Shown here: positions 1 to 64,000 of the stretch, piece after piece | Numbering within the stretch: the stretch's first letter is position 1 | Layout: every line of letters starts with the position of its first letter | Source: an uncultured Chloroflexia bacterium | GTDB lineage: Bacteria; Chloroflexota; Anaerolineae; Anaerolineales; UBA4823 | Assembly: GCA_963736805.1 (NCBI GenBank) | Contig: CAVTQM010000058.1 | Coordinates: 150,589-214,588, forward strand | DNA length: 64,000 nt | Reading direction: 5' to 3' | The notes under the pieces: model-generated | Database searches by the model: none | What the model was told of the DNA's origin: nothing | What the model saw: only the letters and a program-made list of their open reading frames with translations | Translations under genes and position numbers: made by a program

Positions 1-495
1 ACGATCTTATATGAAATCATCGATAGTGAAGGGAATATTATTCAACCATTTACCCCTCGCTTACGTTGGGATCTAACAGTCGATCCAGTAATTCAGGTAT
101 ATGAAGATAACACGATTAGAGGCTGCCAGCCAACCGGTGAGATGAAGACAGTGCAACCATGGGTGTTTGACCAGGTACGGACTGGGATGCGACTGGCAGT
201 GACAGAAGGTACCCTTGAAAATGTGTTTGCCAACGTAAACATTTCTGTGGCTGGGAAAACCGGAACAGCCGAATATTGTGACAAATTTGCTCAAGCTAAA
301 AATCTCTGCGAGCCTGGTAACTGGCCATCGCACGCATGGACAGTTGCATTTGCTCCATACGAAGATCCTGAAATTGCTGTGGTTGCTTTTGTTTATAATG
401 GTCAAGAAGGTGCCACGGTAGCTGGTCCGATCGTCCGTAGGGTTCTAGAAGCATATTTTGAGCTAAAAGCAGCTGATAGCGCTATTTCTCCTTGA
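1..495 (+). CDS. mrdA: Penicillin-binding protein 2 family transpeptidase, C-terminal part (5' end outside window)
   Basis: Frame 1 is open from base 1 to the stop at 493-495. It contains the PBP KTG box (VAGKTGTAE) and is immediately followed by a SEDS-family gene. Confidence 0.75.
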   Translation, partial: TILYEIIDSEGNIIQPFTPRLRWDLTVDPVIQVYEDNTIRGCQPTGEMKTVQPWVFDQVRTGMRLAVTEGTLENVFANVNISVAGKTGTAEYCDKFAQAKNLCEPGNWPSHAWTVAFAPYEDPEIAVVAFVYNGQEGATVAGPIVRRVLEAYFELKAADSAISP

Positions 496-581
496 AACAT
501 AGAACTGATGAATTCATGATGTTTTTATAAGTCGATGTTATCAATTATTGGAATGAAGGTAAGGAACGATATCCTAATCCT

Positions 582-1685
582 ATGAGTCAAACAAATTGGC
601 GACATTTTGATTTTTGGTTACTAGGTGCGGTTGTCTTAATGACAATCTTTGGCATTACGATGATTCGCTCAGCCGTAGCTGGAAATATCGAATTAGAACA
701 AGCAAACCTTGTACAAAGGCAACTGATTTTTGCTATTATTGGTTTCGCAGTCATATTTATTGTTTCTATCATCGACTACCACCTGTGGGCTTCTATCATC
801 CGCCCTATGTATTACATAACAGTTATCTTTTTAGGCGCATTAACAGTAGCTGGACAGGCTTTATATGGTTCTGCACGTTGGTTTGATACAGGCGTGATAC
901 TTATTCAACCATCAGAAATTGCTAAAATTGTTGTCATTTTAGTGTTATCAGATTTCTTCGCAAGAAATTATGATAAACTCGATAGTCTTACCTGGATTGG
1001 ACGCAGTTTTTTATACACTTTAGGCATTGTTGTTTGGATTATTCTTCAACCCAATTTAAGCACATCATTGGTGATCCTGGCAATTTGGTTCAGCTTGCTA
1101 TGGGCAAGCGGATTAAAAGTAAAATACTTGCTCGCTTTTAGCGGGATAGCATTAGTCGCTCCGTTTGCCGCTTTTCCTTTATTAGCAGATTATCAAAAAC
1201 AAAGGATATTAAATTTCCTAATTTCTGACCCGAATGCAACACAGGGAGAAACCTATAATATTCAACAAGCTTTAATTAGTATTGGCTCAGGAGGATTATT
1301 AGGCAAGGGATATAACCAGGGAACACAAGTACATTTGAGATTTCTCAAGGTACGCTGGTCCGATTTTATATTTTCTGCAACTGCTGAGGAATTTGGATTA
1401 ATTGGTTCTGTCGTGATCATGCTTTTATTATTATTCATTATTTATCGCTGCCTGCGGGTAGCCAGATTAGCCCGAGATACATTCGGTGGTTTAATAGCAT
1501 ACGGAGTTTCGGTATTATTAGCCTTTCAGGGAATGGTAAATATTGGTGTAAATTTAAAACTATTACCTGCAACAGGACTACCTTTGCCATTTATTAGTTA
1601 TGGAGGCAGCTCATTGCTATCACTATTGCTTGGGATTGGATTGGTAGAGAGTGTAATATTGCGGCATAAACCGCTTGAATTTTAA
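582..1685 (+). CDS. rodA: SEDS-family peptidoglycan polymerase (RodA/FtsW/SpoVE family)
   Basis: 367-aa polytopic protein with typical family segments (PSEIAKI..., GLPLPFISYGGSS near the C-terminus). Its position right after PBP2 favours RodA over FtsW. Confidence 0.8.
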   Translation: MSQTNWRHFDFWLLGAVVLMTIFGITMIRSAVAGNIELEQANLVQRQLIFAIIGFAVIFIVSIIDYHLWASIIRPMYYITVIFLGALTVAGQALYGSARWFDTGVILIQPSEIAKIVVILVLSDFFARNYDKLDSLTWIGRSFLYTLGIVVWIILQPNLSTSLVILAIWFSLLWASGLKVKYLLAFSGIALVAPFAAFPLLADYQKQRILNFLISDPNATQGETYNIQQALISIGSGGLLGKGYNQGTQVHLRFLKVRWSDFIFSATAEEFGLIGSVVIMLLLLFIIYRCLRVARLARDTFGGLIAYGVSVLLAFQGMVNIGVNLKLLPATGLPLPFISYGGSSLLSLLLGIGLVESVILRHKPLEF

Positions 1686-1746
1686 TATGATCCAGAAATT
1701 ATCTAGACATTGCGCATAGACAATAAATTCCATTGGGAGTAACAAT

Positions 1747-3244
1747 TTGATAGAAGATAAACCGGTTCGTGTCCGTTTTGCACCATCACCGACTGGTCGA
1801 ACCCACCTTGGAAGCGGGCGTACAGCCCTCTATAATTATCTATTAGCCCGTCAAACCGGGGGAAAATTCATATTACGGATTGAGGACACAGATCAGAAGC
1901 GCTATGTACCTGGTGCTGAAAAAGAGCTGATCGACAGTTTACATTGGATGGGATTAGATTGGGATGAAGGTCCAGACGTCGGAGGATCGTATGGTCCTTA
2001 CTACCAAACCCAGCGAAAAGATATCTATGCTGAATATGCGTTGAAGTTGATCGATACGGGTCATGCATATTATTGTTTCTGCAGCCCTGAGCGTTTAGAC
2101 CAAGTACGCAAAGAGCAACAGAGCCGTAAAGAAAATCCACGATATGATGGTTTATGCCGTCGATTGGATCTCGAAGTTGCTAGGGCGAGAGCGATGACAG
2201 GCGAACGGTATGTTGTAAGATTTAAAGTGCCTGAAAGTGGTTCAGTAACAGCCCATGATCTATTACGTGGTGATATCACTGTGGATCATTCAGCTATAGA
2301 CGATCACGTTATCGTGAGATCGGATGGATTAGCGCTTTATCATCTGGCAGCTATGGTGGATGATCACCTGATGGAAATTTCGCATGTCATCCGTGGTTCT
2401 GAGTGGTTGTCGACATTCCCACTGCATGTCCTCATTATCCGGGCTTTCGGTTGGCAGGAACCCGAATTTGTGCATCTATCTGTTTTTCTTAAACCGAGCG
2501 GTAAGGGTAAGATGGCTAAAAGAGATGCATCACAGCAGATTCAAGACGGACATTCGATATTTATCAAAGATTTAGAAGGTTTGGGTTATATCCCAGAAGG
2601 GGTCATTAATTGGATTGCGTTAATGGGATGGAGCTACGATGACCGCACCGAATATTTTACTCTTCCGGACTTGGTGAATAAATTTAGTTTGGAACATTTA
2701 AATCCTTCACCAGCAGCCATCAATTTCACGAAGCTGGATTACTTCAATGGTCTGCACATCCGTAGTTTAACCAGAGAGGACCTTGCGCACAGACTTGCAC
2801 CCTTTATTGGCAATGCTGGGTATACACTTGATGAAGATGTTCTCTATCGTGCTATCCCTATCATTCGTGAGCGTTTGGTTACTTTGGATGATGTCATACC
2901 AGTCGCCGGCTTTTTATTTAAAGCTAATGTAATTCCTAATCCCAGACGATCTAATTGGTGATAATCTGACAACAGAACAGTCGATCAAAGTAGCAAGAGA
3001 AGTATTTAATATATTAGCAGCTCTGCCTGAGATTAACAAGGATGTTGCTGAACCCCCTTTAAGGAATCTTGTAGAAGGATTTGGACTAAAAGCAGGCCAG
3101 GTTTTTGGGATCATAAGAGTAGCTGTGACTGGCCAAAAGGTGAGCCCACCGCTCTTTGAAACAATGGAGATTATTGGAAAGGAAGAAGTTTTACGTCGAT
3201 TAAAAAATGCGATTGAATTATTAGAGCAGGCTGATCACCAGTAA
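1747..3244 (+). CDS. gltX: Glutamyl-tRNA synthetase, one frame break near 2941-2947
   Basis: TTG start. Class I signatures are present (RFAPSPTGRTHLGS; GKMAKR as the KMSKS variant). The 404-aa ORF stops at 2959-2961, but the conserved C-terminal part (..IRVAVTGQKVSPPLFETMEIIGKEEVLRRL..) continues in another frame to the TAA at 3242-3244. The frames join with a 1-nt change at the CCC run 2941-2943. Confidence 0.85.
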
Positions 3245-3261
3245 CAATCCATGCATCAGAC

Positions 3262-3290
3262 TGGACGTCAATGAATGGGCGTGGTAAAAT
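3262..3290 (+). promoter_or_regulatory. Possible sigma70-type promoter for tRNA-Gln
   Basis: TGGACG (3262-3267), a 17-nt spacer, then TAAAAT (3285-3290) with an extended -10 TG at 3282-3283, about 15 nt upstream of the tRNA 5' end. Confidence 0.35.
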
Positions 3291-3305
3291 TTTTCTGTTA
3301 ATCAC

Positions 3306-3379
3306 TGGGGGCTCGTCTAATGGTAGGACAGCAGACTCTGGATCTGTATGTAGAGGTTCGAATCCTTTGCCCCCAGCCA
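3306..3379 (+). tRNA. tRNA-Gln (anticodon CTG), CCA encoded
   Basis: Hand-folded cloverleaf. The 7-bp acceptor stem is TGGGGGC/GCCCCCA, the D arm is GTCT/GGAC, the anticodon stem is GCAGA/TCTGT with loop CTCTGGA (anticodon CTG), and the T arm is AGAGG/CCTTT with loop TTCGAAT. Discriminator G and CCA follow. Confidence 0.9.
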
Positions 3380-3385
3380 TAGGTC

Positions 3386-3415
3386 AAAACACCCCGTCAG
3401 ACCGGGGTGTTTTGA
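3386..3415 (+). terminator. Rho-independent terminator after tRNA-Gln
   Basis: Stem AACACCCCG / CGGGGTGTT (3388-3396 / 3403-3411) with a 6-nt loop, followed by a T run. Confidence 0.6.
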
Positions 3416-3434
3416 TAAATTTGGAGGTTTAAAA

Positions 3435-5138
3435 ATGACTGAAATTCCATCCACAACTCCTAACAACTTTATCCTTGAAGCTGTTGGTGAAGACAATAAA
3501 AATGGACGATTCGGGGGCAGGGTACATACCCGCTTTCCGCCTGAACCCAATGGTTATTTGCATATCGGCCATGCAAAAGCAATTTACATTGATTTTGGGA
3601 TCGCCCTTGAGTTTAATGGGAAATGCAACTTGCGTTTTGATGATACCAATCCTGTAAAAGAAGATGTGGAATATGTAGAATCAATCAAGGAAGATATCCA
3701 CTGGCTTGGGTATGACTGGGAAGATCGGTTATTCTTTGCTTCGGATTATTTTTCTCAGTTGTATGATTATGCGGTCCGATTGATCAAAAAAGGGAAGGCA
3801 TATGTTGATGACCTAAGCGCAGATGAAATCAGGGAGTACCGGGGAACACTGACTGAACCAGGGAAGAACAGTCCCTATCGCGATCGTTCGGTTGAAGAGA
3901 ATTTAAATTTATTCGAGCGTATGCATGATGGAGAATTTCCAGATGGTACGCGTGTACTTAGAGCAAAGATTGATATGGCGTCTGGGAATATGAATATGCG
4001 TGATCCGGTCATGTATCGCATCCTTCACTCAACCCATCACAGAACAGGTGATACGTGGTGTATATATCCGATGTATGATTTTGCACATGGACAGAGTGAT
4101 TCAATCGAAGGTGTTACCCATTCATTATGTTCTTTGGAATATGAGGACCATCGTCCTTTGTATGATTGGTTTTTAGATGAATTGGAGATATATCATCCAC
4201 GCCAGATCGAATTTGCGCGCTTGAATTTAAACTATACCGTGATGAGTAAGCGGAAATTATTAACCCTGGTGAAAGATAAGCATGTTCTGGGTTGGGATGA
4301 CCCTCGAATGCCAACTTTATCTGGATTACGTCGGCGTGGTTATTCACCAGTGGTTATCCGTAAGTTTTTAGATACGATCGGTGTTGCAAAACGTAATAAT
4401 GTTGTGGATATCGCATTATTAGAACATTTAGTACGCGAAGAATTGAATCTTAATGCTCCACGGGTGATGGGGGTATTAAATCCCCTGAAGGTAGTAATCG
4501 ATAACTATCCACCTGGACAAATTGAAGAACTTGAGGCGGTTAATAACCCTGAAGATCCAAGTGTTGGCACGCGAAAAGTACGTTTCTCTAAAGAAATCTA
4601 TATCGAAAGGGATGATTTTAAAGAAGAACCACCGAAAAAATTTTTCCGCTTAGCCCCTGGTAGGGAAGTGCGATTACGGTATGGTTATTTTATTAAATGT
4701 GTCGAGATTATCAAAGACGAAGGGACAGGTGAAATTAAAGAACTGCATTGTACCTATGACCCAGAGACACGCGGCGGCTATGCACCCGATGGACGAAAAG
4801 TGCAAGGCACATTGCATTGGGTTTCAGCCCAGGATGCATTAGAAGTCGAAGTGAGACTATATGATCGACTCTTTACAAAGGCTGATCTAAATGATTTGGA
4901 TGAAGGAATGGAATTTCTTGATTTTATCAATCCTGACTCATTACATATTAACAAGCACTGCCTTGTAGAAGCAAGCCTTGCACTAGCAACAACAGGGTCG
5001 CGATACCAATTTGAACGAGCAGGATATTTTATTGTGGATCCTGATTCTGCGCCGGGGAAACTTGTTTTTAATCGGATCGTCCCTTTACGGGATACCTGGG
5101 CAAAAATCGAAGAAGCTCAAAAGAATAGCGGGAATTAG
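3435..5138 (+). CDS. glnS: Glutaminyl-tRNA synthetase
   Basis: Intact 567-aa ORF with the HIGH motif (PNGYLHIGH) and VMSKR (KMSKS variant), and GlnRS-type N- and C-terminal domains. Confidence 0.9.
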
Positions 5139-5209
5139 GATTTCCAGGACTTCTTGGTATGGAATTTGTGTAGTTTGCCCTGCACTTAGGTAAGTAAAAG
5201 GAAGGTTTT

Positions 5210-7051
5210 ATGTGTGGAATTGTAGGCTACATTGGTCCTAAGAACGCAACCCCGATTATTCTGAATGGTCTTAAAAAGCTTGAATATCGGGGGTATGACT
5301 CAGCTGGATTGGCAGTCATCCAAAATGACCATATTGAGATTCGAAGAGACGTGGGGAAATTAAGCAATCTGGTAGACTTGGTCTCGGAAATTCCTGTAAC
5401 TGGTCATATTGGAATTGGGCATACACGTTGGGCAACGCATGGTGAGCCTAGTGCGCGAAATGCGCATCCACATATTGGAATGTCTGGGAATGTTGTGGTT
5501 GTTCATAATGGGATTGTGGAAAACTATCAGGAGCTACGGAGTGAACTTTTGGATGAAGGCGTCATCTTCAACTCGGATACAGATACAGAAGTGATTGTCC
5601 AGCTAGTAGAACGATACCAATCGACAGGTCTTGGATTGGTCGAAGCTGCCAAGAAAGCTTTGCAACAGCTAAAGGGTGCTCACGGAATCGTATTAATGTC
5701 ATCTCTTGAACCCGATAAGATCGTAGCAGCCCGGATCGGAAACGCTGGTGGGGTGGTTATTGGGATAGGTGAAAATGAAATGTTCATTGCATCTGATTTA
5801 CCAGCCATTCTGGAGCATACACGGAAAGTGGTATTTTTGGAATCACACCATATGGCAACCGTCACAGCTGATCGATTAACAGTTCAGACAATAGAAGGTA
5901 AAAACGTGGCGGTTAAGGAGCAAACGGTTTCTTGGGATCCTATTTCTGCAGAAAAAGGTGAATACCGGCATTTTATGCTTAAGGAAATTAACGAGCAGGT
6001 ACGGTCCCTGACAGATACAATTGCTGGACGGATTGATTTTGAGTCTGGGAACATAAAACTACCTGAGCTAAATCTTTCACCGGAATTTGCTCGGAAAATA
6101 TCAAAGATATATATTACCGCCTGCGGAACAGCTTCTCATGCTGGCATGATTGGTAAGATCCTCATCGAGCGGATTGCTAGGATTCCAGCCCAATTAGAAA
6201 TAGCATCAGAATTTCGATATGGCGATCCAATTATCGATCAGAATTCGGTGGTATTGGCTATCAGTCAATCTGGAGAAACAGCCGATACACTGGCTGCGAT
6301 GGAAGAGGGGCGCAGAAAAGGAGCAAAATTATGGTCGATTGTAAATGCGATAGGAACGCAAGCGATGCGCATAGCCGATGGATATATATCCATGCAGGCT
6401 GGTCCTGAAATTGGTGTCGCATCTACAAAAGCATTTACTGCTCCTATTGTCGACCTGTTTATGTTGGCAATCTTATTAGCCGATTTACGCGGGGTATTGG
6501 AAGATAAGAACAAACGTTTGTTGGTGGAAGGCTTATGTAAAATACCTGACCTGGTTGGGAAGTGTCTTGATCGTCAAAACCAAGTGGAAGAGGTTGCAGC
6601 TGTATTAAAAGATACTCGGAGCTGTTTATATCTTGGCAGGGGGATCAATATGCCTATTGCCTATGAAGGTGCGTTGAAACTAAAGGAGATATCATATATC
6701 CATGCTGAAGGATACCCAGCTGGAGAGATGAAACATGGACCGATCGCACTTATTGACCGTGAAATGCCTGTGGTTGCTTTGGCTCCGCATGATCCATGGT
6801 ACGAAAAAATGATCAGCCAGATTGAACAGGCGAAAGCACGAGGTGGGACCGTTATCGCGGTGGCAACTGAAGGAGACAATATAATTCAAACGCTTGCAGA
6901 TCATGTTCTTTGGATTCCGGATTCTCTATGGTATTTAAGCCCGGTGTTAACAGTTATACCCCTACAATTGCTCGCTTACTATATTGCGGCAAAACGTGGA
7001 TTAGACGTCGATCAACCAAGGAACCTTGCCAAATCCGTAACTGTTGAATAG
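5210..7051 (+). CDS. glmS: Glutamine--fructose-6-phosphate aminotransferase
   Basis: Intact 613-aa ORF with the MCGIVGY N-terminal nucleophile start, tandem SIS domains and the characteristic C-terminal ..AKSVTVE. Confidence 0.95.
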   Translation: MCGIVGYIGPKNATPIILNGLKKLEYRGYDSAGLAVIQNDHIEIRRDVGKLSNLVDLVSEIPVTGHIGIGHTRWATHGEPSARNAHPHIGMSGNVVVVHNGIVENYQELRSELLDEGVIFNSDTDTEVIVQLVERYQSTGLGLVEAAKKALQQLKGAHGIVLMSSLEPDKIVAARIGNAGGVVIGIGENEMFIASDLPAILEHTRKVVFLESHHMATVTADRLTVQTIEGKNVAVKEQTVSWDPISAEKGEYRHFMLKEINEQVRSLTDTIAGRIDFESGNIKLPELNLSPEFARKISKIYITACGTASHAGMIGKILIERIARIPAQLEIASEFRYGDPIIDQNSVVLAISQSGETADTLAAMEEGRRKGAKLWSIVNAIGTQAMRIADGYISMQAGPEIGVASTKAFTAPIVDLFMLAILLADLRGVLEDKNKRLLVEGLCKIPDLVGKCLDRQNQVEEVAAVLKDTRSCLYLGRGINMPIAYEGALKLKEISYIHAEGYPAGEMKHGPIALIDREMPVVALAPHDPWYEKMISQIEQAKARGGTVIAVATEGDNIIQTLADHVLWIPDSLWYLSPVLTVIPLQLLAYYIAAKRGLDVDQPRNLAKSVTVE

Positions 7052-7052
7052 T

Positions 7053-8496
7053 TTATTCTGAATGATACGAATGCATCAGCCTTGAGATAACGAATTCACC
7101 TCTCGTTAGCAATTCCTCCTGATCATCAGGATACGATGGATTATTAAGCAGCTCCAATGTTCGTTCACGTAGTAATCGATTGGGTTCGAGAATGTTAGAT
7201 TCTTGCCATTTTTCAAGGCTCATTCTTGGGAAGATATTGCTGGAAAGATAGGCATTTTTAAATATTTTCATGGTCTGAGGGGAGGAAAGATAATTACCTC
7301 CAATACCCATTTTCTTTATCTGATCGAAATTAATTGTTTCATCATTTACTTCAAAACCCCTGGTAAATTGCCGGGATTGTTCGATGATCTCATTGGCGTA
7401 AACAACCAGGTTGGGAGAAAAAACTTTCGAACCATGAATTCCACCTACAAAGGGTGCTAACCCTGCTTTCCCCAAACAGCACGTCAAATGATTAATCGTA
7501 AGGGTTGGAGCCGAGATTAGATCTGCTCCCCAACCATTGGAACTACCCGATGTACCAGCATGGGGAATTTGGTAATGATCCATCATTTCTGCACAAGCAA
7601 TATTTAATAACATTGTTTGAGGATCATAAAAATCCACCATCATTTTCATATCAAAAAATGCGGGCTGGCTTCCTAAAATAACCGGGGTTCCTGGTTGGAT
7701 TAGTTGGCTGAATACCAAACCGGCTAATAATTCTGAATTAAGGAGTGTTAATATACCTGCAGAGGTGATTGGCGTTGATACGCCTGCCATACCATAATTG
7801 GAAAAGATCAATGGCAAGCCTCGGTCGATCGAAGAAAGCATGTTCTCTGCCGTTGCCTTATTGAATACCAGGGGAGTGACAGGATTAAAGTATGGAATTA
7901 CAAATGGTTTTGTAGAGAGATTTCCAATAAGCTGATCTAGTAAATTTAAACAAGGAACGAATTGATTCTTATCTGATACCAGGATAATTAATGGTTTTTC
8001 TGTTCCGGCCACCATTTCCAGGACGGCAAGCAGATCTGCCTGGTGCTGTTTAACATTTCGGATAATGCCAATCGTTGAGATAATATCATAAGATGAAAGC
8101 ATGTTTCCCAAGCCAACAGCAGAGCGCATGTTTTCCCGCGTGAATGGCAAAATTTCTCCAGTTTCTGGTGATTCATAAAATAGGTTTGTCACTCCGATAC
8201 CGAAGTGTGTTTTCTCTTCACCCAAACGGAAAGCCAACTCTCTTTTTCGATTGTATATATCTATAAAAGATGGAACTTGTTGAATTGCCCATTCAACAAG
8301 TATCAGGATGAAAAAGAACATGCTGATTATCTAAAATTGTTGCCCCATTTGATTTTTTCAGTCGCATTAAGGCATTTTCGGAATCTATTCTTACGCCAAC
8401 TTCAGCTAATATTTTCAATGAATAATCATGCACCTGTGCAATCGCATCAGGCGATAAAACCTGGATCAAAGGCTGAACATGCACGGAAGGTGACAT
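7053..8496 (-). CDS. MttB-superfamily (trimethylamine methyltransferase-like, non-Pyl) corrinoid-dependent methyltransferase, paralogue 4, one frame break
   Basis: Overlapping ORFs 8293-8496 (N-terminal 67 aa) and 7053-8321 (422 aa) lie in different frames (end coordinates mod 3 are 0 and 2). Together they give about 480 aa with an MttB-like N-terminus and core. Confidence 0.8.
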
Positions 8497-8508
8497 CTTG
8501 GTGTGAAT

Positions 8509-9696
8509 TTAGAAACCGCCGTTGCGTAAAAACCTTAGCGAAGCCTCTGCCAGGATGACTGCTCCATAAGGTAAACAGAGATCGTTAATATCAAACCTGG
8601 AATTATGGTGTTCACGTTCATCCCCTTCGACCATACTACCGAGTGAAAACATTGCACCAGGTGCAAGTTCTGAGAAACAACCAAAGTCCTCTGCACCTAA
8701 ACCTTGCGGAGGTGTACCAACATTATCTTCCCCTAATATATCAATCGCAGTTTGCCTAATTAACTCCGCTGCTTTCTCATCATTAATCATCGGAGGGGTA
8801 CCTATTTCAAAATTTAGCTTGTAATCACCCCCCAGTGTTTTTGCAACTTCAAAAGCCCTTTTTATCTCCGCGTGTATCCTTTCCTGTACCTTGGGGTCTG
8901 TATACCTTAATGTTCCAAGGATATCAACTTTATTGGGGATCACATTTTCAGCAAAACCAGCATTTATGGAACCGATGCTAACAACTGCAGAGTCAAATGG
9001 ATTAAGTTTACGTGAGACAATCCCATTTAATGCAAGGATGACATGAGCTGACAGGTAAATAGGATCTATAGTCTCATGAGGCCTAGCTCCATGACCGCCC
9101 ATTCCAAGAATGGATGCCCGGAATGTATCTACACCTCCGGAGGCAGGTCCCGCTCCGATATGGATCTGACCGACGGGGACATGCGCAGATACGTGTAATG
9201 CTAATACCAAAGCTACACCTCCGTCCATAGCTCCATCCTGTATCATACGCGGTGCACCGCTGATACCCTCATCATCAGCAACTTCCTCGGCGGGTTGGAA
9301 GAGGAAACGAACAGTTCCGGGAAGTTTCTCTTCTTTGGATAATAATTCGGCGACTCCCAGCAAGATTGCTGTATGCGCATCATGACCACATGCATGCATA
9401 ACCCCCGGAATTTTAGATACATAATCCGTCTGATTATCCTCCTGGAGAGGTAGTGCATCCATATCTGCACGGATAGCAACAATGGGTAGACCCTGTCCTA
9501 ACTCACCCACCACACCCGTTTTACCGACATTTTTCCTGACTCTGCATCCAAGTGATTCCAATACCTCAATTACCTTCGAGGAAGTTCTATGTTCTTGAAA
9601 GCCGAGTTCTGGATATTTATGAAAATCCCGTCGATATTCTTGCATTTTTATTTGAAGGTCCATCGCATCCTTAATCATAATCACCTCATCCATCAA
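8509..9696 (-). CDS. M20D-family amidohydrolase (aminoacylase / hippurate hydrolase-like)
   Basis: Intact 395-aa ORF with typical M20D segments (FHKYPELGFQE, RADMDALP, GVMHACGHDAH). There is a 4-nt start/stop overlap with the upstream MttB gene (9693-9696). Confidence 0.8.
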   Translation of the reverse strand: MMDEVIMIKDAMDLQIKMQEYRRDFHKYPELGFQEHRTSSKVIEVLESLGCRVRKNVGKTGVVGELGQGLPIVAIRADMDALPLQEDNQTDYVSKIPGVMHACGHDAHTAILLGVAELLSKEEKLPGTVRFLFQPAEEVADDEGISGAPRMIQDGAMDGGVALVLALHVSAHVPVGQIHIGAGPASGGVDTFRASILGMGGHGARPHETIDPIYLSAHVILALNGIVSRKLNPFDSAVVSIGSINAGFAENVIPNKVDILGTLRYTDPKVQERIHAEIKRAFEVAKTLGGDYKLNFEIGTPPMINDEKAAELIRQTAIDILGEDNVGTPPQGLGAEDFGCFSELAPGAMFSLGSMVEGDEREHHNSRFDINDLCLPYGAVILAEASLRFLRNGGF

Positions 9697-11113
9697 CCAC
9701 GTGTTTTTAATACATTATCTGCTTCTCGGAGGATTTCATCCAATTCCTGTTCCTGCCCAATGCTTAACGGATCCACATGATGATTATTAATTATTTGATT
9801 CGCTTCAGCTTGTGCTCTTTCAGCCATTCCAGAACGACCATTCAGCTCCCACGTCTCCCATGAACCTCGTTCAGCTAATGCTGTCAGTAGAACTTCTCCA
9901 CTCCGCAAGTAGCGTAGGGTGTGTTTTTGACCCAGGAAGTTGTGTGTAGTTTTCATTGCAGCTGAGATCACATCAACAGCCATTGAATCGTCATTTACAC
10001 TAAAACCATTCCTTATACGCCTAACACTCGCAGCGATTTCATTATCACACACAATTTGTGCAAATGAACCCATTACACCAGCTTCCATCTCACCAATACC
10101 AGAAAGCTCATCTGCACCCGCCAAAGCAGGAATAATCGCATTAAGCGACCGTTCAAAGCCGTTTTGAATATCCAAAGTATGCGAATTTGTTGAAAAACCA
10201 TAAACATTAACCGGTAATCCGTAATAATGGCCAATCTGAACCGTGGCAGCGGATGCTAGACCCAATTCAACCCCACCCCAAACGGATATTCCCGTACGGG
10301 GTTCCATCATTACCAACCGCCCACAATAAATAATTGGCAAACCTGGATGAACCAATTGGGCAAGCACAATTGATGCCAGCAATTCGGCGTTTTGTTGAGT
10401 AACTCCACCTGCTATGGAGAAAGGTGCGGTTGTTCCTATGGTGGGGCAGGGGAGAGGAGCAAAAGGAATATTATTTCGGGCGATCTCAATGATTGCTGAT
10501 GCACTAGTCGGCGGGAAATCCTAAAGGACTTACTGGAGAAACACTCAATGAGAATACTTCATTGGGTGGACCGATAACAGACGCTAATTGGATGGCAAAT
10601 CGCACTTCTTTAGCGGTTTGGACACCAGGTCCTTGGAGAGGCTTGGTAGTATGGGGGATGGCATACCGGTACATTGCCAAGGACATTAAATGGCCAGGAA
10701 CATCCTGGGGGGTGAAAAATGGAGTGATGGTAGTAACACCCTCCAGAGCATCGAGAAGTCGAGTGCAGTCTTGAAGATCCTTGAGGCTAGCCTTACGGCG
10801 AGTTCCAGAACCAGCATCAAAAACATCACGTGCTCCACCAAGATTGTGCCAATGCAGGCGTGTCGTCTCCCAGTATTTTTTCTGTGCCACCTCTACCACG
10901 GATGCATACTTTTGTGGTAGATTTTGCAACCTCTTGCTCTACAAGCCACTCAGGAAATAGAATTCTATCGTTGACAACAATTGCCCCTGCTCCAGTTAAT
11001 ATCTCGCGTGCTTCAGGGTGGGTAAGGGTTATACCAATTTCAGCTAATACTCGCAGGCTGGAAATATGGATTGCTTTGACATCTTCATCAGTCATGACCC
11101 TGAATTCATGCAT
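9693..11113 (-). CDS. MttB-superfamily methyltransferase, paralogue 3, two frame breaks
   Basis: Three pieces lie in three different frames: 10826-11113, 10504-10929, and 9693-10382 plus its M-less upstream extension. Joined, they read as one MttB-like protein of about 470 aa. Confidence 0.75.
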
Positions 11114-11238
11114 GGGTTTCTCCTGATATATTTATTTAATGATATGTATATTATCTAATTGTTTCTTGAATGTCATTAATTGTTTTGGAGAGGCGGAATA
11201 TCTACACCTCTCCAAAACGGTATTCTCAAATTTATTGT

Positions 11239-12708
11239 TTATCGATCCAGGTTTGGTAATCTATCCAATCCAGCATTATGTGCATGGATTTTCACCAAAT
11301 TATGAAGCTCTTTGACCTGATCATCTTGTAAATTGGGTAATTGATATTGATCCAACAGGAATTTAACCTGAGATTTGGCACGTGCAAGGGTATCCAGAGA
11401 CCCATCCTGGTGCCATCCACGGATCGAATCTCGATCGAGGACTTTCGATGGGAGATATTGCTCTTGAGAGAACAATTCGCGGGTAATTTTTTGTTTTAGA
11501 AAATCGCCTTTATAATTGATGCCTTCAAACATGGCTGATGCAAGTGTCTGAGTTGGGGTATGCATTCCAGATAACAGCCGTTTTGCCATGGAAACAATTT
11601 CTGCATCAATTACTAGTTTTTCCAGGCTGAAGCAAGCCAGAAAATCCAGCATACCTGCGCCTGAGATCATATTAACACCAGCCAAAGCGCCAACAATTGC
11701 AGTGATTCCACTTTCTAAGCCAGCCTGGGCATCGATAAGTTTTGAATCACTGGCACATAGATACGTATGCGTGGGCAACCCAAGGGATTTACCTACCTGT
11801 GTATAGGACGCATCAATCATTGCGGTCTCGATTGCACCCATGGGTGTTGTTCCCTTACGCATATCAAAGATAGCCGGAGCACCTCCCCATACAATGGGTG
11901 AACCTGGTTTTGCCAGCTGGTGAATCGCTATACCGCTTAGACATTCTGCTGCATGTTGAACAACAGAACCTACCAACGTTACTGGAGCTGTAGCTCCAGC
12001 CAACGGCATGGAAACCATCTGTGCTGGAACACCAGCTCGGGCTAACTCGATCAGATTTTGTGCGCCGAAATTGCTCCAAATCAAGGGGGGAGAAGGACAG
12101 ACATCAAAGACTGCTTGAGGTTTTTTCGCTAATGCCTCACGACCACCTGCGAATAACGACAACATATCGATCATCACCTGCAGGGTGGGGATGGCAAAAG
12201 CACCCGTGACGATAGGCTTGGATGAATAGAGCAATACGAGGTAAAGACGGAATAAATCGCTGATCGGCTTAGGGATTTCGTTGCATATTACCGAGGTCGA
12301 TTGAGCATCGAACTGGGGAAGCATTTCAGTAAGCTTTATGATCCTTACCAAATCATCGGTATAAGATGGACGATGTTCATTTGTATCTGGATCAAGGATA
12401 TGGACCCCAGAAGATCCTGGATCAAAATGAACGGCATTGCCCCCATAGGTAACTTTTTGTTCACCATATCTATCAAACAAGTAGAATTTCTTTGGTACAG
12501 ATTCTAATGCATGATGAACAATATTTTCTGGTATATGGACTACTTCAGCCTCTCTATCGATCCTTGCTCCTGCATCTTTAAGTAATTGGATAGCAGCAGG
12601 GGATTGAACCTTGATCCCAGGGTTAATCAAAAGCTGAAATGCTTCATCTAATATATTATTTACCAACTCATCCGAAAGAAGCGATATAGATGGCTGCATT
12701 GAGTTCAC
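11239..12708 (-). CDS. MttB-superfamily methyltransferase, paralogue 2 (intact)
   Basis: Uninterrupted 489-aa ORF of MttB-family length and sequence character, with no internal stop codon, so it is non-Pyl. The stop of paralogue 1 overlaps its start (12705-12708). Confidence 0.85.
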   Translation of the reverse strand: MNSMQPSISLLSDELVNNILDEAFQLLINPGIKVQSPAAIQLLKDAGARIDREAEVVHIPENIVHHALESVPKKFYLFDRYGEQKVTYGGNAVHFDPGSSGVHILDPDTNEHRPSYTDDLVRIIKLTEMLPQFDAQSTSVICNEIPKPISDLFRLYLVLLYSSKPIVTGAFAIPTLQVMIDMLSLFAGGREALAKKPQAVFDVCPSPPLIWSNFGAQNLIELARAGVPAQMVSMPLAGATAPVTLVGSVVQHAAECLSGIAIHQLAKPGSPIVWGGAPAIFDMRKGTTPMGAIETAMIDASYTQVGKSLGLPTHTYLCASDSKLIDAQAGLESGITAIVGALAGVNMISGAGMLDFLACFSLEKLVIDAEIVSMAKRLLSGMHTPTQTLASAMFEGINYKGDFLKQKITRELFSQEQYLPSKVLDRDSIRGWHQDGSLDTLARAKSQVKFLLDQYQLPNLQDDQVKELHNLVKIHAHNAGLDRLPNLDR

Positions 12709-14157
12709 TCTTTCTCAACCGAAGCAATGATTTTCTTTAATTCTAAAGAAACTGTCCTGTCTAGCGGCTGTGGTTGGTGGGTGGAGAGAATCTGTCTGGC
12801 TTTCTCAAGAGCCCAATCACTGCCATCATCCTGTTTCTCTTCCCAAACGTTATAGGGACGACGATCCATGAATTGGGGAATAAAAATATCGCGCATGTGT
12901 TTCAAAGTGTGCTTTTGACTTAGGAAGTTTCCACCCGGACCAACATTGCGAATCACATCGAGAGCCAAACTTTCATCATCCACAACAATTCCCTGCATGA
13001 CTTTATGGATGATCGAGAAGATCTCGCAATCCATTAACATTTGCGCATAAGACCAAATACGACTGCCGTGTAATAAGCCAGCACCCAACAACATATCTGA
13101 CATGACCACGCTTGCCATGAATGTGGAAAGGCTGTTCTCAACACCGGCATGCCAATTCGGTTCTTTTGCTCCAGTAGCGAAGGAACCCATGGAGAGTGGT
13201 ATATTGTAGAAATCAGCGAGTTTATTTTGAGCAGCACCGAATAGAAAATCTTCTGGTCCTCCACCCGTATAAGAACCAGTTCTCAGGTCTGATGCTGTTT
13301 GGGCAGCCGCATAAAATACCGGTGCACCTGGTGAAGCCAGTTGGATTAAAGCTGTGGCGCTTATGACTTCTGCATTACCTACAACTAAATTGCCTGCCAG
13401 AGTGGCAGGACCGGTTGTAAGGCATGCTGCCATCGTCATAAAACCAACGGGTAAACCTGCCTCAGCACCCATTAATGCTGCATCCACACTACCACCATCC
13501 TGACCAAGTGGTGGAGCAGTACATTGCATGATCGAAAGTAATGGTCGATTTCGTAATTCTGCTTTTCCACCTGCTATGGTAGCTGCCATTTCAATAGCAA
13601 TCCGAGCTTCTTTTTCATTATAGATACTCTCGGTTTGGGTATGCTTCGTGGAATTTTCCCAAATGGCACGCAATTCGTGTAATCCACGGGTTTTTGCTGG
13701 ATAATCCTGCGCAGAGACAGCCACCCAATGAAAGGCAATTTCTTCTAACGCGTCTCCAACCCGGGCGATATCTGCAACATCCTGCCAACAAGACATGCGG
13801 CGCTTACCTGAATGAATATCCAGGACTTCTACACCACAGCCATCAGTTCCTAAGATATACATGGTTCCCATCCAATGGTAAATCCTGTTCGGGAAAACGT
13901 GCTGCCAGGTTATATTTTGGAGGGGCAAGTTTCAATGCGTCTTCAATAATATTCCCAGGTACTTTTACGATAGATGTAGTTCTGTCAATTTGAGCACCGT
14001 GAGCTTCCCAAATGTCTAAGGCTCGTTTTGATGGGAAGCGAACTCCAGTTGTTTCAATGATATCGAGGGTGGCCGTATGAAGGCGTAAAATTTCTTCAGG
14101 ACTTAGGATATCAAGGCTTAATTTTGGGTTTGTAATGGATTTAATTTTACCGGTCAT
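12705..14157 (-). CDS. MttB-superfamily methyltransferase, paralogue 1, one frame break
   Basis: ORFs 13843-14157 (N-terminal 104 aa) and 12705-13928 (407 aa) overlap in different frames. Together they give about 484 aa and are MttB-like throughout. Confidence 0.8.
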
Positions 14158-14175
14158 ATAATTCCCTGATAAAAA

Positions 14176-14826
14176 TTAAACACCCAAAAGCTGCTTTGCT
14201 ACACGGGCTGCCCCAATGGCATCCTCGCTGTATCCATCTGCACCGATTTGTTTTACCCACTCCTGGGTTACTGGTGCACCCCCAACCATGACTTTGACTT
14301 TTGCTCGCATACCAACATCTTCAAGAGCTTCAATAACGTCCTTTTGATGCACCATGGTGGTGGTCAATAATGCACTCATCGCAACAATATCTGCATTTAC
14401 TTCGCGGGCTTTTTCAACCACTTTCATGACAGGAACATCTACACCCATGTCAAAAACCTGAAAACCAGTTGCAGATAGCATCGTGCCAACTAAAGTCTTA
14501 CCAATTTCATGAATATCACCTTCAACGGTGCATAAGACAACTTTACCAAGCATTGTTCGTTCCGTGCCACGTCTCGCAAGTTCTGGTTCCAATACCGCAA
14601 CAGCCGCTTTCATGGCTTCGCCAGCCATTACTAGTTCTGGTAAAAACATCATGCCACAGCTAAATTGATCACCAACGAAATTAACCCCAAGAACGAAGCC
14701 TTTGTTGATCGCGTCAAGGGGATCCATACCCAGATCGATTGACTGTTGTGCAAGCTCGGCTGCTTTTTCTGATTCACCTTCGGTTATGCTCTGTGCCATA
14801 GCCTTGAAGATTTCTTCTGTTTCCAT
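14176..14826 (-). CDS. Cobalamin-binding corrinoid protein (MtgC/MttC/MtbC-like)
   Basis: 216 aa with an N-terminal helical cap plus a Rossmann B12-binding domain. It carries the DxHxxG motif (EGDIHEIGKT), then SALLTTT and VMVGGAP. Confidence 0.85.
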   Translation of the reverse strand: METEEIFKAMAQSITEGESEKAAELAQQSIDLGMDPLDAINKGFVLGVNFVGDQFSCGMMFLPELVMAGEAMKAAVAVLEPELARRGTERTMLGKVVLCTVEGDIHEIGKTLVGTMLSATGFQVFDMGVDVPVMKVVEKAREVNADIVAMSALLTTTMVHQKDVIEALEDVGMRAKVKVMVGGAPVTQEWVKQIGADGYSEDAIGAARVAKQLLGV

Positions 14827-14849
14827 TTTTGTCTCCTTGTTTTTATGGT

Positions 14850-15605
14850 TTATTGATTAGAAATCATTGGATCGATTAGTTTTTCAACTTCGCGGATTGA
14901 TTCTCCAGAGATATCAAGGTACATTTCAATTTCGTTGCCCAGGTTTCGGATGTGGTTGGTGACTTGTAACGAGGCTTCTTGTGAATCATTATTTGCCAAA
15001 GCATCAATGATGGCTTTATGCTCCAGGTATTCGCGTTTCAAGCTGATCTGCAGGAGCTCAGGATGTCGGAACATATACTCATATAACATCCAATCAGGAA
15101 ATGAATTCGTTGCCATTTCATATAATTTGCTTAATAACGGACTCTGTGCTGAATTTACAATTCCAGAATGGAATTCCTTATTTAATTGACGCAATTCGGA
15201 CATATCTTCGAGTGAAAGTAAATTTGCGGTTTTTTCGACGATCTCTAATAATATTTTTACTTCATCCGGTTGAATAATCTTTGCACTGATACGGACGGCC
15301 ATATTTTCTAATACCAAACGCATTATAAATGCATCCACGATTTCCTTGGGTTCTAGTTTTGGGACACGAACACCACGGAATGGGACCCGTTCTGCTAAAC
15401 CTGACGCTACTAATCGGTCAAAAGCTTCCCGGACTGGGGTTTGACTAACACCCAACTGGGTAGAAATATCTTCTTGACGAAGCCAATCACCTGCAGAAAA
15501 TTTACCTGCGATGATCTTGCTGTATAGGTAATCGTAGACTTCATCCGTGAGGGAGCGCTTACGGAGAATTTCACTGCTGTCGATAGTTGAATTCGTTTGT
15601 TCCAT
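14850..15605 (-). CDS. GntR-family transcriptional regulator (FadR/FCD subfamily)
   Basis: 251 aa with an N-terminal winged HTH (LRQEDISTQLGVSQTPVREAF..L) and a C-terminal all-helical FCD-like domain. It is the first gene of the MttB/corrinoid operon. Confidence 0.8.
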   Translation of the reverse strand: MEQTNSTIDSSEILRKRSLTDEVYDYLYSKIIAGKFSAGDWLRQEDISTQLGVSQTPVREAFDRLVASGLAERVPFRGVRVPKLEPKEIVDAFIMRLVLENMAVRISAKIIQPDEVKILLEIVEKTANLLSLEDMSELRQLNKEFHSGIVNSAQSPLLSKLYEMATNSFPDWMLYEYMFRHPELLQISLKREYLEHKAIIDALANNDSQEASLQVTNHIRNLGNEIEMYLDISGESIREVEKLIDPMISNQ

Positions 15606-15705
15606 TTATAAATAATATACTATTGTAATAAGTTGAATTCATATTTCTATAATAGATATATTATATATTATATATTATAATTTGTGAAGAGAACAGACTA
15701 ATAAA

Positions 15706-16303
15706 TTAACCAATTAAGAAAATACATTCTGCAAACCCATTATTATTAATGATCTGTTTCTCAATTTGCCTAACTTTTGTGTCCAAATAATGTTCGAGTA
15801 AAGATATATCCAACTGGCATAGGACTGGATGGTCATTAAGTATTGCCTGATATGGACAATGTCCTAAAATAATGCGAGGGTGATTGTAATGAGCCTCCCA
15901 GTGTGCCTGATAGTTCATGCGATTGAGTGATTGGATTGTTGAGTATAGACGACGGGTTGGGTTGATCCCAGAAGATTTGAAATCAGTTGCCATTTGGATA
16001 GCTATTTGATCTAATAATTGGGTATGATCATCAGATCCTTGATTGAATAATATTGAAAGCAACACATTGGAGAGCTTGTCCAGATTGTGTTGATCAATTT
16101 GTGATGTGGAGGCGTATATTTGAGCTGGACGGCCTCGAGTTGTTTTTTTGCCCGATAACTTTAACATTACCCTGTTCAGTTAAAATTGCAAGGTGGTGGC
16201 GAATATTTGATTGGGTTACACGAAATACTTTGCTTATTTCTTCGACAGTAGTGCTCTGCTGCTCGACAATGAAATCAAGGATTTTTTGACGTGAGTGTGT
16301 CAT
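15706..16303 (-). CDS. ArsR-type HTH transcriptional regulator with C-terminal domain, one frame break
   Basis: The N-terminal piece (16094-16303) carries the HTH (EEISKVFRVTQSNIRHHLAILTEQG). The C-terminal piece (15706-16167) starts with the ..TTRGRPAQIY motif typical of this regulator class. The frames switch inside a T7 run at 16143-16149. Confidence 0.6.
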
Positions 16304-16330
16304 GTGATTTATTATATCTATAATTATCTA

Positions 16331-16356
16331 TTTACGCAAATATATATTTGCGTAAA
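16331..16356. promoter_or_regulatory. Perfect 26-bp palindrome, candidate operator
   Basis: TTTACGCAAATAT|ATATTTGCGTAAA has exactly reverse-complementary halves. It lies 3 nt upstream of the -35 of the nuoB promoter and 27 nt from the start of the divergent HTH regulator. Confidence 0.5.
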
Positions 16357-16359
16357 TGA

Positions 16360-16387
16360 TTGACGGATGTAAAGATAGGGATATAAT
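16360..16387 (+). promoter_or_regulatory. Sigma70-type promoter for nuoB
   Basis: TTGACG (16360-16365), a 16-nt spacer, then TATAAT (16382-16387). An AAGGAGG RBS lies 8 nt before the ATG at 16427. Confidence 0.45.
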
Positions 16388-16426
16388 CCAGTGATAAGTT
16401 AATCTGAGGTTAAGGAGGCTGTCTGT

Positions 16427-17104
16427 ATGAGTCAGGACATAATTAATCCTGGATATGAAATCCCACCTGAGATGCAAGGGCAAGTAACTATCACAACCCT
16501 GGATAAGATCTATAACTGGGGACGACGCTCATCTGTGTGGCCGATGATGTTTGGTTTAGCATGCTGTGCGATCGAAATGATCTGTTCAGCAACAAGCCGT
16601 TTTGATTTCTCGCGTTTCGGTATGGAGATAATGAGACCCAGTCCTCGACAAGCCGATCTCATGATAGTTGCAGGAACCGTAACAAAAAAGATGATTCCAC
16701 AGATAGTTAGATTGTATAATCAGATGCCTGAGCCGAAATATGTTTTAGCAATGGGTGCTTGCGCCTCCGGAGGGGGACCATTTAAGGAAGGTTACAATGT
16801 GGTTTCAGGTGTGGATGAATTCTTACCTGTGGATGTATATGTAGCAGGTTGCCCACCAACTCCTCAAGCATTATTAAATGGTTTTATAACATTGCATAAA
16901 TTGATCGATAAGCAATCTATAAAGACTGTTCGATGGTACCAAAAGGGACTGGATACACCATTACCCGTTCCAGTTCTTGGACCAGATCTCATGGATACTA
17001 GGCAGTATCGAATTATAAAAGAGTATACGCAAAATAAGCTGATAACCGAACAAGCTAAAGCCCAATCCATGGCTGATCAAGCTGATTTAGATAATGCAGG
17101 ATAA
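16427..17104 (+). CDS. nuoB: NADH-quinone oxidoreductase subunit B
   Basis: The N2-cluster cysteines are present ([25 protein letters not shown]). 225 aa. Confidence 0.9.
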
Positions 17105-17133
17105 GTTACCAACGAATCGCACATTTTTGGAGC

Positions 17134-18882
17134 ATGTCCATGAATGATCAAAACATTGCACTTGAATCTGACCTAATGTATATCTTTCCTGAGATTCTTA
17201 TTCAAGACGGGCGACCTGGTTGTGAAGGTTATATTGTAAAATCCGAACACTTATCTTCTTTTATGCAGAGGCTTCGGGATGATTTAGGCTATGATTATTT
17301 GTCTTCTGTTACTGGGGTGGATTATTTTCCTGAAGGGTTCATGGAGGTTGTATATCACATTCGGAAATCGATTGGTGGGAATCCCTTGGTGATAAAGGCA
17401 CAAATGGATCGAGAAAATCCGGTGATTGCATCCCTGGTTCCAATCTATCCAGGTGCTGAATTTCAGGAAAGGGAAGCCTGGGATTTATTCGGGATTAAAT
17501 TTGAAGGGCACCCCGATTTACGCAGAATTCTCATGTGGGAAGGTTTTTCAGGGCATCCTCTTCGTAAAGATTGGAAAGAAGGTTATTACGAAGAGGAATT
17601 TAAGCCTTACAAAAGCCGATGGCCTGTTGGCCATTATAAAAGTCTTGAAGACAAACATCCGCTGGGAACTAATGTTGACTATCCAGCTGGTTTTAACCCA
17701 GAAAGCTGGGTTCCTGAGCCAGAGGTAGCCTTATATTCAGGTTTAGGCAGGATAGAACGAAAAGATGAAGAAACAGGTATCGGAACTGAACAAGTGATTG
17801 TAAACATGGGTCCTCAACATCCATCAACGCATGGTGTGTTTCGGATGGCTGTAAAACTGGATGGGGAAACAATTGTCGGTCTTAAACCTGTAATGGGTTA
17901 CCTTCATCGAAATCATGAGAAGATTGGGGAACGAAATACTTTTCTGGGAATCATGCCGTATACAGACCGATTGGATTATTTCAACTCGATGAGTAACAAT
18001 TTCGGATACGCCTTAGCAGTTGAAAAACTAATGGGGATTAACCCACCCGAACGTGCAGAATATATCCGCATAATGATGGCTGAATTAACCCGACTTGTTA
18101 ATCATCTGGCATTATTTGGTTTTTTATTAAATGATCTAGGTGCATATTTCACTCCTTTCATATATGCGTTTGAAGAACGTGAGCTGATCTTGGATATATT
18201 TGAAGCGGTCTCCGGTTCTAGAATGATGTGTAATTACCACCGATTTGGCGGGGTGGCGCGCGATTTACCAACCGGGATATTAGAAAAGATCAGCGACCTT
18301 GTCCTTGATCGGCTGCCTCGGAAAATTGATGATCTCGATTTATATATTACGAAAAACGAAATTATTCGCCATCGGACTGAAGGAGTTGGAATTATGACTC
18401 CCGAGCAAGCAATTGCATACTCAGCGGTTGGACCGGTATTGCGCGCCTCAGGCGTGCCATATGACTTGCGACGAGCTCAGCCTTATAGTATATATAATCG
18501 GTTTGATTTTGATGTTGCAGTTCGATACCATGGCGATGTATATGATCGGTATTTAGTTCGCTTGGACGAGATGTATCAAAGCCTGAGGATACTCAAACAA
18601 GTAATAGAAAATATTCCTGAGGGTCCAATTCAAGCAGGAAAACCACAATATCAGGTAAGGGTACCTGCTGGCGAGGCATACGGTTGCGTAGAAGGACCTA
18701 AAGGTGAGTTAGGATTTTATGTTATATCCAATGGAAAACCAAATCCCTGGCGGTATCATATACGTGCTCCGTCATTTATAAACCTAACCTCTCTTGAAAG
18801 TATATGCGTTGGAAACAAAATAGCCGATGTCGTAGTTATTCTTGGCTCAATTGATATTGTTTTAGGCGAAACGGATAGGTGA
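17134..18882 (+). CDS. nuoCD: NADH-quinone oxidoreductase fused subunits C and D
   Basis: 582 aa. The N-terminal NuoC part has [19 protein letters not shown]. The NuoD part has [21 protein letters not shown], and C-terminal ..VLGETDR. There are no NiFe-type CxxC motifs. Confidence 0.9.
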
Positions 18883-18889
18883 GTGATGC

Positions 18890-19516
18890 ATGGCTGACCA
18901 AAAAGATGATTACATGTATGGATTGGGGATTCTGAAGGGTCTTGGTTTAGCTTTCAGACATTTCCTTGAGACCTATATTGATGATATCCGACATTGGGGT
19001 AGGCGTTACAAGACCTCGGAGGGTATTGCTTATCGAGCGAGTAAGGATGTCAGCGGAATTTTCACTGTTCAATATCCAGAAGAGAAAGTCCCTGTTCCAG
19101 AAGAATTCAGGTATTTACCATTTCTAATCTTTGAAGAAAAAGATGGAGAAAAACAGTACCGCTGTACCTCTTGTGGTATTTGTGCCAAAGTATGCCCACC
19201 CCAATGTATCTGGATTGTTCGTTCAACAGATCCCAACACTGGAAGACCAATTCCTGATCCAGCTGAGTATTATATTGATATTGATATGTGCATGAATTGT
19301 GGCTATTGTGCAGAATATTGTCCATTTGATGCAATCAAGATGGACCATAATTATGAATTAGCTTCATATACACGCGCCAAAAATATATATGATAAAGCCA
19401 TGCTTGGACAGCCAATATCTTATTATGAGTCAATCCGACCGATAAATTATCATCGTGAAGAATCCGCCAGAATAGAAGCAGAAACGCAGAGAGCAATGAG
19501 GAAGACAGTTGCGTAG
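18890..19516 (+). CDS. nuoI: NADH-quinone oxidoreductase subunit I-like 2x[4Fe-4S] ferredoxin subunit
   Basis: Two CxxCxxCxxxCP motifs (CTSCGICAKVCP, CMNCGYCAEYCP). It has a long N-terminal segment and an insert between the motifs. Confidence 0.8.
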   Translation: MADQKDDYMYGLGILKGLGLAFRHFLETYIDDIRHWGRRYKTSEGIAYRASKDVSGIFTVQYPEEKVPVPEEFRYLPFLIFEEKDGEKQYRCTSCGICAKVCPPQCIWIVRSTDPNTGRPIPDPAEYYIDIDMCMNCGYCAEYCPFDAIKMDHNYELASYTRAKNIYDKAMLGQPISYYESIRPINYHREESARIEAETQRAMRKTVA

Positions 19517-19568
19517 AGAATCCCATGCATGAATGATACTTTGGTTCCTTTAGTTATGGAGATATACC

Positions 19569-19904
19569 ATGCCAGGAAATAATGTTGACTTATTATTTCC
19601 TTCCAAAGCGATAGAATTCTTGAGGGATATTCGAGGTGAGGAATGGGAAAAACTAGTCAACAGTCTGATTGATTTAGAATCAACCAATCCAGACCGCATA
19701 GCCTTGGTTCTGATGATGGTAAGGCTTGGCGGTTGCGCATCTTGTCAATCCGATTCATTTCGGGCGATGAGAGGATGTATACTTTGTTCCACGACATCCA
19801 TAAAAAGATATAAAGGAAGTGATCAATCCCTTCTTGACCTTTATACTGAAGCAAAGATAGATGTGGTTAAATACATGAAAGAGGTTAATTATTATGATGA
19901 CTGA
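19569..19904 (+). CDS. Hypothetical small protein with a CxxC-x10-CxxC motif
   Basis: 111-aa ORF containing GGCASCQSDSFRAMRGCILCS. It overlaps the mrp start by 11 nt. I do not recognise the family. Confidence 0.4.
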   Translation: MPGNNVDLLFPSKAIEFLRDIRGEEWEKLVNSLIDLESTNPDRIALVLMMVRLGGCASCQSDSFRAMRGCILCSTTSIKRYKGSDQSLLDLYTEAKIDVVKYMKEVNYYDD

Positions 19905-20977
19905 GAAAATATCGAAGGAAAAGGTTTTAGCAGCCTTAAGGACTGTACAAGAACCTGAACTTCGAAATGATTTAGTTTCGTTGAATATGATTAAGGATAT
20001 TGATATTAATGGAGAAAGGGTAACCTTTACAATTATATTGACCACACCTGCCTGTCCATTAAAATCAAAAATCGAAAGCGAAGCCCGGGCAGCGGTATTA
20101 TCTTTGCCAGGGGTCAAACAAGTGGATATTAAAATGGATTCTAATGTTCCAAGCGATGGAAGATCCAGAGGATTGCTTCAACTCCCTATTCGGAATGCAG
20201 TTGCAATTGCTTCAGGTAAAGGTGGTGTTGGGAAAAGCACAGTCGCAGTTAATGTCGCAGTTGCATTAGCACAGACAGGAGCAAGGGTTGGATTGCTTGA
20301 TGCAGATATTTATGGACCAAATATACCCACGATGATGGGAGTTGGTACACTTCCTCCTCCGAATAAGGAAAAGCTTGTCCCTGCTGAAGCCTATTGCGTC
20401 AAGATGATGTCAATCGGTTTTCTGGTCAAACCGGACCAGCCATTAATCTGGCGTGGTCCGATGCTGCATTCTGCCATCAGACAATTTTTAAGTGATGTAG
20501 AATGGGGAGAATTGGATTATCTTAATTGTGGATTTACCTCCGGGCACCGGAGATGCTGCATTGAGCTTAACTCAATCATTACCATTGAGCGGGGGTGTTA
20601 TTGTTACACTTCCTCAACTTGTTTCTCTAGAAGACGCTCGACGGGGAATGGAGATGTTCCGCCAGCTAAATGTACCAATCCTGGGAGTCGTTGAAAATAT
20701 GAGCTTTTTAGAATTACCGGATGGTTCTCACATGGATATTTTTGGAAGTGGTGGAGGCGAAAAATTAGCTAAAGAGGGAAATGTACCATTTATTGGAAGT
20801 ATACCAATTGATGCGAAGGTACGGGCTGGTGGAGATAGCGGCAAACCAGTCGTTATTGATGATCCAAAATCTCCAGCTGCTGTAGCTTTAAGAAACATAG
20901 CAAATTCGATTGCAGCAAAAATCAGCCTGGCTGCGATGGAAAAAAATAATGTGATTCCAATCACCATTCTTGATTAA
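19894..20977 (+). CDS. mrp: Mrp/ApbC/NBP35-family P-loop ATPase with N-terminal DUF59-like domain, one frame break
   Basis: It has a DUF59-like N-terminus (..TTPACPLKS..), a deviant Walker A ([10 protein letters not shown]) and DLPPGTGD. ORFs 19894-20694 and 20528-20977 join near the AA at 20524-20525. The usual CxxC after ENMS is replaced by FLELPDGS. Confidence 0.85.
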
Positions 20978-21047
20978 ACGGTAACTTTATGAGAAGAGGT
21001 AATATAAGTGGAAGAAACAGGGCAACAACCGACAGCTAAACCATGTA

Positions 21048-21962
21048 TTGTCGGGTTACAGATTCCAACCGATTGGGAAGTTATATCACTTTGACGCCAG
21101 TAATTTTGATGGAATTCAACCAGGAGATTTTGTTGTGGTTGAAACCAGTCGAGGAACTCAACTTGGGCAAATATCAAAATTCATCAATAATCCAGACCGG
21201 AACACAACACCTGGAATAAAATCGATATTGCGCATAGCCACTCCGCAGGATTTACTATTACGTCAAGAGTACGAAAAGAAAGAATACGAAGCAGTAAATG
21301 ATTGCCGAAAAAAAGCTGCAGAGCTAGGTCTCGTGGATGTAAAAATTATTTCTGCTGAATTCAGCCTAGATGGAAGTCGATTATTATTCGTTTATAGTTG
21401 TGACGAAGGAGAAAAAACTGATTTAAAATCCTTAAGGCGATCACTTCAGCGTACTTACCAGCAATCTCATGTTGAATTACATCTAGTAGGCCCGAGAGAT
21501 GTTGCCAAATCTCTGGGAGGGATGGGAGCTTGTGGTATGGAGTGCCGTTGTTGTACAGCATTTCTAACCGAATTTAGCCCCATTTCTATAAAAATGGCGA
21601 AAGAACAAGGTATTTCACTCACTCCAACTGAAATCACAGGGATGTGTGGAAGATTAAGATGTTGTTTAGTTTATGAATATGAACAATATGTAGAAGCTCG
21701 AAAACAATTACCAAAACGTGGAAAAATGGTAGTCACACCCAAAGGAAATGGTCATGTAATAGATGTAATTCCATTAAAAGGTTCTATTTTAGTGGAATTA
21801 GAGCAGGGTGGTCACCATGAGTTTAGCCAGCAAGAAATCCAACCATTTGAAGAATTAGAAACAATCAAGATTAAAACTGATAATAACTGCGAAAACTGCC
21901 CTGATAATTCTGGTGTGAGTAAGAAAATAGGGAAGAAGAAACCTTATGGTAGAAACCGATAA
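21048..21962 (+). CDS. PSP1 domain protein (RicT/YaaT-like)
   Basis: The N-terminus ..YRFQPIGKLYHFDA...GDFVVVETSRGTQLGQI and a Cys cluster (CGMECRCCTAF, CGRLRCCLVYE) are typical of PSP1/YaaT. The start codon is uncertain (TTG at 21048 or upstream). Confidence 0.7.
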   Translation: MSGYRFQPIGKLYHFDASNFDGIQPGDFVVVETSRGTQLGQISKFINNPDRNTTPGIKSILRIATPQDLLLRQEYEKKEYEAVNDCRKKAAELGLVDVKIISAEFSLDGSRLLFVYSCDEGEKTDLKSLRRSLQRTYQQSHVELHLVGPRDVAKSLGGMGACGMECRCCTAFLTEFSPISIKMAKEQGISLTPTEITGMCGRLRCCLVYEYEQYVEARKQLPKRGKMVVTPKGNGHVIDVIPLKGSILVELEQGGHHEFSQQEIQPFEELETIKIKTDNNCENCPDNSGVSKKIGKKKPYGRNR

Positions 21963-22680
21963 TGTAAACGGTTTATGGGATTTGCCTCAGAAGATATTGG
22001 TAATACTTGCGCATCCGGATGATCCAGAATTTTTCTGCGGAGCGTCGATTAATCACTGGATTCTCTCCGGTCATCATGTAATTTATTGCTTACTTACCTG
22101 TGGTGATAAAGGAACTAAAGATTTAACTCTAGGTTCAGATGAATTATGTTCAATTCGGCAAAAGGAGCAACATGCTGCTGCGAATATCTTGGGTGTAGAA
22201 AAGGTGATCTTTTTAAACTATCCAGATGGATACTTAGTGGCGGATATTGCACTTCGGCGAGATATTACACGGGTGATCCGCACTATCCGACCAGAGATTT
22301 TAGTTACTTGTGACCCACAGACTTTGTTTACTGCGAATGGTGGGATAAATCACCCTGACCATCGTGCAGCTGGTCAAGCTACTCTTGATGCAGTATTTCC
22401 CTCGGCGCGTGACCACCTGACTTTTATCGAATTATGGAAAGATGAAAAACTTGAACCACATAACGTGCGCGAAGTATGGGTATGTGGGACCTTACAGCCT
22501 GATATCATTCTGGATGTCACGGAGAATTGGGAAACCAAGATCCATGCATTATATGAACATAAGAGCCAGATTGGCGATCCAGAAAAACTAGCAGAACGCA
22601 TGCGCAATCGCAGGACAATTGATAGTACTTCAGAAAATCCACGATATGAGGAAAAATTTCGTCGATTGATCCTGGGATAA
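21946..22680 (+). CDS. PIG-L/LmbE-family N-acetylglucosaminyl deacetylase
   Basis: Carries the AHPDDPEF and HPDH metal-binding motifs. 244 aa. Confidence 0.75.
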   Translation: MVETDNVNGLWDLPQKILVILAHPDDPEFFCGASINHWILSGHHVIYCLLTCGDKGTKDLTLGSDELCSIRQKEQHAAANILGVEKVIFLNYPDGYLVADIALRRDITRVIRTIRPEILVTCDPQTLFTANGGINHPDHRAAGQATLDAVFPSARDHLTFIELWKDEKLEPHNVREVWVCGTLQPDIILDVTENWETKIHALYEHKSQIGDPEKLAERMRNRRTIDSTSENPRYEEKFRRLILG

Positions 22681-22711
22681 CAATATTTTAAATTAAGGTA
22701 TTTGAGGAACA

Positions 22712-23926
22712 ATGGCAAACATTATCGATGAAGCAAAAGAAGTATTTGATTACACCCGGGATCTCCGTCGTGATTTTCATATGCATCCAGAATTAGGGTT
22801 TAAAGAAATTCGAACAGCAAACATTGTAAATAAAGAATTATCCAATATGGGGCTAGAAGTTAAAACCGGTGTGGGTCAAACGGGTGTTGTAGCTCTGATA
22901 GAAGGAAAAAATCCTGGCCCAGTCGTATTAATCCGTTTTGACATGGATGCCCTTCCTATTCAGGAAGAAACCGATGCTGATTACGCGTCCACCAATCCGG
23001 GTGTGATGCATGCATGTGGACATGATGGACATGTGGCGATCGGGCTGACTGTTGCTCGTTTAATAAACAAGCATCGGTCTGAGTTTTCTGGAACAGTAAA
23101 ATTAGTTTTTCAACCTGCAGAAGAAGGGCTTGGCGGAGCAGAATGGATGATTAAAGACGGCGTATTACAAAGCCCTCAACCTGATTTTGCATTGGCGCTT
23201 CATGTTTGGAATGAGAAACCAGTTGGATGGATTGGTATTGTTCCTGGTCCTGTGATGGCAGCTGCGGATACGTTCTCAATAAAAATTATTGGAAAAGGTG
23301 GACATGGTGCTGCGCCACATCTATGCAATGACCCTATCCTGGCAGCTGCACAAGTGGTTAATTTGCTGCAGGGAATTGTATCCAGGAATGTTTCGCCATT
23401 AAAATCAGCTGTAGTAACAGTCGCTTCCATTCATGGGGGAGAAGCATTCAATGTCATCCCGCCGGACGTGGAATTGAAAGGAACAATTCGCTCATTCGAA
23501 CCTGAAATCCGGGCTATGGTAATCAGGCGATTTCATGAGATTGTAGAACATGTAGCCATAGCAACGGGGTGTGAATCGCAAGTAGATATACGATCAATTA
23601 CGCCTGCAGTAATAAATCACCCTGATGTTACATACCGCGTTCAACAAACAGCCAGCCGAATCCTTCCAAATGCTCAGTTCGATTACCAAACGATAACCAT
23701 GGGATCAGAAGATATGGCTTATATGATGCAGGAGATACCCGGATGTTATTTCTTTATAGGCTCAGCAAATAGTGAAAAGAAACTGGATGCATCCCACCAC
23801 CATCCTAAATTTGACTTCGATGAAACTATCCTCCCAAACGCTGTTGGTTTAATGGTAGCTTCTACATTGGAATTTCTTAGGGAATTAATGAACAAAAGGT
23901 CAAGGAGAAAAGATGACCATCGATAA
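22712..23926 (+). CDS. M20D-family amidohydrolase, second paralogue
   Basis: Intact 404 aa with the same signature blocks as 8509-9696 (FHMHPELGFKE, RFDMDALP, GVMHACGHDGH). Confidence 0.8.
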   Translation: MANIIDEAKEVFDYTRDLRRDFHMHPELGFKEIRTANIVNKELSNMGLEVKTGVGQTGVVALIEGKNPGPVVLIRFDMDALPIQEETDADYASTNPGVMHACGHDGHVAIGLTVARLINKHRSEFSGTVKLVFQPAEEGLGGAEWMIKDGVLQSPQPDFALALHVWNEKPVGWIGIVPGPVMAAADTFSIKIIGKGGHGAAPHLCNDPILAAAQVVNLLQGIVSRNVSPLKSAVVTVASIHGGEAFNVIPPDVELKGTIRSFEPEIRAMVIRRFHEIVEHVAIATGCESQVDIRSITPAVINHPDVTYRVQQTASRILPNAQFDYQTITMGSEDMAYMMQEIPGCYFFIGSANSEKKLDASHHHPKFDFDETILPNAVGLMVASTLEFLRELMNKRSRRKDDHR

Positions 23927-25755
23927 TAGGGCTTACAACAGCGGAAATGGAAAATTAATGGCACCTGTCATCAATAATTTTAATATTACCGTAGCAACTG
24001 TAAATGGCTCAGGCAGTCAGACATCCAACCTGACCTTAATGCGGGCATTATTCAAGATGGGAATACCGGTTTCTGGTAAAAACCTTTTTCCATCAAATAT
24101 CCAGGGATTACCTACCTGGTATACGATCAGGATAAATGAGGATGGTTTTTTAGCCAGGTGTGAGACCCAAGAGATATCTGTGGCAATGAATTCAGCTACT
24201 TTTATCAAAGATATGGAAGGTTTGGTTGAAGGTGGCGTTTTATTTTTTGATGACTCTATAAAAATCCCGATTAATCGAACTGATATTCATCAATACCCCA
24301 TGCCCGTCAATAAAATGGTACGAGATTCTAATGCTCCCACGAGCCTCCGTGATTACCTGGCAAATATGGTTTATGTTGGGATCGTTGCCAATATTATAGG
24401 GATAGATATGGACAATATCTACCAGGCTTTGGAATTCCATTTTAAAGGTAAACAAAAACCAATTGAGATGAATTGGGGCATGGTAAGCAATGCATACGAT
24501 TGGGCAGCTGGGAATCTCCATAAAGAAGATTCATATTTTGTAAAACCCTCCAATAAAACAACCGGCTACATTATGGCAGATGGCAATACAGCAGCTGCCC
24601 TAGGCGCTTTGTATGGCGGATTACAATTTGCTGCCTGGTATCCAATTACACCAGCAACATCGTTAGCTGAGACAATCAATGAATTTGTCCCCGTATTCCG
24701 TAAGGATCCGATCTCTGGGAAGAACACTTGTGTCGTATTACAAGCTGAAGACGAACTCGCGGCTATCGGAATGGTAGTCGGAGCTGGTTGGTCTGGATTA
24801 CGGGCAATGACTTCTACATCGGGACCCGGTCTTAGCTTGATGGTTGAATATGTTGGTTTAGCATATTTTTCGGAAGTACCATTGGTAATTTGGGATATTC
24901 AACGCATTGGTCCTTCAACCGGTCTTCCAACCCGAACTTCGCAGGGTGATCTTCGGTTAGCCCATTTTATGGGTCATGGAGATGCAAAGCACGTAATTAT
25001 ATTACCCGGATCGGTCACGGAATGTTTTGAATTTGGCTGGAAGGCGTTTGATATTGCCGAGAGGTTACAGACACCTGTAATCGTCTTATCGGATTTGGAT
25101 TTTGGTATGAACCAATGGATGACAAAACCATTTGAGTACCCAGATAAACCGATGGATCGCGGGAAGGTCTTGTGGGAGGAAGATGTACAAAAAATGGAAT
25201 CGAAATGGGGTCGTTATTTGGATCTTGATGGAGATGGAATAACATACCGTACACTTCCAGGAAATAAAGCGCCAAACGCTGCTTATTTTGCTCGTGGGAC
25301 TGGTCATGATGAGTATGCCAATTACAGTGAACAACCAGAGGATTGGGAAAAAAACCTGCTTCGATTAGAGCGGAAAATAGACAGTAATATTGCGTTGCTT
25401 CCAAAACCAATCATAAAAACGACCAGTGGTGCGAAAATAAGCGTTATATCCTATGGATCGACTGATGTGGCAATAGAACGAAGCAATGACTTTCTTGTTA
25501 AAAAATGGATTGAAGATTGATCACTTACGGGTTCGGTCCTTGCCTGCAGGTTCTGAATTGACTGACTTTGTACATGAGCATGAACGAAATTATGTGGTAG
25601 AACTTAATCGAGACGGACAATTGCACCAAATACTTTGCTTAGAAATCCCCGATAGCTCGATGAAATTAATTTCTCTATCACATCTGGATGGACTACCTAT
25701 GACAGCCCAATGGGTAGTTAATCAAATAACCGCCAAAGAGGATGAACATAAATGA
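23913..25755 (+). CDS. 2-oxoacid:ferredoxin oxidoreductase alpha subunit (fused gamma-alpha type), one frame break near 25486-25520
   Basis: The 535-aa ORF plus the 89-aa ORF 25486-25755 in another frame give a KorA-type subunit. The likely real start is MAPVINNF.. at about 23958. Confidence 0.8.
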
Positions 25756-26798
25756 CAGATCAACTATCACAAACTCCTAGGACACAGGTTAATCTTGTCG
25801 GATTATCCAAGAATGATTATCGGGGTAATCCAAGCTCATTATGTCAGGGATGTGGGCATAACTCCATCTCTAGCCAAATTATCGCTGCTTGTTTTGAAAT
25901 GAATATTATCCCTGAAAACGTAGTCAAATTTAGTGGGATTGGTTGTTCAAGTAAAAGCCCATTCTATTTTTTAAACCGTTCTTTTGGTTTTAATGGACTT
26001 CATGGACGTATGCCATCATTGGCAACCGGAGCAATGTTTGGGAATATCTTTTTAAAAGGTATTGGAGTGAGTGGAGACGGGGATACAGCCAGTATTGGTA
26101 TGGGACAATTCAAACATATCGTCCGTAGAAATGTTCCCTTGGTATATATTGTTGAGAATAATGGGGTGTATGGATTGACAAAAGGCCAGTTTTCTGCCAC
26201 TGCTGATGAGGGCTTGGAACTTAAAAAGCAAGGTACAAATCCTTATTTACCAGTAGATATTGCCTGGGAAGCGCTGGTTAGTCATGCAACCTTTGTGGCA
26301 CGTTCTTTTGCGGGTGACCCGAAACAGGTGAAAGAATTGATTAAAGCTGCCCTTAGCCATAACGGAATTGCTGTTCTAGATATCATTAGTCCTTGTGTTA
26401 CTTTTAACAACCAGGATACTACAAGTCACTCCTATTCGTGGGGGAAAGAACATGAAGTGGCATTGCATGATTTATCATTTGTACCTTATGCGGAAGAGAT
26501 CTTGGTAGATTATGAGGATGGTCAAATAAAGGAGGTGACCATGCACGATGGGTCAATGGTGATACTAAAGAAATTGGAACGAGATTATGATCCGAAAAAT
26601 CGCGCTGAGGCGATGAGGGTTTTGGAAGAATCCAATAAAGATTGTTGCCTGATCACTGGTTTGATCTATATCGATGAAAACTCACCTACTCTTTTTGAAT
26701 TATATAACCTGCCTGATGAACCTTTAAATCGACTTACAGAGGATCGGTTACGCCCACCAAGGGAATCAATCGATAAAGTAAATGAAATGATGTTCTGA
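25752..26798 (+). CDS. 2-oxoacid:ferredoxin oxidoreductase beta subunit (TPP-binding)
   Basis: Carries CQGCGHNSI and GDGD...N TPP-binding blocks. There is a 4-nt overlap with the alpha subunit. Confidence 0.85.
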   Translation: MTDQLSQTPRTQVNLVGLSKNDYRGNPSSLCQGCGHNSISSQIIAACFEMNIIPENVVKFSGIGCSSKSPFYFLNRSFGFNGLHGRMPSLATGAMFGNIFLKGIGVSGDGDTASIGMGQFKHIVRRNVPLVYIVENNGVYGLTKGQFSATADEGLELKKQGTNPYLPVDIAWEALVSHATFVARSFAGDPKQVKELIKAALSHNGIAVLDIISPCVTFNNQDTTSHSYSWGKEHEVALHDLSFVPYAEEILVDYEDGQIKEVTMHDGSMVILKKLERDYDPKNRAEAMRVLEESNKDCCLITGLIYIDENSPTLFELYNLPDEPLNRLTEDRLRPPRESIDKVNEMMF

Positions 26799-26802
26799 AA
26801 TA

Positions 26803-26832
26803 AAAATCCCGCATTTTCTGCGGGATTTTTTC
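26803..26832. terminator. Bidirectional rho-independent terminator between convergent operons
   Basis: Stem ATCCCGCA / TGCGGGAT (26806-26813 / 26819-26826), flanked by an A run on one side and a T run on the other. Confidence 0.6.
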
Positions 26833-26876
26833 AATCTTACAAGCCATCTACTTATTTTATGAGATTGTTCTACAAA

Positions 26877-27338
26877 TTATGAAGGTTTGAAATAAGCAAT
26901 ATCCAGTATTGAACCGATTCGCTCAGATGCTGGTTTAAAGACAGCCTGGACGGTCATCCCAAAATTTATCTGCTCCGGGTCAATTTCACCCAAACGATGG
27001 ATTAATCCACCATCGCCGAAACGAATAAAGGCAATGATCTGTGGTACATCGCTTGAACTTCCATCGAGGTTGACATGCAAGACAGTATAAGTATCCACCT
27101 CACCACTTGTTCCAACATCTATCCATTCATCAAGTTTAGCAAGACACCGCTCGCAAAATATTGCAGCTGGTACATAAGTGTGATCACAGTGGGGGCAATA
27201 CGTTCCAAGAATTTTACTTTCATCCTTCAATGTACGAAAGAATTTTTCTCCTGCCAAACCGTATGTATACCGGTTTGTAACCGGTAATTCCCCCTGCCAA
27301 TTTAAAGGTGAATTAGGATCCCGATTTAGAAGTGGCAT
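26877..27338 (-). CDS. DUF35 family protein (Zn-ribbon + OB fold), copy 2
   Basis: The likely start is MPLLNRDP at 27338, with an AAGGAG RBS inside the end of the upstream gene. It has a C4 ribbon (CPHCDHTYVPAAIFCERC) followed by an OB-fold-like C-terminus. Confidence 0.75.
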   Translation of the reverse strand: MPLLNRDPNSPLNWQGELPVTNRYTYGLAGEKFFRTLKDESKILGTYCPHCDHTYVPAAIFCERCLAKLDEWIDVGTSGEVDTYTVLHVNLDGSSSDVPQIIAFIRFGDGGLIHRLGEIDPEQINFGMTVQAVFKPASERIGSILDIAYFKPS

Positions 27339-27339
27339 A

Positions 27340-27855
27340 TTAATTCTCCTTTGCAGGTTTAAAATACAAGATATCGGTAATGGAACCTTGTCTCTCATTA
27401 GCAGGTTTCCATACAGCTTGAACTCGCATCCCAATCTTTACTTCTTGTGGATCAATTTCACCGAGCATATGCATGATGCCGTGCAGCGGGGATGCCCCAT
27501 CGATGTTTATCACTGCAGGGATTTCCGGATCCTTTATCCTTTGAACATCCCAAGTAACGTAACAAAGGGAAAATGTATTTACAATCCCTGTATCCTGCAG
27601 TGGTATAAATTCATCCATCGGTCGAAAACACCATTCGCAGAATATTCGGGGAGGCACAACAATTTTCCGGCATGTTTTACAATGACTACCGAGAATTACA
27701 CCATTTTTAAGTGAAGCCAGGTATGCTCCAATCCCAATTCCTGTATCCCAAGAAAACACACCGTTGAGTTTATCAAAATTATATAAAATCTTACCATTTG
27801 AAAAATCCTGCTCATTTAAGGAAGTTCCAGGAAATTCTTTAATTTTTGCAGTCAT
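27340..27855 (-). CDS. DUF35 family protein (Zn-ribbon + OB fold), copy 1
   Basis: 171 aa with a C4 ribbon (CKTCRKIVVPPRIFCEWC) and an OB-fold-like C-terminus. Confidence 0.75.
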   Translation of the reverse strand: MTAKIKEFPGTSLNEQDFSNGKILYNFDKLNGVFSWDTGIGIGAYLASLKNGVILGSHCKTCRKIVVPPRIFCEWCFRPMDEFIPLQDTGIVNTFSLCYVTWDVQRIKDPEIPAVINIDGASPLHGIMHMLGEIDPQEVKIGMRVQAVWKPANERQGSITDILYFKPAKEN

Positions 27856-27865
27856 ATATCACTCC

Positions 27866-29032
27866 TTATCTCCCCATGATAACAACCGTACCCACTTGCA
27901 TCAAGTCACCCCAGGCTTGAGCTAGTCCCCGGCGAGGTTGACCTGGAACTTGACGCAAACCGGCTTCACCGCGCAACTGCCAGAATAACTCAGCAATTTT
28001 CATCAACCCTGCAGCTGCAATTGGATTTCCGACGCCTAATAATCCTCCGGATGGGCATATAGGCATATTGCCAGTGCGAGAGGCTGTGCCATCACTATAC
28101 AATTCCGCGGCTTTGCCTCTTTCTGCGAGTTGAAGACCTTCCAAATGGTGCAAGGCTTTGTAATCAAATGGGTCGTATGGTTCGGCAATATGAATCTCCT
28201 TGCGAGGCTCTTTGATTCCTGCCATATCATATGCCATTCGGGCAGCATATTCCACATATCGAGGATAGGCAAGATCCCGGTTTGTCCAGTAGGATGTGTC
28301 CAGATGCCAGCCTACACCTTCAATCCAAACTGGTTTATCGGTGATCCGTTTTGCAATATGCTCGGCAGCCAATATCACAGCAACTGCGCCATCGGATACC
28401 GGACTTACATCAAAACGTTGAACTGGCCAAGCTAACACTTCTGAGTTCAGGATATCATCCAATGTAATATTGGCATCTCCCAAGAGGGAGCACGGATGGT
28501 CTGCAGCATTCCTTTTATGCTGAACAGCAACCTGAGCGATATCAGCCTTGGAAATTCCATAAGTGGTCATATAGCGGTTCATTTCCAATGCAAATATCCA
28601 AAGCAGGTTTGGTTTTAATGGGCGTTCAGTTGTGTGATCGAAAATCGTCAAAAAAGCTGCTTGTGCATGAGGATAATATGACGACATTTTTTCTTCTGCC
28701 ACAACCATGACAACATCGAATAATCCTGATGCAATGTGATACCAACCTTGGATTGGGACAAACACACCGGTGCCGCCTCCAACATAGGAGCGCATATAAG
28801 GTTTTCGCCAAGCACCTGCTCCGTCGCTTAAATATTCTCCATTCAAATGTACACCGTCAAAAGCATCAGGAGCAGTCCCAAGGCAAACTGCTTCAATATC
28901 ATCCATGGTCATCTCGCAAGATTCTAAGGCCATATGCGCAGCTTCCCAGGATAATTCTTTGGGTGTCTCCTGCGCGCGTCTAACAAATTTTGTCATTCCA
29001 GCACCAACAACGGCTACTTTACGCATTCCCAT
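27866..29032 (-). CDS. Thiolase-fold (SCP-x/archaeal thiolase-like) protein lacking the catalytic Cys and His
   Basis: 388 aa with thiolase-like ends (MRKVAVVGAGMTKF..., ..QLRGEAGLRQV..). The nucleophile segment reads YVGGGTGVF instead of ..ACxSG.., and GHPxGATG is replaced by GVGNPIAAAG. Confidence 0.75.
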   Translation of the reverse strand: MGMRKVAVVGAGMTKFVRRAQETPKELSWEAAHMALESCEMTMDDIEAVCLGTAPDAFDGVHLNGEYLSDGAGAWRKPYMRSYVGGGTGVFVPIQGWYHIASGLFDVVMVVAEEKMSSYYPHAQAAFLTIFDHTTERPLKPNLLWIFALEMNRYMTTYGISKADIAQVAVQHKRNAADHPCSLLGDANITLDDILNSEVLAWPVQRFDVSPVSDGAVAVILAAEHIAKRITDKPVWIEGVGWHLDTSYWTNRDLAYPRYVEYAARMAYDMAGIKEPRKEIHIAEPYDPFDYKALHHLEGLQLAERGKAAELYSDGTASRTGNMPICPSGGLLGVGNPIAAAGLMKIAELFWQLRGEAGLRQVPGQPRRGLAQAWGDLMQVGTVVIMGR

Positions 29033-29045
29033 AGAGGTATCCTTT

Positions 29046-30198
29046 CTAGTTAGCGAGAATTAGAACTGCACCGCTATTGGTTGGCACACCACGCCAGGAT
29101 TGTGCCAGACCGATGTTCGTATCTTCAACCTGTCGAGCCCCTGCTTCGCCTCGTAGTTGAAGAATAATCTCGTAGGTACGTGCGAGCCCATTGGCTTCTA
29201 GGAGATTACCCATACCCAGACTTCCACCTGATACATTAACTGGTAATCCACTATCCGGGGATGTAAAACCTTCAGTGGTTAAATTACCAGCTTCCCCTTC
29301 TCTGCAAAAACCCAATGCTTCTAGAGCCTGTAATTCTTTGTAAGCATAAGTGTCGTCGACTTCTGCAATGTCAATTGCTTCAAGTGGATTATTAATTCCA
29401 GCCTGTTTATATGCCATACGTGCCAGCTGCTTCTGCATATATTGCACGTGACCAATCACGATTTTCCAGAGAGGGAGAATCATTATTCCAACCAACGCCC
29501 AAGATCCATATAGGTTTGTCTGTGAGTGAAGTTGCACTTTCCTGTGATGCAAGGACCATAACAATGGCCCCGTCCGAATGGTCTGCTATTTCACGTTTTC
29601 CGAGTGGCCAGGAAAAAACAGGTCCTGAAAGGACATCTTCAATTGAGAGATTTGCACCATAAGGGGCTAATGGATTTGATAACGCATTAAATCTATTTTT
29701 TGTTACCACCGCTGCGCAGTGTTCATGCAAGGTTCCCGAAACGTATAAATATCGATTCATTTCTAAGCCAGCAATAAAATGGCTGTTTAGAGATAAAGGA
29801 CGGTTTAAAACAGGATCCTGCGCATAGGCAGTTATATTGGGTAAGGTTTTTATATTTGAGGCTTTACTATGCCCTTCGACAGCGACAATATCAAATTGAC
29901 CGGTACGGATTAACATGTAAGCTGTAGCAATTCCGTGTAATCCATCCCCTGTTATCGTATGCACGGGTTTCAAAGCCCCGCCGATTTGATCTGGAGTATA
30001 TTCGTCAAAGATGCTGGTACCCTCATGAAAATCCTCGGCTACAGTAACAAAACTCTCAATATCCCTGCGAGGATCAACACCAGCATCATTATAAGCACGC
30101 ACGGCAGCTTCATAAACCATTTCTTTATACGATTGTTCAGGTGAAACAGACCGAAATCCTGTACAACCTACTCCCACAATGGCAACTCTTTCATGCAT
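29046..30198 (-). CDS. Second thiolase-fold protein lacking the catalytic Cys and His, one frame break (29407-29564)
   Basis: The start MHERVAIVGVGCTGF is at 30198, behind an AAGGAGG RBS. The nucleophile segment is HTITGDGLHG and the His segment is GMGNLLEANG. The two ORF pieces are in different frames. Confidence 0.7.
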
Positions 30199-30257
30199 GG
30201 ATACCTCCTTATAATTAGACCTAATCATGTGGTGGTTACCTTATCACAGCTTGTGAA

Positions 30258-31169
30258 CTAATTTTCGGATTGAGCCTCCTTTTCTTTGGATAATCGCCCT
30301 CTTTCAGCCATTGATGCAAGACCTATACTGATGAAGTATAAAACTATCATTGGAGCCATAACAAGTCCCATATTTACTGGATCTACAGTAGGTGTTATTG
30401 ACGCCGCTAATATCGCTATGATTACAATAGCTAATTTCCACTGCTCGAGAAGGTTTTTTGCTTTGATCAAACCAAGATTAGCTAGTAAATATATCACCAA
30501 TGGAAATTCAAAAGTCACACCAATCCAAAACATTATGAGGGTCACAAAATTATAATATGAAGAAGGGCGTGGTTGGGTGGTTAAACCCATAAAATTAAAT
30601 AGAAATGGTAACGCGGTTGGAAGCATCACATAGAAAGCAAATGCCATACCACCAATAAAAAGGAATATTGCTACTGGGATTGCAATTAGTCCTTTTATAC
30701 GTGATTTAACTCGAAGTGCTGGTGCAACGAACAGCCATATTTCGAAGATTACATAGGGTAATGCAATCGTAAATCCACTCAGAAGAGTTACCCGCATCAC
30801 GGTGCCGACATTTTCAGTTACATCGATAGCAACTAGTTCATCCATGCCACCAGCCATGGGTGCTGCCAGATAATTCAGGATACTCTCCACAACTAAGAAG
30901 GATAATGCTGTGGCAATAATTATCGCTAAAACACCACGGAGCAGATGTTTCCGTAATGCATTAAGGTGGGGAAGAAGTGCTTTTGGATTCTCAATTGTGG
31001 TTGAGAAGGATTTAGCAATGGGAGTATCATCCAATTCTTCTTCTTTAAAATACGAATTAATGGTTTGCAATCCATGATTAATGAAAGTACTTAACCGGTG
31101 CATGACTCGAACTATGAAACGTGCTGGAAAAGTAATAAAATTCCAAATCGAACGGAGCATTTTTCGCAT
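30258..31169 (-). CDS. tatC: Twin-arginine translocase subunit TatC
   Basis: 303-aa polytopic protein with the TatC core beginning at ..LPHLNALRKHLLRG.., preceded by an N-terminal extension of about 65 aa. Confidence 0.85.
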   Translation of the reverse strand: MRKMLRSIWNFITFPARFIVRVMHRLSTFINHGLQTINSYFKEEELDDTPIAKSFSTTIENPKALLPHLNALRKHLLRGVLAIIIATALSFLVVESILNYLAAPMAGGMDELVAIDVTENVGTVMRVTLLSGFTIALPYVIFEIWLFVAPALRVKSRIKGLIAIPVAIFLFIGGMAFAFYVMLPTALPFLFNFMGLTTQPRPSSYYNFVTLIMFWIGVTFEFPLVIYLLANLGLIKAKNLLEQWKLAIVIIAILAASITPTVDPVNMGLVMAPMIVLYFISIGLASMAERGRLSKEKEAQSEN

Positions 31170-31172
31170 TAG

Positions 31173-31583
31173 TTAATTATCATTATTCGGATGATATACT
31201 TTTCCCGATGTTTCCCCAATGATTTTTGATTCTTCAGCATCAGTTCTGGTAATTGGTAAATCCGTTGAACCAGGAGGTGTTGTCCAGGAAGACATATCCA
31301 GTTCTTTTTTTACTTCATTATTTATCTGTCTTCCGATTGAATTAATATCTTTCAGTTCATTCGAAAGCTCATCTAAACTGGCTTCACGCATCAGTCTATT
31401 TGGTAAATATCTCAGCTCACGAGATGCTTTTTGGACAGTACGCCATTCTGGTGAAGTGATTATCTTGCGTAAAAAGCGCCCAAGAGTCAGCCCAGCTTTT
31501 ACCATATCACCAGGACCAAGAATGATTAAAGCAATCAATAGAATAAATATTAGCTCGAGTGGACCAATTCCAAATACTTCCAT
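31173..31583 (-). CDS. tatA: Twin-arginine translocase TatA/TatB-family protein
   Basis: It has an N-terminal TM helix plus hinge (GPLELIFILLIALIILGPGDM), followed by an amphipathic/charged tail. 136 aa. Confidence 0.7.
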   Translation of the reverse strand: MEVFGIGPLELIFILLIALIILGPGDMVKAGLTLGRFLRKIITSPEWRTVQKASRELRYLPNRLMREASLDELSNELKDINSIGRQINNEVKKELDMSSWTTPPGSTDLPITRTDAEESKIIGETSGKVYHPNNDN

Positions 31584-31594
31584 GGGAAGAATAG

Positions 31595-32029
31595 TTAACT
31601 TAGTTTTTTAAAATATTGGATAATATCGTTGTAATGTAATGCAAGACTTCCAAGTACACCATTCACAAATCGTGGTGTACTTTCTGATCCATAAATTTTT
31701 CCTAATTCAACAGCCTCATTTATCGCAACTTTCAGTGGTGTCTCGTTACTAACTGCTATCTCCCATAAAGCTATCCGCATGATATTTCGGTCGATGATTG
31801 CCACCTGGTCGAGGGGCCATTCCGGGGCGTGCTTTGCAATGATCTGATCAATCTCTTTAATTAATGGTTGAATCCCAAACACAATCTTGCGAGCAAAATC
31901 ACTCAGGTTATCTTCGAGCGGGGATTCAGATAATCTTTCAGCGATTACAAGTTCAGCAGGATGACCAGTTATATCAATTTCGTAAAGTGCCTGCAGGGCA
32001 ATGCTACGCGCCCTGGTTCTTGGTTTCAT
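31595..32029 (-). CDS. nusB: Transcription antitermination factor NusB
   Basis: 144 aa with the start RTRARSIALQALYEID and the typical NusB helical length. Confidence 0.85.
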   Translation of the reverse strand: MKPRTRARSIALQALYEIDITGHPAELVIAERLSESPLEDNLSDFARKIVFGIQPLIKEIDQIIAKHAPEWPLDQVAIIDRNIMRIALWEIAVSNETPLKVAINEAVELGKIYGSESTPRFVNGVLGSLALHYNDIIQYFKKLS

Positions 32030-32035
32030 ATTCGA

Positions 32036-32395
32036 TTATGCTACAGCCTCCGATGGATAATCAATATCTTCGATGTGTATATTTACCCGTCCAACGGACA
32101 TACCTACCATTTCTGAAATAGCTCGAGAAACATCATGTTGAATGGTGTGACTGATATCACGCACATTTACATTACTATCTAACACAACGTAAATATCAAT
32201 ATAGACCACATCATCCACGACCTCAATAACAACGCCCTCACGTTTTTGAGTGCGTTTTAACAGTTGGTTTACAGCAGTCTGAACATGGCTGAGGTGACTT
32301 ACTCCCTCGACATTAAGAGTGGTGAGCTGAGCAATGGTTAGTAAAACTTCCGGTGCAATCGTGGTTTTCCCTTGAGAGGATTCAATCTCGCTCAT
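32036..32395 (-). CDS. Asp23/Gls24-family envelope stress protein
   Basis: 119 aa with the GKTTIAPEVLLTIA.. start. The asp23-nusB adjacency is conserved in many monoderms. Confidence 0.75.
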   Translation of the reverse strand: MSEIESSQGKTTIAPEVLLTIAQLTTLNVEGVSHLSHVQTAVNQLLKRTQKREGVVIEVVDDVVYIDIYVVLDSNVNVRDISHTIQHDVSRAISEMVGMSVGRVNIHIEDIDYPSEAVA

Positions 32396-32424
32396 GTATA
32401 TTTTTCCTATGGAATTTCATTATT

Positions 32425-33189
32425 TTACATCATGGCCATACCACCATCGACAGCAAGTACCTGCCCGGTGATATATGATGCCTCCTCAGATGCCAGAAAA
32501 ACAACTGCAGATGCGATTTCTTCAGGTTTTCCCATCCGGCCGATAGGAGTTGCACTAAGGATTGAGGTTTTTAGATCTTCAGGAAGATCGTTTGTTAAGT
32601 AAGTTGGAATAAAGCCTGGGGCAACTGCATTTACAGTGATTTGTCGAGAAGCTACTTCTCGTGCAAGTGCTTTGGTGAAACCAATAACCCCCGCTTTTGA
32701 AGCTGAATAATTTGTTTGCCCTGCTTGTCCTGCTTGTCCGGAAACGGATGAAATATTTACAATTCGACCATAACGCTGTTTCATCATTGGTCGAATAGCG
32801 GCTTTTGAACAATTAAAAACGCCTTTAAGATTTACATCAATGACAGCATCCCAGTCTGCTTCCTCCATACGTAGGATGAGTGTATCGCGGGTAATTCCAG
32901 CATTATTGACTAAGATATCTATTTTTCCTAATTGTTTGATCGTTTGGTCGATAAGCTCATTTGTGGATTTCCCATCAGAAACATTTACATTCAATGCTAT
33001 CAGCTTTCGTTGGGTCAGCTTTGAAATCTCATCTGCAGCTTCTTCAGCCAGATCTATCAGCATATCAGCAATGACCACATCTGCACCTAAAAGAGCAAGT
33101 TTTTCTACGATCGATCGACCAATCCCACGGGCACCACCCGTGACAACCGCTACTCGTCCTTGCATCGAGCAAAAATTAATCATTGACAT
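32425..33189 (-). CDS. fabG: 3-oxoacyl-ACP reductase (SDR)
   Basis: Carries VAVVTGGARGIG, NNAG and the YSASK catalytic motif. The start was chosen at MSMINF (33189), behind an AGGAG RBS. Confidence 0.8.
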   Translation of the reverse strand: MSMINFCSMQGRVAVVTGGARGIGRSIVEKLALLGADVVIADMLIDLAEEAADEISKLTQRKLIALNVNVSDGKSTNELIDQTIKQLGKIDILVNNAGITRDTLILRMEEADWDAVIDVNLKGVFNCSKAAIRPMMKQRYGRIVNISSVSGQAGQAGQTNYSASKAGVIGFTKALAREVASRQITVNAVAPGFIPTYLTNDLPEDLKTSILSATPIGRMGKPEEIASAVVFLASEEASYITGQVLAVDGGMAMM

Positions 33190-33264
33190 GCCATACTCCT
33201 GAAAATTACATTTCAATATTGAAGATTATTATACCTTATTCAATATTTTGAGGTTCTTTGATGA

Positions 33265-34230
33265 TTAATCCAATTTCTGAAGGTTATCGAAATCCTCAGG
33301 AGTTCCAAGTGTGGTTATTGTTACATCTCGATTAATTCGCCTAATCAATCCGGATAAAATAGAACCATTTCCAATTTCATAGAACCTTGAAATTCCTTGT
33401 GAGACCAAGTTCTGCACTGTTTCAGTCCAGCGAACGCGATGGGTTAGTTGATTTTGAAGATCAATTCGAATGTCGATTGCAGATAAAAGCGCTTGAGCAG
33501 TTACATTTCCAATGATCGGGATCTTCGGTGAGGTAATAGCAGTTGCTTCAATTGCTTTGTTGAATTCATCTTGAGCGGACGACATAAATGGGGAATGCGC
33601 GGCGATACTCACTGCTAATCGAATAACACGTTTTGCACCAGCCAATTCTAGTAATGGAAAGACGCGTTTTAGAGCAATATCAGATCCAGAGATTACCACC
33701 TGACCAGGACAATTATCATTAGCAACTTGAACAATTTCTGATCCAACACTGGCTTGATTACACAGTTGCTCAATTTGAGGAATATCCAAACCCAATACAG
33801 CTGCCATTCCGCCAGGGTTTCTTACTCCCGCATTTTTCATGAGTACACCACGAACTCTGACTAATCTCAATCCATCAGCAAATGAAAGTGCTCCAGAGGC
33901 AACCAGAGCGCTAAGCTCACCCATCGAATGCCCAGCTACAAAGTTTGGTTGAAGATTGGGATAAATATTATTAAGGACATTTAAAACGGCAATCGAATGG
34001 ACGAATAATGCCGGTTGGGTATTTATTGTATCATTCAGGAGATCTTCAGGACCTTCCCAGGCAACTTGAGAGAGTGGAAACCTCAAAATCTCGTCAGCCT
34101 GGATGAAATTATCATTTGCAATAGAGAATGATTGGGCCAATGATTTACCCATTCCAACAGTTTGGGATCCCTGGCCTGGAAAAACAAAAACAATTTTATG
34201 ATTGTTCATAGCCTTTGAAATAAAATTCAC
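33265..34230 (-). CDS. fabD: Malonyl-CoA:ACP transacylase
   Basis: Carries the FPGQGSQ and GHSMGE active-site motifs. The start may be the internal MNNHKIVFVFPGQGSQ. Confidence 0.85.
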   Translation of the reverse strand: MNFISKAMNNHKIVFVFPGQGSQTVGMGKSLAQSFSIANDNFIQADEILRFPLSQVAWEGPEDLLNDTINTQPALFVHSIAVLNVLNNIYPNLQPNFVAGHSMGELSALVASGALSFADGLRLVRVRGVLMKNAGVRNPGGMAAVLGLDIPQIEQLCNQASVGSEIVQVANDNCPGQVVISGSDIALKRVFPLLELAGAKRVIRLAVSIAAHSPFMSSAQDEFNKAIEATAITSPKIPIIGNVTAQALLSAIDIRIDLQNQLTHRVRWTETVQNLVSQGISRFYEIGNGSILSGLIRRINRDVTITTLGTPEDFDNLQKLD

Positions 34231-34260
34231 GAGCCGTGAATTTCACGGCCCGTTTGAGAG

Positions 34261-34452
34261 TTACTTCTTTTCTTCTTTGATTTCTATTACTTCCCGGCCT
34301 TTAAAATGACCGCAATTTGGACATACTCGATGAGGCAAACGCATTTCCCCACAGTTGCTGCATACAACCAGGTTTGGATTTGACAATGCATCATGGGCAC
34401 GCCGTCTATCGCGTCGACCGGAAGAATGTTTTCTTTTTGGTTGGGGTGTCAT
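34261..34452 (-). CDS. rpmF: 50S ribosomal protein L32
   Basis: 63 aa with the KRKHSSGRRDRRRAH start and a CxxC...CxxC zinc ribbon (CSNCGE...CPNCGH). Confidence 0.9.
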   Translation of the reverse strand: MTPQPKRKHSSGRRDRRRAHDALSNPNLVVCSNCGEMRLPHRVCPNCGHFKGREVIEIKEEKK

Positions 34453-34551
34453 GATTTTACTCCTGTTTCATTCATCTGGCAAAACCTTACCTGGTGTTGC
34501 CTAATATATCTAGTCACAATAACACCTGCCCTTATGGGCAGGTAGGTTGAG

Positions 34552-34580
34552 ATTATACGTGTGTGCATCAAGCCTGTCAA
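34552..34580 (-). promoter_or_regulatory. Consensus sigma70 promoter reading toward rpmF
   Basis: On the minus strand: TTGACA (34580-34575), a 17-nt spacer, then TATAAT (34557-34552), about 100 nt upstream of the rpmF ATG. Confidence 0.55.
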
Positions 34581-34666
34581 GGTTTAATTTTGACAGGTTT
34601 AATTTTGACTGGTTTAATTTTGACAGGTTTAATTTTGAACTTTATCTACCAGGTTTAATTTTGAAT
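34581..34666. repeat. 15-bp tandem repeat (GGTTTAATTTTGACA/T), four contiguous copies plus a fifth after an 11-nt gap
   Basis: Copies start at 34581, 34596, 34611, 34626 and 34652 (counted by hand). The fifth copy lies inside the 3' end of ORF 34642-35133. Confidence 0.85.
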
Positions 34667-36257
34667 ATCCAAACTCCATCTTTATGATATATGATAGAGT
34701 AATGATCGCTACTCGATAATTTCTCGGGTGATAAAACACCACCCTTTGCACCAATAAAAATGTAATGATATTGTTTGGTTTGTAAATAATCCCACAAAGA
34801 ATCAGGATTTGAACTTAGATCTATAACTTGTTGACTTTGCTCTTTAATGCCTTTGCTACCGGGTCCAAGACCGTATAATACCGGTGGAGGCATAGTAGAT
34901 CTGCCAGAAAGGGGCGAGATCCAATAACCACCATCACTACCCGCATATAATCCATATCCCCAGGCAAATGGATTAATCACGATAGTTTCGTTTTTTGGAA
35001 TATTATTTTTCACCCAATCGATGGCAGGCAGATCAGCTTCTCTAGATAGGATTGTTATTGGATTAATTATCGTGATTAATTGCTTTGCTCCGGATATACG
35101 CCACCCATAAAGTGGCAATAAAAATAATTCCAATGAAAAGAATTCTGAATTTTTGAGGAAATAGCACTTTCCAATAACCGATCAAAACAGCAATAAAATA
35201 CCCGCCGAGCATGGAAATTGGGATAAAGAGCATAATTTCCACGGATGCACTGGTTAATAAACCACCACCTGGAATATGCAATGCATCGAAATTAGCAATC
35301 AGGAAGAGCAAAGTAATCCAAAACATAATCACATAAGCAAAACGCTTCTGTTCAATTAAACTCCAAACTAATCCTAATCCTGCTAATACTAATGTTATGT
35401 TTTCCACTTGCGGTTGTCAGGAAAGCCCATGAGAAATCTTGGAAGAATGGTATTGGTTGAGTACCTGCAGTTTTGATTATTGGCAAGACAGAATTCTGAA
35501 TAACTTGGGACATCCACGGGAAGACTAAGAATATTGAAGCAATAAACGGGATAGAAATCAATTTAATGTTCGTGGGTATAGATGATAATGGCATTCTTTA
35601 TATTATAATAAAATAATAATACTTAGGTAGGTAAAAATAAGGACTCCGAAAAAGACAGTCACCCGATAATGGACCATAAAAAGCCCACTTATCGTCAGTG
35701 CACTTAGGAAAATGAGCCAATATTTTTGTTTTCTTGCGTTTTCGTCCATCAATGACAGGATTAAGGCAAAAGCAGCAGGAAAAATAATTAAACCAGCTAA
35801 TTCTGTATATCTTCCCCAACTTGTATAATAGGCCGGCATAGGTGTAAGAAATCCGGTAATTAATGCTGCGAATATTCCTGATATTGAGTTTCTAGTAAAG
35901 GTTTTCGTAAATAAATAAACTGAAAAAACTGCCAAAGCATTTAGAACCTGACCTAAAATAAGTAGTGCCTGATCAATGCTAAGATTTGACAACCAAATGA
36001 AGGTTGCAGTAATGCTATGGAATCCAGGATGATATGAAGATGGATTTATGTCCCAATAAGGAGCGTAGCTCAAAGGATAGGATCCGGAGAATAAAATCAA
36101 ACCGAGTTATTAAGGCATGATGGACTGAATCTACCCATGCTGGTGTCGCTAAATCACGAACCATGATCATACGAATTGTGAGGGTAATTGAGAATACTAC
36201 GATTAATGTAAATGGAATCGTCAGTTGAATTAATCGATCAGATTGCCGTCTAAATAT
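34642..36257 (-). CDS. Large polytopic membrane protein (possibly GT-C-like glycosyltransferase), split into at least 4 frame-shifted pieces
   Basis: Collinear minus-strand ORF pieces (about 36257-36100, 35603-36100, 35352-35594, 35063-35407, 34642-35133) are all hydrophobic multi-TM except the soluble C-terminal piece. A GGAGG RBS lies near 36266-36270 and the start codon is unclear. The family assignment is tentative. Confidence 0.35.
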
Positions 36258-36287
36258 TCCTCCTCTGAAAGGTTCGTTACTTGATTT

Positions 36288-37179
36288 TTAGATTTGTGTA
36301 ATTTTATGAATTGATATATTATTCGCAAGAATAATATAATAATCAATAAACATAGCAATTAAAAAGACGTGTGTCTTTGTCCACGATAGATGTAATAAAG
36401 TCGTCCACAACATTAATACTGGAATCAATCCGAGACTGATTCCAATAGATAATGCAGTTTGTTCTCCAAAATCAAATCGTTTCCGTATGTTTGAGAAATC
36501 TAAAAGCAACCAGCCAGGCAGCCATAAGATAATTAGAAAAGGAATAGCTAGCCAGACATCTGATATCCCACGTTTTATATCTTCGATCAATGTCTCGAAT
36601 TTATACTCGTAACTCAAGCGAAATGCAATATCAGCATGGATGGGCTGGCTATTGAAATAAGCCTGACCATGAGGATATGCATCCTCATTACGACCATGAA
36701 TAAATACGGTGCTTGAATCACTGGAGAGCTGGATTAGATATTGTTCATTAGCAGGATTATTTTGAGTTGGGATATGAATGGTAACTGGGGCGATATTCCC
36801 TGAAGTCGGTATCACTATATTTGTTATATAAACAGGTAAAGAAATCATTCTTGGAGTCAAACAACTTGACATTAACAACATTCTTATCACCAGTGACAGG
36901 TTGTAAGTCCTGAGCACTTGATGTTGTTATCCATATTGTGATTCCATCAAGATTAGCTCTTCGGGAAACAAAAGATTGCCCAATGATTAATTGATGATCG
37001 AGCTTGCCAACTTTATCGGAACTGTATTCTTGGGATGCTTCTGGATCATTGAAGCTCACACATCCAGCCAAACTGAATGAAAGGAAAATAAAAAAGAGTA
37101 TTAATACGAACGATTTTACTCGCAGGTGAAAAAAATATTGTAGTTTTCCATTTGAATTATTTTGAAGAATTGTTCGCAT
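36288..37179 (-). CDS. Hypothetical lipobox-bearing membrane-associated protein, one frame break
   Basis: The N-terminal signal has the lipobox FSLAGC (ORF 36757-37179). It continues in another frame as ORF 36288-36917, which has C-terminal TM helices. The start overlaps the prfB stop. Confidence 0.35.
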
Positions 37180-38261
37180 TCGTTAGATTTGAACGTAAGT
37201 ATGCTTCAATAAATCCATCGATATCTCCATTCAAAACCCCCTGGGCATTACCGACTTCATGATCGGTGCGATGATCTTTAACCATTTGGTACGGGTGAAG
37301 CACATATGATCGTATTTGACTTCCCCATTCTGCCTTGGTATATTCACCTCGCAGTTCCGCCAGAGTTGCCACCTGTTGTTCCTCTTTTATTTCCAACAAC
37401 CTTGATCGCAATACGCGTAATGCATTTTCACGGTTCTGAGTTTGAGATCGTTCATTTTGGCAAGTAACGACAAGCCCGGTGGGGAGATGCGTGATTCTTA
37501 CAGCAGTCGCATTTTTTTGGACATTTTGTCCACCAGCTCCTGACGAATGGTAAACATCGATACGAATTTCGTCTGGATTTACCTCAATCTCTGAATCATC
37601 TTCGACTTCGGGAAGGATTTCAACCAGAGCAAAGGAAGTATGGCGCCGATGCGCTGCATCGAATGGTGATAGCCGAACTAAGCGATGAACCCCTTTTTCT
37701 GGCCGTAAATATCCATACGCGTAATCACCTTCAACGGCTATTGTTACGCTTTTAATCCCAGCTTCTTCCCCTTCACTCATATCGATGATATCCGTCTTGA
37801 AACCCTTATTCTCTGCCCAGCGCAGATACATTCTCTCGAGCATTTCAGTCCAATCTTGTGCATCAACTCCACCAGCTCCAGAATGGATAGCTAATAGGGC
37901 ATTATTTTGATCGTATTTTCCTGATAATAATAGATCAAATTCCCTTCTTTCTATGTCCATTTCTATCTCATCTAGCTCAGAAGAAATATCATTCCGCAAT
38001 GAGTCATCAAGGAGTTGGGATAATTCCAAAAGATATGAAACGTGTTGTTCCAATGAGTGCCAATCATCCACAACATTGCGCAAAGAGGCTACCTTTTTCA
38101 TTACCCTTTGAGCGGATTCAGAATTGAGCCAGAACTCATTTTGTTCAGATTGGTTCTGAAGTTGGGCTAATTCTTTTTCTTTCGCTGGTAAGTCAAAGAC
38201 GCACCAATAGGCTTTGAATTCTAGATTGAGCTGAATTTAGTCTATCAATAAGGTCCTGCAT
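37157..38261 (-). CDS. prfB: Peptide chain release factor 2, with programmed +1 frameshift
   Basis: Frame 0, ATG at 38261, encodes MQDLIDRLNSAQSRIQSLLVRL then TGA. The +1 frame continues DLPAKEKELAQLQ... into the 314-aa ORF, which carries SPF and GGQ motifs (SGAGGQNVQK). Confidence 0.9.
38192..38198 (-). other. RF2 autoregulatory recoding site CTT TGA C
   Basis: The plus-strand GTCAAAG at 38192-38198 is the reverse complement of CTTTGAC. The TGA is in frame with the ATG at 38261 (22 codons). Confidence 0.85.
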
Positions 38262-38273
38262 CAATACTTGCTC

Positions 38274-39198
38274 CTATTCTATTTTAGCTATTCCTGTAGA
38301 ATTCCGTCGAATGAACATATCTGCATCGAATGGCTCTAAATCATCAGGCTGTTCTCCTAAACCTGCGAATAGAATGGGTAGAGTCAATTCTTTTTGAATT
38401 GCGAGAGCCATACCCCCTCGAGCAGATGAATCCAATTTTGCAAGGATCACACCAGAAATATTCACAGCTTCCTTAAAAGCCTGAGCTTGTTGAAGCGCAT
38501 TTTGACCTGTGGTCGCATCCATCACTAACCATACTGCATGAGGTGCTCCTGGTAAAGCTTTCCCAACAACCCGGTAGACTTTTTTTAGCTCTTCCATTAG
38601 ATTGAAACGAGTATGTAACCGACCCGCAGTATCAATAATTGCAATATCACATTTTCGTGCAATTGCAGCTTGAACAGTATCATATGCTACAGCACCTGCA
38701 TCACCACCAAGCTGTCCACTAATAATTGGAATATTTAACCTCTCTGCCCAAACTTCAAGCTGGTCTACTCCAGCAGCACGGAATGTATCAGCTGCACCTA
38801 GAAGTACTTGCATACCTTGATTAGAAAATCTTTTTCCAAGTTTAGCAATGGTAGTTGTTTTTCCCGATCCATTAACCCCAACAATTAAAATGATGGTGGG
38901 TTTATGATTAAATTGAATGGTTGGTGAAGAATCGAGGTGTGAGCGTAATTCTTCAACCAGTATCGCATTCAGATCACTCGTCTTTGTTATCCCTTCACGA
39001 TCTACTCGTATTTCCAACTTTTCCATGATATTCATGGTCGTATCGACACCAATGTCGGCACGAATAAGGAGAGCTTCTAAGTTCGTCCCAGGTATCCTCA
39101 GTGATCTCAGTTGCCCCAAATAATGTAGCTAATTGTCCAAATGTAGCTTTGCTGGTACGGGCAAGACCAGTTTTCCATTTTGAAAGTATATTTGCCAT
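38274..39198 (-). CDS. ftsY: Signal recognition particle receptor FtsY, one frame break (about 38995-39119)
   Basis: The N-terminal piece is MANILSKWKTGLARTSKATFGQL..ITEDTWDEL. It is followed in another frame by the NG domain (GVNGSGKTTTIAKL, DTAGRL). Confidence 0.85.
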
Positions 39199-39268
39199 CG
39201 GTCGGTTATTATAACATGAGGGTTATCGGGGTTTATAATAGCCTATCTCACTTATAACGGAGGCGTGC

Positions 39269-40313
39269 ATGCCTGAATACTTTTCAATTCGCTGGGAAGA
39301 TGGTGTTGTTATAATGCTTGACCAGCGATTGTTACCGGAAGAGGTCATATATCGAAAATATACAGATTGTTGGGAGGTTGGATCAGCAATTAGCCAAATG
39401 GTGATACGTGGTGCACCGGCGATTGGGATCGCTGCCGGTTTTGGATTAGCATTATCAGCATTTTATAGTAAAACCAATCAAGCTGATGTGTTAATCCAAG
39501 AGCTTTCTGATTCAGCAGAATATTTGAGAAGATCACGCCCGACTGCGATAAATTTGTTTAGCGCAATTGATAGGATCATGAGGCAAGTAATAAATACAAA
39601 TAGTAAAGATATTGATCTGATAAAACATGTGGTTTTGTCAGAAGTCAATTAAAATTGCTGATGAAGATGTGGCGATGAATAAGAAAATCGCACAATTTGG
39701 GCAACAATTCATTCCTCATCAAGCAAATGTAATTCATCATTGTAATACTGGAGGATTAGCCACGGGTGGTTATGGGACGGCATTGGGAGTTATTCGTGCT
39801 GCACATGAACTCGGTAAAAATATTCATGTATTTGTGGATGAAACTCGTCCACGCTTGCAAGGGGCACGATTAACATCATGGGAATTACAGCAATTAGATA
39901 TCCCTCACACAGTTATTGTTGATGGTGCGAGCGGATATATAATGAAAAGTACAAGAATTGATGCATGTCTCGTCGGCTGTGATCGAATTGCCTCAAATGG
40001 AGATGTAGCCAATAAAATTGGTACTTATAATCTTGCCATAGTCGCATATGCCCATGGAGTGCCTTTTTATTCCGTGGGACCGACAACTACGATTGATTTT
40101 TCGATTGCAAGTGGAAAAGAAATCCCAATTGAGGAAAGACCGGAGAACGAGATTACACATATTGGTGAAACTCAGATCACACCAAACGGGGTTAAAGTTT
40201 TTAATCCCGCATTTGATATCACACCTGCAGAATATATCTCTGCAATTATTACCAACCTGGGGGTAGCAGTTCCACCATATGATCATTCACTAAGAAATTT
40301 AATGATTGGATAA
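39269..40313 (+). CDS. mtnA: S-methyl-5-thioribose-1-phosphate isomerase (eIF-2B alpha/beta/delta family), one frame break (39627-39652)
   Basis: The N-terminus is ..[22 protein letters not shown]. The C-terminal piece has CNTG.LAT, ETRP.LQGARLT and [17 protein letters not shown]. Confidence 0.8.
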
Positions 40314-40325
40314 GGTACCATACAA

Positions 40326-40808
40326 ATGAAGAAAAAATTATCACACCTGGATGAAAAAGGAAAAGCTAGAATGGTTGATGTAAGTGCTAAGGAAGAGACT
40401 GAACGAACAGCAATCGCGTATGGTGAGGTAGTGATGAAACCAGAAACCCTCAAAATAATAGGCGATGGAATATCGAAAAAGGGTGATATTTTTGCAGTTG
40501 CACAAATTGCTGGAATCATGGCTGCTAAGAGAACATCAGAATTGATTCCTTTATGCCATTCGATACCGTTATCAGAAATAAGTGTTGATTTGACATTGGA
40601 TTTGAACCCTGCCAGGTGTTCGGATCACAATCGAAGAATAAAAACGATTGCAAAAACAGGCGTGGAAATGGAAGCGCTTACTGCGACTTCTGTGGCAGCA
40701 TTAACTGTGTATGATATGGTAAAAGCGGTTGAGAAAACAATGAGTATTCAAAATATTCATTTAGTAAGAAAAACGGGTGGCTTAAGTGGAGATGTTATTA
40801 ATGAATAG
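40326..40808 (+). CDS. moaC: Cyclic pyranopterin monophosphate synthase accessory protein MoaC
   Basis: 160 aa with [17 protein letters not shown] and ..IPLCHSIPL.. blocks. Confidence 0.85.
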
Positions 40809-41518
40809 CCATGCAAAAGTTTTATTCTTTGCAACCATAAGGGAGAAAACTGGCGTTCGTGAAACCATAATCGATTTTGAAAATGGTGCGACAATTTTAG
40901 ATATAAAAGTGATATTAATAGAAAAGTATCCATCTCTAAAACTGAGCATGGATTCTGTGATTGTGGCAATGAATCATGAATATGCGTTTGATGAATACCT
41001 GGTAGTGAATGGTGCCGAAATTGCAATATTCCCACCCGTTAGTGGTGGTAGCAAAATTGAGGAATATCCAACTTTCATTAATATCAGTGTTGATGAAATT
41101 GATATAAATATATTACTCGAAAAAATTACATTAACTACATCAGGTGCAGCCTGTATTTTTACAGGAATCGTACGCGGAGAGACAACCAGAAAAAAACCTT
41201 ATAAAACGGATTTGCTTGAATATGAAGCCTATAAAGATATGGCTGAAATGAAAATGCTCCAGATAGCGAATGAGATGCGGACACAATGGCGTGATATAGA
41301 AGGTATAGCATTGGTTCAGCGTATAGGAAAACTCTTCCCCGGAATGATAACAGTTGTCATAGCCTGCACTTCATCTCACCGTGATTCTGGAATATTTGAT
41401 GCAGCGAAGTTTGGAATTGATCGATTAAAAGAAATTGTTCCAATCTGGAAAAAAGAAGTCAATACGGACAGGAGATGTATGGATTGAAGGGGATTATTAC
41501 CCACATCGGGGGGAATAA
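40801..41518 (+). CDS. Fused molybdopterin synthase small (MoaD) and large (MoaE) subunits, one frame break near 41462
   Basis: The MoaD-like part ends at ..AIFPPVSGG and runs straight on into a MoaE-like part (..[17 protein letters not shown]...). The canonical MoaE end (..[15 protein letters not shown]) is in another frame, terminating at 41516-41518. Confidence 0.75.
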
Positions 41519-41668
41519 CTATTAGAGAAAGTTTAGAAATTTCTTCAGGTTTGTTATAGCGTATAATATACAAATCACATAAAATTAATTAGATAAGAAC
41601 TAATGGATCGCCAGATACCCAGCGTTTGCAGAGTGTCTGACGCTCCCTGAGTTCATAGGAGATCGCAC

Positions 41669-42388
41669 ATGGATACATCCCCAGGGAGCAGTAAAGTAGA
41701 GGAATCTCCTCAGGTTTTTTTACAAAGAATTGGGTTATCTTTTACTAATATTGGTTTATTATTGCGAGCACTGACACATCGTTCATATTTTAATGAACAT
41801 AAAGATGCAATCGAAGATAACGAACGGCTAGAATTTCTCGGCGATGCTGTATTAGATTTCTTGGTAGGCGCCTGGCTCTATCACCGATTCCCAGAAATGG
41901 CTGAAGGACAACTGACGAGATTAAGAGCAGTTTTGGTGGGGAATGAACAATTAGCTGAATTTGCTAATGGAATTAACCTAGGGGCTGTCATGCGTTTGGG
42001 TCATGGTGAAGCAGAAAATGGGGGCCGTGAACGGTTACCTTTACTTGGGTCAACATTTGAGGCATTAATTGGAGCGATATATTTAGATCAGGAAATCTCA
42101 CAAGTATGGAAATTTATGGATCCAATGCTAGAAACAAAAGTTAGAATTATCATTGCAAACCAGGTAGAACACCATCCGAAAAGTATTCTGCAGGAATGGT
42201 CACAGTCCAAGGGATATGGAACTCCGATATATCGCGTTGTTGGTGATAGTGGTCCGGACCATGACAAGTATTTTGAAGTTGAAGTGGTGGTGGATGATAT
42301 GGTTTATGGATTAGGAAGAGGCCATAGTAAACATACTGCAACAAAGGATGCTGCAAAACATGCACTTGAAAAACTTGGGATAAGGTAA
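41669..42388 (+). CDS. rnc: Ribonuclease III
   Basis: Carries the RNase III signature ERLEFLGDAVL and a C-terminal dsRBD (..GPDHDKYFEVEV..G.GHSKHTATKDAAKHAL). Confidence 0.9.
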   Translation: MDTSPGSSKVEESPQVFLQRIGLSFTNIGLLLRALTHRSYFNEHKDAIEDNERLEFLGDAVLDFLVGAWLYHRFPEMAEGQLTRLRAVLVGNEQLAEFANGINLGAVMRLGHGEAENGGRERLPLLGSTFEALIGAIYLDQEISQVWKFMDPMLETKVRIIIANQVEHHPKSILQEWSQSKGYGTPIYRVVGDSGPDHDKYFEVEVVVDDMVYGLGRGHSKHTATKDAAKHALEKLGIR

Positions 42389-42391
42389 TAT

Positions 42392-45300
42392 ATGCCAGCA
42401 CGACTTAAATCTTTTGAATTACACGGCTATAAAACATTTGCATCAAGAAACGAATTCCAATTCTCTGATGGCATCACCGCAATTGTTGGTCCCAATGGAT
42501 CTGGAAAATCAAATATTGCGGATGCCCTCCGATGGGTTTTAGGTGAACAATCCTATGGTCTATTAAGGGGTAGAAAGACAGAAGACATGATTTTCTCTGG
42601 TTCGGAAAATCGCCCCAGGGCAGGAATGGCATCGGCAACAGTGGTTTTTGATAATAGTGATGGTTGGTTGCCGATTGATTTTAGTGAAGTTGGTATTACT
42701 CGAAGAGCTTATCGTGATGGGGAAAATGAATATTTACTAAACAGCCAACGAGTTCGTCTGAAGGATGTTTCTGAGGTATTGTCGAAATCTGGGCTTGCAG
42801 AGAGAACTTATACAATTATTGGACAAGGGCTGGTTGACGCTGCTTTAGCACTAAAAGCAGAGGAACGTAGGCGATTGTTTGAAGAAGCTGCCGGTATCGG
42901 ACTTCACAGGTCTCGTCGGGAAGAAGCACTCAAACGACTTGAAATCACCCGAAGAAATCTTGAAAGGGTTCAAGATATTCTTTCTGAACTTCAGCCACGT
43001 TTAAGGAGCCTGGAGAGACAAGCGAAGCGGTCACTAGAATATGATCAGTTGAAGGCAGATTTAAAAGTTGTTCTGCGCGAGTGGTATGGATATCACTGGC
43101 ACAAAGCCCAAGCTAAGTTAGTGGAGGCACAACTGAATGCCAAGCAACAGGAAGAGGCTTTGTCTGTCGTCCAAACAAACCAGCATGAATTAGATACAAA
43201 AATTTCTAATTATCGATCAAACATTAATGATCTTAGAGAAAAACTAAACGATTGGCATAAAGAATTAACCACATTACATCAACGTCGTGAGATATTAAGT
43301 CGGGAACAAGCAGTCAATAGTGAAAGATCACGATTATTATTATTACAACAAGAGCAAATATCTAAAGAACGAGCCAATGTAGAAGAGGAATTTGGCATTC
43401 AAAAAGACCAACTTTCGATATCGAATCAGGAACTAGAAGAGCTTGACGAAGATTTAAAAGAAGCGAGGCTTTCCGTTACTGAATCGTTAGAAAGGGTAAA
43501 TACACGGCGAAAAGAGAGAGCAATCATTGAAGAAAATATCAAAGCAGCTCCAAAATGAAATTTCTCTTGGGTTAACAAAATCGACTCAATTGCAAGCGCT
43601 ATTGCCAGAGAAAGATGCTCATATAAATCGGTTGAAAGAGATGTTGGAAAAAATTGACAATGACTTAGAACGCTCTGGTTCAGAATTATCGTCTACCCAA
43701 GAACAAATAAAATCCATCCAAAAAGAGAAAGATAAGAAGGCAAAGAATTCAGAAAAGTTAAATAGTGACTTACAACACATCCGGGATAAGGTCACCGAAC
43801 TCGAACTGGATAGAAATGAATTGAATGAGAAAATTTCTGCCCAAAAAAACAAAATTGCTCGTACGCAAGCGGAGATAAACGTTTTCGAGGAAGCTGAGAA
43901 GAATCTTACCGGACATACAGAAGGAGCAAAAATCCTTATTCAGGGGATGGTTGAAAAAAAGATCAATGGTGCAATTGGTTCCATTGGTAATAACCTTATC
44001 GTTCCAGAAGAGTTTGAAACTGCTGTTGCTGCTGTTATGGGAGAGTATATCGATTCGTTAATTGTTAAATCGATAGATCAAAGTGAAAACGCGTTAGATT
44101 TAATTGGAAATGATACCACCAGAGGATCTATTTTTCCTTTAGATATCATTCTTCCTGCGAGACCTTTATCATTGGATATAACGAAAGCACCAGTAGAATC
44201 AGGAAATATATTTGGTGTGGCAGCCAATCTACTAAAAACTGAGATCCATATAAAACCGATTATTGATTGGATTTTTGGACATGTGATTATTGTAAGAGAC
44301 CGAAAAACTGCTCGTATAATCCTAGCTTCACGTGATTGGAGGGATATCCCTGATTTCCGGGTAGTTACATTAAGAGGTGAGATGTATTATGCCAGTGGAC
44401 CGGTTGTAACAGGGGCTTCTAGTAAAGGATTGCTTGCCAGACCAAGACAACAGAAAGAATTAATTGAAAGCCAAGAACAAGCCAAGATAACGCTGGACTC
44501 ACTTGAACACAAAAGTCGGAAACTTGAGGGACAAATCAACGAAGCGCAAATCAGGGAAAAAGATTGTAGTGATAACTATAAAAATGCCATTGAAATCGAA
44601 AAATCTCTTTTGTTGGATCTTAACCAGCAAGAATTACAGGCAGAGAAAATTAGCCACGATATACGCTGGAATCAAGAACAAAGAACAAGAATTCAAGCGG
44701 ATATTAACAATGAAAATATTGAATTGACTCATACAAAATCGGAAATTGCACGATCGCAAGAAGAATTGCGTATAGTTAAGCTCGAATTATTAAGTAATAC
44801 AACTTCTCTGGATAGCATACCCATTGATGAATTGCTCACCCAACATTCGTACTGGACTACAAATGCAGCGGTCATTGAGCAGGCATTAACTGACGCTAGA
44901 AATCGCCAACAGGAAAAAATTATACGACTTAAAAAAGTTGAAAGCAATCTAAGTGATATGATATCCCGGTCAATACAACTCGACCAAGAAATAATCCATC
45001 TGAATAAAAATCAAGAAGATTGTTCAACAGACGAGATCCAAATCGCCAAGAAGATTGAAGAACTTGGAAAAATCGTTGATCCGTACGAGGAACAATTAAC
45101 CCAATTGGAAAAGGGCTATACTGGATTGTTAACCACGGATTCTGAGGCACGACAGGTGTTGCGTGCTGCTGAGCAACGATATACACAAGCGAAGATCAAT
45201 TTAGCTCACCAATCGGAATCTTTTGAATCACTTCAGAGGCATATTGAGGATGATTTTGGGTTAGTATCATTCGATTATACAGATTCTATCTCGGGACCAA

Positions 45301-46022
45301 AACCACTTCCATTAGATGGGATGGTTGAAGAATTACCCAAAGTAGAGGTTTTATCATTAGATATTGAGGAAATTATTCGCCAACAGAAAACTCAAATCCG
45401 GAGGATGGGTGCAATAAATCCCGAAGCTCAGAGCGAGTATCAAGAAGTAAAAGACCGGTTTGAGTTTCTTTCTTCACAGGTTGCAGATTTAGTTCATGCA
45501 GAAGGTGATATCAAAGAAGTAATTGCAGAGCTGGATAATTTAATGGAAAGGGAGTTTCGACGCACTTTCGATGCGGTAGCTCAAGAATTTAAGCAAATAT
45601 TTACCCGCCTTTTTGGAGGTGGTTCTGCGCGTTTGGCATTGACTGATCCAGAGAATATGTCTGAAACTGGTATCGATATTGAAGCCCGATTACCCGGTCG
45701 GCGAGAGCAAGGACTATCGTTGCTATCAGGTGGTGAGAGAAGCTTAACAGCAACGGCATTAGTCTTTTCCTTGTTGCGAGTATCACCTACGCCGTTTTGT
45801 ATCCTTGATGAAGTCGATGCAATGTTGGATGAGGCAAATGTAGGCAGGTTTGTTGATTTATTAACTGAACTAAGTGAAAAAACACAATTTATCGTCATCA
45901 CACATAATAGAAATACAGTTCAAGCTGCCAGCATAATCTACGGAGTGACGATGGGGAGAGATTCAGCGAGCCAGGTGATTAGCTTGAAGATGGATGAATT
46001 AGGGGAAGATTTTGGGATTTAG
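42392..46022 (+). CDS. smc: Chromosome partition protein Smc, one frame break (43527-43558)
   Basis: It has the N-terminal Walker A ([10 protein letters not shown]), long coiled coils, a hinge, and the C-terminal signature LSGGERSL plus Walker [11 protein letters not shown]. The two ORFs join around the AAA at 43541-43543. Confidence 0.9.
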
Positions 46023-46054
46023 AATTATATTTGATTAGATTTCATATACTAATC

Positions 46055-46082
46055 TTGACTAATAAGATAATAATAGTATAAT
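46055..46082 (+). promoter_or_regulatory. Possible promoter of the cop locus
   Basis: TTGACT (46055-46060), a 16-nt spacer, then TATAAT (46077-46082). It is followed by the inverted repeat TACCCA (46089-46094) ... TGGGTA (46110-46115). Confidence 0.4.
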
Positions 46083-46124
46083 ATAGTATACCCAGCTGAT
46101 CGGGATGGGTGGGTAGGTTTGATT

Positions 46125-46283
46125 ATGCCTATGGATGGATTAAAAACATTTAAAACCATTGAAGATAATAAAACAGGAATTGAAACGATGATCAAGAATG
46201 ACATGGATTGTGTTGATGCTGAATTCGTCAGAGAGGTGGGTCTATGCTGTTCAATTCTACATCGGATATGGGATATCGAATAA
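46125..46283 (+). CDS. Possible short or degenerate CsoR-like (copper-sensing repressor family) ORF
   Basis: This 52-codon ORF is not in the supplied track. MDGLKTFKTIEDNKTGIETMIKNDMDCVD.. loosely resembles the CsoR N-terminal helix-Cys region, but it is too short for a full CsoR. The call is weak. Confidence 0.25.
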   Translation: MPMDGLKTFKTIEDNKTGIETMIKNDMDCVDAEFVREVGLCCSILHRIWDIE

Positions 46284-46293
46284 AGTCCAGTAG

Positions 46294-46521
46294 GTGTATC
46301 AGGAGAATTATATGACGACAAAAATTGTATACAAAATCCCAAATATTAGTTGCGGGCATTGTGTTCATACGATCCAATCTGAATTGATAGATTTGCCAGG
46401 CGTAAAATCCGTGAAGGCAGATCAATCATCTAAGATTGCAACAATCGAATATGAGCCGCCTGCGAGTGAAGAAAAGATAAAACAATTGCTTGAAGCAATA
46501 AATTACCCTGTTGAAATATAA
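46294..46521 (+). CDS. copZ: Heavy-metal-associated (HMA) domain copper chaperone
   Basis: 75 aa with a ferredoxin-like HMA pattern and the metal site IPNISCGHCVHTI (CxxC). Confidence 0.75.
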   Translation: MYQENYMTTKIVYKIPNISCGHCVHTIQSELIDLPGVKSVKADQSSKIATIEYEPPASEEKIKQLLEAINYPVEI

Positions 46522-46547
46522 TAAATAAATAAATCAAAAAGAATTAC

Positions 46548-46591
46548 GCAAAATGCTCATTGGAGGGTGAGTGAAGCATTTTGCTTTTTTG
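46548..46591 (+). terminator. Rho-independent terminator after copZ
   Basis: 10-bp stem GCAAAATGCT / AGCATTTTGC (46548-46557 / 46575-46584), followed by TTTTTT. Confidence 0.6.
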
Positions 46592-46647
46592 TATTTCAGA
46601 CAGAGAGGATGTCTCAGAATAAATAAGATAAATTTGTAATAAGGAGA

Positions 46648-47225
46648 ATGAATTGTGCATATTGTGAGGTTTCCGTAGCACGAAACCATTGAAAAGATAA
46701 GGGAATTAATCAATCAAGAAGCTATTAACTACGAAAATGCGTATAGCCATTATCACTTGATATAATCGACCAAAATTATACTCGAATTTTAGAACAAATC
46801 GGTATCGATGTTGATTAATCATAAGGTTTTATCTGGTGAAAATGTTGAAGAAGTTATAAAAAATATATTCAAAAAAAGTGTGCGATATTGTGACTATCGT
46901 TGGTGATGGATTTATAAATGCACAAGCCATCACAAAGGGTGATGTTGGCATACCGATTGGATCCGGAGCCGATATTGCTATTGCTGCAACTCCGATAGCA
47001 TTAATAAACAAAGATCATCATCAAGTAACGAAGCAATAAGTAATCGATAAAAAACCGTGATAAAGAATATATGAAATCTATTATGGGTATTTATTTTACA
47101 ATGTGATCTTCATTCCTACAGCTGCTATCATCTTATCCAGCCCCATGTTGGCTGCGGCGGCTATGGTATTCAGTAGTGTGGTTGTGGTTAGAAATCCTTT
47201 ACGATTCCGAAACGTGAAATTGACA
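46648..47225 (+). pseudogene. copA: Remnant of a P1B-type copper ATPase (copA) with large internal deletion and multiple stops/frameshifts
   Basis: Fragments read across three frames. There is an HMA-like start (MNCAYCE...IEKIRELINQEAINYEN...LEQIGIDVD). It is followed directly by the extreme C-terminal third of the ATPase (..TIVGDGFINAQAITKGDVGIPIGSGADIAIAA..., ..PMLAAAAMVFSSVVVVRNPLRFR). The TM, actuator and phosphorylation (DKTGT) regions are absent. Confidence 0.55.
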
Positions 47226-47227
47226 TA

Positions 47228-48608
47228 TTATAAGAAAAAAATGAAGACTAGGTCATTGACATTTGTTAAAGTCGGTCCAATTTTTATTAAATCGCCTAAT
47301 ATATTAAAGTAATGATAAGAATCATTATTCAATAAGAAATCATTTGGATCAAGACCTTTTTCTAACCCTCTCGAATATGTTTCATTGGTTGCTACTGCTC
47401 CTGCAGCATCGGTTGGACCATCCCCCCCGTCAGTTGCTAAACTGGATAATATGATTTGATTAGAACCGGATAGTTCTGTGACTGCACCAAGGGCCAATTC
47501 TTGATTTCGTCCTCCTATACCTTTTCCCGTTATTGTTACTGTAGTCTCGCCTCCAGCAATCAGACATGCAGGTCTGTACATTAAGAATGAAGATGAGAAC
47601 ATATGATTAACTTCATTTGCTATTGATTTCCCGATTTGTGCGGCTTCACCTTGCAGGCAGGTTGTTAATCAGCTTCGTGTGAAATCCCAATAATTTAGCG
47701 AGTTTTTCAGCATTATTAACTGCATCTATATTTCTTCCCACAATTACATTATAAATTTTGAATAAGCGGGGATCGCCAGGTTTTATCGTTTCTTCAATTT
47801 CACCTTTGATTCCATTCAAAATATGGTTTTTGACACTGGTGGGAATATTATCTAGGATTTCATATTTTTGTAGAATTGTCCAGCAATCAGAAAATGTTGT
47901 TGGATCAGCTACAGTCGGACCGGATGCGATTACATCGAGGCTGTCACCGACAACATCAGATAATATTAAGGAAATTACTGTTGCTGAAGCCAGGAATTTT
48001 ATTAAACCACCCCCTTTAAACAAATCTAAATGCTTTCTAATTGTATTAATTTCGCTGATCGATGTTCCGCTTCGCATCAATACGGAGGTGGTGTTTCCAA
48101 TGTCATCAAGAGAAATCCCAGAGGCTGGATACATAAGTAATGCTGATCCACCACCAGATAATAGCAGGATGACCAAATCATTATGATTAATGTTGGAGAT
48201 AAAAGAGATCAGCTTTGAGGCTGCATTAATGTTTCGCTGGTCAGGAAGCGGATGACTTGCTACAAGTATTTCAACTTTGCTTTCACGATTGATATTTCCA
48301 ATATCAACATATCCATCTTTCGTAATTATCAGTCCTGATGTAATCTTGTTTTTTAAAATCTTTTGTAATGAAGCAGCCATTGGAACACATGCCTTTCCTG
48401 CTCCAATCACATAAATCTGCTGATAATTATTTAAATCATACCTAGTATTGTCTACAATGAGATGGTTGGCATCAGATGTGACATGCTTTTGAATAATATC
48501 TTCAGCATTTACGCTGTTTATGGCTTCTGCCATAATTCTGCAGATGTCATTCCCCCTTGCTGATCTACGTAAACTATAAGTTGTAAATTGCTCTGGTTGA
48601 AAAATCAT
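47228..48608 (-). CDS. Glycerate 2-kinase / hydroxypyruvate reductase-like (DUF4147 + MOFRL), one frame break (47602-47646)
   Basis: The N-terminal 320 aa carry GAGKA and LLSGGGSAL. The C-terminal piece carries CLIAGGETTVTITGKGIGGRNQELALGA. Confidence 0.75.
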
Positions 48609-48630
48609 ATCAAAAGACTGTTATTACAAC

Positions 48631-49303
48631 TCATCGATGGGGGTAATTAAATCGTTTGCAGTCGTACAATGGACTGTTTACCTTTTTTGAGACAGGATAA
48701 GCAATCATTTCATTAGGAGGATAAGGGATCAACAACTCATTTAATTCATTGGCAGGACGGTCTTCAGGTGATATCCAATACATATATGCAGTCTGGATGC
48801 AAAATTACAGGCATGCGGTTATGTATAGATTCTAATAACGAATTTGGTTGGGTTGTAATAATGGTGCATGAAAGTATTTCTGAACCATCAGGAGCGGTCC
48901 AATGTTCCCATAATCCTGCAAATGCAAAAGGAATGTTATCTTTTAGTCGAATAAGGATAGGTTGTTTCGATTTATTACCTAGGCTTGGTTTCCACTCATA
49001 AAAACCATCAGCGAGAATCAAACACCTTCGTCGGCGATAAGCATTTCGAAATGATGGCTTTTCAGCAAGTGATTCAGAACGAGCGTTGATCATCCGGTCA
49101 CCGATTGACGGATCCTTTGACCATGATGGGATCAACCCCCATTTATACATGGATACAATTTTTTCTCCAGTATTGGGAATTACTGCTACGGGTTGAGATG
49201 GAGCAATATTAAATCTAGGAGTTAAATCATTCGGGATGACTGCCCATGGAAAAGCTTCCTGTAGGTGTGCTGGATCTATTGTCAGTGTGAATCTACCACA
49301 CAT
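48631..49303 (-). CDS. SOS-response-associated peptidase (SRAP/YedK) abasic-site sensor, one frame break near 48775-48790
   Basis: Starts MCGRF (catalytic Cys2). The conserved C-terminus (..ELLIPYPPNEMIAYPVSKKVNSP..) continues in another frame to the TGA at 48631-48633. Confidence 0.8.
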
Positions 49304-49563
49304 AAAACCTCACTTTCTGATTACAAAGAATCTTATAAATTATTTTACTATAAGGGATATAAATTGGGTTCATTATATATTGTTTATAGAAATAATTATG
49401 CAAAGAGCCGATTAATTCTTAAATATCAATTAAAGCAATATTTGACAAATTCACTGTCTTTGGAATTCTTAAAAACTAAGACGGGTGTGAGGACTTTTCT
49501 CAAGCCTGCCTCTTGTATGTCTGCGAAGGCATGAGTATACTATTGAACACTTAGGTTAGAAAA

Positions 49564-51819
49564 ATGCCCATTAATCACCTTATGGAATCTCTTCCGGAGC
49601 TATACTCGATTACTGATCGGGATTTGATTTATCGCGCTTACCGTGTAGCTGAGCTTGCCCATTCAGGACAAAATCGTGTATCCGGGGAACCCTACATTAA
49701 TCATTGCATTGCTGTTGCTTCGATTTTGGCAGAACTTCGAGTACCTGTAGAAGTTGTGGTGGCGGGATTATTACATGATACAGTAGAAGATACCGCAATT
49801 ACTTTAAATGATATAAAAATTGATTTCGGAGAAGATGTCGCGAAATTGGTAGATGGTGTTACAAAGTTAACCCAATTGCCACGTGTATCAAGAGGTGATC
49901 AGCATCCCGAAGAGGATATTCGGGATGAGGAGTTACGTCAGGCAGCTGATCGGCGAGGTGATCCGGACCCTGAATCAGCCGCTGGTTTATATGTAAAAAG
50001 CAGGCGTTATGATCTGGTGTCTGAGACACTGCGTAAGACCTTCCTCGCGATGGGAGAAGATGTACGGGTCGTGCTGATAAAGTTGGCAGACCGATTACAT
50101 AACATGAGAACCCTCGGGCATTTACCTGATCATAAACGTCGTCGAATTGCCCAGGAAACATTAGATATTTTTGCACCGCTTGCCAACAGGTTGGGTATAT
50201 GGCAGATGAAATGGGAGCTCGAGGACCTGGCATTTCGTTATGTGAATCCTGAGAAGTATAAGGAGATTGCCAATAATCTTGCTGAAAAAAGATTTGACCG
50301 TGAAAGTGGGATGAACGAGATCATTGAGCATCTAACCGAGATGATTTCCCAATCTGGCATCAAACCTGAAATTACTGGAAGACCGAAGCATATCTATTCG
50401 ATTTATCGCAAAATGGTCCGAAAAGGAGTTGCATTTGACCAAGTACATGATGTCAGGGGTGTGCGGATCGTTGTCCCTGATATTCCATCAGCTTATAGCA
50501 CCCTGGGCGTGATTCATACACATTGGAGACCTCTTCCAGGTCAATTTGATGATTATATTGCAGTACCGAAGGATAATTTTTATCAATCTTTGCATACATC
50601 TGTCCTTTATGATGATGGAAAAACGCTTGAAATCCAAATCCGCACACCAGAAATGCACCAAAATGCTGAATTAGGTATTGCTGCTCATTGGAGGTATAAA
50701 GAAGGAGCTCCACACGATGATTCATTTGAGAAGAAAATACTTTGGTTCCGTTCATTAATGGAATGGAAACAGGATGTTGAAGATGCAGGAGAATTTGTTG
50801 ACAGCTTAAAAACTGACGTATTTCAAGACCGTGTATATATATTTACTCCGAAGGGAGATATCTACGACTTGCCAGCAGGGTCGACTCCCATTGATTTTGC
50901 TTACCATGTACATACAGATATTGGTCATCGATGCAGGGGTGCGAAAGTAAATGGAAAACTTGTTTCACTTGACTATATACTAAAAACTGGTGAACAAGTT
51001 GAAATATTAACCTCAAAACGTGGCGGACCAAGTAGGGATTGGTTAAATCCAAACCTGGGATTGGTGAAAACTCAAAGAGCAAAAGCAAAAATCCGATATT
51101 GGTTTAAAAAACAAGCCCGGGAACAAAATATCAATCAAGGCCGAGATTTTCTGGAAAAAGAACTACGTCGTCTTGGTTTGGTAGATATTAATCTAGAGCA
51201 ACTTGCGCGGCAATTTGAATTTAGATCAGTAGAAGATCTCTACGTGGCGATAGGGTTTGGAGATATTCCGCTTGTTCGAATTGCACAACAATTAATGCAG
51301 AACGAGCAAGATGATGAGGGTTTGAAGTTTGGAAGCCGAATAATCCCCGAGACGGTAGTTGAGAGCCATGATTCGATCACTGTTGTAGGATTAAAGGGAC
51401 TTTTAACCAGCATAGCCAGATGTTGTAATCCAGTACCTGGGGATGAAATTGTCGGATATATTACACGAGGTCGTGGTGCTACTATTCATCGTAGGGATTG
51501 CCCAAATATACTTCGGTTGCATGAAAAGGAAAGGCTCGTTCGAGTAGCATGGGGAGAACCTAAACGTACATATCCGGTTTCTGTCCGTGTAAAGGCATAT
51601 GATCGGGATGGCTTAGCCAGGGATGTGTCGAATTTAGTGGCTAATGAAGGGATTAATATGGGATTAGTTCAAGCAGGTATAAATCATGATTCAAAGCTGA
51701 GCCTTGCGATACTTGATTTAGTCTTAGAAGTAAAAGATGTTGACCAATTGACCCGGGTTTTAACCCGTATCGAAGCATTACCGAATGTGATGGAAGCCCA
51801 TCGAATTAGACCAGGTTAA
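49564..51819 (+). CDS. rel: Bifunctional (p)ppGpp synthetase/hydrolase (long RSH)
   Basis: Intact 751 aa with the HD domain (LLHDTVEDT, LADRLHNMRTL), synthetase domain (GRPKHIYSIYRKM), and TGS and C-terminal ACT regions. Confidence 0.9.
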   Translation: MPINHLMESLPELYSITDRDLIYRAYRVAELAHSGQNRVSGEPYINHCIAVASILAELRVPVEVVVAGLLHDTVEDTAITLNDIKIDFGEDVAKLVDGVTKLTQLPRVSRGDQHPEEDIRDEELRQAADRRGDPDPESAAGLYVKSRRYDLVSETLRKTFLAMGEDVRVVLIKLADRLHNMRTLGHLPDHKRRRIAQETLDIFAPLANRLGIWQMKWELEDLAFRYVNPEKYKEIANNLAEKRFDRESGMNEIIEHLTEMISQSGIKPEITGRPKHIYSIYRKMVRKGVAFDQVHDVRGVRIVVPDIPSAYSTLGVIHTHWRPLPGQFDDYIAVPKDNFYQSLHTSVLYDDGKTLEIQIRTPEMHQNAELGIAAHWRYKEGAPHDDSFEKKILWFRSLMEWKQDVEDAGEFVDSLKTDVFQDRVYIFTPKGDIYDLPAGSTPIDFAYHVHTDIGHRCRGAKVNGKLVSLDYILKTGEQVEILTSKRGGPSRDWLNPNLGLVKTQRAKAKIRYWFKKQAREQNINQGRDFLEKELRRLGLVDINLEQLARQFEFRSVEDLYVAIGFGDIPLVRIAQQLMQNEQDDEGLKFGSRIIPETVVESHDSITVVGLKGLLTSIARCCNPVPGDEIVGYITRGRGATIHRRDCPNILRLHEKERLVRVAWGEPKRTYPVSVRVKAYDRDGLARDVSNLVANEGINMGLVQAGINHDSKLSLAILDLVLEVKDVDQLTRVLTRIEALPNVMEAHRIRPG

Positions 51820-52064
51820 CAAATATGTATTGTGGGGAATTCTGACGAAACAATAACTTATAACCTTGACTCCAAAATATAATTGTAGTGATATAATGTC
51901 GGCTCATAATTCTAAAGATAAAAAATTGTAATTAAAGCAATGATTTATACTTTTCTGTTTTCGACATCTGAGGTAAAATCACTGCCGTCCAGAGAAGGGA
52001 CAATATAAATCGGTCATGGGTAATTGTAAAAGAACACATGATATAAATATTACAGGAGGAATTA

Positions 52065-52304
52065 ATGCCCCGAATTCGATGCCATTATGTTGATTGTGTT
52101 TTCCTGGATGATGGATATTGTGGAGCAGCAGCGGTAGAAATTGATCCTGACATGGGTTGTATGACATATTCCCGGGCAAATGATGTTGAGACAGAAGACG
52201 ATTGGGATGAAGAAGAGGACGAATTAGACGAGATTGATGATTGGGAAGATGTAGATGTTGATGAAGAAGATGATGATCTGTACATCGATGAAGATGAATT
52301 TTAA
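52065..52304 (+). CDS. Small Cys-motif protein (DUF1540-like pattern) with poly-acidic C-terminal tail
   Basis: The N-terminus is RIRCHYVDCVFLDDGYCGAAAVEIDPDMGCMTY (C-x4-C-x7-C...C). 28 of the last 41 residues are D or E (counted by hand). A GGAGG RBS lies 6 nt upstream and a strong terminator lies downstream. Confidence 0.5.
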   Translation: MPRIRCHYVDCVFLDDGYCGAAAVEIDPDMGCMTYSRANDVETEDDWDEEEDELDEIDDWEDVDVDEEDDDLYIDEDEF

Positions 52305-52326
52305 ACCCAGGGATAGTTAAAAATAT

Positions 52327-52356
52327 AAAAGCCTCCTTTTTTTAGGAGGCTTTTTA
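52327..52356 (+). terminator. Rho-independent terminator
   Basis: AAAAGCCTCC / GGAGGCTTTT hairpin followed by a T run. Confidence 0.65.
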
Positions 52357-52371
52357 ATAGGATTAGTAGAA

Positions 52372-52945
52372 ATGACACAATTCAATCATTTTGATTTTCT
52401 TGCCCCATTTTATGATCGCTATATTAAACCGAGCGATCCTTTAAGGCTGCGCTCATTACTTGAATTACCTGACTCCGGGACCTTACTAGATGCTGGTGGT
52501 GGTACTGGGCGGATAGCGTATCAATTTAAAGATATCAGTAACAGAATTGTTATCGCAGATTCTTCCTTGGGAATGCTTGCTCAAGCAGTTAAAAAAGGCA
52601 ATATTAATTAGTGTATGTTCAAAATCGGAAGAATTACCCTTCGAGAATAAATCTTTTGATAGGATAATAATGGTGGATGCTCTTCATCATGTGAATGATT
52701 TCAAAACCACCGCAGCTGAATTATGGAGGATTGTAAAACCTGGTGGTCGAATCGTTATTGAAGAACCTGATATTCAAACTTTACCTGTAAAAATAATGGC
52801 GATTATTGAGAAACTTGCTCTGATGCGAAGTCATTTTATATCTGCCCAAAAAATAAGGGATTCTTTTAGCTACACAAATGCTGATGTACGCATAGAACGA
52901 GAAAATACAACAGCTTGGGTAGTCATTGATAAACAGAGCAAATAA
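52372..52945 (+). CDS. Class I SAM-dependent methyltransferase, one frame break (52547-52611)
   Basis: Carries the SAM motif I LLDAGGGTGR. The downstream piece has ..FDRIIMVDALHHV.. and ..LKPGGRIVI.., typical of the Methyltransf_11 type. Confidence 0.7.
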
Positions 52946-52947
52946 AA

Positions 52948-54028
52948 CTAACAAATTCTGGGTAACATCTCACCTGACATCATATCAATAATTCGGGTTG
53001 TCCCATAAGTTGTTTTAAGTGTCACCCGGGTTTTTAGATTATCGGTGATACTCCCAATGATTGCGGCATCTTCACCAAACGGATTTTCCTTCATTTTCGC
53101 TAATACTCTCTCTGCATCATGTTTATCAACAACCGCGATCAACTTACCCTCATTAGCCACATATAAAGGATCAAATCCCAACATTTCACATGCTGCCTTC
53201 ACAGCAGGTTTGATAGGAATCATATCTTCATAAATCTCGATGCCTACTTCGGATTGAAGTGCGATTTCATTTAGACTGGTTGCTAAACCTCCTCGAGTAG
53301 GATCCCGTAAAACATGAATATTATTTGTAAGCATCCAACATCTCAGCAATGAGATCATTTAAAGGAGCAACATCGCTTCGTAATTTGGTTTCAAAGTTCA
53401 ACTCTCCTCTCGCAGCAAGAACTGCAATTCCATGATCTCCGATTGTTCCCGAGAGGATAACGACATCTCCAGGCTGTGCTCTGGTCCCACTAATGTTTAC
53501 ACCTGATGGAATAATTCCAAAACCGGTTGTATTAATGTATAAACCATCGGCTTTACCATTTTGGACTACTTTCGTATCTCCGGCAATGATTAGTATGTTC
53601 GCTTCACCAGCAGCTGCTTGCATTGATTCTACAACTGTTCGAAGAACATCTACTTTCAAACCCTCTTCTAGGATAAATCCTACTGTCATCCAAAGTGGCT
53701 TTGCACCCAGCATGCTGACATCATTTACCGTACCACAAACAGCAAGTCTACCAATATCCCCCCCCGGAAAAAAAAGAGGTGTAACAACATGCGAATCTGT
53801 GCTAATGGCAAATCTTGGATTAGGATTGTTCCCAGATCGTGGTAAGGAAATCGATGCTGCATCATCACCGGTAATCAGGATGGGGTTGGTGAATGAAGGT
53901 AAAAAAACTTTCGATATCAGATCAAACGACATTTTGCCACCACTGCCATGACCTAAAACAATTTGTTCGTGATGATTCAAAGGTAGTGGACAGGTTACAC
54001 CTTCAATTTTTATTATGGGATCCTTCAT
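52948..54028 (-). CDS. hypE: Hydrogenase maturation protein HypE, one frame break (53321-53358)
   Basis: AIR-synthase-like fold segments are present, and the C-terminus ends ..GEMLPRIC (the PRIC motif). The start ATG at 54028 overlaps the hypD TGA (ATGA). Confidence 0.85.
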
Positions 54029-55113
54029 AACGACCTTCTGTATCGATAGTAAGCTGCACAAGCACCTTCAGATGAGACCATCGTAGCACCCAATGGATGT
54101 TCAGGTGTACACTGATTGGAAAATGCAGGACATTCAAATGGTTTTATTAGACCTTGCAATATTTTTCCGGAAATGCATAAAGGTGATTCTATCGGTTGGA
54201 TTTCTCGAATCTGAAACCTTTCCTCAGCATCAAATTCTATAAATTCGGATTTTAACTGCCATCCACTATTGATGATTTTTCCAATTCCACGCCATTTTTG
54301 ATCACATTCAATAAATACCCGTTCAATTATTTTCTGGGCTTGCGTATTCCCTTCATAGCTTACAACCCTGGAATATGCGTTTTTAACTCCATATTGCTTA
54401 TGTTCTAGCTCCAGGATGGCTAATTGTATCCCGAGTAAAATATCCACCGGTTCAAAACCAGTCACTACGATAGGTACTTTATACTTATCAGAGATCGGTG
54501 GATATTCCCAGAATCCCATCACCGTGCACACATGGCCGGCAGCTAAAAATCCTTGAATGCGGTTATCAGGCGAGCCTAATATGGCATTTATTGCAGGAGG
54601 TACTCTAACTTGTGATGTTAATATGCTGAAATTAGTCAATCCAAGCTGCTGAGCATGGAGAACACTCATCGCATTAGCTGGTGCAGTTGTTTCAAATCCA
54701 ATTGCGAAGAATACTACCTGTTTATCCGGATTTGCCTGGGCTATTTTTACTGCATCAAGTGATGAATAGACCACGCGTATATCATTCCCCGATGCTTTTA
54801 CAGAAAAGAGGTCACCCTGAGATCCTGGAACTCGCAGCATATCTCCATATGATGTAAAAATCACATCTGGCATTGAAGCAATTGCGAATGCTTTATCTAT
54901 CATTTCCAAAGAAGTTACACATACCGGGCAGCCGGGTCCATGGACAAGTTCAATCTCTTCGGGTAATAACTGATCTAATCCATATTTCATGATGGAATGT
55001 GTCTGACCACCGCATATTTCCATGATTACCCAATGCTGGCGGGTGGAGCGTTTGATTTCCTCTATTATCCCGCGAACTAACTTCGAGTCACGGTATTCAT
55101 CGAGATATTTCAT
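54025..55113 (-). CDS. hypD: Hydrogenase maturation protein HypD
   Basis: Intact 362 aa with the [13 protein letters not shown] and FET motifs. Confidence 0.9.
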
Positions 55114-55349
55114 TCCACCATATCCTGATTCGAAATCTCTTCAAGGAGAGCTAAAGTTTCCAATGCTTCTTTTTCGTCAATCAGGTTTAATGCGAATCCA
55201 ACATGGATAATTGTATAGTCACCAACCTTTGCTTCTGGAACATAGGTAAGACAAGCTTCACGAACTACACCACCGAAATCTATCTTACCCATTAACAGAC
55301 CATTGATTTCATAGATATCCGATATTATTCCTGGAACGGCTAAACACAT
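55110..55349 (-). CDS. hypC: Hydrogenase maturation chaperone HypC
   Basis: 79 aa with the MCLAVPG N-terminus (essential Cys2). There is a 4-nt overlap with hypD. Confidence 0.85.
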
Positions 55350-55372
55350 AAATCCTCCAAATTAGTATTCCT

Positions 55373-57713
55373 TCATTTTAACATTTTTTGAACTGCGATT
55401 ACTGCCTGACCAAGAGCTACTCCACCATCATTTGTCGGGACTAGATGATGATAATGTATCTGAAACTTCTCTGATTCGAGTAAATCACAAGTTCGATGTA
55501 GCAAGGTCATATTTTGCCAGACTCCACCACTTAGTACAACCTTGTTAATTCCAAAGTCGCTCCGAAGAGTCTTACATACTTCGCTGACCATTCGGGATAT
55601 TGAGTTGTGGAAGCGAGCGGAAATAATTGAAATTGATGTGCCGTTCTGGACTTCCGACAATACTTCTCCAATTAATTCTGCTGGATTAATTTGGTATATT
55701 GGGTAGGGAGAATTTTCTAGGGGTTCCAAGCGCCAGGAATACTCCCCTTCTTCGTTTTTATCGACCAACGCTTCAAACTCAATCGCAGCTTGAGCTTCAT
55801 AATTTATTTTTTGACGGACACCCACAATTGAAGCTACTGCATCAAAGAAACGACCCATACTGGAAGTAAACGGAGTATTTATTTTCAACTCAAGTTGCGA
55901 TTTAAGTATAGATCTTTCTTCAGCACACAGCTCTGATGAATGGATGATGTTCTAGATCCCATTCGTGATTGTATGTCCATAAATATGCTAATGCAATTCT
56001 GGCAGGTTTCCGGATTGATGCATCACCACCGGGAAGGGGAACATATTTTAAGTGGCACACTCGTTTGAAACCTTGGAAATCAGACAACAAGAACTCCCCA
56101 CCCCAAATTGCTCCATCATCACCGAAACCTGTCCCATCGAATGCCACACCTATCACTGGCTCATCGGAGAATAAACCATTTTCTGCCATGCAGGCAGCGA
56201 TATGCGCATGGTGATGCTGAATCCCGTAGGTTGGTAAATTCTCACGTACACCTCGGTCAACTGCATATCGAGAAGACAGATAATTGGGATGCAGGTCATG
56301 TGCTATAGCGACAGGATTAATTCGGAATAATGATTCATAGTGAGTAACGCTGTCTACGAATGAATCATAGGTTTCTACATTTTCCATATCACCGATGTGG
56401 TGACTTAAAAATGCATAGCGATCACGTACAACACAAAAAGTGTTCTTTAACTCTGCTCCTACGGCTAAAGTTGGCAACGATTTGAAATTTAGATATACGG
56501 GAAAAGGAGCGTAACCACGTGACCTTCGTAGAGGAAAACTTGCGCCGCGAAAGATCCGGATGACTAAATCATCACAGCGAGTACGGATCGAACGATTATG
56601 GATTAAATACGCATCCGCCAGACCAGATAACCGTTCAAACGCTTCATCGTTATTAACCGCAATCGGTTCCTCACTTAAATTTCCACTTGTCATAACCAAT
56701 GGTGGCATGCATAAGTTTCGCTTTTGAAATTTGCTATTCTGTGAGAACAGAAGATAATGTAAAGGAGAATATGGGAGCATTATCCCCAAAGTATTTTGAT
56801 TTGGAGAAACTTCCTTTGCTATTGAAGAATTAACCCTTCGAGCAAGGACTACAATGGGACGTTGGGGAGATGAAAGTAACTCCCGTTCAGCACTGTCGAC
56901 CAAGCAATGGGCTTCAATAGATGCGATATCTGCCAACATAAGGGCAAATGGTTTATCGATACGGAGTTTTCGATTACGTAATTCTACAACTGCTTTGGGA
57001 TTAGTTGCATCACAAGCCAGATGAAATCCTCCCAATCCCTTAATCGCGATAATCTTGCCATTGATCAACAACTTCTGGGCTGTAATTATTGCCTCATCAC
57101 CTTCAGCAGCAAATTGATTTTTAGCATCTCTTTTTTTGGCAGGTAATTCCAACCATACTTTGGGACCACATACTGGACATGCAATCGGCTGAGCGTGAAA
57201 GCGTCGATCAGTTGGGTCGAGGTATTCATGCTCACAATCCGGGCACATTTTGAAATCCTTCATAGTTGTATATGGACGATCATAAGGAATTTCTTCAATA
57301 ATCGTCAGGCGAGGTCCACAATTTGTACAATTAATAAAAGGATAACGGAATCGTCGGTTTGTTTGATCAAATAACTCGTTCAAACAATCTTGACATATGC
57401 AAATATCAGGAGAAATTGGTTGAAATGAGTCGGATACTTGTTTTGAATGGATTATTTCAAATGAATTAATTTGGACGTATGGTATTTGTTTGTGCTCGAA
57501 TGTGTCGATACGGGCAAGAGGTGGGAAATTTGTATTTATGTGTTGGATAAAAATGGATACAGCGTTTCGATCTCCATATACTTCAATATCCACACCAGCA
57601 GATGTATTACATACCCAACCCGTTAATCCATGCTGGATAGCTTGATTATAAACAAAAGGTCGAAATCCCACTCCCTGAACAATACCAGTAATGTGTATTT
57701 TTGTGCCAATCAT
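55373..57713 (-). CDS. hypF: Carbamoyltransferase HypF, one frame break (about 55888-55935)
   Basis: It has an acylphosphatase-like N-terminus (ITGIVQGVGFRPFVY), four CxxC zinc-finger pairs, and YrdC-like and Kae1-like domains. The C-terminal piece begins ..INTPFTSSMGRFFDAVA. Confidence 0.9.
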
Positions 57714-57734
57714 GTAGATTATTATTGATACGAA

Positions 57735-58394
57735 TTAATTCTTATTTCCAACAACATCAGCGATCCAATTAATCCAATTCTCAAGACCTTCTCCCGTTTT
57801 ACATGAAAGCTGAAAAGTTATTAGTCCCGGATTTAGTATTTCCACACCTTTTCGAAAATAGTCCATGTTAAATGGTACGTAAGGTAGTAAGTCAATTTTA
57901 TTAATCACCAAAGCATCCACGCCTCGATACATTCCAGGATATTTATACGGTTTATCATCTCCCTCAGGGATGGATGCGATTAATACACTTTTATGTGAGC
58001 CTAATTGGAAACTTGCTGGACATACAAGATTTCCAACATTTTCGATAATAATTGCATCGAATAGTTGTAAATCCATCTGCTTCAAAGCAGAATTAATCAT
58101 GACCGCATCCAGATGACATTGACCACCGGTATTGATTTGAATTGCATATGCGCCGGCAGCTTGAGCACGATCTGAATCAATACTTGTATCAATATCACCA
58201 TCAATAACTGCAAGTTTCATGGTATTTAGCAAGCGTTTTATGGTCTGCTCAATAAGAGAAGTTTTCCCAGCGCCTGGAGACGCCATGATATTAAAAGCTT
58301 TAATACCTACTGCGTCGAACATACTCTGGTTTTCCGAAGCGATACGGTCATTTGCACTTAATAATTTTTCAATCACGAGTAGTTTATTAGTCAT
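57735..58394 (-). CDS. hypB: Hydrogenase nickel incorporation GTPase HypB
   Basis: 219 aa with the P-loop SPGAGKTSL and the ENVGNLVCP metal/switch motif. There is no His-rich N-terminus. Confidence 0.85.
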   Translation of the reverse strand: MTNKLLVIEKLLSANDRIASENQSMFDAVGIKAFNIMASPGAGKTSLIEQTIKRLLNTMKLAVIDGDIDTSIDSDRAQAAGAYAIQINTGGQCHLDAVMINSALKQMDLQLFDAIIIENVGNLVCPASFQLGSHKSVLIASIPEGDDKPYKYPGMYRGVDALVINKIDLLPYVPFNMDYFRKGVEILNPGLITFQLSCKTGEGLENWINWIADVVGNKN

Positions 58395-58412
58395 TGTGTT
58401 TACAAGATAATT

Positions 58413-58758
58413 TCAGGTCTCGATATCTATTGCTTCCATGTAAAATTCTTCACCTGTAATAATTTTTATATGATGACTTTTACAATCAGGACAATCAAAA
58501 CTATCATTACCAGGTGAAAACTCCTTATAACATTCCAAGCAAGCAAGAGTTGTTGGTATCCTGCGAAAATGAAGTATTGCTCTGTCTGCAAGCGTTCCTT
58601 TGGAAATGATATCCCAATAGAATTGGACAGAATCATCTATGATACTGGCTAACTGTCCAATCACCAAGTAGATGTTGGTGACATGTTTTGCATTGGCTAT
58701 TATTCGCATGGCGCAGTGATATTTCTAAGATACTCTCGGTCACCGATAATTCATGCAT
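58413..58758 (-). CDS. hypA: Hydrogenase nickel insertion protein HypA, one frame break near 58700-58712
   Basis: The canonical start MHELSVTESILEISLRHA (ATG at 58758) is in one frame. The remainder (..HVTNIYLVIGQLASIIDDSVQFYWD.., zinc site CLEC...CPDC) is in the frame of ORF 58413-58709. Confidence 0.8.
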
Positions 58759-58890
58759 TACAATTCAGATTATCACAGGCAAATCAGCCACTGTAGTGTA
58801 GTTCGTCATCTACTAATCATATCATTATTCTCGAATTTAGCTTTATTTCAATCATCAAGTCAGAAACAGAATCACCCAAGTTGATTTAAT

Positions 58891-60046
58891 TTATACAGAT
58901 CGAAGAATGTGAGTGATTATCGTAGCACCACTACCTCCAATATTTTGTGTCATGCCAATCTCTGCGTCGGTAACCTGTGTAGATTCTGCTTCTCCACGTA
59001 ATTGTTGAACTGCTTCTACAATTTGATAGACGCCTGTAGCACCAACTGGATGTCCACACGCTTTTAAACCACCACGTGTGCTGATTGGAATTCGTCCATT
59101 TATGGTTATTTGACCATCTAATCCCAATTTTGGAGCTTGTCCACGTTTAGAAAAACCACATGCTTCAAGAGATAACACTGACATAATTGAAAATGCATCA
59201 TGCAGCTCAAAAAAATCTATATCTTGAGGTTTTATACCAGCTTGTTGATATGCTTTAGCTGCAGATATTTCTGCTGCTGATAACCAAAGAGGATCTTTAC
59301 GGTTATGGATGGCGATTGAATCGGTAGCTGAAGCTGATCCCACAACTTTTATAATCCTTTTATTATCAGGAAGTAATGTATCAGCTGGTACTAAGAATAC
59401 AGCAGCTGCACCATCTCCAGTAGGGGATGCATCAAGCAAATTTATCGGATCTGCAATCATTCTGGCGGAAATATAATCCTTTTCAGAAATTTTATCGTGG
59501 AGACGTGCGTATGGATTGTGCATAGCATTGGCATGGGCATTGATTGAAAAAGGCGCAAAATCTGTATGTTTCCAGCCGTAGGTATGCAAATATAACCGCA
59601 TTACCAGTGCGTTAATAGCCACAAAAGAAAGTCCTTGTGCTGATTCATAATCTGCATCAGCAGCTGTAGCTAAAGCCTCTGTTGTTTCTATTGGAAGACT
59701 TTCAGTCATCTTTTCTACGCCAACAACTAAGGCACTATCGACGTCCTCAGAACTTACCGCCAGTAAACCAGCACGAAATGCGGCTGCTCCAGAACTACAT
59801 GCTGCCTCAACCTTATGAGCTTCAATTCCTGGTAGCCCAATCCAATCGGATATAAGGGCTCCAAGAATTCTCTTGTTTACTTAGAATACCAGAGAGCATA
59901 TTACCAATAAATAAGGCATCAGCGGTTTCGTGTTGAGCATCGTTTAAGGCATTAAATATCGCTGTTCCAGCCAATTCTTTTAGGGACTTATCCCAATGTT
60001 CATCAATTGGAGTTTGACCAATGCCAATAATTGCTACATCTCGCAT
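58891..60046 (-). CDS. Canonical thiolase (archaeal/SCP-x-type acetyl-CoA C-acyltransferase), one frame break near 59830-59880
   Basis: The N-terminus is MRDVAIIGIGQTP. The middle, read by hand, has ..IEAHKVEAACSSGAAAFRAG.. (nucleophile Cys present). The C-terminus has ACGHPVGATG and QLRGEA. Confidence 0.75.
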
Positions 60047-60232
60047 GAGTATATCCTTTGATATGGAATAACAACCAAATTATGCCAGAGTATATCCATC
60101 ATTACCTATCACATTTGGGAGAACAGCTTGATTCCAAATATACACTTACATATAAATGCGTATAGTCATTATTCCTATAGTAAATTTAAAGCATATTATA
60201 AAATCAAATTTGGTAAAATACCCTATAACTAT

Positions 60233-61598
60233 ATGAAAATAAATAAACCAGAATTAATCATTGTTGGGGGTGGACTAGCTGGATCAGAAGCAGCATGGCA
60301 AGTCGCAATGGGCGGGATGAGAGTTCGCTTGTATGAGATGCGCCCTTTTTTGTCGACTGGCGCACATCAGAGCGCTTACCTCTCTGAGTTGGTTTGCTCA
60401 AATTCATTAGGATCCAATTTCTTAGAAAGTGCTTCCGGGATATTAAAGCATGAGCTAAGAATGCTTGGCTCATTGTTAATAAAATGTGCAGATGAGTCAG
60501 CCGTTCCTGCTGGTGGGGCATTAGCTGTAGATCGTGAAATGTTTTCGAAAAAAGTAAGTGAGCTGATCGAAAACCATCCAAATATCGAAGTTATACGTCA
60601 AGAGGTTATTACTGTTCCCAAGGAACCGTGCATCATAGCATCAGGACCTCTAACATCAGCCAGATTATCAATGGCAATTCAGAAGTTAACTGGTATAGAT
60701 CAGATCTATTTTTATGATGCCATCGCTCCAATTGTTTACCAAGAATCTATTAACAAGGATATTGTTTTTTCCGGATCTAGATATCGTATGCAAGGTCATA
60801 CCTCGAATGGTGATTATTTAAATTGTCCCATGAATAAGGATGAGTATTATTCTTTCGTTGATGAACTAGTCAGAGCAGAAATTATTAATCTATCGATATT
60901 TGAGAAGAATATTACTCAAGGTGTACGGGCAGGAATTCGCCAAGTATTTTGAAGGATGTCTTCCCATCGAGGTTATAGCTTTAAGGGGCAAGGAATCTTT
61001 AGCATTTGGTCCATTACGACCGATAGGTTTGACTGATACAAGAAACGGTAGAAAATCATATGCGATAGTTCAATTACGTCAAGATAATCTGGCAAAAACA
61101 CTCTATAATATGGTTGGTTTTCAAACTAACTTAAAATATTCAGAACAAAAAAGAGTTTTTAGAATGATTCCAGGTTTAGAGCAGATTGAATTTGCTCGGT
61201 TTGGTCAGATGCACCGAAACACTTTTATTTTTTCTCCTTCATTACTTTCTCCGACGTTACAATTTCAATTCAGGGAAGATTTATTCTTTGCAGGTCAAAT
61301 AACCGGTGTTGAAGGATACGCTAGCAATATTGCCACAGGCCTTTTAGCCGGAATAAATGCTGTAAACTATCTTAAGGGTAAACCTCTCATTGAATTTCCA
61401 CAGAATACGATGATTGGAGCTCTTTGTCACTATATTACCCATGCGGATGTTAAAGATTTTCAACCTATGAAAGCGAATTTAGGAGTTTTACCCAACCTGA
61501 GTATTGAAATCAAAGGGAAACGCATGCGCGCAATCGCCTATGCAGAGCGTTCAGAATCTACTATGAAAGCAAGTATTGCAGAATTGATTAAAGAATGA
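60233..61598 (+). CDS. trmFO: Methylenetetrahydrofolate--tRNA-(uracil-5)-methyltransferase TrmFO, one frame break (60900-60952)
   Basis: The likely start is [23 protein letters not shown] (FAD GxGxxG). The second ORF continues the family-typical sequence (..[12 protein letters not shown]..). Confidence 0.85.
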
Positions 61599-61617
61599 TT
61601 GCGCATAGGCATTGTAT

Positions 61618-62489
61618 ATGATATTGAAATTATTTAAAACAGCAATAATAATTAGTATCTGCCTTTGCATATATATTTATAATCTTTTTTATATCGGGTA
61701 AAGCGAATAAATTTGATGGAAATCGTGCCTTAGACTATGCAAAGTATCAAATTGGGTTAGGACCCACGTATTCCTGGAAGCGTTGCACACGAGCAAGCTG
61801 CTGCTTGGATAATTTCGAGTTTGGAAGTGAATAAATGGGATGTTGAAGTACAGGATGCAGTAGTTTCTGGAGTGCCTCTTAAAAATATTATTGCAAAGAT
61901 GGGAACGGGAAAACCCTGGATCGTGTTAGCCAGTCATTACGATTCGAGAATATATGCTGATCAGGAAAAAACCATTTCTGGTCGAAAATTACCTGTAGAT
62001 GGTGCCAACGATGGCGCTTCAAGTGTGGCAATTCTATTAGAATTAGCTCGGGTCTTGCCATTTTCTAAGGATCGTCAGATTTGGTTAGTTTTCTTTGATG
62101 GAGAGGATAATGGAAATATTCCAGGGTACGATTGGATTATGGGCTCACGGTACTTTGTTTCAAAATTGGAAGGCAAACCTGATAAAGTTGTAATTCTAGA
62201 TATGGTAGGAGATAGAGATTTAAATATATTTATGGAACGCAGCTCCGATCCTGAAATAAATAATGAAATCTGGGGAGTTGCAAATAAACTGGGATATTCT
62301 CAATTCATTCCTTCGTATAAATACAATATACTCGATGACCATATTCCGTTTATTAATTCTGGTATCAAGGCAGTCGATATCATCGATTTCGATTACCCAT
62401 ATTGGCATACAAAGAATGACACTATTGACAAAATCTCTGCTGACAGTCTTAAAGCTGTCGGAGATACAATTATTCATTGGATTGGATGA
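61618..62489 (+). CDS. M28-family peptidase / glutaminyl cyclase-like protein, at least two frame breaks in the N-terminal 200 nt
   Basis: The core is GANDGASSVAILLELAR, FFDGEDNG and a DDH metal-ligand pattern. The N-terminal TM (MILKLFKTAIIISICL..) and ..FDGNRALDYAKYQIGLGP(R)IPGS.. pieces were read in other frames. Confidence 0.6.
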
Positions 62490-62606
62490 AATAAAATAAA
62501 GTTTTGGAATATCATGCCAACTATTAATTAAATGGATGATCGTGTGTGAATGATCGAAGAAATAATCACGCAACAAACTACTTAGAGGATTCAATTAATC
62601 AAAGAA

Positions 62607-63932
62607 ATGGCAAAAAAAATAGCAGAAACAACACTTAGGCCAAAAGAAAAAGCCTTTCTTGTTGGAGTTGAGATTTATGGCTCTGACAATTTGCTTAATC
62701 TAAATGATTCTCTCACCGAACTTGCTCTGTTGGGCGAAACAGCAGGATTGGATATTATTGGACAAACGACCCAACATTTGGAAAGACCAAATGTAAAAAC
62801 ATATATTGGACCTGGGAAAGTAGATGAAATCCGGATCCTTGTTGATGAACTGAAAGCAAATGTCGTTTTATTTGATGATGAACTATCTCCCCGTCACCTG
62901 AGGGAACTTGAGATAGCTTTCGGGAATAATATCCGAATTCTTGACCGAACTGCTTTAATATTAGATATTTTTGCCCAGCATGCAAATACAAATGAAGGTT
63001 CTTTACAAGTGGAATTAGCTCAATACGAATATCGGTTACCCAGGCTGACTCGCGCTTGGACTCACCTGGCTCGACAGGCTGGTGGTGGAGGAGGTCGTGC
63101 AGGGAAAATTGGAGGTGTCGGTTTGAGGGGACCGGGTGAAACTCAGCTTGAAGTTGATCGTCGAGAAATCCGAACGCGTATAAAACACTTGAAAGAACAA
63201 CTGGAGAAAGTACGGATACATAGGCAACAATATCGAAATAGGAGAAAGAAGGCATTAATTCCGGTAGTTGCATTAGTTGGATATACAAATGCAGGAAAAT
63301 CTACATTATTAAATTACCTAACAAAATCCAAAGTGTATGTTGCTGATCAGTTGTTTGCTACTTTGGACCCAACTACCCGTAGGGTTAATTTAACTGATAG
63401 CCATGTTGCGCTTCTTACGGACACCGTTGGCTTTATTCAAAAACTTCCCACAGAATTAGTGGCAGCCTTCAGAGCAACTTTAGAAGAAATAAATGAAGCA
63501 GATCTACTGATTCATGTGATCGACATTACACATCCACAGGCATTTGAACAGGCAAGAGCTGTTTACCAGACACTTACTGAGATTGATGCAGACCATATTC
63601 CGATTTTGACAGCATTGAATAAAATCGATCTCTTACCAGATTCTGATCATGCCAGAGAAGCATTAACTGATTATCAAAGTGCGGTAGCAGTATCAGCAGT
63701 TACCGGCGAAGGGATATCAAATCTTATTGAGAAGGTAAATACCTTTTTGTATGAGGATTTTGTATCGATAGATATTATGCTACCTTATCAAGAAGGCGGT
63801 TTAATTAAGATATTTCATGAACAAGGGCAGGTCGATCGTTTGGAGCATAAACCTGGTGGCGTTGAAATCCATGGCAAGATTCCTGGTAGATTACTATCCA
63901 ATTATCATAAGTATCAAAAAGATATTCAATAA
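62607..63932 (+). CDS. hflX: GTPase HflX
   Basis: Intact 441 aa with the HflX N-terminal domain, the Gly-rich linker (GGGGGRAGKIGGVGLRGPGETQLE) and the G domain (GYTNAGKST, DTVGF, NKID). Confidence 0.9.
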   Translation: MAKKIAETTLRPKEKAFLVGVEIYGSDNLLNLNDSLTELALLGETAGLDIIGQTTQHLERPNVKTYIGPGKVDEIRILVDELKANVVLFDDELSPRHLRELEIAFGNNIRILDRTALILDIFAQHANTNEGSLQVELAQYEYRLPRLTRAWTHLARQAGGGGGRAGKIGGVGLRGPGETQLEVDRREIRTRIKHLKEQLEKVRIHRQQYRNRRKKALIPVVALVGYTNAGKSTLLNYLTKSKVYVADQLFATLDPTTRRVNLTDSHVALLTDTVGFIQKLPTELVAAFRATLEEINEADLLIHVIDITHPQAFEQARAVYQTLTEIDADHIPILTALNKIDLLPDSDHAREALTDYQSAVAVSAVTGEGISNLIEKVNTFLYEDFVSIDIMLPYQEGGLIKIFHEQGQVDRLEHKPGGVEIHGKIPGRLLSNYHKYQKDIQ

Positions 63933-64000
63933 ATCATCATTAATGAATGCTGATACTCCGGTAATTAGATACCGATCAATGCCATAAGGATTAATTAAGT

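Follow-up and report, generated by a model that had tools for sequence, protein, structure and literature searches.

A conserved Anaerolineae operon encoding four divergent non-pyrrolysine MttB-family methyltransferases and a single corrinoid protein

In Eubacterium limosum, the MT1 methyltransferases MtpB, MtcB and MtyB share the corrinoid protein MtqC and the MT2 MtqA, with RamQ as the activase (PMC8604678, PMC12155760). The choline pathway of the same species, MthK-MthB-MthC-MthA, includes a kinase that makes phosphocholine, a compound usable by an MttB member (PMC12155760). The glycine betaine system of Desulfitobacterium hafniense comprises MtgB (2qne/9yce), the corrinoid protein DSY3155, MtgA and the RamA homologue DSY3152 (PMC13080624). 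The MtgB-MtgC-MtgD system of Ruegeria pomeroyi is modular, with a partner methyltransferase shared with other functions (PMC12478193), and illustrates that one partner may work in several pathways; unlike the locus described here, it is aerobic, glycine betaine-specific, linked to methionine synthesis and equipped with a phylogenetically distinct corrinoid domain.

Here we analyze a 64-kb window (the whole 64,000-nt stretch of DNA under study) from an Anaerolineae (Chloroflexota) bacterium, which holds a real, widely conserved system of this known kind. Between positions 7053 and 15677, the minus strand carries, in order, an operator-like 22-nt motif, a GntR/FCD regulator, a corrinoid protein, MttB-A, MttB-B, a hairpin-containing spacer, MttB-C, an M20 hydrolase and MttB-D (Table 1). 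As in E. limosum, several non-pyrrolysine MttB-family MT1s, here only predicted to differ in specificity, would feed one corrinoid protein. In contrast to that organism, where the genome encoding the characterised MT1s has about 40 more homologues, the four MT1 genes and the corrinoid gene lie in one operon with an aminoacylase-type M20 gene embedded in it and no MT2 or activase nearby, and the host is a Chloroflexota fermenter rather than an acetogen. The arrangement resembles D. hafniense in that a non-pyrrolysine MttB-family MT1 (25–32% identity over the full length) adjoins its corrinoid protein, but there are four MT1s instead of one, and MT2 and activase are not clustered with them in the window.

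Table 1 Features of the MttB operon and its upstream neighbor.
Feature	Coordinates	Strand	Description
ArsR-type winged-helix regulator	15706..16303	-	about 198-205 aa, frame-broken; PF01022 after repair
Conserved AT-rich motif	15656..15677	-	22 nt, TAATATATAATATATAATATAT; about 50 nt upstream of GntR start
GntR-family regulator with FCD (FadR-type) effector domain	14850..15605	-	251 aa; PF00392 + PF07729
Corrinoid (B12-binding) protein	14176..14826	-	216 aa; PF02310 + PF02607 (B12-binding + B12-binding_2)
MttB-A, non-Pyl MttB-family methyltransferase	12705..14157	-	483 aa after repair; PF06253, E 5e-84, profile positions 21-494/500
MttB-B, non-Pyl MttB-family methyltransferase	11239..12708	-	489 aa, intact; PF06253, E 1.7e-90
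B-C spacer	11114..11238	-	125 nt; hairpin, promoter-like site, ribosome-binding site
MttB-C, non-Pyl MttB-family methyltransferase	9693..11113	-	472 aa after repair; PF06253, E 2.4e-68
M20 amidohydrolase, aminoacylase type	8509..9696	-	395 aa, intact; PF01546 + PF07687
MttB-D, non-Pyl MttB-family member	7053..8496	-	480 aa after repair; PF06253, E 1.5e-58

A first-pass annotation had placed the GntR gene, the corrinoid gene and the four MttB genes at these minus-strand positions, and Pfam searches bore out all six; the 4-nt overlaps and the 125-nt gap were checked as well. It had overlooked the M20 gene between the third and fourth MttB. MttB-B begins with a GTG codon in a 4-nt overlap with the MttB-A stop, and the M20 gene shares 4 nt with the end of MttB-C in the same way and is separated from MttB-D by 12 nt.

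The corrinoid protein scores 236 bits against the TIGR02370 profile for methyltransferase cognate corrinoid proteins (cut-off 215), and its DxHxxG motif is present as EGDIHEIG. With a B12-binding domain, a cap domain and this motif, and with MT1 genes adjoining it, it matches the corrinoid component of a three-component system. One copy is found per locus in relatives, and we assign it as the methyl carrier common to the four MttBs. In 46 related loci, the GntR gene immediately precedes the corrinoid gene.

All four MttBs match PF06253 along its full length (about profile positions 21–498 of 500), with scores of 282, 304, 231 and 198 bits for A, B, C and D, respectively, against a gathering cut-off of 25 and with E-values from 1e-58 to 2e-90; for A, C and D the end-to-end matches were obtained after removal of one base at each of four frame breaks. 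In phmmer searches, all four were homologous over ~440–470 residues to the solved TIM-barrel members MttB (7xcl) and MtgB (2qne/9yce), with E-values of 1e-24 to 1e-70, which indicates a shared fold family. For MttB-B, genome contigs yielded 460 relatives; of the best 80 loci, nearly all are labelled Chloroflexota/Anaerolineae. MttB-C is matched by 2465 proteins at E<=1e-30. The M20 protein reaches 356 bits against TIGR01891 (cut-off 154), and its closest solved relatives are the IAA-amino acid hydrolase ILL2, YxeP and an N-acyl-glutamine aminoacylase.

Three of the four MttB genes are broken in this assembly, as the first-pass annotation had recorded, with single-base insertions at 13858 (MttB-A), 10859 and 10505 (MttB-C) and 8302 (MttB-D); only MttB-B is unbroken. 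These four breaks in three genes are what would speak for a decaying pseudogene array, in which the frameshifts are genuine and the system is dying. Against this, every break is exactly one extra base, and the alignments with orthologues have no other gaps. A metagenome contig 93.2% identical to the window (L081) carries MttB-C, the M20 gene and MttB-D each as one full-length alignment, and MttB-A without a break from residue 96 as far as the contig reaches, spanning the 13858 site (this insertion was judged against L001, L002 and L004 as well as L081). Over 12.6 kb, only 8 indels separate L081 from the window; each is an extra single nucleotide in the window, and one of them falls in GltX. 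The operon genes are also intact in closer MAG relatives. Intact orthologues are 87–97% identical for MttB-A, 75–97% for MttB-C and, for MttB-D, the most divergent of the four, 95% in L081 and 63–71% in L001, L002, L082 and L085. At least 11–12 other window genes (including SMC, TrmFO, KorA, Mrp, HypE and HypF), housekeeping genes among them, have the same +1 breaks, and 15 of 15 breaks run in one direction. Moreover, dN/dS downstream of the breaks is 0.04–0.24, indicating purifying selection, and other long-read MAGs have breaks at different positions. Since relatives are intact and the same +1 breaks affect so many other window genes, the breaks are, as far as sequence alone allows, insertion errors of this assembly, and we regard decay, which the first-pass annotation had raised as an alternative, as extremely improbable.

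The four paralogues are only 22–27% identical pairwise over about 440–470 residues, and their orthogroups, at 22–29%, are as distant from each other as from MtgB or pyrrolysine-containing MttB. The alignment extends over the full length and is not confined to N-terminal motifs, as had been thought at first. In a tree with MtgB, Pyl-MttB and the 4yyc protein as the only references, A, B, C and D each formed a separate orthogroup (200/200 bootstraps), whereas a clade uniting all four was never recovered (0/200). MtgB grouped with 4yyc in 200/200 replicates; A+MtgB and D+MtgB+4yyc were each found in 0/200. The proposal that the copies are old and functionally distinct instead of a recent amplification is thus supported by separate orthogroups and by distances like those to MtgB and Pyl-MttB. 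Among MtgB, Pyl-MttB and 4yyc, the phylogenetic placement that had been suggested likewise yields no single clade with one characterised enzyme.

The position aligned with pyrrolysine 334 of Methanosarcina barkeri MttB is Ala in A and B and Ser in C and D, invariant in orthologues, and no in-frame UAG occurs there in any of the four, in agreement with their initial description as non-pyrrolysine members. The sole TAG at this position arises from the 10505 insertion and is missing in L081. Assignment to trimethylamine methyltransferase MttB sensu stricto (TIGR02369) was rejected, with scores of 441, 395, 357 and 221 bits for A–D below the equivalog cut-off of 525. M. barkeri MttB, which works with MttC, scores slightly above MtgB with three of the proteins (A 240, B 224, C 174 bits; it is the best solved relative of MttB-B) and, like these three, has no Arg at the position of MtgB R312. 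Unlike it, A–D lack pyrrolysine and belong to a bacterial host, and tetrahydrofolate, not CoM, is the likely acceptor here. A marginal match to Rfam PYLIS_3 was seen in MttB-B at the homologous codons.

A wetland survey interpreted the non-pyrrolysine mttB genes of metagenome bins as glycine betaine methyltransferases (PMC6081815), and survey papers equate such genes with mtgB. That A–D are MtgB-type enzymes of a glycine betaine system would be consistent with the adjoining corrinoid protein, the missing pyrrolysine and the 238-bit score of MttB-A against MtgB 9yce. However, the MtgB tetrad Y97/R312/H348/F356 was not found in A–D or in any sampled orthologue, the residues being G,S,L,S in A, S,H,S,L in B, G,N,S,G in C and V,A,P,S in D. 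Together with the absence of any grouping with MtgB and of a recurring betaine-type transporter in 160 related loci, this makes a glycine betaine system very improbable. A comparison with the MtgB pocket, as proposed in the first-pass annotation, gave group-specific pockets but not the glycine betaine tetrad. The pocket signatures (A, G/S/A/L/S; B, S/H/A/S/L; C, G/N/S/S/G; D, V/A/S/P/S) differ between the groups and are invariant within them (14/14 orthologues for each of A, B and C, and 8/8 for D). At the R312 position itself, A–D have Ser, His, Asn and Ala, respectively; the alignment block is ungapped and well anchored, and the 3 residues to each side include no Arg either. The equivalent Arg binds the acid group of the substrate and is conserved in all characterised non-pyrrolysine members, namely MtgB and the E. 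limosum enzymes MtpB, MtcB, MtyB and MthB (PMC13080624). Because A–D lack this shared residue, their chemistry could differ from quaternary-amine demethylation, and their substrates are probably not classical betaines.

Synteny was compared over 160 related loci, with the presence of C and D counted in 79 long loci. The core of corrinoid protein, A and B is conserved, A being followed directly by B in 114 loci, but in 15 loci A is missing and B comes directly after the corrinoid gene. MttB-C is present in 48/79 and MttB-D in 13/79 long loci, and a fifth paralogue is also variable. The M20 gene follows MttB-C in 40 loci and is kept in the operon even where C is missing. Since C, D and the fifth paralogue vary and B occurs without A, these combinations around a constant core are compatible with a single corrinoid protein supplied by independent substrate modules.

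The tight coupling of A and B would also fit a two-step or a heteromeric arrangement, which counts against a hub. In the two-step case, the paralogues, or at least A and B, would act in turn on one polymethylated compound (tri- to di- to mono-methyl); the 4-nt overlap of A and B and their adjacency, the single corrinoid protein serving all paralogues and the differing pockets, as successive methylation states would require, are compatible with this. Yet B without A, and C and D in only part of the long loci, mean that the steps are not obligatorily linked. Furthermore, characterised non-pyrrolysine members take one methyl group only, and according to these studies tertiary and secondary amines presumably require activation of the pyrrolysine type (PMC13080624, PMC8604678). 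We consider sequential demethylation unlikely. If A and B instead formed one heteromeric enzyme, there would be fewer than four independent specificities. Their conserved translational coupling and adjacency would suit such an enzyme, and solved family members are oligomeric, with C-terminal arms completing the neighbor's active site (PMC13080624), but the 15 loci without A, the 25% identity between A and B and their different invariant pocket residues make it quite improbable.

No MT2 (Pterin_bind, URO-D/MtrH), RamA/RACo or transporter domain was detected by Pfam in stop-to-stop ORFs of at least 70 aa across the 64-kb window, as the first-pass annotation had observed. Their lack of MT2 and activase is no peculiarity of the system: in 15 related loci the orthologous operon itself includes a Pterin_bind MT2 (PF00809), and in 8 a RACo activase (PF14574, PF17651, Fer2), with the order B-M20-MT2-RACo in one of them (L041). 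Loci of relatives also contain an acylaminoacyl-peptidase-like S9 gene and peptide-type (Opp/Dpp) or polyamine-type (PotD) ABC transporters, and a lysine-2,3-aminomutase-like gene (15 loci) or a class-III aminotransferase (8 loci) flanks the core.

The 22-nt motif upstream of the GntR gene overlaps a promoter-like site, TTCACA-17-TATAAT (15688-15660). The window has no second copy of it, and 100 shuffles gave 0 matches. Seven compact-clade loci carry the motif without any change, and it is found with up to 4 mismatches upstream of GntR in 39/43 loci; its 22 positions are nearly invariant and the flanks unconserved. Motif and promoter-like site are probably the operator and promoter of the MttB operon. 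Directly after the MttB-B stop, the B-C spacer contains a hairpin at about 11183-11217 with arms TTTTGGAGAGG and CCTCTCCAAAA, and L081, L002 and L085 likewise have a stable hairpin at this place. The spacer also contains a promoter-like site (11176-11148) and, ahead of MttB-C, an AGGAG ribosome-binding site, and it may split transcription. The same position is the insertion point for the S9 peptidase and ABC-transporter genes in relatives. Upstream, the ArsR-type gene loses its frame near 16145, where a poly-A run contains one A too many; its intact L002 orthologue has the same PF01022 domain. Its position is kept in L001, L002, L004, L082-84 and L089, but it neighbors the operon only in the compact clade, and whether it belongs to the MttB system is uncertain.

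We consider it reasonably likely (probability about 0.6) that this is a corrinoid-dependent methyl-transfer (demethylation) locus in which four MT1s with different substrates share one corrinoid protein. MttB-A to -D would each demethylate a methylated nitrogen compound of their own, loading the methyl group onto the Co(I) form of the corrinoid protein, whose gene stands at the operon head. As in E. limosum, the methyl-Co(III) protein would be unloaded onto tetrahydrofolate by a Pterin_bind-type MT2, and protein in the Co(II) state rescued by a RACo/RamA-type ATP-dependent activase, both presumably encoded elsewhere in this genome and, in some relatives, inside the operon. Translational coupling links the M20 hydrolase to MttB-C, and this enzyme may prepare or finish an amide-linked substrate. 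The E. limosum choline pathway is a precedent for an in-cluster enzyme that modifies a substrate for an MttB member, although the accessory enzyme there is a kinase and here an amide hydrolase, joined in relatives by the S9 acylaminoacyl-peptidase-like enzyme. The GntR/FCD protein is expected to bind the 22-nt site that precedes its gene, controlling the operon in response to substrate or product. The multi-substrate hub of the first-pass annotation thus gains support from separate orthogroups, distinct pockets and modular synteny, but as a concept, many MT1s to one corrinoid protein is not new, being already known from E. limosum.

S9C and M20 enzymes are the same pair as mammalian APEH and ACY1, which degrades blocked peptides. 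A substrate of peptide or amino-acid origin might be suspected because A–D lack the acid-binding Arg and are accompanied by an embedded aminoacylase-type M20, because MttB-C is flanked by the S9 gene in relatives, because relatives carry Opp/Dpp- or PotD-type transporters and never betaine transporters, and because the lysine-2,3-aminomutase-like and aminotransferase genes flank the core. Speculatively, and with low confidence, the locus may therefore harvest methyl groups from a substrate class new to the MttB superfamily, such as N-methylated amino acids, peptides 'blocked' by N-terminal methylation, or methylated basic amino acids, lysine among them, that are released from peptides.

The minus-strand operon at 7053-15605 encodes four MttB-family methyltransferases, MttB-A to MttB-D (hereafter A to D), together with one corrinoid protein and one regulator. 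All four proteins match PF06253 from end to end, with E values of 1.5e-58 to 1.7e-90 (A, C and D in repaired form, B as it stands), and from sequence their fold can be considered secure. NCBIfam offered no specific model other than TIGR02369, and A to D all scored under its cut-off. The first-pass annotation, made from the sequence alone, had located every gene that it listed correctly, but it left out the M20 amidohydrolase gene located between C and D. It had also limited the likeness of the paralogues to N-terminal motifs, which is refuted by pairwise identities of 22-27% across nearly the full length. The coordinates of these and other features are collected below.

Features of the window and their coordinates (~, approximate)
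Feature	Position	Strand	Remarks
Candidate operator and promoter, 22 nt	15656-15677		~50 nt upstream of GntR start
GntR/FCD regulator	14850-15605	-	domain match
Corrinoid protein	14176-14826	-	B12-binding and cap domains; EGDIHEIG motif
MttB-A	12705-14157	-	PF06253; 483 aa once repaired
MttB-B	11239-12708	-	PF06253; 489 aa, intact; GTG start, 4-nt overlap with A stop
PYLIS_3 match	11655-11752	-	inside MttB-B
B-C spacer, 125 nt	between MttB-B and MttB-C	-
MttB-C	9693-11113	-	PF06253; 472 aa once repaired
M20 amidohydrolase	8509-9696	-	395 aa; 4-nt overlap with C stop
MttB-D	7053-8496	-	PF06253; 480 aa once repaired
1-nt insertion versus L081	13858		in A
1-nt insertions versus L081	10859, 10505		in C
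1-nt insertion versus L081	8302		in D
1-nt insertions versus L081	11167, 11133		in B-C spacer
1-nt insertion versus L081	3435		upstream of glnS
1-nt insertion versus L081	2944		in gltX
Example break sites in the window	2944, 16145, ~20540, ~25500, ~29500, ~39640, ~43530, ~47660, ~52560, ~53340, ~55940, ~59850, ~60900
tRNA-Gln(CTG) gene	3306-3379	+
Glutaminyl-tRNA synthetase gene	3435-5138	+
nuo genes	16427-19516
Second M20 amidohydrolase	22712-23926	+	TIGR01891
Fragmented membrane protein	34645-36926	-	5-6 ORFs
prfB	37160-~38260	-	site region 38150-38340
hypABFCDE	52951-58724	-	complete cluster

Relationships within the family were assessed in a neighbour-joining tree based on 468 columns and 200 bootstraps. 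A, B, C and D each formed a separate clade with their own orthologues (200/200), and the four never united as a single clade (0/200). None of them grouped with MtgB (0/200), which paired with the Sinorhizobium 4yyc protein in 200/200 replicates; the placement of A to D relative to the pyrrolysine-containing MttB (Pyl-MttB) was not resolved in this tree. Identities were 22-29% between the four groups, 25-32% to MtgB, and 22-31% to Pyl-MttB, so the groups are as distant from one another as from these two enzymes. Hence, in a tree with MtgB, Pyl-MttB and 4yyc, A to D did not fall in one clade with one characterised enzyme, an outcome that leaves standing the multi-substrate arrangement proposed in the first-pass annotation. 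MttB, MtgB and 4yyc are the sole family entries in the PDB, with none for MtcB, MtpB, MtyB or MthB, and these four enzymes were compared through a published residue statement alone, outside the tree. A protein search with C matched close orthologues only.

In the MtgB structure, glycine betaine is contacted by Y97, F356, R312 and H348 (PMC13080624). The acid-binding arginine R312 is conserved in every characterised non-Pyl enzyme (MtpB, MtcB, MtyB, and MthB), the substrates of which are all acidic (PMC13080624). The corresponding residues of A to D, read from an ungapped and well-anchored alignment block, are listed below. Both the pocket residues and the residue at the pyrrolysine position were invariant within each group (14, 14, 14 and 8 orthologues sampled for A, B, C and D, respectively). 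Given alanine or serine at the Pyl334 position and the replacement of the MtgB tetrad residues, A to D are non-Pyl enzymes that are not MtgB-like, each with its own conserved pocket. By the same alignment, they lack the arginine that marks every characterised quaternary-amine member.

Residues of MttB-A to MttB-D at the positions of the MtgB pocket and of M. barkeri MttB pyrrolysine
Position	A	B	C	D
MtgB Y97	G	S	G	V
MtgB R312	S	H	N	A
M. barkeri Pyl334	A	A	S	S
MtgB H348	L	S	S	P
MtgB F356	S	L	G	S

Inside B, Rfam reported a match to PYLIS_3, the mttB pyrrolysine insertion sequence, which at 39.4 bits lies just above the gathering score (38). Its start coincides with the codons homologous to the pyrrolysine site, where B has an alanine codon and no UAG. 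A functional element was rejected, since there is no UAG, the model contains few base pairs, and the match tracks the conserved coding motif SD(A/S)K..DAQAG. Most likely, it reflects coding-sequence homology with true mttB.

Three of the four methyltransferase genes are interrupted, A and D occupying two frames each and C three, and deleting a single base per junction (four in all) restores the proteins. The first-pass annotation had raised a decaying array as the alternative to a working system. In codon-level DNA alignments against the orthologues from three related loci (L001, L002, and L004), the sole gaps were one extra window base per break. The metagenome contig L081 (JGI Ga0031656_10000022) is 93.2% identical to window positions 1235-13872, and B, C, M20, D, and GlmS each gave a single full-length alignment to it; its partial A, cut off by the contig end, starts from residue 96 and continues unbroken through the 13858 site. 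Only eight indels separated the two sequences over 12.6 kb, and all eight were 1-nt insertions in the window. Many other split genes, detected as Pfam matches in adjacent frames, were found elsewhere in the window, among them Mrp, KorA, two thiolases, MtnA, SMC, glycerate kinase, a class-I methyltransferase, HypE, HypF, and TrmFO. All 15 well-supported breaks were +1 shifts, and the ArsR-type regulator gene upstream of the GntR gene likewise carries a +1 break. In their portions 3' of the breaks, the MttB genes are still under strong purifying selection (dN/dS 0.04-0.24, versus L001). In other long-read MAGs, the same genes were broken at other positions. These breaks, which extend to housekeeping genes throughout the window, look like insertion-biased assembly error. 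Because the indels relative to L081 are all window insertions, +1 breaks occur window-wide and dN/dS is 0.04-0.24, decay specific to the MttB array is judged very unlikely from these comparisons.

Programmed +1 frameshifting was also considered, since every break was +1 and one site read CTT-AGG-A. It was rejected because the break sites share no common motif, three insertions out of the eight specific to the window fall between genes (two of them in the B-C spacer and the third upstream of glnS), and the extra bases are missing from the 93%-identical L081 and from all orthologues. The canonical CUU-UGA-C site was present only in prfB, the release factor 2 gene, as CTT TGA C after codon 22, and prfB is expected to hold the window's sole genuine frame change. 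The reading frame of a multi-pass membrane protein, which gave no Pfam match at E<=1e-5, is disrupted by four +1 shifts, a single -1 shift and an in-frame stop.

Other genes of the window were recorded as well. A tRNA-Gln(CTG) gene directly precedes the gene for glutaminyl-tRNA synthetase, with GltX just before. HypE and HypF of the hydrogenase-maturation cluster are broken by insertions. The hyp cluster, the nuo genes and korAB fit an anaerobic fermentative lifestyle.

Exact-sequence look-ups gave no match for B or the corrinoid protein. With B as query, 460 relatives were found in species-representative genomes. The best 80 loci were retained, nearly all of them from Chloroflexota/Anaerolineae MAGs with 65-86% identity, and a metagenome scan added 80 further loci, giving 160 in all. 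The Anaerolineae MAGs with the locus derive from many environmental metagenomes. Three loci (L001, L002, and L082) reproduced the entire window layout, including the flanking nuoB and glmS, and four more (L083-L085 and L089) did so as far as their contigs reach. Across the 160 loci the constant core was corrinoid protein-A-B, with A followed by B in 114 loci and the corrinoid gene followed by A in 90; in 15 loci, B directly followed the corrinoid gene and A was absent. Among the 79 loci that extend for 8 kb or more beyond the 3' end of B, we found MttB-C in 48, M20 in 43, an S9 peptidase in 41, an SBP_bac_5 peptide-type ABC transporter in 22, MttB-D in 13, a Pterin_bind methylcorrinoid:THF methyltransferase (MT2) in 13, and a RACo activase in 8. 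Gene orders recurred as well: S9 before C (39 loci), C before M20 (40 loci), M20 before MT2 (12 loci), and MT2 before RACo (5 loci). In relatives, the S9 peptidase and transporter genes are inserted at the exact position of the window's 125-nt spacer. Additional MttB paralogues were seen in the same locus in L013 (15605-17080), L014, L020, and L076, and L032 (56-5900) carries 4-5 MttB-like genes in a row upstream of the GntR gene.

The first-pass annotation had reported no MT2, activase or betaine/carnitine transporter in the 64 kb, and a Pfam search of stop-to-stop ORFs of at least 70 aa agreed, finding no Pterin_bind, MtrH, URO-D, RACo, BCCT, OpuAC or ABC-transporter domain in the window. 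In some relatives the missing partners lie within the operon itself, as in L041, where the order is GntR-corrinoid protein-A-B-M20-MT2-RACo. The presence of MT2 and RACo inside the relatives' operon ties the locus firmly to corrinoid methyl transfer that is predicted to be THF-directed. In three loci, a gene of ~225 aa beside RACo or after B (L024 4460-5200, L069 16702-17379, and L077 13101-13778) resembles, by eye, the activation domain of B12-dependent methionine synthase.

The accessory genes provide a lead on substrates. The operon M20 protein is a member of amidohydrolase subfamily TIGR01891, and its closest solved relatives (ILL2 IAA-amino acid hydrolase, YxeP, and N-acyl-glutamine aminoacylase) are all N-acyl-amino-acid amidohydrolases. 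For the S9 protein of related loci, the closest solved relatives are acylaminoacyl peptidases (5l8s, 4hxe, 7px8, and 1ve6). An S9C peptidase and an M20 aminoacylase form the classical pair that degrades N-terminally blocked peptides. Transporters at related loci were of the Opp/Dpp type, or of the PotABCD type beside a fifth MttB paralogue, and no recurrent betaine-type transporter cluster was found there. Two further genes recur: a lysine-2,3-aminomutase-like gene after B (15 loci) and, upstream of the corrinoid gene, a divergent class-III aminotransferase gene (8 loci). Combined with the absence of the arginine, this gene context points away from classical betaines and toward amino-acid- or peptide-derived methylated nitrogen compounds. 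That the substrates form a new class for the MttB superfamily is an outside possibility. In some relatives, the fifth MttB orthogroup adjoins the PotABCD-type transporter genes. The second M20 amidohydrolase of the window, 41% identical to the operon M20, lies just upstream of 2-oxoacid:ferredoxin oxidoreductase genes.

A search for a FadR-type T.GT..AC.A palindrome as the GntR operator found none, and a 22-nt AT-rich repeat, TAATATATAATATATAATATAT, emerged from the same search. It overlaps a sigma-70-like promoter match (11/12), and it occurs once in the window and in none of the shuffles. The motif is exact in seven loci of the compact clade and is found with <=4 mismatches upstream of the GntR gene in 39/43 loci, with the consensus TTATATAT(A/T)AT(A/G)TATAATATAT. 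Its flanks are unconserved, and it holds even in far more G+C-rich genomes. It is likely to be a combined operator and promoter. In the B-C spacer, a stable hairpin directly 3' of the B stop recurs with differing sequence in L081, L002, and L085, and is accompanied by a weak promoter-like site and a strong ribosome-binding site for C. Based on these elements, the operon may be expressed as two segments, corrinoid protein-A-B and C-M20-D, matching the evolutionary modules.

By analogy, the locus would resemble the three-component corrinoid methyltransferase systems of anaerobes. In E. limosum, MtqC and MtqA serve MtpB, MtcB, and MtyB, an established precedent for several MttB-family enzymes on one corrinoid protein (PMC8604678), and MthK is an earlier case of an enzyme that is encoded in the cluster and modifies the substrate so that an MttB member can use it (PMC12155760). 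The concept is thus already established, and the gain lies in new members and a substrate lead, not in a new mechanism. The superfamily has thousands of members, with a physiological substrate known for only six (PMC12155760), and which quaternary amines or other compounds the remaining members use is an acknowledged open question (PMC8604678). The literature searched on Anaerolineae MttB, on trimethyllysine with corrinoid and on MttB with peptidase yielded survey-level mentions only, and no report of a system for amino-acid- or peptide-derived methylated nitrogen compounds was found in it. New here are four Anaerolineae orthogroups that are uncharacterised and widely conserved and have non-canonical pockets, the packing of their genes in one operon with carrier and regulator, and the consistent association with an aminoacylase, a peptidase for blocked peptides and peptide transport.

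The locus offers four defined orthogroups with distinct invariant pocket signatures, none matching the known acid-binding pattern. The candidate operator, cognate regulator and cognate corrinoid protein, with the MT2 and activase of relatives, form a complete set of parts for discovering substrates in vitro. Anaerolineae abound in sediments, wetlands, and digesters, environments in which methylated amines serve as precursors of methane. Bacteria taking methyl groups off these amines would compete with methylotrophic methanogens.

Follow-up and report, generated by a model that had tools for sequence, protein, structure and literature searches.

Thiolase-fold proteins with DUF35 partners

The thiolase-fold aldolases Ltp2 and Sal, retro-aldolases of steroid side chains that occur as Ltp2-ChsH2(DUF35) and Sal-Shy(DUF35) complexes (6ok1, 9myr), have an SCP2-type fold without the nucleophilic cysteine. 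Their hallmarks are a glycine at the nucleophile position and a tyrosine in a Y-D-x-F loop that acts as the catalytic base, and both proteins depend on an obligate DUF35 partner (PMC12329534). Both are homodimers, and the DUF35 that partners them forms the tail of a MaoC hydratase. In the archaeal thiolase/DUF35 type, DUF35 is an integral subunit; these thiolases keep the nucleophilic cysteine and the HD(C/A)F and GHP loops, perform Claisen chemistry, and are combined with a second thiolase-fold subunit of HMGCS/KAS-III type. PhlACB and MucABC consist of two different thiolase-fold subunits and DUF35; one large subunit is catalytically silent, the partner is KAS-III/HMGCS-like, catalysis needs Cys88 of PhlC or MucB, and the genes belong to a secondary-metabolite cluster. 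The Trypanosoma brucei protein TbSLP (5ab4-7) has a cysteine-less SCP2-type fold with a Tyr-Asp-x-Phe loop and binds acyl-CoAs, its sole reported activity being that of a weak malonyl-CoA decarboxylase. In actinobacterial sterol side-chain catabolism, the Ltp3/Ltp4-type pairs (PRK08313, PRK07937) comprise two cysteine-less thiolase-fold genes and two DUF35 units, and ltp3 and ltp4 have been cited as aldol-lyases (PMC6593523).

Organization of the locus

The window analyzed here is a stretch of 64,000 nucleotides from an uncultured Chloroflexia bacterium. As the first-pass annotation had described, it contains four co-directional, tightly spaced genes, all on the minus strand: thiolase-like B (29046-30198; 383 aa once repaired), thiolase-like A (27866-29032; 388 aa), DUF35-1 or D1 (27340-27855; 171 aa) and DUF35-2 or D2 (26877-27338; 153 aa). 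A matched the Pfam models Thiolase_N and Thiolase_C_1; B matched Thiolase_C_1 with its C-terminal part, and D1 and D2 each matched zf-ChsH2 and OB_ChsH2_C. Each DUF35 protein has a CxxC...CxxC zinc ribbon and an OB fold; the four cysteines of D1 (Cys59, 62, 73 and 76) were invariant across lineages, and those of the D2 zinc ribbon (Cys48, 51, 62 and 65) were invariant as well. A Shine-Dalgarno motif read from the sequence, AAGGAGG (30204-30210, minus strand), lies five bases upstream of the B start codon (30196-30198) and supports a start at 30198. Intergenic gaps within the module were 1-13 nt, with ribosome-binding sites inside the preceding gene, and at the D1/D2 junction (GGAGAATTAATATG) the ATG of D2 is one base past the D1 stop codon.

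The order B-A-D1-D2 held without exception among the fetched loci of sufficient length: in 84 Anaerolineae loci, in soil-lineage loci, and in loci from Bathyarchaeota, a second archaeal lineage, Dehalococcoidia and a 'Deltaproteobacteria' MAG. One lineage has a natural fusion of A, D1 and D2, a protein of 731 aa (the P0122 family, which clusters 27 members), and here a B gene precedes the fusion gene. The invariant gene order, the translational coupling and the natural fusion make it very probable that the four proteins assemble into a single heteromeric complex.

The 1153 nt of B do not form a single open frame. Two ORFs cover the region (29407-30228 and 29046-29564), and the first-pass annotation, which took B as one gene, had missed a one-base insertion. 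DNA alignment with two relatives (L001 and L002) and the blastn gap list against L002 placed a single extra G at 29423-29424 (minus strand), where the window reads GCTGGCA and the relatives read GCT-GC. Deletion of one G restored the 383-aa frame, and an intact 383-aa B was present in relatives at 96-97% amino-acid identity. Compared to a relative of 93% identity, the window contained isolated one-base insertions, approximately 20 over 21 kb or about one per kb, and such insertions also broke the frames of OFOR-alpha, a DUF6541 membrane protein, hypA, trmFO and a canonical thiolase. The thiolase at 58891-60046, which had served as an internal control for reading the motifs, does keep its Cys and His; it is also frameshifted. 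Since B is intact in close relatives and such insertions occur about once per kb, the extra G is probably an assembly error. The insertion interrupting B could instead be real, with the module decaying to a pseudogene remnant in this genome, but this is very improbable: similar insertions break other genes of the window, which points to sequencing or assembly error, and B is intact in all relatives.

Loss of the thiolase catalytic residues and conservation of A

The peptide strings on which the first-pass annotation had based its case were all found in the sequence, and the motif register that it had assigned by eye was confirmed by HMMER alignments to solved thiolases. The same register was obtained in independent HMMER pairwise alignments with five solved thiolases and in three multiple alignments, and no Cys or His was placed at the catalytic positions of A or B. 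In A, Gly86 (codon at 28775-28777, minus strand) is found at the position of the nucleophilic cysteine (VGGGTG compared to AACASG of 7yvy) and was invariant in 59 orthologues and across the wider A-type family. The SCP2-type HDCF loop is replaced in alignments to 6esq and 6hsj by Tyr286-Asp-Pro-Phe289 (28166-28177, minus strand), which aligned with HDCF of the zebrafish SCP2-thiolase 6hsj; Y286, P288 and F289 were invariant in the 59 orthologues. The His of the GHP loop is replaced by an invariant Asn336 (28025-28027, minus strand) in a GNP motif. All three sets of codons were checked. In B, Thr83 lies beside a three-residue deletion at the nucleophilic Cys position, DDTY is found at the HD(C/A)F position and GNL at the GHP position. 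No conserved cysteine was detected at any position of A (59 bacterial and archaeal orthologues) or of B (10 lineages).

On these alignments, neither A nor B can be a conventional thiolase. Databases label the proteins acetyl-CoA C-acetyltransferase, but the idea that the residue loss is an alignment artefact, with A, B or both being ordinary thiolases, is refuted at the sequence level by the agreement of the five pairwise and three multiple alignments and by the missing cysteines, and can be given practically no credence. The first-pass description of the module as heteromeric and not a thiolase is thus well supported by residue loss, gene order, coupling and fusion.

Within Anaerolineae, the proportion of invariant columns was 50% for A (82 sequences), 13% for B, 23% for D1 and 9% for D2. 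Bacterial and archaeal orthologues of A were 67-70% identical, and A was more conserved than L32, NusB or FabG of the same loci. No variation was seen in the G86, YDPF and GNP loops of A, in contrast to their counterparts in B, so the two large subunits, which had been treated alike, differ in that only A has a conserved active-site signature. Because B varies much more freely, A is the probable catalytic subunit and B its probable non-catalytic partner. A belongs to NCBIfam NF004721 (PRK06065; 625 bits, cut-off 455), and the best match of B was NF004722 (PRK06066; 460 bits, under the cut-off of 516); soil-lineage orthologues behaved in the same way toward both. These are name-only families ('thiolase domain-containing protein') with no function assigned.

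Comparison with described systems

Among solved proteins, those of the archaeal thiolase/DUF35 type came nearest to A in both sequence and fold. In HMMER searches A matched the true thiolase 7yvy with an E-value of 2e-43 compared to 7e-20 for Ltp2 (6ok1), and the AlphaFold model of A (pLDDT 82.9) gave TM-scores of 0.85-0.91 to archaeal thiolases, 0.81-0.83 to the Ltp2 and Sal folds (0.81 to Ltp2) and approximately 0.8 to TbSLP. A is thus nearer to archaeal/SCP2 thiolases than to Ltp2 or Sal, which counts against the label Ltp2-like given to the module earlier. In contrast to the archaeal thiolases, A and B have all three catalytic motifs replaced, and the second thiolase-fold subunit of the module is a thiolase paralogue. 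A shares with Ltp2 and Sal the glycine, the Y-D-x-F tyrosine and the DUF35 partner, whereas homodimers and a MaoC-borne DUF35 set those enzymes apart from the module. The silent large subunit of PhlACB and MucABC can be likened to the module, but A and B lack the cysteine required there. TbSLP, unlike the module, keeps the Cys of YDCF, is eukaryotic, and has neither DUF35 nor a paralogous partner subunit.

Like the module, the Ltp3/Ltp4-type pairs combine two adjacent cysteine-less thiolase-fold genes with two DUF35 units. In a Streptomyces locus (L086), where such a pair adjoins a double DUF35 and a crotonase, the larger, Ltp3-like member has the Gly/Tyr (Y-x-P-F)/Asn (x-N-P) signature of A, and the smaller member is degenerate, as B is. 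They are nevertheless other families: A scored 255 bits against PRK08313 (cut-off 514) and B scored 92 bits against PRK07937 (cut-off 419). The module has a full-length B (383 aa), encodes its DUF35 units as separate proteins, is far more highly conserved and lacks a steroid-catabolic context, and it occurs in anaerobic Chloroflexota, archaea and soil lineages.

Gene neighbourhoods

The operon link to rpmF-fabD-fabG...tat proposed earlier held as local synteny in the window; only roughly one in two Anaerolineae loci had this neighbourhood, and none of the examined loci outside Anaerolineae did. The neighbours in the window and its closest relatives are housekeeping genes and give no functional hint. 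Elsewhere, the recurrent partners were isobutyryl-CoA-mutase (ICM)-like genes with MeaB, Bcd-type acyl-CoA dehydrogenase (ACAD), 3-hydroxybutyryl-CoA dehydrogenase (Hbd), and ammonia-lyase with CoA ligase. A Bcd-type ACAD was found downstream in 16 of 64 Anaerolineae loci. In the soil lineage, 12 of 17 loci had MIO ammonia-lyase and CoA ligase immediately upstream, in the order ammonia-lyase-ligase-B-A-D1-D2-(Hbd), with Hbd downstream. ICM-like mutase and MeaB surrounded the module in three loci (L179, L181 and L177); the order in L179 was 4HBT-Hbd-TetR-ACAD-CobA-mutase-B12-B-A-D1-D2-MeaB, an operon with ACAD, Hbd and mutase in which hydratase and thiolase were both absent. The associated mutases have Phe and Gln (RQF.GF, EYIAQK) at the Tyr89 and Arg207 positions of methylmalonyl-CoA mutase, a signature that we take to indicate isobutyryl-CoA mutases and substrates without a carboxylate. 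A canonical Cys-thiolase/DUF35 pair adjoined the module in Bathyarchaeota and in the second archaeal lineage, as did a canonical thiolase in the soil lineage.

Dehydrogenases (Bcd-type ACAD, Hbd) thus recur beside the module in relatives. A hydratase was neither fused to nor regularly beside the DUF35 genes, a nearby crotonase being found only in L092 and L173, and no aldehyde-consuming enzyme was recurrent in the module neighbourhoods; both results count against an aldolase. Carboxylases were not recurrent either. In relatives, the genes around the module suggest butyryl/isobutyryl/enoyl-CoA metabolism, and a lyase, a hydratase or an unconventional thiolase would fit it equally well; the L179 gene set is no less compatible with a hydratase or a thiolase than with an aldolase.

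Proposed function

Our leading guess, unproven and held with somewhat less than even confidence, is that the module is an aldol/retro-aldol C-C lyase. The C-C lyase proposed earlier retains Gly86 and the Tyr of the Y-D-x-F loop in its favor, and neighbours that make or use 2-enoyl- and 3-hydroxyacyl-CoA were also counted for it, as was the Gly/Tyr/Asn signature shared with the Ltp3-like protein; the second aldolase residue, the general acid, is absent. That residue is Tyr344 in Ltp2 and Cys304 in Sal, and A has neither: Asn336 stands where Ltp2 has Tyr344 (as the spacing suggests), and Pro288 occupies the position of Cys304 in Sal and of His296 in Ltp2. As a lyase, the module would be one soluble complex in which A and B, both SCP2/archaeal-type thiolase-fold proteins, pair as a heterodimer with a different DUF35 protein on either side, putatively one per large subunit, a layout modelled on the alpha-beta-beta-alpha Sal-Shy(DUF35) and Ltp2-ChsH2(DUF35) assemblies. 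The active site of A would be rebuilt without a covalent nucleophile, Gly86 opening the nucleophile position and offering its backbone NH, Tyr286 presumably serving as general base, and Asn336, together with backbone amides, polarizing the CoA-thioester carbonyl. B, having diverged, would help to shape this site or bind the second ligand. The substrate may be a short beta-functionalized acyl-CoA, C4-like or aryl-propenoyl-derived, and the most likely reaction would be 3-hydroxyacyl-CoA <-> aldehyde + acetyl-CoA.

An enoyl-CoA hydratase (C-O lyase) on a thiolase scaffold is unlikely, though the most probable of the alternatives: hydration would fill the step between ACAD (or ammonia-lyase plus CoA ligase) and 3-hydroxyacyl-CoA dehydrogenase in operons that encode an enoyl-CoA producer and Hbd and no crotonase or MaoC (L179 and the soil lineage), an ACAD also lies downstream in the 16 Anaerolineae loci, and the oxyanion-hole residues still present could stabilize an enolate. 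We know of no thiolase-fold hydratase, however, crotonase genes are close by in L092 and L173, and the genomes could just as well encode separate hydratases at other loci. By homology, the module also stands at the expected place of a thiolase in ICM-Bcd-Hbd operons without another one, its extreme conservation fits a central step, and in the archaeal thiolase/HMGCS complex DUF35 contributes to a CoA site that is shared (PMC6392133). With two CoA sites formed by A, B and the DUF35 subunits, a cysteine-independent thiolase or condensing enzyme would let the CoA thiolate (or the acetyl-CoA enolate) attack 3-oxoacyl-CoA directly with no acyl-enzyme. This is quite unlikely, as the acid/base Cys is missing too, the adjoining canonical thiolase in both archaeal lineages and the soil lineage already supplies the activity, and no precedent is known to us.

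Decarboxylation of malonyl-, methylmalonyl- or another beta-carboxy/beta-keto acyl-CoA, with the Tyr/Asn pair used as ketosynthases use His/His or His/Asn, is no more probable than a cysteine-independent thiolase. Cysteine-less TbSLP, with its YDCF loop, has been reported to decarboxylate malonyl-CoA (PMC12329534). TbSLP-malonyl-CoA structures were among the fold matches of the A model. The GNPIAAAG loop of A presumably resembles the FabH-type Asn loop, and the mutase-MeaB-CoA-transferase neighbourhoods recall what we take to be the E. coli scpA-argK-scpB-scpC arrangement; against this, the mutases look isobutyryl-CoA-type and not methylmalonyl-CoA-type, and carboxylases do not recur. Loss of every classical catalytic residue could instead indicate a pseudo-enzyme that scaffolds or regulates a canonical thiolase, reductase or dehydratase, a role that DUF35 has in the KT/DUF35 fatty-acid-synthase assembly of Sulfolobus and in the archaeal thiolase/HMGCS complex. 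PhlACB/MucABC contain inactive structural subunits (PhlA and the HMGCS-like ones), reductase and dehydratase are bound via DUF35 in S. acidocaldarius, and canonical thiolase/DUF35 genes adjoin the module in archaea. We consider this improbable to a similar degree, because the replaced loops of A (G86, Y286, P288, F289 and N336) are invariant from Bacteria to Archaea, the pattern expected of a working site and not of a relaxed one, and even ribosomal protein L32 of the same loci evolves faster than A. Whether it acts as an aldol/retro-aldol lyase or otherwise, the module appears to represent a four-subunit thiolase-fold assembly kept almost unchanged from Anaerolineae to Bathyarchaeota archaea.

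Gene organization and reading frames

The module consists of four minus-strand genes between 26877 and 30198, coding for two thiolase-like large subunits, B (29046-30198) and A (27866-29032), and two small DUF35 proteins, D1 (27340-27855) and D2 (26877-27338). These frames and the peptides quoted from them in the first-pass annotation proved correct, with Pfam assigning Thiolase_N and Thiolase_C_1 to A (388 amino acids) and a ChsH2-type zinc ribbon plus OB fold (DUF35) to both D1 (171 amino acids) and D2 (153 amino acids). The intergenic gaps B/A, A/D1 and D1/D2 measure 13, 10 and 1 nt, respectively. The D1 stop codon is followed by one base and the D2 start codon, with GGAG within the 3' end of D1, and AAGGAGG is found five bases upstream of the B start codon (ATG at 30198). 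A promoter and terminator scan of 26600-30500 gave no signal exceeding shuffled expectation. A two-subunit 2-oxoacid:ferredoxin oxidoreductase (23913-26798) is encoded convergently, its stop codon 78 nt away from that of the module, an adjacency retained only in the closest relatives (L001-L004 and L012).

The first-pass annotation was essentially right overall, but it took B as one gene and did not notice a frameshift. The 1153 nt of B are broken at approximately 29423 into two open reading frames (29407-30228 and 29046-29564), and Thiolase_C_1 is matched in the C-terminal part. At the break the window reads GCTGGC where two relatives read GCT-GC; deletion of one G gives a 383-amino acid protein, and an intact B of 383 amino acids is present in contigs with 96-97% protein identity to the window. 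When the window was compared by blastn with L002, a 93%-identical metagenome relative, approximately 20 or more isolated single-base insertions were found across 17861-39109 (about 21 kb, roughly one per kb), for example at 25479, 29423, 35094, 35397, 35598, 35606, 36099, 36352, 36842 and 38307, many of them outside homopolymers. Besides B, they break the oxidoreductase alpha subunit (23913-25755) and a DUF6541 membrane protein (approximately 34.6-37 kb). The insertions look like systematic sequencing or assembly error and the frameshift in B is taken to be an assembly error; that it is real and B a pseudogene is very improbable.

The third thiolase of the window (58891-60046), which had served as an internal control for the reading of A and B, does keep its CSS, HDAF and GHP motifs, but is itself frameshifted near the N-terminal quarter. 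It is a canonical archaeal-type enzyme, 40% identical to a Bathyarchaeota thiolase, and unlike its archaeal relatives has no DUF35 gene beside it. The hydrogenase maturation genes hypF, hypB and hypA (55920-58758) adjoin it. Apparent frameshifts also split hypA (58633-58758 and 58413-58709) and a trmFO-like gene (60128-60952 and 60900-61598).

Active-site residues of A and B

HMMER alignments to solved structures gave the same register as the one read by eye, in which the catalytic residues are missing. At the position of the nucleophilic cysteine (AACASG in 7yvy), A has Gly86 (VGGGTG) and B has Thr83 beside a three-residue deletion. The HDCF loop of 6esq and 6hsj reads YDPF in A and DDTY in B, the GHP loop reads GNP and GNL, respectively, and the His and Cys of the GHP and HDCF (or NEAF/CxG) loops are absent from both proteins. 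No conserved cysteine was found in A among 59 bacterial and archaeal orthologues, in all of which Gly86, Thr88, Gly89, Tyr286, Pro288, Phe289, Tyr291, Asn336 and Pro337 are invariant, nor was one found in B across ten lineages. These sequences exclude a classical thiolase mechanism for A and B.

In D1 and D2 the CxxC...CxxC motif is invariant across lineages and both Pfam matches are above cut-off. In each protein an OB fold comes after the four-Cys rubredoxin-like ribbon, and each gene adjoins that of a thiolase-fold protein, features which mark DUF35 thiolase partners. The supply of a cysteine in trans by B, D1 or D2 was considered and rejected, the sole non-ribbon cysteine, D1 Cys98, being conserved only in Anaerolineae and a soil lineage.

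A has the thiolase fold of two alpha/beta/alpha/beta/alpha halves, both by its Pfam domains and by a model with TM 0.85-0.91 to 7yvy and 6esq. It falls within NCBIfam NF004721 (PRK06065; 625 bits versus a cut-off of 455), and the best match of B is NF004722 (PRK06066) at 460 bits, under the cut-off of 516; both families are named merely 'thiolase domain-containing protein'. The AlphaFold model of A was usable when built from 59 sequences with identity down to 38% (pLDDT 82.9, pTM 0.88) and unusable when built from 29 sequences all at least 85% identical (pLDDT 39.6). Only residues 84-87, 119-140 and 332-337 were of low confidence. The first and last of these replace the nucleophile and GHP loops, and 119-140 is a loop-domain stretch conserved within Anaerolineae (PH.Q.AF.TIFD). 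Because strict conservation coincides here with uncertain conformation in the model, these segments would be consistent with parts of A that become ordered only in a complex. A fold search with the model did not separate aldolases from thiolases, all DUF35-associated thiolase-fold structures scoring TM 0.8-0.9.

Conservation of the module across Bacteria and Archaea

A genome scan with a four-sequence A-type alignment found relatives encoded in at least 554 species-representative genomes, the best 80 of which were all Chloroflexota/Anaerolineae MAGs with 76-97% identity. With a profile search, orthologues sharing 66-75% identity were recovered from Candidatus Bathyarchaeota, Methanofastidiosia, Dehalococcoidia, 'Deltaproteobacteria' and bacterium HR23. 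Compared with the window, the A, B, D1 and D2 proteins of Bathyarchaeota are 67%, 58%, 51% and 45% identical, respectively, versus 40% for the canonical thiolases of the window and the same Bathyarchaeota organism. In pairs of Bacteria and Archaea, A is 67-70% identical versus 35-40% for ordinary thiolases of the same organisms. Identity this high implies very strong constraint, or that the module as a whole was transferred between the domains; both probably apply.

Among 82 distinct Anaerolineae sequences, columns at least 98% invariant make up 50% of A, 13% of B, 23% of D1 and 9% of D2. Within this class the rebuilt active-site loops are invariant in A and variable in B, and at the same loci conservation is higher for A, with 75-97% identity, than for L32, NusB, FabG and TatC. 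B has conserved patches of its own (ED..EG..I.DE..PDQ.G, SKAS and WRG.P). From this asymmetry in invariant columns and loops, catalysis appears to reside in A, with B as a partner that has a structural role or binds a ligand.

The order B-A-D1-D2 is constant in all 84 Anaerolineae loci whose contig shows it, in the readable loci of the soil lineage, and likewise in Bathyarchaeota, a second archaeal lineage, a Dehalococcoidia MAG, a 'Deltaproteobacteria' MAG and others. One further lineage has a single protein of 731 amino acids (protein cluster P0122, 27 members) in which A, D1 and D2 are naturally fused, with a B gene upstream; at one such locus (L087:1479-4780, GCA_046766275.1) the upstream B-like gene codes for 367 amino acids. 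The D2-like part of the fusion has a degenerate zinc ribbon (WCDELE...FCENG). In known thiolase-fold/DUF35 assemblies, such as Sal-Shy(DUF35) with its alpha-beta-beta-alpha structure (PMC12329534), every large subunit carries one DUF35, and by analogy a putative A·B·D1·D2 unit of two different large subunits and two different DUF35 proteins would fit. These findings leave the reading of the module as heteromeric and not a thiolase well supported.

Gene neighborhoods

The continuous run rpmF-fabD-fabG-asp23-nusB-tatAC-B-A-D1-D2 described by the first-pass annotation is real in the window, but it recurs at no more than about half of the Anaerolineae loci and is absent beyond this class. A functional tie to fabD-fabG, that is, to ACP-dependent fatty-acid synthesis, was rejected since some Anaerolineae alone show the adjacency, and the linkage to fab genes is incidental. 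In 13 of 64 Anaerolineae loci a CitE/HpcH-family CoA-ester lyase is encoded directly upstream, between tatC and B (e.g., L011:5936-6817), with citE and the itaconate-degradation lyase RipC as its best NCBIfam matches, both below cut-off. In approximately 11 others this position is taken by the gene of a 446-amino acid P-loop protein (e.g., L052:5240-6580), whose sole domain match is a weak one to CobW. An acyl-CoA dehydrogenase of the Bcd/acryloyl-CoA-reductase type (ACAD) is found near the module in 16 of the 64 loci, and CoA-transferase alpha and beta subunits in 5 Anaerolineae loci.

In the soil lineage (L088/L094-L173, from soil metagenomes, named 'Deltaproteobacteria' in one NCBI record), a MIO ammonia-lyase and an AMP-forming CoA ligase are encoded directly upstream and co-directionally (12 of 17 and 15 of 21 loci, respectively), forming an operon with B-A-D1-D2 (e.g., L094:4546-7682). 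The ammonia-lyase has a PAL-like F-L selectivity motif and is below the NCBIfam cut-offs of the HAL, PAL, TAL and aminomutase models. A 3-hydroxybutyryl-CoA dehydrogenase (Hbd) follows the module in 8 of 31 loci, and a convergent block codes for MeaB, ACAD, a B12-binding subunit, a mutase and a thiolase.

In three unrelated lineages, of which one is archaeal, the module is bordered or surrounded by split acyl-CoA mutase genes along with MeaB and cobalamin adenosyltransferase. Locus L179:917-11105 reads 4HBT-Hbd-TetR-ACAD-CobA-mutase-B12 subunit-B-A-D1-D2-MeaB, at L181:704-6244 the module directly follows the mutase and B12 subunit, and at the archaeal L177:7835-15710 the mutase, B12 subunit, MeaB and CobA come after the module. 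The mutases read RQF(S/A)GF and EYIAQK, and their Phe and Gln, in place of Tyr89 and Arg207 of methylmalonyl-CoA mutase, are the isobutyryl-CoA mutase (ICM) signature. Both archaeal lineages also have, divergent from the module, a canonical Cys-thiolase/DUF35 pair (L174:5403-11175 and L177:6093-11171) with a short DUF35 of 133-139 amino acids. These two loci differ from the usual archaeal mevalonate operon in that HMG-CoA synthase is encoded neither between the module and the pair nor next to them. No MaoC gene was found at the orthologous loci, crotonase occurs only near L092 and L173, and no aldehyde-handling gene accompanies the module. The theme shared by the neighborhoods is short-chain acyl-CoA chemistry (2-enoyl-, 3-hydroxy- and 3-oxo-acyl-CoA). 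Literature searches turned up no publication that describes the module or connects DUF35 with ICM.

Comparison with known systems and candidate reactions

DUF35 proteins are shared by the module, the archaeal thiolase/HMGCS complex, the Sulfolobus KT/DUF35 complex, BbsAB and PhlACB/MucABC, but all of the latter retain a catalytic cysteine. PhlACB/MucABC has, in addition to its cysteine (PhlC Cys88), a KAS-III/HMGCS-like second subunit, whereas A and B are both SCP2/archaeal-thiolase-like. In the thiolase-fold steroid side-chain aldolases Ltp2 (Y294DHF) and Sal (Y302DCY), which have no nucleophilic cysteine, a Tyr is the proven general base and, in Sal, a Gly backbone touches the substrate hydroxyl (PMC12329534). 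The base in the Y-D-x-F/Y loop and the Gly at the nucleophile position are present in A (Tyr286 and Gly86) and absent from B (DDTY and the deletion). The second catalytic residue (Ltp2 Tyr344; Sal Cys304 in YDCY) is replaced in A by Asn336 and Pro288, the equivalence of Tyr344/Gln352 with Asn336 being deduced from identical +50 spacing and the 9myr alignment range, as 6ok1 and 9myr are not among the five best matches of A. Moreover, Ltp2 and Sal are homodimers with DUF35 as a domain of a MaoC hydratase, whereas the module has two different large subunits and stand-alone D1 and D2.

An adjacent cysteine-less thiolase-fold pair with two DUF35 units, as in the module, is found in the Ltp3/Ltp4-type systems; ltp3 and ltp4 have been treated as aldol-lyases (PMC6593523). 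In our alignment the Gly/Tyr/Asn signature of A recurs in the larger member of a Streptomyces PRK08313/PRK07937 pair, which adjoins a crotonase and a 313-amino acid OB-fold protein taken as a double DUF35. However, A is not of the Ltp3-like family PRK08313 (255 bits versus a cut-off of 514), nor B of the Ltp4-like PRK07937 (92 bits versus 419). By analogy, the module would be functionally like the Ltp3/Ltp4 and Ltp2/Sal families; it is a member of neither.

In the proposed site of A, a CoA thioester would be bound with its carbonyl polarized via Asn336, Tyr286 and the backbone NH at Gly86. Because the Tyr base and Gly are those of Ltp2 and Sal, and Gly/Tyr/Asn that of the Ltp3/Ltp4-type pair, retro-aldol/aldol chemistry on a 3-hydroxyacyl-CoA may tentatively be named as the best single guess, and the C-C lyase role suggested by the first-pass annotation is plausible but unproven. 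Against an aldolase stand the absence from A of the general acid that Ltp2 and Sal, the two known aldolases, have (Pro288 and Asn336 take its place), the greater similarity that A shows to true thiolases than to either of them, and the lack of accompanying hydratase and aldehyde-handling genes.

Operons such as L179, with ACAD, Hbd and ICM and with neither hydratase nor thiolase, would instead suit a thiolase-fold hydratase, which we consider unlikely, or cysteine-independent thiolysis, which is less likely still. A decarboxylase, for which the Trypanosoma brucei SCP2-thiolase-like protein (TbSLP) is a precedent, appears about as improbable as such thiolysis; the mutase, MeaB and CoA-transferase neighbors would favor methylmalonyl-CoA as its substrate, but this was down-weighted by the ICM-type Phe/Gln signature of the mutases. 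Similarly low odds are given to a pure scaffold. A broader proposal, which we regard as possible if rather doubtful, is that a butyryl-/isobutyryl-CoA (and aryl-propenoyl-CoA) pathway has A/B/D1/D2 as its missing enzyme, which would catalyze a reaction new to the thiolase fold, either enoyl-CoA hydration or 3-oxoacyl-CoA cleavage/condensation without an acyl-enzyme cysteine. This would explain the module in ICM/Bcd/Hbd operons in place of crotonase and thiolase, and the pathway would be common to Bathyarchaeota, Anaerolineae, Dehalococcoidia and soil lineages.

Significance

Beyond what the first-pass annotation could show, the module is a complex that both domains share, that is conserved very strongly and that is associated with butyryl/isobutyryl-CoA genes. 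If catalytic, it would be an uncharacterized enzyme present in at least 554 species-level Chloroflexota genomes and in lineages, Bathyarchaeota among them, that are abundant but uncultured in sediment and soil. The activity under which it is currently annotated, 'acetyl-CoA C-acetyltransferase', is not possible for it through classical thiolase catalysis, so that a wrong assignment underlies the metabolic reconstructions made for these organisms, affecting butyrate/isobutyrate turnover, amino-acid fermentation and claimed beta-oxidation or mevalonate entry steps. A catalytic module would also add to the few thiolase folds that have been put to new use (Ltp2, Sal, PhlC and TbSLP), contributing a 2+2 heteromer and a Gly/Tyr/Asn active site that is new.
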